From Dicyema japonicum (Eukaryota > Animalia > Dicyemida), in assembly GCA_011109175.1 (NCBI GenBank), contig RDEW01000004.1, positions 1,140,030-1,204,029 of the forward strand: 64,000 nt of DNA. Reading direction: 5' to 3'. Positions 1-64,000 of the stretch are shown piece by piece. The translations under genes and the position numbers were made by a program. Below the pieces are notes generated by a model. It ran no database searches. It worked only from the letters and a program-made list of their open reading frames with translations, and was not told the origin of the DNA. How positions within the stretch are numbered: the first letter of the stretch is position 1; every line of letters begins with the position of its first letter.

Positions 1-950
1 TAGTTGATGAAAAGGTTGTACTAATTGGTTTAGTAGGAATAATAATAGTAGTAATTGTTGAAGGGGTTGTACTTGTAGTAAGAGGAATAGTAGTAGTAAT
101 TGTAGAAGAGGCTCTATGGATGGTAGTACTGGTTGTTGATGGAGTTGTAGTATTTGTATAAGTAGGAATAGTAGAACTGGTTATTAAAGTAGTTGTCGTA
201 GTATTTATCGTTGTAGTGGGAGGAACAGTAGAATTTGTTATTAAAGGAGTTGTCGTAGTATTTATTGTTGTAGTGGGAGGTACAGTAGAATTTGTTATTA
301 AAGGAGTTGTCGTAGTGTTTATTGTTGTAGTGGGAGGTACAGTAGAATTTGTTATTAAAGGAGTTGTCGTAGTATTTATTGTTGTAGTGGGAGGAATAGT
401 AGAATTTGTTATTAAAGGAGTTGTCGTAGTATTTATCGTTGTAGTGGGAGGAACAGTAGAATTTGTTATTAAAGGAGTTGTCGTAGTATTTATAGTTGTA
501 GTGGGAGGAACAGTAGAATTTGTTATTAAAGGAGTTGTCGTAGTATTTATCGTTGTAGTGGGAGGAACAGTAGAATTTGTTATTAAAGGAGTTGTCGTAG
601 TGTTTATAGTTGTAGTGGAGGAAGTAGAATTAGTTGTGTAGTTATGTAGAGGAATAGAGGTTATTAAGTTGTCGTAGTGTTTAGTTGTAGTGGAAGGAAT
701 AGAAGTATTGTAGAGATGGGGTAGTAGTGGTTGTGTAGAAGTAGTAGTCGCAGTTGTTTTAGGTGTAGTAGTGGTTGTTGTAGTAGTCTTAGTAGTAGTC
801 ATTGTGGTCGTAGTTGTAGTATAATCGCTCTTACAATGATAGAAACAGTTAGTCATAACACAATTCGAACCTCCTTCAATTTCAATGGCCATCATTAATA
901 TAACCTAAATTTAGAATTTTGAAACTTACTCCAATATTTATCGCAAACAT
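1..950 (-). CDS. Secreted/surface Thr-rich mucin-like protein, paralog A (3' end runs off the window)
   Basis: ATG at 950; 25-nt GT-AG intron 905-929. Spliced product MFAINIG|VILMMAIEIEGGSNCVMTNCFYHCKSDYTTTT... has a signal-peptide-like start, a Cys motif, then Thr/Pro repeats open to position 1. Homologous to paralogs B and C. Confidence 0.8.
180..630 (-). repeat. 57-bp coding tandem repeat (~7-8 copies) encoding PPTTTINTTTTPLITNSTV
   Basis: Period of 57 is visible as a 3-nt shift per 60-nt line. Each unit carries two N-glycosylation sequons (NTT, NST). Confidence 0.9.
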
Positions 951-1189
951 TTGATGATTTGTCAGATTTATTTTTTTATTATTTTTTATGCTCGCCTTTA
1001 AAAATAGTATTTATTTTTTTATCATGTAAAAAATTAAATTAAAAATTTATCGATTATTGTTTTACTTATTTAATCAAAAAAACTAAAGTAACTGTGGACG
1101 CCTAATTGCCGCTTTTCTTTTCTTAATTTTAATGGCGATTCTTGTCCCCTAAATAAATACAACACAAAATAAAAAAGATGTTAAGCTTA

Positions 1190-1740
1190 ACTAGATATTC
1201 GATCCCGGTCTTCCTTACAATAAAAGAAATGAATTTCGATGGGCATACGACTGTTGTAATCACCGGTAATAAATTACATCATGGTGGAGAGGTGAAAGTC
1301 TGTGGAGTGAAAGAGATGAAAGAATGTTGGATTCAAAAAAGTTGACGTGGCATAAATCGCTTTAAAGGCTATTTTTTCCGAAATCTTTGATACCACCAAT
1401 ACGGAAATACATTGACGGGTAAGTTCAGATGCTTTGCAGTAAGTATTCTGATTACTGCATTATGCAGCAATTAGCTATTTTTGATTCCAAAGAGATAATA
1501 TATGTTGCTTTCGTGGAACAAAATATTGGAGTTAGAGCTTTCTAAGAGCACTCCTGAGTGTTGTTGTTCCAAAGATTATCTAAGGACTCGCTTATCTATG
1601 CTGTTGACATCTTCCATATATGAGTGGAGAGTGTTATAGGTATTTTTGTTTCCCTAGGCCATCTAGGCTCAATTTGGGGGTGAAGGATCTCTGGGAACGA
1701 CCTACCTTTGCGGCGTACATCTTTAGTGTTAATGAAGCCT
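1190..1740 (-). mobile_element. Heavily decayed 3' fragment of the Ingi/Vingi-like LINE
   Basis: Ends in ...GACCGGGATCG, resembling the ACCGGGATCAC 3' end of other copies. Only weak residual peptide similarity. Confidence 0.3.
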
Positions 1741-1862
1741 AGATAAAAATAATCTGATTTGAAACCGCACATTTAAGATTATAGTAGTATTTTCTGTTTC
1801 TCATTAATAAAATCCTTTTTTGTAAAATTAAAAAAAAAGTTTTGTAATGCCCCATTTAACTT

Positions 1863-2481
1863 TTATTGACTTTTTATCCTTGAAACAACCAACTGTTTTG
1901 ACTTTTTAACTGTGAACATGGTTATTCCAGCTAAAACAAATAAAAAGGCTAAAACACTCCATACTAAAATAAACATTCTACAATTAAATGAAAAATTCAC
2001 ATTTTATTGGCATCTAAATTTTAGTATAATTTCTACTTTTCGATATTCCGGGAGTTTTGCTACTTTTGAGTTTTGTAGTGAAACCTGAAAAAATCCTAGT
2101 TAAGGTTGTATTGATTGTTGATTGAGTGGTTGTAGTATTTGCCGTTGTAGTGCGAAGAATAGTAGTTATTGTAGTGGACGGTGTAGTCATTGTTGTTGGA
2201 GTAGTAGTGGTTGTAGTAGGAGGAATAGTGGTAGTCATTGTTGGAGTAGTAGTGGTTGTAGTAGGAAAAATAGTGGTAGTCATTGTTGTTGGAGTAGTAG
2301 TGGTTGTAGTAGGAGGAACAGTTGTAGTTGTTGTGGTCGTGGTTGTAGTATAATCGTTATGACAAGTATATAACAAGTATCCCATTGGCAATTACTCGAA
2401 CCTCCTTTAATTTCAATTGCCATCATTAAAAAAACCTAAAATTTGAATTTTTACATTTACCCCTATATTTATTGTAAACAT
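1863..2481 (-). CDS. Type I transmembrane mucin-like protein, paralog B
   Basis: ATG 2481; introns 2436-2460 (25 nt), 2014-2036 (23 nt) and 1978-2000 (23 nt) flank a 13-nt micro-exon (2001-2013). Spliced C-terminus NANKIMFILVWSVLAFLFVLAGITMFTVKK is TM-like. One -1 frameshift near 2375 in the Cys motif. Confidence 0.75.
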
Positions 2482-2847
2482 TAATAAATTTGTCAAATTT
2501 ATTATTATTATTTTTTCATGTTTGCCATTAAAAATATAATTTAATTGGTTATTATCTAAAAATAATAATAAATAATTGTCACAAGATATTGTAAAAACAC
2601 GGTTTTTTCGGAGACAGTAAACTTTTTTTTTAATTTTTTAAAACAAAATAAAATAAACTAAAGGTCATATAGCGGTCGCCTGACTGTTTGCCTATTCTTT
2701 CTCAGGATGGCAAGCGTGAGTCTCTCAAATTGCCAGCAGCCCTCACGAGGTTCTTATTTTTTATATAAATTATATAAATAAATTTATTTGTATAGCATAA
2801 ATTGTATTAATTTTTATTAAATAATTGTAAAAATTAATTAATTCTAA

Positions 2848-3279
2848 CGTGGTTATGGAAGTAGCCTTCTGGCTTAATGACATCAGATATAAAGTTTGTG
2901 GGTTTGAATCCGAAAGATTGAGTTTTCTGCGAAAATCAATTCTTGTCAAACAGATCCCACCCGTGAGGCGACGAGTCCTTCTGGCACGACACAGTTGTTA
3001 AAAGGGATCTTCCTACCTTTCTCCCTGACCAAACCCTCTGATGAAGATTGTATTATGAAAACTATTCCGCTAAAGAATGAAGTGATGTCCGCGACGGTAG
3101 GACGTGGGACAAAAATGGAAGAGGGCGGACCTACATCTCCACCTCTTTGGAAGCGGAAGCCTTTAATGAAGTATTAGAAGATGGATTTGGTGTTCTCCCA
3201 AAGGTCCTTTCATTGGATTAGTTAGTTATGACTGTTTGTGCTGGCTTACAATGGTAAGCCTGGGGTTAATAATAATAAT
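2848..3279 (+). mobile_element. tRNA-headed SINE, family S1 (full-length copy)
   Basis: B-box-like GGTTTGAATCC at 2901-2911. Body nearly identical to 46992-47332. Ends in hairpin GGCTTAC-AATG-GTAAGCC, then TGGGGTT(AAT)n. Confidence 0.75.
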
Positions 3280-3299
3280 GGTGATAAAAGTTCGGAAAT

Positions 3300-3400
3300 C
3301 ACCCCATTTTGTTAACTGCATACAACCAATACATTGAGCCATGTATTTCTTATGCATGCGCCATATGGGGTCTATTCATTTCCTGGACAACTTTTTTGAG
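3300..3400 (+). mobile_element. Short LINE ORF remnant
   Basis: YNQYIEPCISYACAIWG matches the post-RT motif in other copies (e.g. 24818-25039). Confidence 0.6.
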
Positions 3401-5078
3401 GTTACTCTTCCAATGGTGGTTTTTGTTAACTCTTCCAATGTCTGGAGATCAGCCGTTTTTTAACTTTCAAATTGGGTTCACTTTTCCAATACCACACAAG
3501 ACTATTAAACTTTCCGCATGTGCCAAGAGTAATAAGTTAGTGGTATCCAACCGGTGGACCTTGGACCGGTGCCGGTCTGTATCTGCAGTAAAATTGTCTA
3601 ACACTTACCGGTTTGCGACAACTAAAAGGTTGGGAACCACTGTGCTATGAAAACAAAGAAAAATCCGAGTTTATCTCTATTCGGAAAAAGTGGTTTGTCT
3701 TAATTGACATTAACAGAGCCAAATTTACGAACTTCAAATAAAAGTCCCCACCATAATACATGAAGAACTTTAAATTTCGACCATCACAAAAAATTGTAAC
3801 TCCATCATATGAGATTTTCTTGTTTTTGGATCCCATCAGTGGAACAGATGTCCTAATCCTAGCGACCATGCCTCCATATTAATCAACAAAAGTGAAAGCT
3901 TCCAACACTTGATTTTCCATTAGCTTCGCCTCCGTCACAGAGGCTTTCTATGTCTTTTCCTTAGGATCTGGCATTGGTTAGCAATATTTTCAGTCATTGT
4001 GTTACTTTCCTCTGTCATGGTTTATTTAGAACCAGAGCCAACGATTCAACTAAACCCAGTTTGGTATTCTATCACTCTTTACTAAGACCTCTTTTTATCA
4101 ACATGATAATTCAACCTCTTGAAGAGGACCAGTCCCCAGCTTAGAATTGATTCCAAAACTATAATTTAAATCTAATTTGAATTACTTTTTGAAATCTTCT
4201 GATTAGGTTCCTACGTGATCCCTAAGATTGATATCAAAAGGTCATTTTCACCTATTTTATTATCCCGTTGCCTTATGCAGAAAATTAATGACTTCAGAAG
4301 CTCTTCGTGTCAGAGTTTATTGCCCTTAATAATAGAAGAGTATAGCAAAATCCAGAAAAGCACATAGATGCATGAGATCGTCGGAAATTCGCCGAACGAT
4401 GTAGGGATGATATTTAGGGAGGCCGGGATCAACATTTTCATCCCAATGTCGACTGAGAGTATAAGAGTCCTCCTATTGTCAAAACGAACAGATCAGGTCT
4501 ATTAAAATTAATAATTATTCATCGACTCGGATCCCCGACTTATGCACCACAACAGATTGTATACATTCTCAGTTTCTCATATTTTTATTATAAACATTCG
4601 TATAACGTAAAATTATATGAAATTTCTCCAATTGCGTATAGACTTTCTCCAATATTTCTGAGATGACGTAGAAGGTAACTTAATCGAAGATTATCAATAT
4701 TTATTGCAGACGGTCTACAACTCCTTAGACTCATCTTATCCAAACAAAAACATTATCAACAAATCAGAGATATGAGTTTTGTCAGGCTCTCCGGTTAAGG
4801 AAAGGATTCGGAAGTCTAACAGTTCTTTAATGCCGAACATCCCTTGGTCCACTGAGCCTATTTATCATTGTTTTCTCTATTGAGTTCATTCTCGGGTAGT
4901 TCTAAAGGCAATGTTCCACCACGATAAGCAGAAACAATGGTGCTAATCGCCACAAGTCCTTGTATCCCTAAGTTCAATGGTAATAGTTTGTGCGCACAAA
5001 AATTAGAAATTAAATTTGAAGGATTACATGTTAGTTAATAATCAGTTAGTGAGTGTGTTAAGTTTAGTAATGCAACCC

Positions 5079-5624
5079 TCAAACTGCTATGGATTTTGTA
5101 GGAGTCTTGAAAAAGCCAACGATAAACTTTCCAATTGTGAATACGAATATTGAAGCGAGAACAACTAAAACGAGTATGAAAATCAGTAATGTATAAATCA
5201 TTCTAAGATTAAATGGAAATTCACTTTTTGTTAGATATTTCGACAGCTAAATTTTAATACAAATTATACCTTTCAATTTGTCCGGAGTTGGGATATTTTT
5301 GAAAATTGTAGCGAATCCGGAAAAAATCGTAGTTGGGGTAGTAGTGGTTGTTGTTGTCGTAGTAGTAGTTGTTGTAGTTGTGGTTGTGGAGGGAGTTGTT
5401 GTTGTAGTGGAAGGAGTTGTTGTGGTCCTTGTAGTAGGAGGAGTTGTTGTGGTCCTTTTAGTGGGAGGAATTGTCCTACGTGTGGTAGTTGGATCGTCTT
5501 TACAATGATAGAACAATCTCCCCATATGGCATCTATCACCTGAACCTCCTTTAATGTCAATTACCATCATTAATAAAATCTAAAATTGAATTTTGACATT
5601 TACCAATATATTCATTGTAAACAT
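5079..5624 (-). CDS. Type I transmembrane mucin-like protein, paralog C
   Basis: ATG 5624; introns 5580-5603 (24 nt), 5247-5269 (23 nt) and 5203-5224 (22 nt) flank a 22-nt micro-exon (5225-5246). Spliced C-terminus AVEISNKKMIYTLLIFILVLVVLASIFVFTIGK. A possible further 22-nt intron after the TM would move the stop to 5087. Confidence 0.8.
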
Positions 5625-8099
5625 TTTATTATTTTTCAGATTCTTTTTTTATTATTTTGTATGTTTGCCAATAAAAATATAATTTAATTAAATTAATATG
5701 TAGAAAAATAATTAAAATAAAAATATAATGATTAAAGTTTGATTCGACAATTTTTTGGAATATCCGAGATAAAAAAATTATCTTGTAAACAATAACTCTC
5801 AAGGTTGAAAGACTTAGTTTTTTTATTCAAGACTTGAATATAATCTCCCTAGTAACCATTCTAGAGTATATGAAGACATTTTGTGCCAAGTTATAAGAAT
5901 GCGTAGCACGAAGATAACCTAAGAAGTCAATGAGATGCCTATAATTCCACTGTTGAATGGAATTTAAAGTAAATTTGTTTTTAAACTCGCTAGCTTTTTG
6001 TATAATAATTGCCCAATTAACACTATTGAGAACATTCGAATTTAATAGATTACTAATTCCCTTGTTTCTACCAAGAAAGTCGGTATTTGCTTTATTTTGG
6101 CACGGCAAGATTGGAATCTAGATATTACCCATTCTATGCTCCCGTATTTTAAAACCTAAGGATTCCAATGTCCCCTATCAAAATGAAATTTCGTATCAGT
6201 CTCAAAGAAATAATTTTGATTTAGCTAAGTCATTGCAACAGAGTTACGTCACCAGCTTAACCTTTTGATTATTTAACCACTTGGCTAACTAATTTAGTGA
6301 TTCAGTATTTTCACATTTTATGTAATTTAATAATCGCCAATTGAATGTCTGGTTCACTTGCACATGCGACGAGGAATTCTTAAGTAATCTAAGTAATCGG
6401 ATTTCTACACAAAAAGAGATCCTCTCTAGTGCTGATGGCTATTTAAGCAAATCTAGCTCGCCATGCTGAGAGGGTTGCTGTATGACGTTTTTGTTTATTC
6501 CGTAATCTGTATATTAATAATTATTTAATATAATATTTATTTATTAATACAAAGTATTTTATTGAATATTTTCAAATAAATAGCGTGTACCATATGCGTA
6601 CGTGGGAGTCTGAATATGTCTTCAAGTATTGAAAATCTGACAACCTTAGTTTACGATGGAGTGATGTTGTTTTGGCTTCCTACTGTAAATATCCTAATCC
6701 ATTTTCCTCAGTGAATATAGCCTCGATTGACGTCTTGGAAAGCGAAGTTAAAGTTTCAAAGGGGATCCCTTTATTGAATCGACATCGATTCATAAACATG
6801 GCCTACAATATTCCGCGAATTTTAACTTCAGTGATTTCCCTCAACGTCGCCTTTATCCACGAAAAATCTGTTCTGGACATGAAAAATCAAGAATTTAGTA
6901 TGGTCTCTGAAAATGTAGTCACGTCAATTTATACTTAGGACAGGTGAATCTCCGCAGTGTTATCCATGTGCAAGAAAAAATGGTCTACAAACCCCACAAA
7001 ACTAATCCAGAACAGTGAACCCATGTGGTTATCTGATTTAGGACTATTTTGACTCAGATGGCCTCAGTGAGAATATCAGGAATTCCCTTTGCTTCATTTT
7101 TTGAAAAGTTTGTGGTGGACAATATCGAGAAAAATAGCTCCCTGGTATTGTTTATGCTTATTTTTAGGGGAGAAAGGCAATTAATTGGAAGGTTGAGAAT
7201 AGCCATGATTAGTTGAATTATATATTATTTTAATATTTGATGACATAATTATTTTGTTTTTAATTTTATATTAATAATCTAGAAATTTATAGATCTTTTA
7301 CTCACATGTAGCCATCGGTTTCCTTCACTTAAAGGATTGGGAGTAAGTGATCTGTTAGTTAGTGATTAGGCTGATTATTGGAGGGTTTACTTGCTTCCCC
7401 ACTGCATTCATATGTTCAAGCTATAATCTTCCCTTAAACCAAAGGACGTTTTTTTGTGTTTGATATAACCTGTGTTGATACATTGTCCTTAACGAATATG
7501 ATTTTATCTGTAATACTTATAACGGAGATTCTAGGCTTTGTTTTTTTATTACCTGTCAAAAAGAAATACCATACTTAACTATGGTCTATTTTCTATTAAA
7601 GACATTTAAATAATATTTTACAAGACCTAGTGTTGGTTCTTAGTCTCATAACAACATTATTAGTAGTTAAACACGTGGTTGTTAGTGTTGTCATTTAGTT
7701 TATTAGTTACTAGAATTATTGTCAATACTAATCATTAGGTCTTGAGTTTCCATAGATATTCTTTGAGTTTCAAATCGATTAATAGCGTACTTTAATTTAT
7801 ATATTCCAACACAAGGATTAACTGAATAAAATAACTACAATTAATACTTCTCCTCCACAATACTTTCCCCAAGTCTCTAAATAATCTTTTGATTTTGGAA
7901 AAAGAGTTGTTGCCTATGAAACTATAGGTTATAGTGAATACACAAATGTCTTAGTTCTGTTCATTCTAATATCATTCAGAAGAATGATGTTGGGGGATTA
8001 AATAATCAGAGATAGAAGACGCTTAAAATGATTAAGGATCGTGGGGAAATTCTATGTCCTACATGTGGTATTCTGGTTCTGACCAAATCCATTCTTAAT

Positions 8100-9030
8100 A
8101 TTATTATTAATAGCACTTTCGAAGAACCAAAAATGTAATTTATTTAATTAAGATTCCGCTTGTGTCGTATTTTTCTTCAGGTTATTTTTTTCCACAATTC
8201 TCTTGATTAACTTCCTCCATGCTCCGCGGTTACAGGCAGTTATTCCGAGCGTATCCAGATCATCTCCAGTTTTCAGCTTTCGTCCTACATTGGTCAGGTC
8301 CTTGTGTAGAACCTCTGGCAAATTTATGCGAGGTCTTCCACGGAACGAGGTATTCACTTCTGGGCAGAAATAGTTATCCATTGCTATTTTAGCAGGCGTC
8401 ATCTGGCTCATTCGAAGGATGTGACCAAACAGACGCCATCTTGATTCCAGGATATCCAGACTGAATGGTCTTGTATTACATACTTTGTATAGATTCTTGT
8501 TTGTAATTTTTTGGCCAGTTGATGCCAAGCAACAGTTGGCCAGTTTGCTTACGATGGAAGGCATCTAGTGTCCATTACCGCTTCTGAGACACCCAGGTTG
8601 CAGCGTTGTACATTAGGACTGGTTTCACGAAGGCATTGTATAGTCTCACACGTAATTGTGTGCTAATTTGTTTACGATGATTCCAGACTACTCCCATTTT
8701 TCTAAAGGCCGCGACGGCCAACATCTTCCTGTTAGTGATATCCTCAGCGTCTCCGAGCAACGACCCTAATTTTTTACAGTATCTCCATTTTTCATCAGTT
8801 CGGGTTAGTTCACGGCGTATGGTAGTTGTCTCCGTCTTTTCCGTATTGATTTTGATGAACCATTTTCTAACACAACTTCTTTGTGGGCTGGATGGTTTGG
8901 GGGATAGGAATTGGAGAGGGGTAATGTATACTCTTCTCATAAGACACGTCCTGGATATGCACTGTTGAGAGTTGCACTTCCTGCACAAGGTATCAAATAC
9001 CTTCTCATTTTGTCGGATAAGGTCTTCAAT
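8100..9030 (-). mobile_element. RTE-clade LINE, 5'-truncated 3' fragment
   Basis: KLGSLLG..., LYNAFVKPVLMYNAATW, RWRLFGHILRM, RGRPRINL motifs. Tail GAAAGTGCTATT(AAT)n. Confidence 0.85.
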
Positions 9031-9049
9031 TGATGATGGGAATAGTTTT

Positions 9050-9700
9050 TCTAGTTTCCCGAGATTACTAATAGTAGTGGCTGTTAAGGACTGATTTTCT
9101 GTTGTTCGTCCAGGACAGATTGATTGCCCATGACGCTGACAGATGGCTTAATGAATTGTTTGTACAAAAATTTCAAAGCTACCACCAAAAATAGATTGAT
9201 TATCCCTAGCTTTATTGAGCAGCTAAGGATAAATTGGTTGAGGGAAGTTAGGTGGATAGAAGTTGAATAACCCCTTCTGAATCCATGTTGCGAAAATAAA
9301 AAAGGAAGTGACGGGGTTATAAGATTAAGAATCAATTTTTCCAATAATTTTGAGTGTATAGTAAAGAGATTGGTCGAAATGATGCAAGATTGTCCTTTGG
9401 CTTCCCAGACTAAAGGATTGGGCGTATATAGGACAGTTTCCAAATAGTTGGAATTGTATTCATGTTTATTGAATTGTTGAAAACCACTGTGATTGCATCA
9501 TTCCCAATAAGTCCAAGGTGTTTTAGTAACAGGGATAGAATCAGGCCCACGTGAAAAGGAAAAATTCATCCTCTTCAAACCCTCACTGACATCTGAATGT
9601 GAGATAAAGTTAATCGGCTGTGTTCTCTTGGGTCTTATTGAGGATAAAGAAGACCCATCCATTTTCCTGAAAGTATTGTGGCTTAAACTGCTTAATATTT
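9050..9700 (-). mobile_element. Internally deleted Ingi/Vingi-like LINE derivative
   Basis: QHGFRRGYST RT motif jumps directly to LYKQFIKPSV. Long near-identical stretches and the same 3' junction as 53011-53960. Confidence 0.75.
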
Positions 9701-9879
9701 CATAAGTTTATTAAAACTGTTCTGATCCGTCTGTTGCCTTGTGTTGAAATTTCCTTTGGGCCAAATTGATTGAACTTTAATGTTTTTTAGCAACGAAATC
9801 ACGAGAAAAGATAAAAGTTATCGTCTATTCAAGAATAACGAATGTTTTTCAAAACTTTTCATGCCGTGTGACTTGCCTA

Positions 9880-10900
9880 CGTGGTGCCATCGCTCACTTG
9901 AAGTTTTGGAAAAAAGTCGCAAACTCCCTATCCCGCAACCATGGACGCGCGGATGGTGTCAAATCCTACTCCTTTCCTGTGGAGATGTTGAGGAAAATCC
10001 TGGACCAGATCTAGTCATATTACATATTAACATCAATGGTATCCGAACAAAAATTGCCGAACTACAACGCTTTCTCGTTAAAAAAAGTAAATATAGCTCT
10101 TTTCCAAAGACGACCAACCCCTAACAATCCGATATCCGTTTTCAGACGAGACAGGGGTCATGGAAAGGGAGGAGACCTTATTACGCTTATCAGGAAACAT
10201 ATAATGGGCAGAAATATTTCGGACAATATCCGCCAAGACGACACACTGGAACAACAACTCTGAGAATCTGCCTACTCTCTCCGATTGACAATTGTCAATA
10301 TGTACATACACCCTTCCCCGTCATGCCCAGGCGGCTACAACCCTGAACTCAAACGATTCACCAGGTTGGAAAACACGCTAATTGGCGGTGATTTAAATGC
10401 GAAGAGTTCAATTGTATGCTGACCAACAACTGGATCAATGGGGAAACCTCATATCCGACAGTATTGACGATCATTCCCAATAATCCAAGCAAAATAAATA
10501 AATGATCCAAGCAAACACACAAGGACTCCTTCCCGTCAAGGCGACTCCTCTACTTCACCCGACATTTTTTTTGCCGCTCCTCCTCTTGCAACTGTCATTT
10601 CATGGGATGTTATATACGACTTACATACCGACCATAACCCGATCTTCATGAGGATCTCACAAAAACATAAGTTAATGAGCACTCCGAGAACCAATGTGAA
10701 CTTCTCAAAGGCAATACGCCTTCATACATTTTATTGAACTACATCTTCAGGCCTTCCGGATAGATAACTTCGAATCTATCGACACTGCTGTCAAATACCT
10801 CAACGAGATTATACTCCGAGCTCGCAAAGATACATTCCGATGTCGTCCTCAACGTCCATCACACTCAATTGATGCTGAAACGCGAGATCTAATCAATTAA
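9880..10900 (+). mobile_element. 5' part of Ingi/Vingi-like LINE: 2A-like motif + decayed APE endonuclease
   Basis: ILLLSCGDVEENPGP (9963-10007) followed by ILHININGIRTK; later GGDLNAK and HTDHNPI APE motifs with frameshifts. Confidence 0.85.
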
Positions 10901-12570
10901 AAATCAATTCCAAAGACCACTGTTAAACCGAAAAAAACTAAACTAAATGATCCCGACGAATTGGATCAAGGCTCTCATCTCTTCTCGGTGTTGATCCCCT
11001 GAGCCTACACAAGTACGTTGCGGACGAGCACTTTCTTTTTGGCATTGATGTCCATTCTTGTTTTTTTCGATTAGTTTCTCCATGGGCGTCGGTTATTTAA
11101 TGTTTTCCCCTGTGTACCATCTCTCCGTTAGTTTGAAGGTTATTTTCTGGGTTGCGGAGATTTTCTAGATGTTCGTATAAGAGGCCAGTGGTCCCCATGA
11201 AGTACACGCATATGAAATGCATGGTTCGATGTACTGTGAGTAGAGCGTTTTAAGTATAGGGTGATGTCCAATTTTCCATAGACCTGTTAGGCATTTCAGA
11301 AGGTTGATTTTTTTCTCACATTTGTTCAGCACGTTAGTGACATGTCTCGAAAAGTTCATGTGCGTATCGAAACTCAGACCCAATATTTTTGCTGAACGGC
11401 AATTCTCTTCCCTCCGCAGTAACTTCTATGTCCTGTTCGACAGTTTTTTGTCCGAGGATTAGAGTTGTAACAGATTTTTCTGTATTGATTGACATCCGAT
11501 TTCACTAAACCATTCGAGTAGTCGATCCATGTGGTGTTGTATTCTTTCCGTCAGTGTTTGGGTGTTCTGATCCCGTGAGGCTAAGACTATATCGTCTGCA
11601 TAAGTCAAAGCAGGTTGTCTTCTCATTCGGCGTCGGAATGTCAGCCATAAACAGGTTGAATAGTAATAGTAATAGCGGCGAGCCATGGGGTACTCCAATT
11701 TGCAATAAACGGGAGACAGAATGAATGTTTCCCAATGCACACTCTACCTTTTCGTCCGCTAAGGAAATTCATCAGCCAGCTTTTGAGGTTTTCAGGGATA
11801 TCTGATTGGTAAATTTTCCATGTTAGGTTCTTCCTCGGCACAGAGTCGAAAGCTTTGTAGACGTCCAGTGAGCATAACACAGTTTTCTGGTGTCTTGGCT
11901 TGCACAGAAATCCAGAGCGAATAAAGCTAGTCAGGGATGTGAGGAAGCTCGTTTTGAAACCATGCTGGAATGGTTTATCGGAAGTTCTTTCAGTGATTTT
12001 TGCGAGATAAGCTTTTCCAGAATTTCTGAAAGGGAGCATAAGAGAGAAATAGGCCTGAAGGAAGCTGGGTTTTCTTTCGGTTTTCCTGAATTCAATCCTC
12101 GGTAAATGTTTGCAAGTTTCCACATCGTGGGATTGAGTTATAATCAATCGATCAGTTGTAGATTTTGGTCAGAGTACCAATTCCCTCATTTCCTATGTTT
12201 TTCAGGAGGATTATGGGAATTCCGTCTGGACCATGAGAATGTGTTACTTTTGTTTGGTTTAGGGATGCCATTACCTCCTTTTCCGTGAAATAAGTTAATT
12301 GATCCCTTTTCGGTTTTCTTAGCGGCGGTTTGGGTGGGTCAGTCCTCATGTGGTTTTTGTGAGAGATTTTCGCGTAGTATTTTATTAGGACGTTTAGGTC
12401 CTTTTGGCTGAATTCGTCATTTCTGGACGTAACTGATAGGATATCAAAACTGAATGAAGAAATCACGCGGAACATCACAAAACACAACAAAGAACGTTGG
12501 AGAGCCTTGCTCAGAAAAGCTACAAATAATACTTCCTCCACTGTATTATGGAAGTTGATAAGGAGTCTCA
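10900..12570 (-). mobile_element. Ingi/Vingi-like LINE, RT to 3' end, frameshifted
   Basis: FRPISLL, QHGFK, LDVYKAFDSV, GVPHGSPL, YADD, LYSQYIEPCISYAC motifs. Close relative of 62170-62745 and 24800-25170. Confidence 0.85.
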
Positions 12571-12854
12571 AGAAGTGCTCTCCAAATTCAATTGGACATG
12601 GAGAGGCATGCCCAAATGTGTAGTATGTGAATATTAGTCATAAACTATATTCAAAAGACCTGGATGTTCGTTCAGGCCATGGTCGAAGGTATAAATGTCC
12701 AAACATGACTTTCTTAGACCCTTCAATGGTGCACTCAGTAATCAGGAAAATGAATAACTCGTCGTCCCGCGCGGTTAGATGACATCTGAATCCTTCCGCG
12801 ACGGTAATTAGACATTAATGATTACGATAGATGACTGCAATTGCTACTTAATTT

Positions 12855-13170
12855 ATATTATTTATTAACCCCGGGATCACCTAAAAAGAAAGACAAAGTA
12901 AAGTCAACTAATTAGGTGATCCCAGTTCCTCGCAACCAAACGTTCCATCCTAAGCCTGTGCGTCTCCATTGTTCCCACTGTCGAACGGAAATGCTTCTTC
13001 GATCCTTGCAGAAGAAGCCGATTGGGAAAGGAAATTTCTTAGCCAACCGATTTTCTTTTGCGTGGAACAGTGAGAGGCTTAGTGGGTGTCCATCTTCCTC
13101 GCAAATGTGGAGAAATCCAGAATCACATCTACGAGTTGTAGATTCTGTCAGTAGGGGAGGTACTTAATTT
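12855..13170 (-). mobile_element. 3' stub of Ingi/Vingi-like LINE with intact terminal hairpin
   Basis: Homologous to 17020-17330. 12-bp stem GGGATCACCTAA/TTAGGTGATCCC (12873-12884, 12912-12923) followed on the minus strand by GGGGTTAATAA. Confidence 0.85.
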
Positions 13171-13233
13171 ATGATTTATTTTGTTAGTTTTTATTTAATT
13201 TTAATTTAATAAAAAATTTAAATTACCTGATCT

Positions 13234-14952
13234 ATGTGTTCTTCTTCTAATATATCCAATATTCATCTTTTGACGGCATATTACAGGCCAGAGAATCTCT
13301 AAAATCAGTCAGTGGTAATTGTTAATATTAATTTGTAGAAAAACGAAAACAAAGTCTATTCATGTTCGAAGAGTTAAATTCCACCACCAAATTCCCAAAA
13401 AACGATGTAATCGTCATTTCAAAACTAATTTATAGATTTTCCAAGATGATTGGAATGTCTTAGAGACTATTAAATTCCCTAAACTCTCGAATAGTCGACC
13501 TCGAATATCAACAAAGTGCCTTAATCGGTGAAAATGACAAAGTTGGTTAACATTCCTAACAATCAGCTCAAACACGACCTCAATGAGAATGTGACCAGGT
13601 TTAAGCTGGAATCCGCCGAGAAGGATCAAACTATCAGTTCTCTTGTCTCCCAACTTCAGGAAAGCCGAATTCTCCTAGAAAAAAGTCAGAACGCCTTGAC
13701 AACGCACCTCAGTCAGGAAAACTCAAGAAAATCTGACTCAAGTGAAGAATTTGAGGATTACGCTACTCTGAAGTCCAAATATAAAAAACTAGAAGGGGAG
13801 CTTTCGTCCTTCAAAGCAAAATATGCCGATTTTCTAATAATTTTGGAGGAAAACCATGACCTGAAGCAAACTAACCAATTTCTACAGCGACATAACTCGT
13901 CTTTGACCCAAATAAACCAGGTTCCCTCATTTTCCATATTTTAGGACAAAAATGATCAAATCCACGTGTTGGAAGGAATTATTAGCTACACAAGCAGAGA
14001 AATGATTGAAAATTCAACAAAATTTCAGCAAATTAACAGCAAGAGTCAACCTCATTCAAATAAGACTGAAAAGTATGGTTTTCCGTTTTCACGATGAGGG
14101 AGGATTTTGCGAAAAGGTTGGAAGAGCTTCAAAAGTCAAACGATGAATTGAAGACTGTTCTAAATGACCAGAACTTCCAGAATGAACTACTGAAGCAACA
14201 GAGAGACAGTTTTCGAGCCATTTTGGACAAATTAGAGGAGACAAATTCGTGCAATAACGAAGAATATAGAGAACTGATAGCTACAATGTCCCCGATTGAA
14301 GTTAATTGAGTCTATTTGATTATAGATGGGGGATGGCAATGTCTGGTCGTATGATCTAGGTCTTTTCGCCGAACCGGAATCATATATTACTGGAAATTGC
14401 CATGTTGATGGGAGATGGGGGATTAAGAACGAAGCTAGCAATAATTTTGAGGTTTTAAAAGAACAGAATTCAATGCTGGTGGGTGAACCTAATGCACGTT
14501 GTTCTGATGTGGAAGCTGAGTCATTATCCGATTATACTCCCCCACTGATGGAATTAGCGGGTAGTTATGGTTATGAGTAGTCGTAGTTGATGATTTGAAG
14601 GAGAAGTTGATACATGAAAAGAATCTTCTTCAGGAATTTAAACGATCGGTTTGTTTGCTTACGGGGTATCAAATTGATGTTGGAGATGGGAAGGCCACTG
14701 TTCGAATGGCTGGGGAAGACGTACCTAAGATCGGTTTGGAGTGCAAGTTGGTGTTTGAGGTTGTTTTGGTGATTATTGGAGGAGTGTGATTGTAAATACA
14801 AACTGGTGGAGTCTGGATATACTGCATGTATTGGTTATTTGTGCGATAAGTATTTGCGGGGGACAGCCTCAGTGCCAATGTTTTTGGCGGCCCATATTTT
14901 GTCTATTTATGGGATGAGTAATGAACTGAAAAGTTTAGGTTTTTTGCTTTAA
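13234..14952 (+). CDS. MAD1: Mitotic spindle checkpoint protein MAD1-like (coiled-coil)
   Basis: Introns 13315-13338, 13407-13435, 13542-13566, 13921-13944, 14073-14098, 14301-14325, 14561-14586 and 14760-14781 join coiled-coil exons. C-terminus EFKRSVCLLTGYQID ... SVPMFLAAHILSIY matches the Mad1 C-terminal domain. The 5' end is uncertain (apparent single-base frameshifts). Confidence 0.8.
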
Positions 14953-14999
14953 CTTGTTTATTTTGTATGAATATACTAATATTTGTTACTTTTTGTTGT

Positions 15000-16990
15000 T
15001 TTATTACTGGTCGTTGGGTCACCGATTTATAATAACTTTGGACTTACCTGATAAAAGTTTTATCATCTACCCCGTACAGTCGCTGTATGTCTGTTTCTTT
15101 TTTGTTAGTTAGTCATTCGACGCTACCAGTAAACACTGTTTATGGTTCGCTTGTGCCATGTTTTTCGATTATTCCTTTCCGTTAGTCTTCTCTATCTTTT
15201 TTCGCTGTCGTGCTCGTTCCGGATTTCGTCCAGATCTTCCGCATTCATCAGGCGGCCCCCGATCACTGCGTAATCCTCCGCAAGTGTCCTTGGAAGACAA
15301 CTTTTGGACGTCCTCTGAATGCAAGAGATACAGTATGGCCGAAAAATTTTTCCATAGCGGCATTGCATGGTGTCTGTTCACCCACCCATCCGTAGAATAT
15401 GTCCCCAAAAAGGCGCCCGTGGGCTTCATGTACGTTAAGACTTATTGGTCCACAATCAGTCAGTCAGTATAATTTATTGTTTGAGATTATTTTTGGCCAA
15501 GAGTATCCAAGGAGTTTTCTTAGTTGGCCTATGTGAAACGAGTCAAGTTGTTCCATATTTTTCTTTGATGTTCCCCAAGTACCTGCGTTATACATGAGGA
15601 CTGGTCAGACAAATCCATTATATAATCGTAATCACATCTTAGTAGGAATTTGATTATTTCTCATCAGAGTGGATTGTAATTTTTAAGTGCTACTGTGTCC
15701 AATTTCTTTCGTCGTGTGATATCTTCTGAATCGCCAAGTAACGAGTTTTCGGGTGTTCTCCACTTCTCAACGCGGGTTGGCGTTCTATCAATAGTGGTTA
15801 TTTCAGTTTTGTCTTTATTGATTTTGAGGGACCATTTACTCAAAATAGTTTTCGTATTCACCATAATAACGTCTATAAGTTCCCGACGAAATCGACATTA
15901 TCCGCGTAAATGTGTTCCATAAAGTGGTTGTCCAGACATCCAATTTGTTCTTTAATCTCTCAAAGCTGCCTCCAGGTAAATGATAAATAATAAAAGAGAT
16001 AGTGTCCGCCTGTGGGTTTCCAACATTGATAGAAAAAGGTCTAGACTCCTTAGAGCCAACTCTGATGAGTAGTTCAGTTTCAGATTATAGCATTTGTATC
16101 ATGCGCAGAATGTCTTCGTCGACAACGTCTTTCAACACAGTTAGTAGTTTACTCCCGTTGTCGATTCCTTAGTTCTCTTTTAGTGTTCAGACAGCAATTT
16201 CAATTCTCAGGCGGATGTTTCTTTGGCGCTCTGACATTTCTCTAGTTTTGAATAATATGCGTAGTTGTTGTTCGAGCGGATGCTTCTGTAGCCGATAAAT
16301 CCGTCGCGGCCTGTTTAACTGCCTCGACCAACTTTTCCAGGAGAATGTCTGGCCTTTCTTCCGTATTTAGTTTTGATGTGTGTTGCTCGATGTTGTCTTG
16401 AAATTTTCTCCGTCTCACGGTGTTGTTTATCAGTTCCTCTGTAGCTAGTCTTCAGTGTTTAATGTTAGCTTGATTGTTCTAGGCAATGTTACCAGAATGA
16501 TTTCCGTATGCATATTCGAGCACCGTCATCTTGTGATCCCTATTTGTTACAGCTCCTCCATATGAGCGTGAGTTCACGAGAAGTTTTTTATGTGCATTCT
16601 GACATAATATATAATCTATTTGATTGTATATTGTAATCTCTAGGCCGTCTCGGCCTTTTCTGTGACCAGTCCATGTCGTCTTATGCCTGGTTGGATGTTG
16701 AAATGTCGTATTGCAGAGATAAAGACCAAATTCCAAGCAGAACCCAATTAGGGACTCTCCGGAAGAGTTTCGATACCCTCTTCCGTGTCTTCCAATACAT
16801 ATTTCGTGGTCTTTCTTAATACCTGTTTTGGCATTCTAGTCCCCCGCTAGAAACATGATTCCTGTTTTGTCCATTTCTGTGCATACTTTCGAAAGGCTTT
16901 CATAAAATTCGTCCAACACATCAGAGGTAACTAATACTCTGCCGGTATGGGGTGCATATACGTTGATAATAGTTAAAAGTTTATTCCCTA
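15000..16990 (-). mobile_element. Decayed RTE-clade LINE (APE C-half, RT, 3' UTR)
   Basis: INVYAPHT, FLAGD, NQIDYIL, DHKM APE motifs; SLLGDSEDITRRK RT-thumb motif. 3' UTR shares GGCACRAGCGAACC with the 40-kb copy. Confidence 0.8.
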
Positions 16991-17019
16991 TCGGTTTAAG
17001 TTTTTTTATTTTATTTATT

Positions 17020-20005
17020 TTAATAACCCCGGGAACACCGAGAAAGAAAGACAAAAGAGTCAAACAGTTAGGTGATCCCAGTCCTCGCAATCACTTGTGC
17101 CATTCGACGTCTGTGATCTTCCATCGTCCCCACTACTTTCCGGAAGAGCCTTCTCTCGGTCTTGCAGAGGAATCCGATCGGGGAGGGGAATTTCTTATCC
17201 AATCGGTTTTCTCTTGCCATGGGAAGGATCAGGCGAAGCGGATTTCCATCTTCCTCACAGACGCGAAGAAATCCGGAGCCACGACTACGGATCTTAGCTT
17301 CCATGAGTAGTGGGTCGACTGTTGATCCATTACGTGGGCAAAGCATACTGATTGTTTTCCGGTATATCGAGTTGATTCTTTGGACCATAGACTCCGATAG
17401 CCCGAATCTCCATGCAACGGAGGCATACTCAATGGCAGGCGCGATTGTTTGTTGGTAGAGGATAGAAACGGAAAAGTCCATGTTCCTCGTGGTCCTCCGA
17501 ACAAGGGCGCGTATAACGTTAACTTTCTGGAGGCCCCTGGTGATCATGTCTGTTGCGTGGGAGTTGAATTGAGAAGACTGTCGTACTTGACTCCAAGGAC
17601 AGTGGGGGACCTTGTCACTGGAATCCGAGTGGGACCAATGAAAAGACTCGGTTCATCCTTGGAACGACGGTCCGACGTGAATGTGGAACAGATAGACTTG
17701 GTTGCAGAAATCGTTAGTCGATTGCCAACAATCCAATCGTGGAGAGTGTTCAATTTTGTCTGAGTTTTAAGGGATGCGACTTGCGTCGAGCGGTTCCGTA
17801 TTGCAATGACTACATCGTCTGCGTAGGATAATAGCAGGGAATCTTCGTCTCCATCATTAGGTAGGTCGTGTAGGAATAGGTTGAATAGAATTGGTGAAAG
17901 TGGAGACCCCTGGGGTACCCCGTTCGGTAGTAATCGTGATCTAGATCTGAGATCACCACTGACTACTCTTCCACGTCTTCCAGACAAAAAGTTGGCCAGC
18001 CATAATTTCACATTCGGACGAATATTAGTAGAAAATATTTTTCCAACCAGGATTTTCCTCGAAACAGTGTCAAAGGCTTTGTTGATGTCAATAGAAACCA
18101 AGATTGTGCGTTTGTGAGGCGGAGGATGGGTGTTAAAACCGTCGGCAATGAACTGCGATAAAGTTGCCAAGTATGTAGCGGTGGACCTACCGCGGAGGAA
18201 ACCATGTTGAAATATAGGACGCGGAAGATACGGAATAATGACTGATAATACAAGTTTCTCCATAATTTTTGACAGTGTGCTGGTAACGGAAATAGGCCTG
18301 TAGGATGCAGGTTCTGTCTCTGGTTTCCCAGCCTTCAATATCGGTCTGATGATAGAATTCTTCCAAATCTTGGGAATAATATTATAGTTAATGGACAGTT
18401 GTATATATGCGTGAGGTAGCCAATTGCGTAGTGGCTTAGGTGTTTTAGGTGAATAGAAGATACTTTGTCAGGCCCGCACGCCCGTGAGCTCTTTAATCTG
18501 GTGATCACATCCAAGACTTGGTCATCTGTGAATAGTTCGTGTAAGGTTCCTTCTTCGGTTTATGGGCACGCACCTTAATGTCCAGGTGTTTCGAGAATGG
18601 TTTGAAGCTAATTCCAGCGTAATGTTTCATAAGGTGTTAGGGTAGGTGGCATAAGTGTTCAGGAGAAGACTTTCCGGTTCCGTCTGCATCATCCAGCTCC
18701 GACTTGACTTGTTTAAGAGTTTTCCAGAAATGTCGGGATGTACTTTTCCTGTCGAGGTGGTTAACTAGATGCTGCCATCTCTTGTCCTTGTGTTCTTTTA
18801 TGCTCTGACAGATCTTTTATTCAGTTGTCTGAGGGCTGTCAAAGACTTCATGTCCAACAGATGGCATCTCTTCAGCCGGTCTCTTTGTTTTATAAGACTT
18901 ATTGTATAAGAGCTGAGGGTAGGAATAAACTTCTTGTATGACGATATAGGAATAAAAATATGGTCAGCTTTCTGAATGGCAGCGCTGATAATTTCTGCGG
19001 CCTCGTCAATAGAGCGTATTGGGAAGGATAATCTGGGCCAAGAATTTATCCACAAGGTTACTGAAACCAGACCAGTCAACCTTCGTATAATCCTTGAATC
19101 TTTTTGATTCCGCCGGACCGTCTCCTGTATCGTCGAAGACCTCTCAATTTTAGAAATTGGATTGTGGTCACTGAAGCCGTAAAAGACGTTCCAGGAAATG
19201 AGTCCAGCCAGAGAAGGTGAGCATAGTGTTAAGTCGGGGATGTGCAGCTATCAGTCATCCTTAATGGGGTCCTCGTATGTGAGTTAGGGTCGTTCATTAT
19301 AATCAGGTCAGGGAGATAATTTGCAATGAGTTCTCCTCAGTTGTCAGAGGATTGGGAAGTGAACCAAACTGGATGTCGTGCAGTAAGATCCCCACATAAC
19401 AGTAGATTTTTCAATGTTGAAATGCGTGATAAATCAGGGGTGTAAGATGACGGACACAATCCTTGTGGAGCAATATATAAATTAGCCAAATGGATCCAAA
19501 AGGACGGGAATAACTCCATTTTGACAGTAATCTGCTCCAAACTCTTATCGGAGCCAAGAAGCTCTGAAATTCGTTGAGTTGTATCCTAAAAGGAATATCG
19601 TTCTTTATAATAGTAAGTAGTCCTCCTCCGCGTCCTTCCTGACGATCTTTACGGATCACTGTGTATCCGGAAAAGAGGGTGTTGGTATGGAGGGAGATAG
19701 CTTGGACTCCTGTATTAAAGCGAGGTCAGCCTCATTTTCGCGGAGGAGTGCCCGGAGTTCAAAGATTTTCTTCCTGATCCCATTCGTATTCAGTTGTATA
19801 ATTGTAAAACCTCTCCATGGACCAGGATTGGTTTCGACGTCCCCACATAGAAGAATCAAAAGTCTGAATAAATGGGGACACCAGACAGGGTCGAAGACAC
19901 AGGAGATGAGAGGACCACCGGACGGTGGGGAGAAGCTGTTGGCTCTTTGCGTTCCATTTTAGAATGGGTGATACCGTTTCTGGTGAGCCACATGACACCA
20001 CGCTA
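17020..20005 (-). mobile_element. Near full-length (~3 kb) single-ORF APE-RT non-LTR retrotransposon, Ingi/Vingi-like (I group), frameshifted
   Basis: Order is 5' structured leader, LLCGDVETNPGP (19818-19859), APE (QLNTNGIRKK, ALIQESKL, CGDL), RT (YRPISVT, QHGFLRGRST, DINKAFDTV, GVPQGSPLSP, YADD), C-terminus ...ARTGIT*, then hairpin + GGGGTTATTAA tail. No ORF1 is seen. Clade assignment is inferred from layout. Confidence 0.85.
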
Positions 20006-20034
20006 ACATTTTTTTTTTATATTTTGAAAATAAT

Positions 20035-20350
20035 CGCGTGGCTCATGTGGTGTTTCGTGGCTAATTGATTGAAGTTTCTGTTTTGTTCATCTGTTCCTCC
20101 TCTCTTCCTATTAGAGTGGCGCCATGTGATCCATCTGTCTAGGTGGCGCCCAGTGCCAGGCCGGCACGAAAAAGGATCATTTTCTCTCCCCACTCCACTG
20201 GAAGGGTTTCCACAACTGCAACTATGGACGTCTTTTACCCTTTATGTTGATTCCGGATGGACTCTGTTTTTGTAGAGTGGAAACTGGATACACTTAATTA
20301 GTTGTTTACTTTAACTTCTTTCTCGTGTATCCGGGGTTAATAAATAAAAA
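20035..20350 (+). mobile_element. Short non-coding non-autonomous retroelement, family N (copy N1)
   Basis: 5' CGCGTGGCTCATGTGG resembles the LINE 5' end. Internal pseudoknot fold at 20117-20180. 3' GGATACAC...GTGTATCC-GGGGTTAATAA tail closely matches the LINE tail at 12862-12923. Confidence 0.8.
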
Positions 20351-20379
20351 TAATAAATAAATCAAAAACAGTTCGTAAA

Positions 20380-21135
20380 GCGAAAAAAAGGAAGTCGTTT
20401 CAGACAATTTTGGTTATTCAGTAAATTAACTAGGTATAACTTTGGCCAGAAAGCTACAGTCAAGAAATGTCCCGCTTGTGGAATGTTATTCGATCCCTCC
20501 CTTTCTGAGGATTTCGAGAGTCACAGATAGTATAATAGTGCTCAATCCAGAGTTATGCGATTCAATCCGGTACCATTTTAACCTAAGACCTGTCAAATTA
20601 CGTGAAAAGTCAACTCAACGTAATCATCGGCTTCGTGGATGGGTTCATTTTGCAAATCGACAAGACCAGCACCAAAAGTATCCTTGAAAAGGTACTCACT
20701 TAGATACACGCAGTTAAAACTAGTCCTCCAAGTAGTCAACTCAGAATTAGGGATATTTCACTCACCATCACAGTCCCATATAAGTCTTTGCTATTTATCA
20801 CGTGCTCAGATGAATTGGCGGGATACTGCTGTGTGGAATTTGTATCAGAGGTCCTTCATTTATTTCTTACTGGCAGATCAGGTTGTTGAGTTCATCGGGG
20901 TGGCTGCAGAGTAGTGAAACTGTCTACTCCTGTCCCTGTGAGCTGTGTGATAAGCAGAATATGGGTGGGTCAGGACTACAGGAGGAAAAAAATTGGGAAG
21001 AAGCTGCTAGATTGTGCTAAGGCCCTGGAATCTGCTAGTAAAAGTGAGATCACCTTCACTGACCCGACTGGATGTGGATTGGAATTTATTAGGTCATATA
21101 TGGAAAGTTACTCCATTTATGTTAAAAATATTTAA
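20380..21135 (+). CDS. ESCO: Cohesin acetyltransferase ECO1/ESCO-like
   Basis: FGQK...CPACGMLF zinc finger; VLQVVNSELG; C-terminal ISRIWV...RRKKIGKKLLD...ITFTDPTGCGLEF GNAT motifs. Exon structure only partly resolved; in-frame TAG in the finger. Confidence 0.8.
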
Positions 21136-21654
21136 CTTTGTGTTAATTTAATTTTTTGTATTCAGTAGTTACTATTCCCAGATTTCTTTAATGACATTGA
21201 CCCTAACCACACATAATGAATTTTTCTCTCTTGACTTGTTTTTGAAATTGGTAGCCATTAGCCCTTACGAAGAAAATCAATAGACATTAGCAGTTGTAAA
21301 GATGTATACGAAACTTGAGACATTTGTCAACTTGGCAGCATCCTGATCTACGTTATCATTTATTTAGTTAAATGCTCTCCCATTAATACTTAGGGTTCTT
21401 CACTATCCGTACTACTCCTTGTAACCTTCCTCTTCTCACGTCTCCGTTGTATATCGAGGAATCCATGCATAAAGATCTCTGTTTAGTGTCCGAAGCGAGT
21501 CCTCTGAAGTTGAAAGTTGCAATTGTAAACAGACTAAGAGTATAATAAAAACATAGACTTTATTGAAAAGGTCAACCACTCAACCTTATCAAATCAGTTA
21601 AATGGGAGTGAAATACTGAGCTGAAAATTTTTTTTGATAAACAATTTTATTTTA

Positions 21655-21952
21655 TTAAACAATAGAAGTCAGGTAGTTGCCGCCCTCACTGCGTGGCTGT
21701 TCCCTCTCAAAATTGCGAGCGAAATTCGCTCAAATAGCCAGCGGCGTTCACGGAGATCTCCAGTGCATGAGGTGATCCGGTTTCCAAGACGTCCGAAAAA
21801 CTCGAGTGTAGAGGGTGAGTAGGATCCGGAAGTCTCCATAGCAAGGGGAACAAATTTGAGATCATCGGGAAGGTCGACGTATTTAACGAGTTTGGCCTTC
21901 TCCGCCTTTACGGATGCTGAACAGGCCCTTGTAGCACTCTCGCTGAAGATTA
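21655..21952 (-). mobile_element. CRE-clade (RLE) non-LTR retrotransposon, 5'-truncated 3' end
   Basis: Translates openly as AEKAKLVKYVDL...FVPLAMETSG...GDLRERRWLFERISLAILRGNSHAV, the CRE restriction-like endonuclease C-terminus. Confidence 0.8.
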
Positions 21953-22179
21953 AAAAATAATAGGCTGATTGCTAAGATTCTAATAATTGCTAATCTCCAA
22001 TTGTTAAACTAGCATCAATACTTTGCTTTAACAAATCTCTGAGATAAAAAACAACGTTTTATCGGTAAATTATAACCATTCGGAATTTAAGACTTAGAAA
22101 AATAAATCCTCTTAAACTGGTTTGCGCAATTTTTATTTTTTTAGAAAAAATATATAAATAATAAATATCACAAAAATTA

Positions 22180-24698
22180 TCATTTCAGTTTGTTTTTTCG
22201 GCATACGGTGGTCTTGGAATAAAAATTTAATCCAATTGAACCAATAGCCTTATAAAATTGATTACAAGTCCACCCGAAATGGTTGAAGCAAAATTCCTCC
22301 AACTTGACATAATCAATTCCTCCCCAGCTAAAAGTTTGGTTACTATCATCCACATGGGGTTCCTTAAATGCTTTAAACACAGCTGGATTAGGAAATGGCT
22401 TCTCTGTAATCTCAAACTTAGTTTCTTTCCCGAATTTTTTCCAGTCCTTCCAAAGTATCGCAATTATATTCTCTGATGATTTTCATTGCTTGTTTAACTC
22501 CAACTCCACGTACTCCCATAGAATAGTCACTCCCCAGTAGATAAGACAACTGAATTATTTTATTTTGGTCCAATCCTTAAGTTAGCAAATATACCCCACC
22601 TGTTTTTTCATAGATAATCCTATCATCGTAAAGCAATGGTGGCCTATTACCCCCAAAGAAATTTCGCAGAACCTTCCTTCCCCCGAAAGCCCAAATATCA
22701 CTGTCATCAGTAATAGTGGCACGTGCATGACCAGCCATTTCAATGGCGGCACACTGAGCTTCCGCTTCCCCTGGACTGGTCACATAGGGGATTCCAAACA
22801 TTTTCAATAGTTCCTCGAATAATCACATAATACTACTTTGACTTCCAGATATTCAGTCTCCGAAATTGGATCCTTATTTGCATTAGCACGTGTTAACTCT
22901 CTACAAATATCTTTTCTTTCAACTTTAACGTTATTTACAGAGATGCACGTGTCATTTATGATCTAAAATATATAATATTATCCCAACATGGATAGGGAAC
23001 TCATTATCAGACAGACTACCTCCCTCATAATTCACATTTCGACTATAATATTAAAAAGCAGTAACCATTTGGAAAAATCAAATGACGTCGCACGAATCTT
23101 TTCATTTTGAGGCGCCACATCTTCATTATCAATACAATCACAAAGAGGTAGCTCATCAAATTGAGGTGCAATTATCACATCTTCATCACCTGTAGACTTA
23201 CATAGAGCTGGGTCATCATTTTGGGGTGGGATTATCGCATATTCATTACATGTAGAACCACAAAGAGATAGTCCAGTATATTTCGCAAGTTCAGTGTAAT
23301 TGGAATATTCCCTTGACTTGGGAAGTTCTTGTTGAATCGACTGAGAATAAAACATATTTTCAGTATTTGGCCTTATCAGTTCGTTATGACGATAAGCCTC
23401 ATTCATTACATTAAACTCTTTATTAAGCATAACATTTTCTTTATCAAAATTATACACAGGAAACATAGACTTGCTACACTTTTCATCAAATATGTTCAAT
23501 TGGGGGGAAACATTGCAACAAATTCGATCGACTGCAACACAATCTTCCTCAATCTCTTCCCTAGTCACATCCAAAATCAAATCTTTATAAAGACACTTCC
23601 GGATATTTCCATAGAACTCATTCCCCCATTAGAGATGGCGTTAAGGGGTTTCATTTTGAGCATCAACCCAAAACTATGACCTGAGTGTTCACTGAACACG
23701 TCTCCTTGACAGGGGACACCTCGGTTTGAATCTTCAAGTGAGGTACCACAGTTATTTGACTTCTGGTCGAGCTGCTTTATAAGAATACACGATCCTTGAC
23801 TTTGACTAGCAATCTTGAATCTCTGGATTTTATAATTGCTCGCAAATTCACCCACATAATCAAACGCTTCCTCCACAGCAGCCTCGCGTTCAATGTCTCC
23901 AACCTTTTTTTACATTTCTCTGTTTATAAAGCTTCCCCAACTGGAATTTGGAATAATCCTCCCCATTCTACAATAGAGGACATAATTTTACTTTGTATTG
24001 AGATAATATCACGTGGTCAGCACTGCTGAGCTCCACGTTTTTAAAATAATTCAACGAATCAATCTGAGCCTGTCTTGGAAGAGACATAAATTCGAGGGGA
24101 GTCGATATCTTCCAGGGAAAAGGTGGACAAAACACTCTTCAATGAAAAGTTTAATTACCTGCATAGTCTTCTCTCGTTCCCCCATTTTTCTCGGACGACA
24201 TAAAAGTTATCTTGGTTTGAGTAAACGTCATACTTTTGTGTTTCCGATAGAGGTTCGAGAATGAACTGATCTGGCTGTCTGGGCAATCTTTTTGAAGGAA
24301 TATTTAAAATATGAGCCTTCAGATTGTTGAGAGTTAACTTCCGTTCTAATTCTTGGGATTTTAGACTAAACTTCCTCCTTTCAAGTCGTCTTTGATTCTA
24401 AGAATAAATACTAGGATAAACCATAATTTTCAGTTTAAGAGGAACTGGTTTTCCATCAAATACGAAAATGGGTTTTATATCATAGAATAGTAATCTGCGT
24501 ATTCGATAAAACATGATTTTCAGATATTTACTACGTTCAAGTCCTCCTTTTGTGGCTTGGTAGATAAGCAGGCTTGAATCTAAAAAATATTTTTTGGGAA
24601 TGTTTCTTACCAATTGAAATAACTTGTCCTCTAAGTATTTCGAGGTCTATCTCTTCAGCACATGGATTTAGTATGTTCCAGAGGCCTGTAATACCCAT
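22180..24698 (-). CDS. ERCC5: XPG/RAD2 structure-specific endonuclease (ERCC5-like)
   Basis: N-domain MGITGLWNIL...SIDSSLLIYQ...KPIFVFDG (introns 24580-24610, 24398-24421); I-domain FGIPYVTSPGEAEAQCA...TDDSDIWAFGG; LLGSDY H3TH; C-terminal AFKEPHVDDS...FSWG...FGW. Confidence 0.9.
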
Positions 24699-24799
24699 CA
24701 CAAAGAGGTTATGAATTTAAAATTTAAATTTAATATATTTTTTATTAATTTTTCAGAATTATAATTTTTGTATTAACATATGGTTTCTAATATGTTTTA

Positions 24800-26215
24800 C
24801 TATAGCAACCTTCTGAAATGCCTAACAGGTCAATGGAAATTGGACATCACCATATACTTAAAACGCTCTACTCACAGTACATCGAACCATGCATTTCATA
24901 TGCGTGTGCTTCATGGGGACCATTGGTCTCTTATACGAACACTAAGAAAATCTCCGCAACCCAGAAAAGGGCATTTAAACGAAGTGAAAGATGGTATACA
25001 GGGAAAAAATCAAATTACCGACGCCCTTGGAGACACTAATTGAAAAAAAAGAAAGGACACTAACGCCAAGAAGGAAGTACTCGCCCGCATCGAACTTGCG
25101 TAGGCTCAAGGGATCGACACCAAGCAAAGATGAGAGCCATGATCCAATTCGTCGGAATCCATTAACCATTAACTAAAGAGGAAAGCCAAGATTTGGGGTC
25201 GTCTATATCGGGCACTCTCATGAGACACCGTATGTCTCTTCTCCGTAAAAAGCCCCAGTTACAATGCGAGTTTCCACAAGCAATGTAATAAATCACCGAT
25301 TCTTCTCGTTTTTCTTTCGTATTCGTCATCAATTTCAGATGCTAAATCCAATCCATGTGCTTCAATTTAGTTTCGTTTATAATTAGAACTTCCATCTGGA
25401 TCGTGCTGGCTATAGCAACCAGCACTGAAGCCCGTTCCGAAGAGAACGGGCATTAATCAGGGTTATCCTGACTACTTCTGGTTTTTTCGGTGGCTGCCCT
25501 CTCTTCTTAAGAGCACCACTCTCTTCTCTGTGTTGAAGCTTCTACTGTTTCTTTTTTAGAAGGTTCTTATTATATGTCGTATTCCAGCCAGTCTGCCCAT
25601 ACATTCTAAACTCTGACTTTAATTTCTTATTAGTTCCAACTTTGGAAACTTCACTTTCTCCATTATGGGCATTTCTCTCTTTTCTGTGTTGATGCTTCTA
25701 CTGTTTCTTTTTTAGAAGGTTTCTTATTATATGTCGTATTCCAGCCAGTCTGCCCATACATTCTAAACTCTGACTTTAATTTCTTATTAGTTCCAATTTT
25801 GGAAACTTCACTTTCTCCATTATGGGCATTTTCTCGTTTTAGAAATAATTTTCCATTCGATTCTTTCCTTTTTGGTCAATTTTGTTTTTCTTCGCAATGT
25901 TAGCTTCAACAGCCTTGGGGCATCTTCCATAATTGGCAAAGTGGGGATGAACTACAATTCACACACGACTTATTATTGTTTGTAACCCGACACTGCGATC
26001 TTCTATGTGGCCTGAACAAACAAGACATCTTTAACATATTTCCATTAGGCCTGCAGTATGTTCTCAACCTCGTTTTATATTCCTTCGTCTTGTAGCACCA
26101 GTGGCACCACTTATTCACCAGTGGCACCACACTAATTCACCAGTGGTTAATTCGTCGGAATCACTTAGTTTTACGGTTTAACAATGGTCTTTGGAATTAA
26201 TTTTAATTTAATAGC
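24800..26215 (+). mobile_element. 3' fragment of Ingi/Vingi-like LINE, interrupted by the 25160-26148 insertion
   Basis: LYSQYIEPCISYACASWG at 24818-25039. The 3' end resumes at 26149-26215 and matches the minus-strand tail at ~10900-10960. Confidence 0.7.
25160..26148 (-). mobile_element. ~1-kb internally deleted CR1/L2-like LINE derivative
   Basis: 14-bp duplication AATTCGTCGGAATC at 25146-25159 and 26149-26162; Cys/His ORF1-like remnant (25906-26130); APE start ITLINARSLRN; TTAATGG-TTAATG tail; internal 156-bp tandem duplication. Confidence 0.6.
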
Positions 26216-26219
26216 AATT

Positions 26220-27350
26220 GGTTCTATTCGTCGTATACCTGGAAGCGACATTGAGAGATCTTAGACAAAAATGTGAATAATGCATGCTGATGGAGATTAT
26301 ATATGACATAGATTTTGTGTCAGAATATGATCTGGAACTTGGACTTGCTTTAGAGAAAATCTCTGGAGAATTTAAGAATTGGTCTCTGCAAGATAATCAG
26401 GAAAAGACTGAACACATAAGAATCAGTCCGGATTGGAAAAATTACTTCAAAATCATGACTACTTTTTAATGGGGTCCCACAAGGCTCCCTCTGTCTCCTC
26501 TCTTATTTAACTTATTTCTACACGATTTACCTACAATCAATGATCAGCATTTATGCGGACGACCTGATTATCACTGCAAGGGACAAATCTCCTTCCAGGG
26601 CTATGGCGGTGGTTCAGTCACACCTCAACAAGATGTGTGACTGACTATCCATGAATTTGCTGTCTGTGTCTGTTTCCAAATCTCAGTTCACCCTATTTAC
26701 TACTGACAGAAGATTTAAAGGTGGACTTGATATATTCCTCGGAAACATTCTCATTCCTTATACGCGAATCCATAAAGTCTTTGGACTGATATTCGACTCT
26801 CTTATGAAGTTCTTCAGTCACACGGAGGAAGTGTTAACCAAGGGTCTTCAAAAATGGAACGTATTAAAAGCTTTCATAAAGAAGAGCCCCTTCCCACCTA
26901 CTGCTTGTATCAGCAAATATATCTTTAAGTTATTGTGCCGACGATTAAATATGCCTGTTCTGCTTGAAGATTCGCTAACCTCTACGAGAGTCGAGCATAT
27001 GAACTGTTAAACGGAAGATCATGCGTCATATGCAATTAGACACCATATCCATTCCAAGTCTCCTTTCAGAGACGCCGACGTTGAGAAATGGCCAGGGCTT
27101 CCTACGTATGTGCAAGGAGCTTGGAAACCCATTCAGTGAGAGGGCGGCTTATTCGGAGGAATTTAGATCGGCATTAAAAAAAGTGCACTCCGATAGAATT
27201 CCTCTGCAAATATAAAAGAAGACACTTCATGAATGCTGTTGGTTCACTGGCGGAGCATTCGAAATGAATTAGAGAGATATTGGAGGCTGGGATGAGTTAA
27301 TTTAGCCAGTTAATACTTTCTCGGTGGTCTTGGGGTTTATAAATAATAAA
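26220..27350 (+). mobile_element. RTE fragment (26220-26470) abutting an Ingi/Vingi-like 3' half (26470-27350)
   Basis: IIYDIDFVSE / WSLQDNQEKTE (RTE RT); GVPQGSLCLL.., YADDL, LFTTDRR, tail TGGGGTTTATAAAT. Confidence 0.65.
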
Positions 27351-28039
27351 GGAAATTAATTAATGAGTTTGATATGAGGACATCGGGATCAATTAACACA
27401 AGACATCGTAAGTTTTTTCTAAGGTTGAAGAATTCCTTATTTTTAAGTTTTCTTATATAACCTCCACATATAGGTATTTGCGACCGTTTAACTCTGATGC
27501 TCCATATTTAATCGATGACAGTCTTTTTTTATTCACGGCACCAGACTTAACTGGTGGGAGCCCTTTTTTTAGTTACGCCAACAGACTAGGCTTTATTGGG
27601 GTCTCTTCTTTTAGTTACGCCAGCAGACCTAACTTAATAGTTGACAGTCTTCATTTAGTTGCGACACTAGCATGTTCTAACTGATAAAATTAGAACATTA
27701 TATTTGTTAACAAAAGTTACTCGTTAACGATGGGCAAAAAACACATTAATAAACATGAAATTGCCAAATAAGTAAAATTAAAGAATCCAGGTCGAACGGT
27801 TTTTAATCAGTTTTTTGTGCAATAACATAATTGTCACTGATATGTTTTGCTAAAAATTGCTCATAGCCCAGTGAATCAAATCATAATTCATTGAGGAACT
27901 TTTAATCATCGCAATCGTGAAATACACATCACATAAACCACACGTTTCACAACTAAATTTAAAAATCCTGTAATATAATTGAAAAAAACTTAAATTAGTG
28001 ATTTTATTTAGAATTTAATTAGTCGCTAAAAAGACGACT

Positions 28040-28380
28040 TTAGAATGCGGCCCCGTCAGCCGTCTTGTACGATCATGCGTATACACGAGGGAGGAACATC
28101 TAGCAAAGATGAGGTCACTGTTGGAACGCATTGGGATCACGTGGTTTTACCTTGGTCTTGGGATGTTAAATAAATAATAATATGTAGATACATAACCGAC
28201 CAAGGTTCGTGGTGTGATGATCCTGAGTTCTATTCCTCTCACTAGCTACCTGGTCGAAGGTTTCTCTTAGAAGCAGGATGGCACGATTGATCGCGGGGAT
28301 TAGAATCCGTTAATAGTATGATTTTTCGTGTTTTTCTTTCTCGGTCACCCCGGGCTTCCTTAAAAATATATAAAAATTTT
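28040..28380 (+). mobile_element. Two tandem 3' stubs of the Ingi/Vingi-like family
   Basis: ...LERIGIT* C-terminus with GGGATCA/TGGTCTT stem and AT tail (28130-28180); second stub ends TCGGTCACCCCGGG. Confidence 0.5.
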
Positions 28381-29829
28381 TGACTTTTACTTTTTGCTAT
28401 CTTCTCCGGCAATGGAAGTATGAGAATATATGAGTACTAATATTTCACTAACAAACCTCCACTTGTGTGGAACACAAACTGAATTTTAATAGGAAAAACA
28501 TTTAGGACAATTAATCGTAGGAAGGAGCCCAAAGCATCAAAAGGTTCTTAACTTCTTTTTTGGTCGCATGAAGTCACACTAGACAATCCAGTTTCTCAGT
28601 AAAATATCAGTGACGGCATCAAGTCAGAGGCATCGTAGAAGAAATTTTAAGCCAGAATAAATAGCAGAGAAATCGAAAAAACTGTATTCCTTTGATGACA
28701 GTTTTTTTAAATAACAACAAAGTGAATAACTAAAAATAAGCATGTATTTTAACAAAATTACGAAATAAACACATTCTAACCCTATACACATCAAAAATGG
28801 AAGTATAAAGGCTCTTTTATTGACCAAATCTATATAACAGAGATGTCCATATCTTGCGGCCTTATAAGGAAATTACGACACAGAATGTTTCTCAGACCAA
28901 TTTCCCCATTTTGGATCATTTAGACGCGTCAATCTACTGATTCTGAATCCGTTCGATGAGACCAATACGTGAATTTCTTTTAACGATTAGTATTTTCTGA
29001 ATGTACATGGATTAATTTTAATTATCACGGAATCACGTAAGGTTAAAGATTAGGGAAGTTGAATTAACATGGGTTCTAGCAAGAAGGGCCTGGACTTCTT
29101 ATTGGGGTCCTATTTCAACCAGTCAATTCACATAAGAATGGATTTACGAAGGCATGTCGCAGTCCTTCATGCACAAGTCCGTTATTCTCTTCTCACTCAA
29201 TGAAATAATGCCCAACGTATCTGACAGCTACCTCTTTTAGGGACGGTTTATTAATGTGCCTTCTAATCATAAAAAGGTCTTGTGATTCACCCGTCTCAGG
29301 AGATACTTAATGCCTACCCTACATCCTAACGGAATACCTTTCTTCCCTACTCCAGTGAATGTAATCCCAGAATGGTGAATATGGATGGGGTGATACTTAA
29401 AAAGGATACGTTTAACTCCGACTAAAAGACTGAATAAAACATATTCTAGGTTATAAAAAATACTCAAATATTGAAAATTAAGAAAATGTGTCCGAAATAG
29501 CGAGTATAGAATAGCCAAACAACCAGGTAGATCAATATTGTGGTATCTACTGTAAAAGATTGAGAACAAAAATAGATTATGAAAAATTTCATGACAATAA
29601 TGCAAACCTGATTCTTGTTGAGATTTTAAAGGGAAACATAATGGACATGGACGAGTCAAATAAATATAACCACAATCATTTTGTTCACAGAGCTAAGTGA
29701 TTTGTGTGATTCCCTAAATAGAAAATGATGTAGAGTGATCATCCCCACAAACTATTGAGTTACGGAGAGAATAGTAAAGGAGTTTAATTTAAGAACGTAA
29801 AAAATTAAAAACTTTTTTTCTAAAAAAAA

Positions 29830-31600
29830 TCTTTTGAACAAAAAATTAGAGTTGGAGATCGCAGCCCTGTCTGCGTGGCTATCCTCGAAAGAGGAAAATA
29901 CGCTCTAAATGTGAGAATTAATATTTGCGTGTACGCAGAATGGATTTTATGTTACTTCCCAGGATCGAAAGGCCAATCCTCTGGAAAGATATTACTTCAC
30001 TAAGGACCTCAGATATCTCCACAGAAATCACCAGGAAGAAAAACCAGAACGAAAGATTAATACAAATAAAGTTAGTTGTTATGACAAGGTTTCCTGTCAT
30101 GATTGCTAGCCAAATGTTCTGGAAGACCCATCACGTCATTCTAGACTCACCGTTCAGCAGTCCTAAAAGCTACCCAATTAACCTGATAAACTCAGACGTG
30201 CTCGGGCCAATAACGCCAGACGTCTCAACGGAGATCAGCTGGAAATTAAACCGGTCCTCAATGCCGCGGTACTTCCTTCTCTTTAAATCTTCAGTAGTGC
30301 TCGCTGTGGTACCCATCGCGGAACGATGACTTGAGCAAATTTCCCTTAGAAAAAGTTTCCATGTAAGTTGAATCCGAAGCAAGAAACCTCCCTAAGCTCC
30401 ATGGCATAGTCGTTGCCACATCCGCACTCTTGCCATCACTCTGTTAAGACCGACGTGTTCCAGAAGACAAGTAAACCTGGCGTCTTCGATCGCTCTCAAG
30501 ACAGTTGAGTTTAACATGGCGTGACGAGGGAATTTTCCCGTGTTCCGTCTGCATGACAGGGGGTGTAGTCTTTTTTTGTCATCCATCGCATCGCATCGGC
30601 ATCGGTGTTCCAAGCTGACGTCAAGGCCTAGTCACAGAAAACTTCAAAGCGGAATTTATTTCCATCAAGCAGAATACCAACTGCACGTACTGGGAAGGCA
30701 TTGAGCCAGGACCCCGAATTCTCGGCAGACGAAGCATGCCGAGAATTGATATCTGCGGACATTCATAGTTATTTTAGTTTTTTTTCACAAAGGATTTCAT
30801 TCCAGTCCTTTTGAGAGATAAAGTCCTTTGGGAGCCAAGCCCGCTTGTTGTCCACTGCCACACAACCGGTGTCAAGCATAGGATCCAGACTCAATCCGTG
30901 GCAGAACATAAGATTGAGTTTGTAAAAAACATCTAATGGCCAAATCGGCAAGAGACTTCAAACTTATTCCCCCAAAGCTTATTGGGAGTTTTCTTTTGGT
31001 GGAGCCAGTGCTATCAAATAGGATATTGAGACTTTCGTTAGTCTGATAAGATCCTCCAAATATTCTAGAGAATCAGACTCGTGGAAACAAAAGGAACTGA
31101 AATATCATTTTGTGAACAGAAATGCTATTTTTTATTAAGAAAATTTTGCTTCAAGAGTTAAAGCTTTTCCTCCAAATCGAGTTTTTTCCTAAAAAATTTT
31201 CCAATCGAGACAGGAATAGAGAGCATCCACGGAAAAGCAAAAGTGGCTAACTCTCTCGCATGATGGGGACTTTACCCGAGGAAATGCAAGCAAGAACCTT
31301 GGCAGTAAGCTCGAGACCTGATAATAAAGAAGTAAATAAAAAACAACAGCAAACAATTTTTGCATGTTAAGTCTTTTTTGTTGTCAAGTTCCAGGCAAAT
31401 CCGATGATGCACTAAAATCCTGCCTAATTCAGTGACTTAGCACATTACCAGAGTTTAATTTTGTTTTTGCCAGGGTCGATCTTTTTTTTAAAACTCAAAA
31501 ACGTTGCTTTTGTAGACTTTAGCACCCAATGGTATCACTATTTATCGATGCCATTAAACAAAGTACCATCAGTCCCCCCAGTTCGTGCACATTAGTAACA
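29830..31600 (-). mobile_element. Decayed CRE-clade retrotransposon plus a second tiny CRE 3' end in tandem (29830-29900)
   Basis: HPLSCRRNTGKFPRHAMLN; KRRKYRGI...SVETSGVIG; QRIGLSILGSN. 29850-29900 matches the 21660-21730 CRE end. Confidence 0.75.
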
Positions 31601-32544
31601 GATTCTTCGACATTTCGTAAGTAAGTATTAACCTCCCCATCACCTCATTGTCGTGGCTTCCTTTTTGGGAAATATTTTTATGTCGTCCATAAACAGCAAA
31701 TGGATTGCTGTGTAAAAGATCTTTGGTAGTGGTTACCCATAACCAATTTAAATATCTTAAATTTAATATCCTCTTCAGAGGATCACAAGTACATATATTT
31801 GCGGTGACAATAATCGTCTTTCAGTATCCCCCTCTCATTTTTATTTTCCCAATTTATTTTTGATTAAAATTCACCTTAATTTTCCACTTTGTGACCATGT
31901 TTTTCATGAAATTCACGATCCAGTAAAAAGTCAAGTGTCATCTAGAATCCGATACTGGAAGTCACCGAGTCAAACCTATCTTCACATCCAACTAATTCTG
32001 CTAGTTAATGCGTTGGTTAAGTGCTACCTTTTCCATAAATTTTTGCACATTTGCTGAGTTCCCAATTGATCGTCACTGATCATATGGTAGCCTCAATATA
32101 GTCTGCCGATTGTCTATTCACACACTTGGTAACCAACTTTTACAAATTGGGAATCCAAGAAATTGGTCTCAAGTCAGTAGGTGCATGCACAAGTAATCTC
32201 CCTGTATAACCACTCACATTGAGTTTACGTTCTGCTTATTATTTAGACAACTTCCCATAAATTATTGAAGTGAATCTTTTAAGAAAGAAATTTTTAATTA
32301 GTAGTTTTTAAAAGTATCTTCTCCCCCGATTACTTTCTTGTTCATAAAAATGTGTTCCACCGCTTTTTGTCTTTTCGAATTCCCGCAAAAAAACTCAATA
32401 GAAGGGTCCTTCTTAAACAAATTCCACAACCTGAGTTTTGTATGTCTTATAAAATCAATGACTTTTGTCAATATGGACACAAAAAATAATTTTTTGAGAT
32501 TTGAAGGAGACAATCCCAACGACAGAATTATAAGCCCCGTGATA

Positions 32545-32835
32545 CCAATCTGGTGCCATGTTGCTACTTTATTGAAGATTTCTGTTTGTTTTGTTAGTTC
32601 CTCCTCTCTCCTCTTCTATTAGATTGGTGTCATGTAACTAAGGAGGATCATATGATCTCCCTCACTTCACATGAGGGGTTTCCACATATGCAAGGAATGA
32701 ACATCTTTTACCTTTTATGCTGGTTATGGATTTACTTGTGTGATATTGGAAGGACTGTTTCTGTGAGAGTGGGAACCGGATACACTTAATTAGTTGTTTA
32801 CTGTTAACTCCTGTCTCGGTGGGGGTTAATAATAA
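32545..32835 (+). mobile_element. Family N non-autonomous element (copy N2; pseudoknot region deleted)
   Basis: Colinear with N1 (TTGAAG.TTTCTG, TCCTCCTCTCT, GGGTTTCCACA, GGATACACTTAATTAGTTGTTTACT, GGGGTTAATAA). Confidence 0.8.
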
Positions 32836-32899
32836 TATTCTACAAAATATTGCAGGAGCAAAAATGTTATTTCAATCGGAATCGTTTATGTACAATCTC

Positions 32900-33300
32900 T
32901 CGGTTAAAAAAAGTCTTACTTCTTTTGTGACCAAAATAATGAGCGATTAAATAGGGACCAAATGATTCAGACTGATTTTGACGTATTGCCGCATTTAGCA
33001 ACTTTGGTTTGATACCTTATAATGTTTACGGGAAGATTTAGTTCATTGTTTCAGGGACAATATAAAGAACATTGTAGCCAGAAGAGTAAATATGATTATT
33101 TTAAAAAATCAAACGGATGGTTAGGCCCTTTTAAGAGGAGACACAAATTATTATCCAAAACCTTAGTTGAAATCAGTGTTATCTGACACATCCTTAATAT
33201 ATCGGAAAGTACAAGTCTCAACGATGCATGAAGGATTTTAATCCGGAAAATCAGAGTTTTGTATGCCATGGATGACTGTCAAGACTACTCAGAGTTAAAC
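32900..33300 (+). mobile_element. Tigger/pogo-like transposase remnant
   Basis: FKKSNGWLGPFKRRHKL (~33103-33153) matches the CENP-B-type HTH motif of pogo/Tigger transposases. Confidence 0.55.
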
Positions 33301-33309
33301 AAGATTTAC

Positions 33310-34435
33310 GGTTCCCATTCAAAATGGCCTCTTTCAAAATGGCCTCCATTCAAAATGGCCTCCAATAAAATTTCTCAGGTTTTGGATACGTTCATCAATA
33401 GACATCACGAGATATTTTACCAAGGTCCTCGACATCTTTAGGTAAAAGAGTCATCTTTTTATATCTTATAAAAATTGATTTTTCCAAGGTCCTCGACATC
33501 TTTAGGTGAAAAAGTCATCTTTTTTAAATCTTATAAAAATTGATTTTAAGGGGTCCTATGGGTAAGTGGAACAATTTACCAAGGTCCTCGACATCTTTAG
33601 GTAAAAAAGTCATCTTTTTTAAATCTTATAAAAATTGATTTTACCAAGGTCCTCGACATCTTTAGGTGAAAAAGTCATCTTTTTTAAATCTTATAAAAAT
33701 TGATTTTAACGGGTCCTATGGGTAAGTGGAACAATTTACCAAGGTCCTCGACATCTTTAGGTGAAAAAGTCATCTTTTTTAAATCTTATAAAAATTGATT
33801 TTAAGAGGTCCTATGGGTAAGTGGAACAATTTACCAAGGTCCTCGACATCTTTAGGTAAACATTTATTTTTTTAAATATTTTTATTTAACTTTAAAATGA
33901 AAGATTTATTTTCAAAAGGAAAAAAAGAAAATAATTATAAATGTAATAGAATATATCGGATCCAAGTTAAGTAAACATTTGTTCTTAAACAAATCTCAAT
34001 GTATTCTCAGATAAAGCAATATATTTAGTTTTTCTAAGAATTTTTTCTCCATTTTGTAATCTTAAGAATTTTATCATTATGCTTTCTTCTTTTATCAATT
34101 TCTTAACAAAATTTCTTGGAATCTTGTTTAGTGTCCAAATGTACTTCTAAAAACGTTGTGCCAGCTTCCAATTGAGATATGGACCTTGGTAAAATGTTCC
34201 ACTTACCCATAGGACCAGTTAAAATCAATTTTTATAAGATTTAAAAAGATGATTTTTTACCTAAAGATGTCGAGGACCTTGGCAAAATCAATTTTTATAA
34301 GATTTAAAAAAATGACTTTTTTACCTAAAGATGTCGTTTCGCTAAAATCTCGTGATGTTTATTGATGAACTTATCCAAAACCTGAAAAAATTAATTGGAG
34401 GCCATTTTGAATGGAGGCCATTTTGAATGGACACG
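33310..34435. mobile_element. Non-autonomous foldback-type DNA transposon with modular inverted arms
   Basis: AGATTTAC duplicated at 33302-33309 and 34436-34443. ~100-bp terminal inverted repeats. The left arm has 65-bp units at 33419, 33483, 33578, 33643, 33738, 33833 with interspersed 30-bp units; the same units are inverted at 34180-34340. Confidence 0.85.
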
Positions 34436-34949
34436 AGATTTACAAAGCTGGTTGCCATAAGTGTTGCGACGATTCGACATTGGTTATCGATAACATCACT
34501 GACCAGATTCAACTACTTGATATGGAGATTATATAATCCTTTAAATTATTCCAATAATTGCCGGATTTCCAAATTCTAATACTTCATTAAACAATAGAAA
34601 CAAGTCAGGATCCAACTACCAAGAGAAGATGAAGATTGCCGATTCCAGAGCATTGAGAAAACCGCTTCCGTTCACGTGGGTCTTAAGTCGTGTAGCGATT
34701 GCATTCTCAATTTCATTGATGACTATTTCACCAATTCTTCCAACTGATTTTGATATTTCGAAGGCGATAACGGGAGCGATCTCCTAAAGTTGAGTATTCT
34801 TCAACTTCCCATGTTTAGCGGAATAACACTTGCTGGATCATTCGTCGACATTGACTGATGTTTATTATCTGAAAAACTCGTTATTATCCCTGATGATACA
34901 GCGAAGATGTTGAGAGAATATATCATAATCAATTGTTGGGGTAAAATTA

Positions 34950-35560
34950 ATAAAACAACATATTTATTAACTCCAGTACAAGCAGTCAGACTAATTGATC
35001 CAAGGAAGTAATCTAAGGGGGAACGCCTGCTTGATTAATTTCCATCCTTCAATAGTCCACTACAGGCTTCCGCTTCCTAAAAGGGATGAAGAAGAGGTTC
35101 ACTCTTTTCCATTTTCATCAAATATCCTACCATCGCAAACATTACTTCATTCTAAGCCGGAAAAGTTTTTTTTATAATGGTAATCTTCAGGGAGAAGGTA
35201 AGAAGATCCCTTTGTTGTTTAACAGGTGGGAGGCGGTTGACCAGAATTGACCTGTATTGTAAAGTCCATCTTTCGGGTTGAATCCAGCAACAGTCCGATG
35301 TCATCAGAGGTTATGTTCAGCCAACTTAGCCAAGAAGAGATATATCACTTCAAACAAAGATTACTTTCATTCTCTGCTGTTATGTTAACCATTCCAATGG
35401 TGTAGTGAGAAGAAATGATCATTTTCGCGCCATGCTGCCACTGACGACAATGGGGACAGCTTGGTCATATGACGTCATTATATAGAATAAGAAAGGGAGA
35501 ACAAAGAAAGAAACGACAGATTAGCAGTCAGTAGGTAGAATAGAACACAAAAACACTATT
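34950..35560 (-). mobile_element. Family N non-autonomous element (copy N5, diverged)
   Basis: TGACGTCATATGACC...GTCGTCAG...CGAAAATGATCAT fold remnant (35415-35477); tail GGATCAATTAG...GGAGTTAATAAAT. Confidence 0.55.
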
Positions 35561-36299
35561 ATAGTCTGACTCACTGACCTACCTGGTCCAATAGAAGGAT
35601 CTAATCGTCAATGTGGTAATCTTTTACCATGGGGACCAATTTTTAATTGATTTAATTTATAGTCAATTCATGGTAATTTTACTGGTTATAAAACTAAATT
35701 TAGTCAGTAACCACAATCGTTAAAATATTTTTAAATTTAATAAAATTATTAAATAACCACAAATAAGAGGAGTGAATTATAACGATTTTTGCACAAAATG
35801 TCTCAGCTGTAATTAAATTTCCCGACTTTAATTGCATCACTGATTAAAACTTAAAATGTATTTGACCTACATTTGGTAAGCATGAATGATTAAAACTTAA
35901 AATTATATGTTATTTTAAATTTTATTTACCGTGAATTAATTTGATTAATCAGTCAACATATACAACTCTACTTACTCATCTGCATGAAAGAAAGCCAAAA
36001 TTCCTTGAAAGAAATAACAGACCTTTGGAGGACAATTTATTTAAAGTCAGTCGCAATCAATTGGATATAACTCGTTGACTTTCTTATGTGCCATCAGACC
36101 CTTTAATAGCTACAAGGAGAAGGGTCATAGAGGAATTGTTTATTAAACGCATCTCCATACAAATTGCAAGAAAAAGCCGGTCCCAATTATGGACCAGACA
36201 AGATGACGATCTTACAATTAACAAAAGGATGCTCTCATATGGGATGTCACTCCTGTTGATACATTTCCCTCGTAAATATGATATCTAGTACAATCGCAG

Positions 36300-37430
36300 A
36301 CTGTCCTACCGCTTACTTGGCCGAACTGATGAAGTTGGATAAATATTCTGCACTTGGGGAACGTTTCAACCTTATCCTAATTGTGTTTGAAACTTCGTGT
36401 GTAACTGAGCCTGTCAACAGAGGTATCTTCGAGAAATCTGTACCACAATCTCTTTAAGGTAAACATAATTAAAGGTATGTCTTTCCCATCTAAATACACA
36501 TGGGAAATTTCTTGTGGCTGTGATTAAGAGCACGTAAAGTTGTCTCCTCAGCAAGACACTCGCGGGGACTTTTTGTGAAGGTCATTAGAGACGTATGAAG
36601 TCATTTCTCCCATTAAAACATCAACGATGAATCTCTTGTGGAAGTAATTAGGGGTTATAATGTTGTCTCCCCCTCCAAAACATCCATTAAATTGTCGCAA
36701 GAATCACCGACAAGTTAGTATGGAACCACGGCAGTCAGGTGATCATGGCCTCCTTAAGCAGCCATCTCACCTTTGCTTGCTGCTCGTCCCGCACTTTTTG
36801 TGTTCACATGCTACTTTTGGAAACTTGGAGGTTCTCCTCAGAAGTATTTCGAATGGAGTTGATCTTAGCAGCGATGAGAACCTTTGTAGAGCCGTAGTGA
36901 CTGTTGCTCTAAAAAATTTGATCTTTTTTAGATTTGTATTTGACAGGTTTGTACCTCATGAGCACAGTCATAGCTGATTGTCGGTTGTATGTATTGCTTA
37001 GAGAGTGAGTTCCAACGTTAAGTGAAGCAGCATTTGTAGTGTCCAAGGAGTGTTTTTAAAAAGTTCAGTTTTGATATTGTTGCCGTGTTTACTGAATGTC
37101 ATAAGGGGGTCGTACATGATACCCTGTAACTTAACTGAGATTATGAGAGGATATAGCTCCATTAAGGGTTAAGACCGGTGGAGAGTTAGTTATTCTTTTA
37201 TTTGAAAAAATTTTGTAATTGGGCAGCACAATATGAACATATAGCTGTGATGATTATATTGACATTATTTGCGAAAACTCGTGTATCGTAGTTGGTCTGG
37301 GTGGCATATCATTCATGAAGAGGTTGAACAAAATGGGCGACAGAGGAGATTCCTGTAGGTCCAGTTGGGCCCTCAGTGAAGAATTTTGTCGGGGCTGTAA
37401 GATGAATTGTGGAGTCTCCCTTATCTATGA
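36300..37430 (-). mobile_element. Decayed LINE RT fragment
   Basis: SPLSPILFNLFMNDMPP at ~37300-37360. Confidence 0.55.
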
Positions 37431-37516
37431 AATAATTTTTAGGTTAAACAAAAAATAATTTTATGGAAAAATAATTTCAATCAAAACTTGGTTTAATTTT
37501 TTCATAATTGAAAAAA

Positions 37517-39032
37517 TTATAAAATTGTGGAAAATCTAATGTTCTTATTCGGATTAATTTTATGAACGACGAGAGCTGATAGGTCGTTCAAAAAATTAAT
37601 ATTTTTCTTCAAACATTTATTCACAGATTCAGAAAAGTTGTCTGCCAAATCTTGATTGATAATATTTCCAACCTAAAATTAGTTTTAAATTAACATATTC
37701 CTTTAGTCCTGTGAAATTCTTGTTTTTCGCTAAATCATCTCTAGAATCCTCTTTCTTTCCGTTTCCCACAGCAAAGTGATCCGTTTCATTACAAAAATCC
37801 TTAATCTGTGTTTGATTTACCACGGAAGGCTTTATGTTCTCAAAATCACTTATTTTTCTGGTTTCTTTCGTTTTATCAACTTTTTTGTGCAAATTTGTGA
37901 GAATAGATTTTCTCACTTGGTCCGTAATGGTAGTTTCCATGTCAACAATCACGTACTCGTGGTCGTTTTCTATTCTTCCATTATCCTCGATATCCTTTTT
38001 GATTGAAAGGTCGAAATTAAAGGGTTTTGTGGACTTTTGTGGCTGCCAATTTACAAAGCAATTTTGCTCCTTCGTTCTACGGAAAATCATTAACTCTGTA
38101 AACTTTTTTATTTTAAGATATTTATCAATAAGCGGTAAAATAACTGACTTTTTCTTGGCTTTCTTCAAAAAGGGATGCTTCAATAAAAGGGAGGCTGAGG
38201 GTCTCTAAGAATATAAACCAAATCTGACATCTTTGGGGTCTTTATTCAAGCAAAGGTCAATAAATTGCTGAATTAAGGCAGAAAAAACAGAAATTGGGAG
38301 TTTAGGAGTGTCCCTCAAAGGGATGAGAAACAAAGCCTTCATTACATGCAGATTGTGAAATGGGGGATGACCTGTAGCCATTTCTACGCATGTAATCCCA
38401 GTACTCCATATATCAACCTAATTAAATCAGAAATTGCTGCCTTGTAATTATATTCTGATTCTTTGATGATTTCAGGAGCCATCCAAAGCGGGGTCCCAAT
38501 GAAGGTATCAAATTTATTGAGAGTGTTTGTGAAGTTCCGACTGAAGCCAAAATCAGACAATTTCACATCGCCCGTAGCAGAAATGAGGACATTGGGCCGC
38601 TATAGTTCAAACTGGAAATTCTACATTTTATATCTCTGTGTATGATTCCGCAGTCGTGGAGATAAGCCAGTCCAGAGACAATTTCCTTGCAGAATACTCC
38701 AATTTCATACTCTTTGAATATCCTCATTTTTATCATTTCCGAAAGAGTCCCTACTTCCATATACTCCATGACAATCCACATGGTGGAATCCAGTCAATTC
38801 ATAGACATATTACCTGTAGAAAGGCGTGGTAATATGTGACGATGTTGTTACATTTGCATTCCAACAAAATATTGATTTCGCTTTGGATATTTTCAATCTC
38901 AAAGTCGCCGAAATTCAAATCGACGATTTTCACTGCCACGTTTTTTTTTGAATTTTGTTCAACCGCTCGGTAGACTAAGGCAAACGAGCCTTGGCCAATT
39001 TTCTCTCTAAGTTCATAATTCTGAACATTCAT
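37517..39032 (-). CDS. STE20-family (GCKIII/MST3-STK25-like) Ser/Thr kinase
   Basis: IGQGSFALVY, VAVKIVDL, WIVMEYMEVG, HRDIK, KLSDFG, GTPLWMAPE, VDIWSTGIT. Introns 38791-38813 (GT-TG), 38600-38624, 38418-38440 (GC-AG), 38205-38228, and a 22-nt one near 37673-37694. One +1 C in a CCC run after intron 2. Confidence 0.9.
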
Positions 39033-39944
39033 GGCCAATTATTGAAAAAATTGCGCTTTGTGGAAATAAATAAAATACGAAATTAGCAAATAAACGCCAA
39101 CGACGAAAATCTCGTCGTCACAAAGGAGTTAATTATTGCGGTCTCAGTTTTACCACAGAAAATATTCCTTTTTTACTGAATTTAATCCTTTATAATAATT
39201 TCCAAACTGAAGGAACTATTATTGGGACACTATGACCTCAAACCAGTGACTTGATGCAGGACGAACAGATTACCCCTTACCTTCGGAATCAATTTGATTG
39301 GCTAATATTTGGTTAAATCCGGTTTTATTTGATTTGAAAAAAATTAGGTTAATGTATTGATTATTTTAATTGCTGATTAAAACAATTAACTGTGATAGAC
39401 CTAAGATAATCCTGTTCCATTGTGCCTGCGACGCTTGAATTCCTGAGTCGTCCAGATGCTGGTTATTTTCGCGAATCTCACTTTGAGAGGCTGACTTTAT
39501 TCTACTTTAATAAAAAATTTATCCCCAAAGATAATTAAAACAAAATTTATTTGTCAACAAATTCCCGCTAAATTTTTAATTTTGTTAGAAAATACATACA
39601 TTCTACACGTATTCTCCATAAAATTGATCAGCACACTTTATTGGGTTAGGCTTTGCTTTACCAAATTTCAACACACTTTATTTTGTGTTTTATTGAAAAT
39701 TTCTAGGTGAATTGATGTTTTGAGAAATTTTATCAATATCATTAACGTAATTGCATTATAATTACCTCAAGGTGTTACTCAATTACATTCCAACTGTACA
39801 TGTAATAAAAAGGAGCTGATTAGAGTCTTTTATACCCCACGTGAAGAGTAACATAATCATAAAGTCAGTAGATTGATTAAGGAGACAATCTCAAAAACAG
39901 GAATCAAGGTTTGATAAGGAATAAGTTATGACGAAAGTTAGTTA

Positions 39945-42418
39945 ATAGCACTTCCGCGTTCCCATAAGCACGTAGGATGCCTAGGGGTTCGCTCGTGCCG
40001 TACACCCACTATCCTCCCAGTCAGCCTTCATCATCTAGCTCTGTTTCTCGCGCGTTTACGAATATCCTCAAGATCGTCTCCAGTTTTGAATTGACCGCCA
40101 ATTCGTGCGTAATCGTTACTAAGGCAGAAGGGAAGCGTACATCTTAGCCGACCCCGAAATCCAATTCCATGATTTGAATAGTAATCTTCCATGATTTGAT
40201 TGCAAGGAATCTCTTCATCCATTCTCAGAACATGTCCGAAAAGTCGCCAGCGTGAGGTAATTACTTCTCTGCTTATCGGTTTGCATTTACATAATTTGTA
40301 GAGTGTCGTTTTTGATAATCTGTGGCCATTTGATTCCCACAATTTTTCTCAAATGTGTCTAGTCTGTCAAGGTCAGTTTTTGATGTTCTTCATGTTCCCG
40401 AGTTATAATAGGACTGGTTGCATGAACGCGTTGTATAAGCGCATCCGAAGTTTAAGGAGATAAGTTTTCTGTGAGTCCAAATACTCCACATGTTTTTCAG
40501 TGCACACGATGCCAACATCTTTCTACGAGCAATGTTTCAGCATCACCCAAAAACGAGCCGAGCATTTTAGTAAACCTCCATTTCTCATCAATCCGTGTCG
40601 ATGACCGCTTAATCGAAGTTAACTCTGTTTTTTCTGAATCGATCTTCAAAGACCACCTCTCCATCTACTGCAGTTCTTAGTACCTCCACATCCTCAGACA
40701 CAAAATCGATGTCATCTGCATATATTAATTCCACAAAATGATTAAGTGACCCAATTCTTTTCTAACGTTCCTCAACGCAGCTTCCAAATAGATTGCAAAG
40801 AGAACTGGCGAAAGCGAGTCCCTTGCGGAATACCAATCCCGGTGGTGAATTTTTCCGAATAGCCCTTCCCCACTTTCACTATGAGGCTCGTGTCAGCCAG
40901 CAAAAAACGCACAATCCTCAAACAGTCCTCATCAATTATGTTTGAGAACTTGCAGTAGTTTATCTCAGCAGACACAGTCGAATGCTTTCGATAAGTCGAC
41001 TCCCAGAATATACATTGTTTTTCTGTACTTCTGACATATTGCCGTAAGCCACCGATGACTCCATACTATATCAGCGGTCGATCTTCCTGGTCTGAATCCG
41101 CTTTGACTTGGTGACAAGATTGGTCAACTGAATTTGATATTCAATGTTGTAATCAACAATGTTTTTCGCAAAGTGGTCAAAAGCACGATCGGCCTGAGAT
41201 TTTCAATTGGACCTGCAGTTTTGCCATGTTTTTGTAAAAAAGTAGAACTCCCATCGCGATGTCAATTGAAAAATGAGTCTCCTGAATATCGTTGAATATA
41301 AAGTATCTTTTCTGCTAACTGGGTTGGTGCGTATTTAAACAACTCTCCACAAATATTGCCATAGCCAGCTTCTCTGTTGTTATTCAGGCGAAGGAGTGCT
41401 CCGCGAATCTCGGAATCCGTAAACACGAGGCTGTCCTTAGAATTGTGGGAGAAGTAAAGTATTTTATCGATTGAACTGCTTGCTAAAGTGTTGGGCTATA
41501 AGTCCAGCAGAACGGTAGCGTCCAATACAAAGTGACCGAACTCATTTTGAATTTTTAAATTGGTTTTAGCTGACCCGCGGTTGAGTATACGCACAGCCAT
41601 AAATATTTTTGCACCTGAAAGTAATCTTTCAACTTCCAGTCTTGATGAACGTATACAAACAATACATCGAGCCATGTTTCTCATATGCATGCGCCTCGTG
41701 GGGTCCGTCCATATCTTAGACAAATATGAGGAAAATTGAGGAAATGCAAAAGAGGGCTTACAGAGTAACGGAGCGTTGGATTTGTGAAGATGTGCAAAGC
41801 CCATCCCATAATGACGTGAGTCAGATGGTAGTAGTATTAACCGGTAATTGTCATAGCATACATTTCGTTCTGTCACCTTCGTCACTTGCAGACATGCCAC
41901 ACCGGTTTTGTATCTTTCTAGATCCGTACATAGAATGTTCTGTTTGATGTTTGAGGCAATTCCTCCGACATTGAAAAATGTAATGGAAAAAAGCGTAGAG
42001 TGGATTGATCGAGAATACGATAAAGACATTACAATGAGAGTGATGTCAACCAACTCAACCAACACCGACGAAGTGTTACAATAAATTATAATTTAAAGAC
42101 CGTCGGTTGTCATGGACATAATGCCCTCTCGTGTAGAAGAAATGCAGGACGATTCCCGAGACACAAGGTGGTCAACGGAATTGTCAAGCAAGCCTTAGAG
42201 TCTGTGGGATACCCGCCATACTCGAACTGCCCCTGTTCTGAGAAATAATGTCCTTGAAATGCCCGAGAGGTGATCATCAAGTCATCCACCGTTCTTACAT
42301 CATCTTCAAAAACAAGTATGATAGCTGTTTGTCAGGGCAAAGGGAGTCCGTTAGCCGTCTAAGGGATTGGTTGCATGAGACAGTTCTTGTTTAGTTGATG
42401 ACCATCACTTACCTGCAA
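39945..42418 (-). mobile_element. Older, frameshifted RTE-clade LINE (5' UTR, APE, RT, tail), with a plus-strand Ingi-like fragment inserted at ~41480-41790
   Basis: FNVGGIASN...CLQVTK APE; GIPQG, SRWRLFGHVLRM; tail GAAGTGCTATTAAC. The inserted piece reads YKQYIEPCFSYACASW on the plus strand. Confidence 0.75.
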
Positions 42419-44248
42419 TTATATTATTATTTATTATTTAAAGCACTCCCGAGAAGTCATAAAATTAATCAAGCCTCCCTTGTGCCGTATTTCTAGCCAT
42501 CCTCTCTATCAGCCTTTTCCAGGACCCTCTACTTCGTGCCAGTTCCCTTAAGGTATCTAGGTCGTCTGCGGAAGTGAGCTTCAGTCCCACAGCCGACAGG
42601 TCTCCATTCAAAATAGTTGGGAGTGTGACTCTTGGTCTTCCACGGAAACCGGCTCCCGTATGCATTAGGTAGTTTTCCATGGCGATATTCGCGGGTACTT
42701 GAGCATTTAGACGTAAGATATGTCCAAAGAGACTCCATCTTGATCTGAAGATCTCCTCGGATAGTATACCAGATTTGCACTTCGAGTAGAGGTCATTGTT
42801 TGAGATCTTCTTAGGCCACTTGATCTTGATTACTGATTTCAATTGTGTCCTGTGGAAAGCGTCAAGACGGTCCATCTCTTGTTTAGAGATTCCCCAAGTG
42901 CCTGAATTGTAGGTCAGGACGGGGATGACAAAAGCCTTATATATTCTGAGTTTGGTGTTTAATCCCATCCTCTTCTTATGACCCCACATATTCGATACTT
43001 TCTTTAGTGCACACATTGCGAGGATTTTCCTCCGAGAAACATCTTCTGAGTCCCCGAGAAGCGAACCCACCTTCTTTTGCTTTCTCCAAGACTCGTCCGA
43101 TCTTCGATCATTGCGTGTAAGTGTTGTGAACTCTGTTTTATCGGTGTTAACGGTTAAGAACCATTTCGAGAATACGTGTGGAAGAACGTTAAGCATGTGT
43201 TGAAGTACTTGAATATCCTCAGAAACAAAGTCCAGGTCGTCCGCGTAGATTATCTCGTTATAATTGTTGCCAACCAGGGGTCTGAACTCTCTTAGTGCGG
43301 CCTCAAGGTAGACAATAAAGAGGACCGGGGATAGTGAGTCCCCCTGTGGAACTCCACGTGAGGTCGAAAAAAAGTTAGAGGTAGAGTCACCAATTTTGAC
43401 GGCAAGTTGAGTGTTCCGCATGAGTAAGTGTATTATTTTGACATCGTCAGGCAGTAGAAAACTCTCCAACACTTCCATAAGTTTTCCACGGTCCACCGAG
43501 TCGAACGCACGGGACATGTCGATACCAAGTATCTCAATAGATTTTTTGTATTTTTGGCACAGGGCACAATACCACCTGTGCCCCCATACCACGTCAGCCG
43601 TGGACCTGCCCGTCCGGAATCCACTTTGGCCGTCCGAAAGAAATATGTTCACCCTCTCCTTTATTCGGTTTAAAGCAATGAGGGATAATGTTTTTCGTAT
43701 GGAGGTTAGGAGTATAATAGGTCTGAAGTTGTGAGGGGGGCCTTTACTTTTTCCCGGTTTTTGTAGTGGAATTAGCCACCCTTTTCCCAGTTCCAGTTCA
43801 TCTGCACCCTCGAGAGACCGGTTGAAAATGTTAGTAATCATTTCAATTAGCTCCTCCGGGCCGTATTGTAAAAGTTCTGCAGTAATGAAGTCTGGTCCGG
43901 CAGATCTTCCGGTATTTAATTTTTTAATAGCTTGTTGAGTTTCGGATATGGTAATAGGGCTAGTTAGAGTGTACTTGTAAGACTTCCGAGATTTCATTGC
44001 TTGGTCAGCCGCGTCCTGTTTGTTGAACATAAGGTCAAAATGGGATGCCAGAACGTTTGCTTTGTTAATGGTTCCGATAACGTCGTGACCAAGGTTGTCA
44101 TGGACAGTTAACGAAATTGGACAGTTTTCTCTGCTAAGAAGCCGGATTGCTTTGAACATTCTTGGTCCGTTCTTGTACTTTAATATGTCTGAGATTTTCT
44201 CCTCAGCTTCATTTTTGGCAAGGAATCTTTGTATTTGTTTCTTTGTAT
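42419..44248 (-). mobile_element. Young 5'-truncated RTE-clade LINE with intact 564-aa RT ORF (42465-44159) and 93-bp flanking duplication
   Basis: Uninterrupted ORF: SAGPD, FRPIILL, QSGFRTGRST, DMSRAFDSV, GVPQGDSLSP, YADD, RWSLFGHILR, RGRPR. Direct repeats at 42326-42418 and 44249-44342. Confidence 0.95.
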
Positions 44249-44455
44249 TGTTTGTCAGGGCAAAGGGAGTCCGTTAGCCGTCTAAGGGACTTGGTTGCAT
44301 GAGACAGTTCTTGTTTAGTTGATGACCATCACTTACCTGCAACAAAATCAATATATGATAAATTTTTTAGTTAAAAATTAAATATTTTATTAATAATTTC
44401 CCACGATTAATTTTTTAATTTTTAGTAATGCTTTTGTGAGTTGTTGTGAGTACTA

Positions 44456-46003
44456 CCCAATACTCAAGAACAACAAAGCCTCCTCCTTGCCCTCTTCGTT
44501 CAGGCCAATTTCCTTAACATCTGTTGTCTCAAAAATCCTCGAAAGGATCATTCTTAACGAAATCACTCCCTACCTCGACCTCTCCGATTCATAACATGGT
44601 TTCCGTCCTTTACACTCGACCACCACGCACTTACTGACACTAACCCAATACATCTCCAACGGTTTCAACAACTGCAAACCCCCGGAACGAACTGTCTTGG
44701 CCTCTATTGACCTAACTAAAGCTTTCGACAGAATCTCCCGTGTGGTCCTCTGCAACAAGATCTATTCTACAAATATTCCCTCTGTATGGAAGTCATGGCT
44801 CACAAATTTCCTCTCGGGAAGACTGGGCCATACGTGTCTATATTCAAATATATCAAGATATCGACTCCTACCAAACGGTGTTCCCCAGGGATCAGTCCTT
44901 TCACCCTCACTTTTCAACCCTTTACGTCAAAGACATCCCAACAACCCAAAATACGTTACTATTGACATATGCGGATGATCTAGTAATCGCATCCAGGAGT
45001 GGCGATGTTCGACTGGCCACCGAAAAAGTGCAGTACCACCTGAACTTGCTATCCGACTGGATGAACTTAAACTGGATGAGTGTTTCCACCTCGAAGTCAT
45101 CAGCTACCCTGTTCACAACCGATCGAAGACAATTCAACCTAAACCCCACACTCTCGTTGGGAGACGAACCACTCCCCTTAAATAAATACCCGAAGATCCT
45201 TGGAGTTGTCTTCGATCCTTCACTCTGTTTCAACAGACAAGTGGAGGAAGTAATGACAAAAGCCAAGCGGAAACTTAACATATTACGGGCAGTAGCTGGC
45301 CACTCAAACGGTCAGCAAAAAGAAAACTTAACTCTTCTCTACAAACAGTTCATCAGGACTACACTCAACTACGCCTCACCAAGTTGGGCCCCCTCAATCT
45401 CCTTGTCCCTTTCTCAAGAACTGCAGAAAGTGCAAAACTCGGCGCTGAGAATAATAACTGGCTGCTTAAAGTCAACCCCCACCGACCATTTACATTGGGA
45501 GTCGAAAATCCTCCCGCTCTATGACCACCTGGAAATGCGTAATTTACAATTCCTACGGCAGTCGTTCGACCCGAATCACCCAGTTCACGCTCTGCTAAGT
45601 AACAATAACCGCAGATACATACGCAGGACCCTCTTTGACCTACAAAGAGCCTTGTCGAAGATCACCCCCCTCAAGAAGACTCAACTTGGACCCGCCGAAT
45701 CCATGATTTCATCTCGACACGGGCCATTAGGACACTTCAATATAACAAAGTCTTGGAGCGCTTCCCCCCTGATATCAGTCCAACGGAACAATCGCTCCCG
45801 AGGAAGATCAGAATCGGACTGGCTCGCCTACGATGTGGACACCACCCTTTCCTGGCTGGCAGAGTAGTTCGGGACCTTTTTCCCTGCCCTGGACCACCGG
45901 ATGCAAAAGTCGAGGATCTCTGGGAGCGGCCTGTCCGGACTGCACGCTCTCTGATGGTCGCCGGCTTCCCACTTGCTGGCGAAGCCGGGGTTAATAATTT
46001 AAT
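44456..46003 (+). mobile_element. 5'-truncated Ingi/Vingi-like LINE with 15-bp TSD
   Basis: FRPISLT, HGFRPLHST, DLTKAFD, GVPQGSVLSP, YADDL, LYKQFIRTTLNYASPSW. Tail CCGGCTTC..GAAGCCGG-GGTTAATAA. TTGTTGTGAGTACTA at 44441-44455 and 46004-46018. Confidence 0.9.
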
Positions 46004-46018
46004 TTGTTGTGAGTACTA

Positions 46019-48375
46019 TTCATGGTGGCGCTCAGTGTAGAATAACACTAAAAAGAACCATTTGCTCTTCCCCACCCAGACTCCTTATGCCTGGATGGTA
46101 TACCTCAACTGGAAACTCGAGATGTTGTTTGTTTCCCCTGGATTCTACTGCTTTCTGGAGATATTGAACATCTTATTCTAATCAACATTTACATTCCACC
46201 GCCGGGATCCTGTCCTAATAACTATGTTCCGAAGCTCGACAAACTACAAGAAATTCGAAATGTGTTACTATGTGGGGATTTCAACGCCAAACATCCCCAG
46301 TGGCTCAGTACCCAGTCGGCAGACAAGAGGGGGAGTCTAATTATTGACTCTCGAAAAAAAATCTGAATTACCCGAACATCTTCACAAGGACACCAGTCCG
46401 AAGAAATGACAACTCAACCTCCCCCTATATATCCTTTGCTTCTTCTAGGATTGCCCCGAAGATTTCATGGAACGTCTCCTACGATTTTCATAGTGATCAT
46501 AATCCGATTATATTAAAACTGAGCCAATTCAATAACTCACGTAGAATTAAAGCAACCTTCAAGGTCTACAAGAAAGCTGACTGGTCGAATTTCAAGCTCT
46601 TCATTGACCATAACCTAATACATTTTGATCCCACCTCATTTTGCTCCATCGACAAACCAGTGGATCATCTAAACCATGTATTCCTTCGAGCTGAAAAGTT
46701 GTTTGTATCACCCACGTACAGTTTACAAATCTTACAAGCCTACTCTGGACTCGGACACTCGTCTCCTCGTCAAACAAAGAAACTCCCTGAAGATGAATCA
46801 TCAGCAAACCTCTTCTGATTTGGAAAATATAAAATGCTTAAATCAGAGAATTACAAAACTCATCAGAGAAAAGAAGGATCGGGCGTGGAATCGCCTATCA
46901 TCATCTATTGGACACGTGAAATCCACGAGTCTAAAACCAGGAAAACCGAAAACCTTACCTTCTTTCTTCCGAAAAATTTCATTAACGTGCGTCAACAGAT
47001 CCCACCCGTGAGGCGACGAGTCCTTCTGGCACGATACAGTTGTTAAAAGGGATCTTCCTACCTTTCTCTCTGACCAAACCCTCTGATGAAGATTGGATTA
47101 TGAAAACTATTCCGCTAAAGAGTGAAGTGATGTCCGCGGCGGTAGGACGTGGGACAAAAATGGAAAAGCCTGTACCTACTTCTCCATTTCTCTTCGGAAG
47201 CGGAAACCTGTAATGAAGTATTGGAAGATGGATTTGGTCGGCACAAGCAGACGTTCTCCCTTTGGTGGTTCCTTGGATTAGTTAGTTATGATTGTTTGTG
47301 CTGGGCTTACAATGGTAAGCCTGGGGTTAATAATTAACGTGCGCATTATCGCGCCTAATGGAGAAACTCGTACTATGGAAAACTAAACCCCATTTGCCCG
47401 ACTGTCACTTTCGACATGGTTTCAAATGTGAGCGTTCAACTACGACACGTTTGACCTCACTGTCTCAATTTATATCAGAAGGGTAAATTTTATGTTTCTC
47501 ACATTAGTCTCTATTTTAATTATGAGAAGGGTTCAACGAACCGAAACGCCATCTACCGACAATATTGGTCTCCCTGGACATCAGAAGGCGTTCGAATCTG
47601 TCCCGAGAACATTATTCACGAAAAAGGTTTTTGACACCACCATTCAGCCGGCTTTGAAAAGATGGATAGCCAATTTTCTTTCCGAAAAGAGGAGGTGTCT
47701 GTATTGTCCATGCAAGATCGAAGTCCCGTCTTCTACCAAATGGCGTCCCTCAAGGATCGCTCCTCTCTCCGGGGTTATTCAATTTATTCCTCAACGATTT
47801 ACATTGCCCTGGAGGATCAGATTCAATGCTTCTTACATATGCTGACTACTTGATTATCGCTAGCAGGAACAAATACGTGGATATGGCAAAATCAGAGCTT
47901 CAGTCAAATATTGACGACCTGGGAGCCTGTTGAAGTTGAATCGTCTCTCCATATCCAGGGATAAATCAACGTATACTATCTTCACCACAGACAGAAAAGA
48001 AAAATATACAATGGACTTGAACATATTTGGAGACTTTTTACTATTAAAGATTCATCCAACTATCTTGGGAGTGACATTTGACCCTTTGATGACATTTTCT
48101 CAACATGTGAAGAACGTTATAACAAAGGGTCTCAGGAAACTGAATATAATGAAACCTCTCTTAAAGTCCAGGCCGTCACGGGAATGCGATGTCGTCTGTT
48201 CAATCAACTTCCCAAACCGACGGTAGAGTATGCTTGTGCCTCATGGGCCTATGGAGCTTCAATATCCAATTCATACAAGATTAACTCTTTAACAGAATAA
48301 CTTGCACGTCCAACAAATCCACCCCCGATCTTTCTTCTTTCTTAGTGTTCCCTTTTCGGGTTATTAAATAAATAA
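46019..48375 (+). mobile_element. Decayed Ingi/Vingi-like LINE (APE to 3' end)
   Basis: INIYIPP, LCGDFNAKH, SDHNPI APE motifs; RT/thumb remnants at 47500-48230; AT tail at 48355-48375. Confidence 0.75.
46992..47332 (+). mobile_element. 5'-truncated copy of SINE family S1 with 11-bp TSD
   Basis: Near-identical to 2945-3275. ATTAACGTGCG duplicated at 46981-46991 and 47333-47343. Confidence 0.9.
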
Positions 48376-48619
48376 AATTCATGCGGAAAACAGTTAGTCT
48401 TTTTTATCTACCTCAAAATAAAGAAGAAGGGTTACTGGCAAATTTTTGAGAGAGGTATGTGCACATGAATTAATCACCTCGTTAAAATCGAAATCGGTAT
48501 TATCTGTTTAATTAACGATAGATAGTGAAGGAATGATAGTAGAGAATGATGAAAGTCTATTTTCTAAGCAAATAAATACTTATGGAGCATTATTCTTACA
48601 GCAATCTAAAATATGGCAG

Positions 48620-48898
48620 TTGGTTAAAAACTTATATAAGACAGAACACTAAACATCCCCCAATCATACCTTGCAGAACGTCACTGGGACTTCCCCAAGA
48701 TGGCAAAGTCCCCTGATCATCCCCTCGGGCCGGACGACTCAAACTATATATGGACGCCTGCCCGAGATATGAGAAGAAACTTTCGCCGTTGTGGAGATTA
48801 ATCCAGAACATCAAAACTAATCGCAGGAAAAGTACTGGTATGGACACCGGGATCACTTAATTAGACGATAATTTTTATCCTCTTCGGGGTTAATAAAT
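48620..48898 (+). mobile_element. 3' stub of an Ingi/Vingi-like LINE
   Basis: Ends ACCGGGATCACTTAATTAG...CGGGGTTAATAAAT. Confidence 0.6.
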
Positions 48899-49221
48899 AT
48901 GGTAGCGAGGATATTCGACTAGCAATCTTCAAGACATAGGTTTCGAATGACTGTCAATCATCGTTATACCTTTATTGACCCGAGTACAAGTGCCCATACA
49001 CAACATATAGAAAGGTTTAATCTCACTAAAATTATTTCAGAATGTGGGGTAGTGCTTCATAAGAACTTCGAATTCAAAGCACTATTGGTAGCAATAGGGA
49101 ATTTTTAGCCCCGACATTCAATTTCTTTTTGAATAAATTTATTGATAATATTTATTTAAAATGATTGAAAGGTTGAAATTATTTATTTAAAAAAAAATAA
49201 ATATTGATAATACTTTTCGTG

Positions 49222-50019
49222 ATGTCCTCCAATTCGCTACATGATCAGTGCCTAAAATATTTTAAAACATCTGATTTTTATGAAATATTATGCGTAGAAA
49301 GGACGGTTAACGAGAAATCCAGTAAGTCATTTACACATAACTTGATTAGTCAAATCGGCATATTACAAATGTGCTAAGAAATACCACCCTGATCGTTCCT
49401 CCGACAAAAATGCAACAAAAAAGTTCCAAATACTATCAAACGTGCATGCCATTCTTTCAAATCCAGAAAAGAGGCTGATTTACGACCAGACAGGTATAAG
49501 ATAAATCATTTTCAGGCGAATGTGAAGACCACGGCCTGCTTGATGACGTAAAAGACTGGTATTCATACTGGAGGGAGATGTTTCCGCCAATAACCACAAA
49601 CGATATCGACGTCTATTTGTCAAAATATAAAGGTTTTCATTAAATCTATGCCAGGATCCGACGAAGAAGTTAAGGATTTGAAAGAATCTTACATCAATAA
49701 CTCTGGAAGGATCAAGGGGATCTTAAAGGAAGTCATCGGTGCCTCAGAGGATGACAGGGAGCGATTTATTTACATTCTCTCCGATTTACTCTTACGTGGG
49801 GAACTAAAAAAATTTAAGAATTTTCCAGCCATGACTGCGGAAGAAGTCGAGGACTTTAAAAGGAGGGAAAATTTAGAGGATTCGAGTAGTAAGAAAGGTA
49901 AAGAAAAGAAGGGGGATGACGATCTTGTGAAAGAGCTAATGAATAGCAAAGCCAAGAGAATGGCTAAGACGGAGTCTTTCTTAGATTCGCTAGAAAAAAA
50001 ATATTCAAAGAAAAAGTGA
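49222..50019 (+). CDS. DNAJC9: DnaJ homolog subfamily C member 9-like
   Basis: Spliced (introns 49322-49349, 49494-49515, 49633-49654): J-domain FYEILCV...AYYKCAKKYHPD...KFQIL...YDQTG, then DWYSYWREMF, YKGSDEE, and FLDSLEKKY terminus typical of DNAJC9. Confidence 0.9.
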
Positions 50020-50789
50020 TTTTTTAGAATTTTCCTTTCTGATTTGTTATTTAGTAGCTTGTAAAATTGTCTTTTTTGATTTTTTTCACTTGTGTATTTA
50101 TTACATTTAAGAAGGATAGCAGCACGAGAGCCTAGCAGGTGAAGAGTCACGCTTTATTTGAAGACTAAAGAACAGGTATGTTTATTCATCTTTAGAAGGA
50201 CCAAGGTTGGAAAATAACTTTTTTGCTACGTGTGGGTACTTGTGACATAGGTTCTGCAGTGAAGTTTCACTGATGACGATGTCTCTCGTCTAGTCAGCAA
50301 GTATCGTAGTTGCATGGGATCTTCAGCCTGAATAGACAGCAGCAAGATTTCTAATAGACAGCAGCAAGAAACATCTTTAACGCTTAAGACACTGCGACAT
50401 CCACAGTTAAGTGCGCGGTTTTCCAGATAATAATTCCCCTGTTCCTGCTCAAGACAAACATATCCACAGTTCTCCACTTTACCAGAGGGGATTTGAATCC
50501 ATACATAATTGCATCTGATGGTTCCTTGTATCCGAAAGTTGCGCATCTCCTAATCCAAAAAAGGAACGCAGTGTTACATCCATATTGAGGAGATAAGACG
50601 TCAGGGGTACTGGAACTGTGTCATAGTGCACCAGAGTTATGTCACCTGCTCAATCACCCAACCAATTAACCACTAGGTTGACTGGTAATTAACGTTGTGC
50701 TCTTTTAGGTCAAAATTATGAAGAAACTAAACGAATTTATTTTGAAGAAAAGGGGAAGTGTTATATTATTAATTCTCAAAGGTTAAGGA

Positions 50790-51300
50790 GTCCATTAGTT
50801 AGTTAAATGAACTTATGAATACAAAGGGTTTAGTCTGTGTCGTACTCTGCTATCCTTTTTATATTTTCTTTCATATAGAGTAGACAGAGTTTGATAAGAC
50901 AGGGAATAGAGAAGTGTCAACCTCACAATTAAAGCAGAGAGTAGTCTCAGAAGACATCTACACGGACTATCTATTAACCCAGTGAACAACAACTCCACCC
51001 GAACAACAGTCATCAAACGTACTGCACTTGTCTGTACCTAGCTCACTAACAAACTGACGCATACTCGTTCTATCATCTCAGTAATGATCTTTCTGCCGGT
51101 TTACCTACAGAACCGGTTTACAAATCTACTTCTACCAGGAACAAAATTGTGGGAACTCTTCAAGAAATAATCCAGCCAAGTGGGAGACATCTAATGATTT
51201 TTGATGCCGTTCTGAACTATTTGAGACAAGTGGATCACATGACGTCACGGTAACGAAAAAAAGGAGAGAGGAAACTGAAAAAAGGAGGGAAACCCTTCAA
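50790..51300 (-). mobile_element. Family N non-autonomous element (copy N4, diverged)
   Basis: GTGACGTCATGTGATCCACTTGTCTCA...GGCATCAAAAATCAT aligns to N1 20116-20180. Confidence 0.55.
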
Positions 51301-52659
51301 ACTACCAAATATCTCGTATGTCTACACAAGAAGACGACTCCAACAATGAAGTGACGTTTAACTGCGTAAAATGCGTAGTGTCTTATCGTGTAAGGAGCCG
51401 ATTTTGTCTAAAGATGACGCCGAGAGTTCATACTTCCATGAAGCACAGGCATATTTTATAATGGCAACAATTGTTTGACTGTATACTTCACGTATGCAAT
51501 CTTCCGTACGGACTCTTCGCAACAATTGCCTTGACGATATTCACTTCTTGTGTTCTTTCGTTTGGATCTAACGAGGATAGTTATTTTCTAAAGCATATTT
51601 CAATTGAATTTTTTTTTGAAATAAAGTAAATTAAATTAAAATTATTTTAAAATTTTATTTATCGTTAAAAAAGAATAATATTAACAAAAAATATAATATA
51701 AAAATTAAAAACCATGACGACCAAACATGATAAGTCTGAATGTCTACTTGAAAGGACACTGAAATATTTAAGTAGTTATATTTAAAATTACAGATAAATC
51801 GAATTTTGTGACGTTGCTAGGTCACAGCAAAAACCCACCGTCCTCTACTGCTGAGATTAACATTTGGAACAGAGTACATTCCTAATTTCAGAATTTCAGG
51901 TAAACGAGTGTAGTCTACCAAACGATATGAGTCAATTTTACTTATTTTCAAACGGTCTTGAGATATCCTGGAAGTTGACTGATCCTTGTATTAATTGGAC
52001 TCAACAAAATAGACAATCTAATACAACTTGGCTGCATTTATATTAGTCCACTCAATAAGCTGAATCACTTCAAAGTTGAAGGGGAGATGAATATTCTTAA
52101 CGAAATAGCAGGTTTCCAGTTTTCTATATTAAGAAAAATCAGAGGTCAATATAGCCTTCACAAGACTTTTTGTGCTCCACCACTGCAATGGAGATGGGAA
52201 AATCTGTTTGGCTTACAAAAAGAGTATTTTATAAGAAATTCATTTTAGGAGGGAACGAGTTTATTGGAATTTATTACGCGGACAGAGGTTTTAGATTGCA
52301 TTTCATTTCTGCCTCGTTCACAAATTACTATCGGTTACTTCTCTCCCACCTAGGACTGAGTCAATGGTACTATGCGTACACAGATATGGAGATACCCAAA
52401 TCCACAGCGGTTGATATTTTTCGTAAATTCTAAGTATTGGCTCAGAATGCTCACATCACGTTTGTCAAATTCTCGTGCTGTTGTAGAAGAGAAAAGGAAC
52501 AGCTTTGACTCAGAAAAAGTCTTAAAGTATTCTGTAAATGATTTTAGTTTATTAAACAATAAAGCCAAAGTCAAAATTATTAAAAAATAAACTTATAAAT
52601 TTTCATTTTTTTAAATAATAAATTTACTTCAAATTTGTTAAAGTATTCTAAATTTATTT

Positions 52660-52900
52660 TTATCAATGTGTTTGTGTAATAAGTGCCGATGGTTCCGGGT
52701 TAGAGTCTCCCTGCTGTCCATCTCCCTGATTCCACTCATTTTCTGGGATTGACGAGTGACTCCGTGATCAGTGATTCATCACTGGGGAACCGGATTGTCT
52801 CAGACTCGCACGTAAGCAAAAAGAGAAGAACAAAACCTTAAATGTTTTGGATTAATTGGCATGACTGTTCTTTACTTGTAAAATAAATGTGAGTTATGTC
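52660..52900 (+). mobile_element. tRNA-headed SINE, family S2 (diverged copy)
   Basis: Aligns with the minus-strand copy at 55130-55385 (CGGGTTAGAGTCTCCCTGCTG; TTGACGAGTGAC; CAGTG..CACTG; GGATTGTCT). Confidence 0.6.
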
Positions 52901-52959
52901 TAAATTGAGTAATGGAAACATTAGTAGTCATTGGCAGAAGGGCTAAATTATTTAATCTG

Positions 52960-54365
52960 TTTGTATCTTATACAAAACGAAATAAAAATAAAGCCAAAAC
53001 TCAGAATCGTCTAGTTTTCCGAGATACTAGTAGTAGTGGCTGTTAAGGCTTGAATGTTGAGGATTTTTTGTTTGTTCGTCCAGGACAGATTAATTCCCCA
53101 TGACATACAGGCATAGCTGACAGATGGCTCAATGAATTGTTTGTACAACAATTTCAAAACTGGGAAAGGGGTTTTAATGCCACCGAAAATGGTTTTGATT
53201 ATCCCTAGCTTTCTTGAGCAGCTTCCAGAGACAGCGTCGACGTGGGATGAAAAGGACATGTGTGTGTCGAAAGTGATCCCCAAGATTTTCAGTTTCTTCG
53301 TGAAAGGTATTTTTGTCTGGTTGATAAATATATCCACTGTCATTTGTCCAAGTCGTTTGTCTGAGGTAAATAAGGACAAAAATTTTTCAGTAGATATATC
53401 AAGCCTGTTATAATTTAGCCAAATTTGAATCTTGTGAAGGTATTCTTGTGGTCTTTCTGATGCCTTTGGGATATCTTGATTGCGGGATTCGATTAATAGG
53501 TCATCAGCATATAATAGGAAGTAGTCGTCTTTATTATCGGGTTGTGGTAAACGGAAAATAACCCCTTCTGAATCCATGTTGCGAAAATAAAAAAGGAAAA
53601 GACGGGTTTATAAGATAAGAATCAATTTTTCCAATAATTTTGGTCGAAATGATGCAAGATTGTTTTTTGGCTTCCCAGACTAAAGGATTGGGCGTATATA
53701 GGACAGTTTCCAAATAGTTGGAATTGTATTCATGTTTATTGAATTGTTGAAAACCACTGTGATTGCATCATTCCCAATAGGTCAAAGGTGCTTTAGTAAC
53801 AGGGATATAATCAGGCCCACATGAGAAAAAAAATTCATCTTTTTCAAACCCTCACTGACATCTGAATGTGAGATAAAGTTATTCGGATAAAGAAGGTCCA
53901 TCCATTTTCCTGAAAGTTTTCTCTTCGGTCTCATTGAGGATAAAGAAGGCCCATCCATTTTCCTGAAAGTTTTGTGGCTTAAACTGTTTGAGCAGTCCAG
54001 ACGAATGCAGTAGAATCCTAGAAGATGCGGGGTAGATGATGATGGAGTGAGTTTGTTTTCTTGAAGTAAAGTCATGTCAATGTTCTGTTTTTTAATGAAA
54101 GACTGTAGTTCGAGAATTTTGCTTTTGATTCCGTTGATGTTTATCTGCAGAATAAGAGTGGACCTGGATTAAGTTCAATGTCACCAACGAGAAAAATTAT
54201 CAGTAACCCATTCAGACGAGGAGGATTAAGAAAGGGAAGAGGCTGTCGTCCGAAAAGTCTTTCTTTGAATGGGAGGTAGTTAATGGTCCTTTTTCGCAGT
54301 GCATTAAGTGCACCGTGAGCGCCTCCATAACTTTCATAACTGGTAGACTACATAACGCACGTTTT
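52960..54365 (-). mobile_element. Internally deleted Ingi/Vingi-like element retaining 5' fold, 2A motif, APE start and RT pieces
   Basis: Fold at 54284-54360; LIIFLVGDIELNPGP (54159-54206); LQININGIKSK; QHGFRRG joined to YADD; shared 3' junction with 9050. Confidence 0.8.
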
Positions 54366-54399
54366 AATATTTCCACCACATTTTAATAATGTCGAATAT

Positions 54400-55072
54400 G
54401 CTAAAGACTACAAGGAATACTAAATAACATATTTGGATGGTTGTGCGAAAATCGATTAAATGCATGTTCCAGAAAGTCAGTAGTCACTCTGTTTACTAAG
54501 AATAGAAAGATGGGAATGCAAACAATTGATGTCACGTTAAATGGAGTGCCTATACGCCAAAAGAAATCGCAGAAGATACTGGGAGTAACTTTTGATACTT
54601 TCCTTTGCTTTTCAGCCCATGTGGAATCTATCACATTAATCTGTGCAAAGAAGATCAATTTTGTAAAAGCCTTCCTTTGGAACTGTGGAGGAATTTATCC
54701 GCCAGGTATCGGGACTTTCTACAAGCAGTATGTCGAGCCAACAATAGGCTATGCATGTGCTGGATGGGGATCTAACCTGTCGGCAACGAACCTAACAAAA
54801 ATTCAAGAGATCTAGTCAAGAGCAATAAAATTACTGGAAAAATATACAGATAAAGAAATTGCCCCCAGAGCACTCGAGTCTATCATGGAGGCAACTGGAG
54901 GTAATTTCAGAAGAGGAAAGGAAAAAGACTCCCTTCCGTATAGAAAATGCGTGGGATCACGGTCGGAGCATCAAGAAAAAATGGCCCGATTTTTGAGAGA
55001 TGCCAAGATCACCTGAATCTTAGTTAGAGGTTAAGACGGTTTTTCTTTGGATTAAATAATAATAATAATAAT
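54400..55072 (+). mobile_element. 3' fragment of Ingi/Vingi-like LINE
   Basis: LGVTFDTFL, FYKQYVEPTIGYAC; ...AKIT* end and (AAT)n tail. Confidence 0.75.
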
Positions 55073-55129
55073 AAAGCCTTTTCACGAGAGCCATAATATT
55101 TATAGCTCCGCATAGGCAGGACACACACT

Positions 55130-55385
55130 TTATTTAAGTAAATAACAGTTAATTTTAACTAATCGTAGAACCAAAGAATGATCACTTCCTTTTTTTCTTT
55201 TTCTTGTGTGAGTGTCCTTTCTAGACAATCCAATTCCGCAGTGAATTTCCACTGACGACGGCGTCACTCGTCAAGCACTTGTTTGCATAATAGATGCGTG
55301 GAATCTTCCACCAGGTGAACAGCAGCGAGAATCGAACCCGTGACCTAAGCAACTTATGCCCAACACCTAACCACTATGTTACTCA
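55130..55385 (-). mobile_element. tRNA-headed SINE, family S2
   Basis: A-box-like TAACATAGTGG with D-stem AACA/TGTT; B-box GGTTCGATTCT (55328-55338); followed by a non-tRNA body shared with 52660-52900. Confidence 0.7.
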
Positions 55386-55489
55386 TTTTAATAAGGAATT
55401 GAATTTTTCCAAAAGTCCTATTTTCAAAGGAAAATAAATATAAAAATAATAAAATTAACTTATTTTACAAGTAAATAATTTAAATTAAT

Positions 55490-56967
55490 AAAGATTATTT
55501 AACATTGCGTTTCTTCTTAGAGTCACTCTTAGCTTGAAATTTCCGCTTACTACACTAACGAATCAACCAAACCCGCATGACTTCAGGAAACCCAAACTCG
55601 ACGAATTAACAATCTTGGCAATACTAAAAAATCAACCAACAATAAACTGATCAATTCCATTCTCCATGTCCTCCTCAGTATAAAACGTCAGGGCCTCCCC
55701 TTGCCTCCCGGCTCTTCCAGTCCGTCCCACACGGTGGATATAGTCCACCCCACTCTTTGGCATGTCATAGTTCAGCACAAAATTCACAGCACTAAAGTCC
55801 ATCCCCCGTGCGACCAACTCGGTAGAAATAAGCACGTCTATACTCCCCATACGAAATTTCTCTACCACTGCGTCTCTCTTCCATAAAACTGAAAATCACC
55901 TCATTTTTCGCCCTCCCAGCGTGGAGCACATCCATAGTGAGCCCATCATATAGGAGCTCATTTAGCAGCAATTCAGCACGAACCTTTGAAGAGACAAAAA
56001 TCAATGCTGGAGTCTTTATCCCCGACTTGATGTGACTCCGGATGGCGAAAAGCTTCCCAATATCGTCGCTTACATATAACAATTTGTGGTCGACAGTATT
56101 TACAGCAGAGTTACTAAAGGATCATAGAACGTAAGAACCGTTCACCCACGTGCATAATGATGACGTCTTCCAAGTTAAGACGGCACCATTCTTCCACTTC
56201 CTGGTCGAAGGTGGCGCTATAGAAGCACTTTTTCAACAGGGAATTCGTGCAGAGGCTAAAAATCTCACCGAACTGTTGTCGAAATCCGCCTTTTCCCGCC
56301 TGAAAAAGCTTGTCAGACTCGTCTGCGACCAAAAAAAGAATCTTTGAGAGGTCAACAAATTGGTATAAAATCTTGTTTGGAGTCCCCACAAGAATGTCTA
56401 AATAAGAGGGAAATTTAAACCAGAATTTGAAATTCGTTTCGACGTGGAATTTTTTGTGGCAACTAAAGTTCTCAAAGAAATGCCATAGGAAACTCTTTTG
56501 ATATCCCCAAAAATTTGCATCGCCAGCTCCCACGTGGGCACAAGAACCAAGGCTCGAGGACCACCAGTTTTGTGTTGTTTTAAAGCGGCCAAAATTGGTA
56601 GAACAAAACTCAAAGTCTTCCCAGATCCCGTGGGAGCACATCCGAGGAGATTCCTTCCCTCCATTTGAACAGGGATCGCTTGCATCTGAATTGGAGTGGG
56701 GGTCACAAATCCTAGGGTAGTAAGATTGTTGAGGATTTGCAATGGAAATCTTCGGGAAGTCAGATCCGAAAATTCGCTGATGGGATTAGGAACATCCTGC
56801 CCAAAGATGTGTATCTGGTGAGCTTTTCGTACTTCCTCAGCATCAGTTGGTCCCCTTTCAGGAATTTTGTCAGTTTTTCCATCTTTTAGATCAAATCTGT
56901 TGGCATCGGCAGAAAAACGGTTCAAATCAAATTTTGCCCCTTTTGATATAGTTCGAAAAAAATCCAT
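55490..56967 (-). CDS. DDX52: DEAD-box RNA helicase DDX52/ROK1
   Basis: [14 protein letters not shown]; [10 protein letters not shown]; APTGSGKT; DESDKLF; YSATF; [11 protein letters not shown]; [12 protein letters not shown]. 22-25-nt GT-AG introns. Exact stop uncertain. Confidence 0.92.
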
Positions 56968-57109
56968 CCACAAGATTATTGTGTCAATGCACGTGACTCA
57001 AAAATTATTTATTTTTTATTATTTTTATATTTGTTAAATTTTTAAATTAATTTAAATTTAGAATTCTTTCATTTTTTCAAAAATTATAATATTTATTCAT
57101 AATAAGTTA

Positions 57110-59530
57110 TTGGGATTTCTGTACAGACCACTCTCGGAACTATTATTATTGCCAATGTCTATGTTCTCTCTCCAGGTTCCTGTGCAAAAGAATTTTCTAT
57201 GGATTTGTCTGCCCTAGATATGATGGAAAACTTGTTGGTGTCCGGGGATTTTAATGCCAAGCACCCTTCGTGATATGAGAAACAACCTCCCGACACAAGG
57301 GGATTTCATATTATTTCCCAATTAGACAATCTGTCCATTATGAACGACCTAAATAGGAATACACGAACTCCGTATAATAGAAAGGATTAGATTACCTCGC
57401 CGGATATAACGTTATGTTCACCACGGCTTGCCCGCTTATATGCTGATCAGTAAATTATGACTTACGAAGCCGACCAGTGCCCAGACCATAATCCCATTAT
57501 GATCAATTGTACACAAATGACGCGGTAAAAACAAGTAAATTTTATGACTATTTTAATGCTGACTGGACAGGATTCAGAAGATACGTGGATTCGTCCCTAT
57601 TTAATTTCCATCCAAATAATTTCAACTCAATCAATAGAGCAGTCTATCATTTTAATAAGGTGATTCTGGAAGGGTGAAAACTATTTGTCAGAAAAGGAAT
57701 TTTAAAACTCACCGAGAAGAAATATGATGCTAGCACAATCAAACTAAGAAAAAAAAGGAATTGTCTCAAACGTAAAAAGCACCTAATAAAACATGATAAT
57801 AATAGAATCCGTGCACTGAACATTAAGAACAACGAAAAGACAAAACTTCTCCAAAAAACAAAACTGGGCCGAATTTCTAATCCTATGAAAAACAATTGTT
57901 CACTTACCAAGATGTGCTGCGAAATGTCAATAACGCTAAAAACAATACCGAGGGAGACCGTGAACAAAAGATTGATCTGAATAAATTTACAAACATTTTC
58001 TGAGAATAAGCCACAAACCATATCAAAGGATAGATATTCCTACACACAAAAAACCGAAATCGAAAAGGAAGTATCCAACAATGTATGTTCTACCGGGAGA
58101 TGTCGGACTGTGAACAAAAGATTGATCTGAATAAATTTACAAACATTTTCTGAGAATAAGCCACAAACCATATCAAAGGATAGATATTCCTACACACAAA
58201 AAACCGAAATCGAAAAGGAAGTATCCAACAATATATGTTCTACCGGGAGATGTCGCTTTGGAAATCTATCGAACAGAGAACACCATTCCTATGGACCGGA
58301 AGGGATCCCGATTATTCTGTTGAAAAATATGGGCACAGTGGGAGTATCAGCACTAACATGCATCTTCAACTACTCAATCAATTTCAACTGTATTCCAGCT
58401 ATATGGAAATTTTCGAATATTCATCTAATACTGAATCCTGGGAAACCAAGGGAGGATCCTGCTTCTTACAGGCATTTGTCGCTCTTGTAAGTCCAGAGAA
58501 GATTCCTAGAGAGGATGGTTATGACACTCATTTACGCCAGATATAAGCATGGTTTAAAAAGGGAAGATCACTATCACACATCTAAATACATTAAAGGAGT
58601 CCATAACAAATGGCCTTAACAAAAGACCAGGACAGAAAAAAACGATTGTATGCTCAATTGATATACAGATGGCTTTTGACTCTGTTTCGAGAAAAATTAT
58701 CACGCACAACATATATTCGTTAAACATTGACGCAAACCTGGTTGGGAAATTTTTTTAGTGGTCGACGAGGACGAGTACACTGTGGCAATCGGTGTTCCGT
58801 ATCAAGACTATTAGCAATTGGCGTTCCTCAGGGCTCCCCGTCATTTCCCCTTTTGTTTAACCTTATGATGAATGACTTGCTACTCCCACAAAGGGACGAT
58901 GACATATTATTAACGTATGCGGATGATATAGTCATTGGTTCGAGGAATGTGAGTATTATCGAAGCAACGAGAAGAGTAAAGGACAATCTGAATAAACTTA
59001 GTTTATGGCAATGGGAAAATCAATTGACTGATAGCCAGGAGAAGTCGGTGTTGACCCTATTCACACCAAACAGAAGACTAGGGATAATATCAATTAACGT
59101 CACACTGGATGGGAAAAATATTCCGCAAAACAAATTCCAAAAAATCCAAGGAGTTACCTTTGATACCTTAACCTTTACAAAACACGTCGAAAATATGTTA
59201 TTGACTTGTAAGAAGATAATCAACTTCCTGAAGGCGTTCTTGGGAAACCCAAGATACAAAAAAGATTTGAGTGGACTGGATGTCATACACAAACTGTTCA
59301 TCGAGTCTACAATAGGATACGCATGTAATATCTGGGAATCTAACCTTGCTGCAACGAATTTGGACAAGATCTGCAATATTCAAGTGAAGGCAGCAAACCT
59401 ACGAAGGAAATCTTCCCGTGTGAAAACCTGCCCAGAAACCTTGAAAATATGATAGAGGCGACTGGAACAGTGCCCCTGAAGGACTCGAATATGCGGACCC
59501 CGTCCATTTCAAGGAGACTCATCAACTACT
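57110..59530 (+). mobile_element. Decayed Ingi/Vingi-like LINE with a 150-bp internal tandem duplication (57956-58105 / 58106-58255)
   Basis: GDFNAKH, DHNPI APE motifs; GVPQGSP, YADDIV, IGYACNIW RT/thumb motifs. Confidence 0.8.
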
Positions 59531-59940
59531 ATAATACTGTTGAAAATTTAATGTACCATTAGTATTCATTGATTTTGTCTGATCACTCGGCGGTCCTAGC
59601 AGTCTCTGAACCGTACAGCAATTCTCGGCAACAACACCTTTACTTAAAGTCCCAACACACCTGAGATTACGGGAGCGATTAAGAAGTAACAGAATATGTG
59701 TGATTGGAAAAGTCAACACACGTGAGGCCTCACATTGAAGACCTTCCGTCGAAGAGCATTAAGATCATCTTGCCTCTTCCCACCTCCGCGATCAAAGCCG
59801 GGGGCTCCACTACTGAAGAAAAATTAACCGTCCCCAAATGTCGTTCTATGATTTCATTTAGGGTCTCGTCTTTAGGGAACTTTCCAGTACATATGTAAGA
59901 GAGGGGATTGGCCTTTTTACGTTCTTACTCGAGGTGGAGG
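59530..59940 (-). mobile_element. CRE-clade 3' fragment
   Basis: PLSYICTGKFPKDETLNEII...VVEPPAL...GLTCVDF matches the CRE CCHC/RLE region. Confidence 0.65.
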
Positions 59941-61399
59941 CAAACTTAAGTATTAAGGATTTCAGTTTAAATTAGTGTTCTAACAGATAGAAGGGAATGC
60001 ATTAAGACAACTTTTTCTGTCTTCAGCAGAATGGAAGCAAGCAAAACGATCTGATTTAGATACTTTTCTGTTTTCCAAAGAAAGATTGAGTAAAATTTCA
60101 TCCATTATTTTTCAGACCTATTGACCACCCGGGATGTCTAAATCAAGTCATTCCAATACTGTCCGCACTCGAAGAGTTAACAAGATCTCAGACGAGAGAG
60201 AAGTGCGATATCTGTTACAGACCGAAGACCACCCAGGTGGTTAAAAATTTATACTGAGCACAGCCTGGTATTGATGATCTCTTCAACAGAATCCTTTATT
60301 ATATAATCTAGGAAAACAACATCGATGCTACTAAAAGACAAATATATTGGACGTAACATGCGAATCGAATTATTTCAGCATTTGTGATAAAAAAAAAACT
60401 CAACTCTTTCCCCTGAAGAGACGATTTTTATCGTTTTTGTCTCCGAAGAGAACACCCGGGAAATCCGATTCAAGGATCCTCGCGTCTAATAGCAATTTTA
60501 TGAAACTCTGTTTTTAAATAATTTGACAGAATTCCCAGCGCTTTGGGATCGACGTGCCAGAAAACGAATTTTCGGATTTCTAAAGACCGCCATACTCATA
60601 CCTCATGATTGAGTCCTATTTAACGACACTGAAAGAGTTGGATATGTTCAAATTTAAACAAAACCCCCAAGTTCATAGTTAATTATCTGACAGACCTCAG
60701 TGTCCAATCGTTCTAGGAGTCAATAGATGGAGTGATAAATCAGATATTTCTACGTCAGAATAGCTTAGAGTTGACACAAAATCATCCAGGATGTTTTAGC
60801 AGAAAACATTTTCCTTTTTGATTGGGGGTCACACTAAGTAAAATAATAATGGATAATATGCTTATATTAAAAAATCAATAAAATTTTACTTTAATTACTA
60901 AAAAATTCAATTTTGTGGTGCAGTGAAATTACAAGTTTTAATATTTCTACATTCTACATGAAGGCTTCACAAGTTTAGCAAATGATGCCGTCATCAGTGA
61001 GTACTTCACTGCCGAACGAAATAGACTAAAAGGACTCACTTAACAAAAATAAGTAAAGGACATTCCTTGGTTCCCTTCCTACGATAAGTCATCATAATTG
61101 TTCCTTACTCTAATAAATTTCGTATCCTGTTTAGGCGGAGATATAATTACAGTAAACTCTCTCAAATTTGCCGTTTTTGGTTCCAGCGAAATTGTGGCAA
61201 ATTGACAGATTTCAGAAAAAATTATATTTGAAGTTTATCAATTTGAACTTATTGATTCATGTGGTGCGTAATTGCACCATCATGGAACGTCGTTCATATA
61301 ACGGAGCAACACATATTAGACCCAAGAGACTGAACACTACATGCTTTTATGCTAATACACGCAAATATGGACTTTTTTGTTAGTCTTGCAGTGACTTTT

Positions 61400-62130
61400 T
61401 CTACCTCTGATGCATAAAGATGTCTCAAGGGGCTGCATGCTCGCTGTGCATGTGGAACTGCAGTGTCTGCATGGGCACTGGTCGGAAAACCCATAGGATC
61501 ATTCCAAACGAGCATGTCGAACCGAATGACCCTCTAGACTTCAATGATGTGGACAATATTTTGCACTTCTTGTCAGATCTAAAGAAAGCCAGGAAGATTC
61601 CAATCAGGATACCAAGACCCGTCCGGATCCCCGCGGCTACATGCCGGGTCTCTGCAATTGACAATGCTGTGACGTCCGACGACCAGAAGGCTTAGCTAAA
61701 ACTCCTCACTTTCTCCCCAATAGCACTTGGAATTCCATTTATCAACTCAAAAGGAGATCAACGGAACACAGGAAAAAGCACGACACTTGGAAACTCCTTC
61801 CTAAAAAATGAAGAAGAACGTTTAGGTTTTCCATATACATTCTCTCACCATGACGGAAGTCATGAAAACAAAACACCCTGATGCCAATCCTCCGGTTTCT
61901 TTGAATGGCCCCGACAAACTTGGAGAGAGAGTAAATCGTAGACTATTTGAAGGCGACGTCCGAGAGACGTTGCTCGTCGTTGCCAGCGACGATACTGTGA
62001 TGGCCGCTACGCCTGAGGTGCTTGAACTACTCAGACGAAAATATCTATGTCCTCCGGCAGATTACCGCACATTCGTACTTTCGGGGAATTTGTCAAGGGC
62101 GACCGTCACCGAAGGCGAAATGCGGCGCGG
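61400..62130 (+). mobile_element. CRE-clade internal/5' fragment
   Basis: RRLFEGDVRETLLVVASDDTV...LRRKY resembles the conserved pre-RT segment of CRE ORFs. Confidence 0.55.
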
Positions 62131-62169
62131 CATTTATTTAAAGATAATTAAACTATTTAAATCAGTAAA

Positions 62170-62745
62170 TTTTATTTTTAAGGAAAAAGGCTCTCATCTT
62201 TTCTCGGTGTTGATCCCTTGAGCCTACACAAGTTCGTTGCGGACGAGCACTTTTTTTTGGCATTGGTGTCCATTCTTGTTTTTTCGATTAGTTTCTCCAT
62301 GGGCGTCGGTGATTTGATGTTTTCCCTTGTGTACCATATCTCCGTTAGTTTGAAGGTTATTTCCTGGGTTGCGGAGATTTTCTGGATGTTCGTATAAAAG
62401 GCCAGTGGTCCCCATGAAGTACACGCATATGAAATGCATGGTTCGATGTACTGTGAGTAGAGCGTTTTAAGTATAGGGTATGTCCAATTTTGCATAGACC
62501 TGTTAGGCATTTCAGAAGGTTGATTTTCTTCTCACATTTGTTCAGCACGTTAGTGACATGTCTCGTGAAGTTCATGTGCGTATAGAAAGTAAGACCCAAT
62601 ATTTTTTGCCATTTGCTGAACGGCAATTCTCTTCCCTCCGCAGTAACTTATATTGTCCTGTTCGACAATCTTTTGTCCGAGGTATAGAGTTGTAACAGAT
62701 TTTTCGATATTGATTGACCACTCGAGTAGTCGATCCATGTGGTGT
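62170..62745 (-). mobile_element. Ingi/Vingi-like LINE fragment
   Basis: Near-identical to 10970-11530 (ILGLTFYTHMNF, LYSQYIEPCISYACTSWG). Confidence 0.85.
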
Positions 62746-63379
62746 TGTATTATTAAAGTAATACTCCATTCCCAATTTTTTATTATTAGAATTTATAATA
62801 TTTTCTTTATAACTTCTTATTGAAGTAATGAATTCTGCATCATTGCCATTTTCAATGTTTTCTGGAGGATAATTTTCAATCTCTCTCTTAATTTTAAAAG
62901 CATTTCAGCCTTGTTTAATGACTCGTGTACTTCTACACAACCGGATTCTTCCTGTTCCTCAATAGCAATTAATTTCTCATCTTCATCAATTGCCTCCTCT
63001 TCACTGTAATCAATAAACTTCTTCCATTTCAATAGGATCATAAATATCTGTTCTGGATACGACTTCCTCTGTTACATTTATGTTAGTAAGTTCTGATTCG
63101 TATTCTGTACGTTCTAGACGATTAAAACAGTTTGAAATTGTTTGAAATTTGACATCTTCCCATGCCATTTTACAAACAATACAGTATCCCTAAGATTTAG
63201 CTTATATGATTCATATACTCAGTTCTTCTCGCAGTCCAATATAACTGTTAAATATAATAATTTGTGCCTTGTAAAATGAACTTTGAAAGATTCGATGATT
63301 CCAAGATCCATAGGTTGAATAAGTCCTGTACTTTGAAATAAACATAATTTTAATATTTTCCAGATAAAGAGGTGGGTAA

Positions 63380-63720
63380 TGGATATTGGGCAATTATTCG
63401 TTAATAAAAAAATTGATCTTTTTTCAATAGATTGTTATAATTCGTAATCCAATTCGCGAAAATTTTAAGTCATCCATGCTTTTTTAGAATTGTAATAAGA
63501 AACTAAGGAATTATTATCATTATTTTTGAAACATCGGGCATCTTTGGTTTCCCGATTAATAGTTGCTTTAACTTATGTGTCCCTGAGATATTGGCGCAAA
63601 GTATGACTGAAGCTCTATCTTTGAAATTTTTATATCCACCGAAAGATGATTTGCAAATATTCCGAGAAGGAATCAATTTATAAATATAAAACCAAACTAA
63701 TAATTTTGTGATCTTGACGC
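63380..63720 (-). mobile_element. Tigger/pogo-like DDE transposase remnant
   Basis: KDRASVILCANISGTHKLKQLLIGK matches the Tigger DDE_1 N-terminal motif. Confidence 0.7.
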
Positions 63721-63945
63721 GTTCCATTAGAGCCAACATCTAAGCATACTGATCCAGAGGACATTATCGAGAAGTTGAGGTTGATGCTAAAACTCGTTAC
63801 CAGGGAGGGAAATTGTCTCCCAGGGAATGAGTAGATGGATCTTTTTGAATGCCGGCCAGGCGTCTCCTGAGTAAGGTGGATCCAATGACGCCACCAGAAT
63901 AAGAGAAATCTTGAATCAATTAGTAATATGACACCACGTGGCCTT
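63720..63945 (-). mobile_element. Family N non-autonomous element (copy N3, 3'-truncated)
   Basis: CGTGGTGTCAT...CTAATTGATT.AAGATTTCT...GTGGCGTCATTGGATCC...GACGCC...AAAAAGATCCA aligns to N1 with compensatory changes. Confidence 0.7.
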
Positions 63946-64000
63946 TTAATTTAAATTTAGCTGTTATTCTTCACTGTACGTCATCGATGGAAATAAGGTC

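Follow-up and report, generated by a model that had tools for sequence, protein, structure and literature searches.

HDV-like ribozymes at the 5' ends of LINEs are thought to serve the release of the element RNA, and non-autonomous elements carrying them have been documented in trypanosomatids and, rarely, in the rDNA of flies. Classical SINEs have tRNA, 5S or 7SL heads and LINE-derived 3' tails, and the recognition of their 3' end is stringent. Here, we describe SINE-a, a 322-nt non-coding retroelement of Dicyema japonicum, through N1, a full-length copy located at approximately positions 20021-20364 (+ strand) of the window, that is, the whole 64,000-nt stretch of DNA analysed. We consider it likely that N1 belongs to a LINE-derived family whose HDV-like fold is under selection without defining the 5' end, and whose head is a control module. 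The genome of D. japonicum is a very small and highly reduced animal genome, with 49% repeats (PMC6736024), and SINEs and ribozymes are absent from the text of its genome paper.

In trypanosomatids, the Pr77 hallmark combines an internal promoter with the HDV-like ribozyme L1TcRz (PMC3185411, PMC3383444, PMC4035085). NARTc/L1Tc, RIME/ingi and SIDER1/2 resemble SINE-a in being short non-coding LINE derivatives that keep a 5' HDV-like fold and are high-copy and dispersed. Moreover, L1Tc resembles LINE-A, the likely autonomous partner type of SINE-a, in the presence of a 2A motif. The analogy with RIME, NARTc and SIDER elements, drawn in the preliminary description of this locus, is an apt one, as the two tandem 5' hallmarks of SIDER2 (PMC4035085) are comparable to the partial-plus-complete arrangement in SINE-a. 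However, the host of SINE-a is a metazoan and there is no sequence similarity between the two groups. The L1Tc/NARTc fold occupies nt 1-77 and is cut at +1, whereas the complete fold of SINE-a starts at nt 88, where copies never begin. Promoter and ribozyme activities have been demonstrated in L1Tc/NARTc, whereas those of SINE-a are putative.

The Drosophila R2 SIDEs and R2/R1 hybrids (PMC3414825) resemble SINE-a in that an internal deletion has brought a LINE 5' ribozyme or fold next to a LINE 3' end. R2 SIDEs are moved in trans by target-primed reverse transcription, as proposed for SINE-a, and the hybrids carry the ribozyme head on the 3' end of another element, which is comparable to the relationship between SINE-a and SINE-c described below. 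They are, nevertheless, rare, rDNA-specific and dependent on being cut out of the 28S co-transcript, either at the junction or upstream of it (PMC3414825), whereas SINE-a is dispersed, with ~2,000 copies, an extra 5' module and 5' ends unrelated to the cut site. The displaced-site ribozymes of R2 (PMC3774820) and the twister variants of Schistosoma Perere-3 (PMC8501958) are self-cleaving 5'-UTR folds of animal non-LTR elements; the fold of SINE-a is a predicted one. Cleavage in R2 and Perere-3 can remove the cap yet permit translation (PMC3774820, PMC8501958), and the 5' junction or TSD follows the position of cleavage, which is at the junction itself or upstream, in host sequence. In SINE-a, unlike in these elements, the predicted cut is internal and the junctions are placed irrespective of it.

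SINE-a is similar to classical SINEs in being short and non-coding, in its modular head, body and LINE-matching tail, in its TSDs, and in having a 3' stem-loop and a short-repeat tail in common with the partner LINE. It differs from them in its head, which comes from a LINE 5' UTR with an HDV-like pseudoknot, contains T4 runs and has no Pol III gene origin. An abundant dispersed family, compensatory conservation of the fold and the location of the fold 88 nt inside the element set SINE-a apart from the known cases.

A dispersed family of short non-coding retroelements

A genome-wide search of the kind proposed in the preliminary description retrieved 1,896 first-look candidates. SINE-a comprises roughly 2,000 copies, ~1% of the 67.5 Mb genome. 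Core probes of 38 and 21 nt had 591 and 436 genomic matches, respectively, and none when reversed as a control. Scored copies (n=40) were 90-94% identical across their full length, the median identity to the consensus was 92%, and the exact consensus fold was found in 47 copies. The DNA-contig depth of the SINE was ~2,000x that of the neighbouring single-copy gene, which is only a rough measure. This depth was ~8-fold lower across the 5' module of N1 at a 90% identity threshold, most simply due to the divergence of N1 from the consensus in that part; we, thus, do not read it as a sign of truncation or cleavage. The DNA contigs placed on the stretch, from four sequencing runs of one sample, showed neither starts or ends of molecules nor an empty-site joint for N1.

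Copy boundaries were sharp and flanked by TSDs of 9-24 bp (11 bp in copy L011, 24 bp in L018, 14 bp in L025 and L056, and 18 bp in L087), and tail length differed between copies. All ORFs overlapping N1 encode 33 aa or fewer. Rfam searches yielded no match to any family, including tRNA, 5S, 7SL and snRNA, either in the whole window at gathering score or in positions 19900-20500 at E up to 10. With insertion-specific TSDs and shared breakpoints, the copies constitute a genuine family of short retroelements that are non-coding and of a non-tRNA type, as originally claimed. A Pol III head, with a weak A-box/B-box likeness at nt 6-45, was considered and rejected in view of the TTTT (T4) runs at nt 49 and nt 204 of the consensus, the lack of an RNA-family match and a 'B box' that is poorly conserved in SINE-c. 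Since decayed LINE fragments fill the window, the copies might instead be random deletion debris of LINEs that never formed a mobile family, the outcome named beforehand as fatal to the proposal. This possibility is practically negligible and fails clearly: hundreds to thousands of copies agree in both internal breakpoints and in their ends, and have their own TSDs and different flanks.

Organisation of N1 and its relationship to LINEs

The features of N1 and of its surroundings are listed in Table 1. The SINE alignments included 30 + 60 copies.

Table 1. Positions in the window of N1, its predicted structural elements, the related copies and the neighbouring genes and elements
Feature	Position	Strand	Basis or remark
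AT-rich 5' leader ATTTTGAAAATAA	20021..20033	+	Belongs to the inserted element, not to the target
SINE 5' module, consensus nt 1-87	20034..20117	+	Alignment of 30 + 60 copies
HDV-like nested double-pseudoknot fold (predicted), consensus nt 88-150	20118..20180	+	Covariance model, covariation count
P1 of N1	20118-20123 with 20145-20150	+	
P2 of N1	20126-20132 with 20174-20180	+	
P3 of N1	20133-20135 with 20142-20144	+	
P4 of N1	20154-20157 with 20163-20166	+	
Candidate catalytic C of N1	20167	+	J4/2 position; residue presence only
Post-fold leader and body	20181..20253	+	First part homologous to the LINE-A 5' UTR downstream of the LINE-A fold (nhmmer, pairwise alignment)
LINE 3'-end module	20254..20350	+	BLAST, alignments to LINE 3' ends, tail motif
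A/T microsatellite-like tail continuation	20351..20364	+	Direct reading
ESCO-type acetyltransferase gene	20431..21135	+	Zinc-finger exon from ~20431; Acetyltransf_13 at 20914-21135, E 9e-16
LINE-A copy, head-to-head with N1	17001..20012	-	5' ATG, fold (19939-19999), 2A motif, APE and RT in order
N2, old copy of the same family as N1	32538..32850 (match at 32538-32832)	+	73-76% identical
N3, SINE-c copy	63670..63945	-	Same head (5' module and fold), different 3' end
N4, decayed SINE head fragment	51146..51299	-	nhmmer, profile positions 38-187
N5, decayed SINE head fragment	35362..35517	-	nhmmer, profile positions 46-203

Besides N1, no fewer than seven copies have the leader (G)ATTTTGAAAATAG ahead of nt 1, and in L022 and L087 it lies inside the TSD. 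Many LINE-A 5' ends are preceded by a similar sequence, (GA)TTTTGAAA. Leaders are common within subfamilies, such as ...TGTGAG ahead of the CCGTGTGG subfamily, indicating that they are heritable. In the 5' module, the first 25 nt duplicate the beginning of the LINE, with the 5' strands of both P1 and P2 among them, and a pyrimidine-rich spacer comes next; a local hairpin is predicted at nt 1-28. This module is common to SINE-c, N2, N3 and L106.

Using nhmmer, positions 79-175 (up to 255) of the SINE profile matched the 5' ends of LINE-A (LINE-A nt 1 to ~177), and positions 250-320 matched LINE 3' ends. Accordingly, nt 79 to ~190 of SINE-a correspond to 5'-terminal sequence of a young LINE family, and the LINE 5' terminus is also matched by nt 1-25 together with the leader. 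At the other end, nt 225-322 align with two LINE 3' ends, located at 12846-13010 and 16991-17160, in an alignment that covers the stop codon, the stem and also the CCGGGGTTAWTAA tail. A BLAST match was also found between N1 (20282-20347) and a LINE 3' end at 12927-12858. The 3' end of SINE-a, therefore, consists of the terminal 70-95 nt of the LINE: last codons, 3' stem and CCGGGGTTAATAAA(T/A)n tail. In N1, the last LINE codons are followed by the long-range stem GGATACAC...GTGTATCC and then by CCGGGGTTAATAAATAAA, and the stems of the LINE and SINE-a show compensatory differences. As both the 5' and the 3' parts are homologous to LINE ends, SINE-a is an internally deleted LINE derivative, consistent with the LINE-derived SINE envisaged originally. 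The LINE-type tail CCGGGGTTAATAA, previously assigned to N1, N2 and N5, is present in N1 (20331-20343) and, with two mismatches, in N2 (32820-32832), but was not confirmed in N5, where the sole candidate (34964-34976, two mismatches) lies ~400 nt past the aligned part.

The LINE-A copy adjacent to N1 ends in the same 3' stem as N1 and a CCGGGGTTATTAA tail. Pfam searches of the LINE retrieved RVT_1 and a weak Exo_endo_phos match only. Based on the TSDs and the 3' end in common with the LINE, we infer that SINE-a is mobilised by the LINE reverse transcriptase. This enzyme would recognise the common 3' stem and tail and copy the SINE RNA by target-primed reverse transcription, giving rise to the TSDs of 9-24 bp. 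The window is otherwise rich in decayed LINE fragments.

A conserved HDV-like fold

The letters of the 63-nt N1 fold, GGCGCC-AT-GTGATCC-ATC-TGTCTA-GGT-GGCGCC-CA-GTGCC/AGGCC/GGCAC-GAAAAA-GGATCAT, are exactly those written in the preliminary description. They score 95.8 bits with a covariance model, built on this same fold, that leaves out P1 and P1.1. The model finds the fold in SINE-a, SINE-c, LINE-A, LINE-B and LINE-d, and it also picked up the other four copies in the window. The predicted helices form the nested double-pseudoknot topology of HDV, in which P1 and P2 cross and P3 and P4 are nested.

Across SINE-a, SINE-c and two to three LINE families, 93.1% of the cells were paired, compared to 33-56% in slid controls. 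Pairing in the 89 distinct rows reached 90.7% for P1, 93.4% for P2, 96.5% for P3 and 95.8% for P4. Changes on both sides were present in 13 out of 22 pairs, and in each of the four helices. We counted 62 double-change cells versus 10.5 in shuffles, and none of the 500 shuffles reached 62, although these counts take in many related copies, which inflates the shuffle significance and makes the slid controls and the family-level comparisons sounder. At the family level, P2 is GUGAUCC/GGAUCAU in SINE-a, UGGAUCC/GGAUCCA in SINE-c, GUGGUUC/GAACCAU in LINE-d and GUGGCUC/GAGCCA in LINE-A. Pair 5 of P1 is U-A, U·G or C-G across three SINE-a subfamilies, and the LINE-A consensus contains a U×U mismatch within P1. 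The UG/CA pairs of P1.1 (L3 to J1/4) occur in 88.7% of SINE-a cells, while LINE-A and SINE-c have one pair or none in register, so that P1.1 appears to be supported in SINE-a only.

All lineages keeping the fold have a C and then (G)AAAA just before P2', as first noted for the copies in the window. G1 and the U at position -1 are conserved. At the P1 pair of the predicted cleavage site (1-48), where a G·U wobble is expected from HDV and CPEB3, 67 rows have G-C and 5 have G·U. No match to the Rfam models of HDV, CPEB3, drz-Agam and others was obtained in the window at gathering score or in positions 19900-20500 at E up to 10, a result of low weight given that these families share little sequence. 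As modelled, the fold may self-cleave in vitro, although we lean slightly towards its not doing so.

Related copies and selection on the fold

The other copies in the window illustrate different stages of preservation. The deletion of the fold reported for N2 is real and removes ~37 nt; it is a private event, whose junction sequence occurs nowhere else in the genome. An N2-based search retrieved several collinear matches with 70-77% identity, in which length differences do not tell whether the fold is present. No amplified fold-less subfamily was detected by junction pattern (12 matches versus 19 in the control), a test that is weak for old copies. Each of the SINE-related matches to the pattern had a different private deletion, and the N2 junction was found once. 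N4 and N5 are decayed, as described, with folds on the minus strand at 51194-51246 (15.4 bits) and 35415-35476 (23.9 bits), respectively; N5 retains one compensatory change in P1 (A-U).

The fold of N3, also on the minus strand (63836-63892, 28.5 bits), has lost the 5' strand of P4. The covariation claimed for it was confirmed, since P1 (GGCGUC/GACGCC) and P2 (UGGAUC/GAUCCA) differ from N1 by true compensatory changes. However, N3 does not fit the original grouping of the five copies into one family: it belongs to SINE-c, which has only the head in common with SINE-a and a different 3' end. The same head, consisting of the 5' module and the fold, is, thus, found on 3' ends of at least two kinds. 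Between SINE-a and SINE-c, two pairs of P2 and one of P4 show compensatory changes, with all helices intact. The SINE-specific 5' module common to both indicates that they descend from a SINE ancestor.

These comparisons bear on whether the fold is a mere passenger, with a function in the LINE alone (such as ORF translation) and neutral for the SINE. Such a status would suit a deletion derivative of a LINE, and single copies do lose the fold by varied private deletions without obvious consequence. We nevertheless regard it as unlikely: SINE-a and SINE-c share a SINE ancestor and yet differ by the compensatory P2 and P4 changes, pair 5 of P1 stays paired in the three SINE-a subfamilies, and the head has been retained on different 3' ends. 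The compensatory changes, therefore, argue that the fold is kept by selection in the SINEs.

Copy 5' ends and the predicted cleavage site

An active HDV-like ribozyme in the position of the fold would cut the RNA before nt 88. It could, in the manner of R2, L1Tc/NARTc and Perere-3, cut the SINE RNA out of longer co-transcripts to produce the template for retrotransposition. All the HDV-type helices and the C-GAAAA of J4/2 are present in the fold, which is homologous to the fold at the LINE 5' end and preceded by the conserved U at -1, and the cleavage sites of the known systems lie directly next to TSDs or junctions (PMC8501958, PMC3774820, PMC4035085). The copies point elsewhere, and we consider this process quite unlikely. 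In a set of 60 unbiased copies, the first base fell at nt 1-3 in 44 and never at nt 85-91, and TSDs are located 87-118 nt upstream of the predicted cut. A cut RNA would retain the 3' tail and should yield truncated copies, none of which was seen among the 60. LINE-A copies likewise keep at least 10 nt upstream of the predicted cut, including the ORF ATG.

The fold, consequently, does not define the SINE 5' ends, and neither these ends nor the TSDs abut the cleavage site as they do in ribozyme-terminated retroelements. The release of the element 5' end by the fold, as in R2 or L1Tc and as initially suggested, is argued against by the absence of copies starting at the predicted site. Given that copies contain 87 nt and a heritable leader upstream of it, the uncleaved RNA is the template. 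The upstream GGCGCC (nt 7-12) was also evaluated as an alternative P1 strand and discarded: the cut would fall at nt 6/7, where no copy starts, and RNAfold pairs this segment locally.

Putative roles of the head

The head most likely acts as the transcription and RNA-handling module of the SINE, having been a control region at the LINE 5' end that was reused for this purpose. A promoter role of the 5' module is proposed by analogy with the dual Pr77/L1TcRz element of trypanosomes, and transcription of the SINE, its start site and its cleavage are all putative. Self-cleavage, if any, would be at most partial and off the replicative pathway. SINE-a has a head built from a LINE 5' UTR and not from a Pol III gene.

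A somewhat unlikely alternative is either that the pseudoknot is kept not for cutting, but as a cis-acting mimic of the LINE 5' end, or that it acts as a conditional self-cleaving switch to which host genes are starting to turn. As a mimic, it could dock on the translation or initiation machinery or bind the nascent LINE protein, in which case both ends of the LINE RNA would be imitated. If either version were true, SINE-a would be an abundant metazoan SINE with an 'HDV-fold head' replacing the Pol III gene head. With the head as a transcription and RNA-handling module, or in these other capacities, the replicative RNA bypasses the fold, which separates the conservation of the fold from 5'-end processing. 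SINE-a is, in this respect, a natural test case for other roles of such folds, such as translation initiation, promoter duality and protein binding.

N1 and the neighbouring ESCO gene

N1 was initially placed ~30 bp upstream of an ESCO gene, in sense orientation. The gene is real and lies on the same strand, but its first recognisable exon begins ~70-80 nt after the N1 tail. No ATG was found between this tail and the zinc-finger exon; therefore, N1 may lie in the 5' UTR, an intron or the promoter of the ESCO gene. This position, together with the fact that Leishmania mRNAs are targeted for endonucleolytic decay by SIDER2, an element with tandem hallmarks (PMC4035085), raises the possibility that N1-like copies are domesticated cis-regulators whose fold cleaves host mRNAs or UTRs. 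Such a domestication is very unlikely, as it concerns a single position only and the copies, with their median identity of 92% to the consensus, resemble neutrally decaying insertions.

SINE-a is an abundant, mobile family derived from a LINE

The Dicyema japonicum genome has been described as 67.5 Mb in 377 scaffolds, with 48.9% repeats and a mean intron of 38 bp, with no mention of SINEs or ribozymes (PMC6736024). The assembly contains 67,542,437 bases in 377 contigs. Searching it with positions 20035-20350, which lie within N1, a full-length copy of SINE-a, retrieved 1,896 first-look candidates, of which 40 were scored; every one of these aligned along the entire query at 90-94% identity. 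Of two short probes, one of 38 nt taken from the 3' portion of the fold matched 591 sites with at most three mismatches and the other, a 21-mer spanning P2 to P3', matched 436 sites exactly, with no match for either reversed control. The exact 63-nt consensus fold occurs in at least 47 copies. Contig depth summed over the element was about 2,000x that of the neighbouring single-copy gene, a rough measure that is consistent with the other counts.

Two sets of copies were aligned, one holding the 30 best with their flanks, the other 60 drawn by order of contig from the 21-mer matches; the second set is unbiased except that presence of the 21-mer was required. Together they gave a consensus of 322 nt, from CCGCGTGGCGCC to GGGGTTAATAAATAAAT. 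Clear target-site duplications (TSDs) were found in many copies (11 bp in L011, 24 bp in L018, 14 bp in L025 and L056, 15 bp in L072 and 18 bp in L087). They rule out LINE deletion debris as the source of the copies and identify SINE-a as a family of mobile elements, as the preliminary description had proposed.

The LINE-derived origin advanced there is also borne out. Profile positions 79-175 of SINE-a (to 255 in some copies) match the 5' ends of young LINE-A elements (105 candidates, 94-98% identical), while positions 250-320 match LINE 3' ends. In pairwise alignments, this 3' module holds the last codons and the stop codon of the LINE, together with a stem formed over a long range, which reads GGAUACAC/GUGUAUCC in the SINE versus GGGAUCACC/GGUGAUCCC in a LINE and has thus been kept with compensatory differences. 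Next comes the CCGGGGTTAATAA tail. Its first 25 nt, along with a leader that is often present, (G)ATTTTGAAAATAG, are similar to the very 5' end of LINE-A, (GA)TTTTGAAAATGTTAGCGTGGTGTCATGTGG. SINE-a is, therefore, a LINE derivative with a LINE 3' stem and tail, inserted with TSDs, and represents an internally deleted LINE. Its 5' start is duplicated: a partial first start with only the 5' strands of P1 and P2 is followed by a pyrimidine-rich spacer and a complete second start with the fold. Within the window, the CCGGGGTTAATAA motif occurs 13 times, versus 4.7 expected. At one site it lies 9 nt ahead of a 5'-truncated fold of the LINE-d type, placing two elements tail-to-head.

Coordinates of the features (unprefixed positions refer to the window)
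Feature	Position	Strand
N1, full-length SINE-a	~20021-20364	+
N1 fold	20118-20180	+
First recognisable ESCO exon	starts near 20431	+
LINE-A ORF region with ATG and fold, window	19815-20009	-
LINE-A ORF region with ATG and fold, L092	L092:1211-1810	-
Second LINE 5' end with the fold	54283-54359	
Tail-to-head elements	45985-46061	+
Start of another high-copy repeat	21628-21800	+
Short-unit and 57-nt arrays	1-6000	
Palindromic repeat block	33333-34427	
SINE-a/SINE-c composite, L040	L040:358-921	
SINE-a/SINE-c composite, L038	L038:415-540	

The same head is found on different tails

The remaining window copies named previously are more heterogeneous. N2, described as having lost the fold, is old (73-76% identical) and has a private deletion that removed ~37 nt of the fold; the junction of this deletion occurs once in the genome, and the other fold deletions in SINE copies each differ from the rest. 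N4 and N5, read as decayed, are both degraded head fragments. N3 had been assigned to the same family: it does share the 5' module and fold with SINE-a, but its body and 3' end differ, and it belongs to SINE-c, as do copies in L024, L040 and L029. The part common to both families covers profile positions ~2-161, so the 5' module and fold form a conserved head on at least two tails. The fold was verified in two SINE and two to three LINE families. Two composite copies were also observed, one joining SINE-a nt 1-202 to a SINE-c head and body (L040), the other joining a SINE-a fold directly to the 3' half of a SINE-c fold (L038), suggestive of either template switching or recombination among SINE RNAs.

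The HDV-like fold is under selection

The fold letters of N1 had been read exactly. The SINE-a consensus consists of P1 (GGCGUC), J1/2 (AU), P2 (GUGAUCC), P3 (ACC), L3 (UGUCUA), P3' (GGU), P1' (GACGCC in the major form, GGCGCC in the minor one), a CA that possibly forms P1.1 with the UG of L3, a G, P4 (UGCC, loop AGGCC, GGCA), J4/2 (C, then GAAAAA) and P2' (GGAUCAU). Its topology is that of HDV-like ribozymes, and its J4/2 is of the C-GAA type, like that of HDV and CPEB3.

A covariance model built from four SINE-a copies, using only the pairs of P2, P3 and P4, detected N1, N3, the LINE-A 5' end, N5, a second LINE 5' end and N4 in the window, and additional lineages in further genomic loci. Pairs were counted on the resulting alignment after P1 and P1.1 had been entered as pseudoknot brackets. 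Fold cells were paired in 93.1% of cases, versus 33-56% with partners slid by 1-3 columns, and both sides had changed at 13 of the 22 pairs. Double-change cells numbered 62, versus 10.5 in shuffles, and none of 500 shuffles reached the observed value, although this figure overstates significance because the alignment rows are related copies. Comparing helices between families gives the more convincing support.

Helices P2 and P4 in the SINE and LINE families carrying the fold
Family	P2	P4
SINE-a	GUGAUCC/GGAUCAU	(G)UGCC/GGCA(C)
SINE-c	UGGAUCC/GGAUCCA	AUGCC/GGCAU
LINE-d	GUGGUUC/GAACCAU	
LINE-A	GUGGCUC/GAGCCA	UUCC/GGAA
LINE-B		GUGCA/UGCAC

In P1, pair 3 differs between the SINEs (C-G) and LINE-A (U-A), and pair 5 is U-A, U·G or C-G across three SINE-a subfamilies. 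Unbiased copies include 27 with GGCGTC/GACGCC and 12 with GGCGTC/GGCGCC, while N1 has GGCGCC/GGCGCC. The fold is under selection in SINE and LINE lineages alike. It falls short of a proven ribozyme, given that no Rfam family matches it, the pair at the predicted cleavage site is G-C instead of G·U, P1.1 is convincing in SINE-a only and P1 of the LINE-A consensus is interrupted by a U×U mismatch.

The fold does not define 5' ends

In R2, L1Tc/NARTc and Perere-3, the 5' junction or TSD lies at the ribozyme cut, or the cut is upstream in host sequence (PMC3774820, PMC4035085, PMC8501958). SINE-a differs from these elements, as its copies start away from the predicted cut before G88. Most of the 60 unbiased copies (44) start at nt 1-3; a further seven begin at nt 4-30 and eight at nt 31-84, whereas nt 85-91 account for none and the last copy begins at nt 94. 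Clear TSDs stop 0-31 nt before nt 1, with an AT-rich leader in between. Leaders lie inside the TSD (L022, L087, L072, L084, L056 and others) and are common within subfamilies, such as the ...TGTGAG ahead of the CCGTGTGG subfamily (L012, L013, L014). They are, thus, inherited, and the RNA that was copied started ~100 nt or more ahead of the predicted cut. Copies truncated at G88, expected from cut RNA with a 3' recognition end, were not found (upper bound roughly 5%), placing any cleavage off the replicative path. The fold does not define SINE 5' ends.

The same holds for LINE-A, whose copies retain ATGTTAGCGT upstream of G1. The ATG of its ORF lies at the first conserved bases of the element, ATGTTAGCG, and the ORF crosses the whole fold in frame, reaches a 2A motif (GDVETNPGP) and continues into the endonuclease domain. 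Its fold is, therefore, coding sequence upstream of the StopGo site, and the AUG would be lost on cleavage at the predicted position. Several LINE-A 5' junctions (L095, L106, L119, L097 and L107) are unusual: within the ~40 nt preceding LINE-A nt 1, a short stretch, either the first 9-14 nt of the element itself or flank, is directly duplicated.

Possible roles and relation to known systems

The SINE is probably mobilised in trans via 3'-end recognition of the stringent type. By analogy with Pr77/L1TcRz, a dual element in trypanosomes (PMC3383444), the head would supply transcription and possibly RNA handling. Pol III transcription seems unlikely, since SINE-a lacks a Pol III-gene head and its consensus has T4 runs at nt 49 and 204. 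We hold self-cleavage of the predicted ribozyme fold in vitro to be quite possible, albeit tentatively. It is rather unlikely that the role of the fold is a non-catalytic one in cis (LINE 5'-end mimicry, ribosome or protein docking) or a host-regulatory one.

Non-autonomous LINE derivatives with an HDV-like fold and a LINE 3' end are known from NARTc/RIME/SIDER and R2 SIDEs (PMC4035085, PMC3414825), and SINE-a resembles them in keeping both. The observation in the preliminary description is real and its interpretation right in part. Relative to the literature searched, three features appear to be new: a metazoan SINE superfamily, abundant and dispersed, that has a LINE 5' UTR with an HDV-like fold as its head; a fold placed inside the element, downstream of a duplicated 5' start; and fold conservation clearly uncoupled from 5'-end formation.

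Neighbourhood of N1 and other repeats

The gene downstream of N1 in sense orientation does encode an ESCO-type acetyltransferase on the same strand (Acetyltransf_13, E 9e-16), with no ATG between N1 and its first recognisable exon. Another very high-copy repeat starts nearby, its summed contig depth being 400-700x that of the adjacent ESCO gene. The beginning of the window contains GTAGTAGTGGTTGTTG-like units, each 9-15 nt in length, in long arrays, and a 57-nt tandem repeat, seen as nine overlapping 228-nt copies at 57-nt spacing; read on the minus strand, this stretch is probably a repetitive Thr/Asn/Tyr-rich coding region of a mucin-like family. Finally, a cluster of 95/160-nt tandem units lies opposite inverted copies, with arms 84-97% complementary, and resembles a large palindromic block of repeats that has no relation to the SINE.
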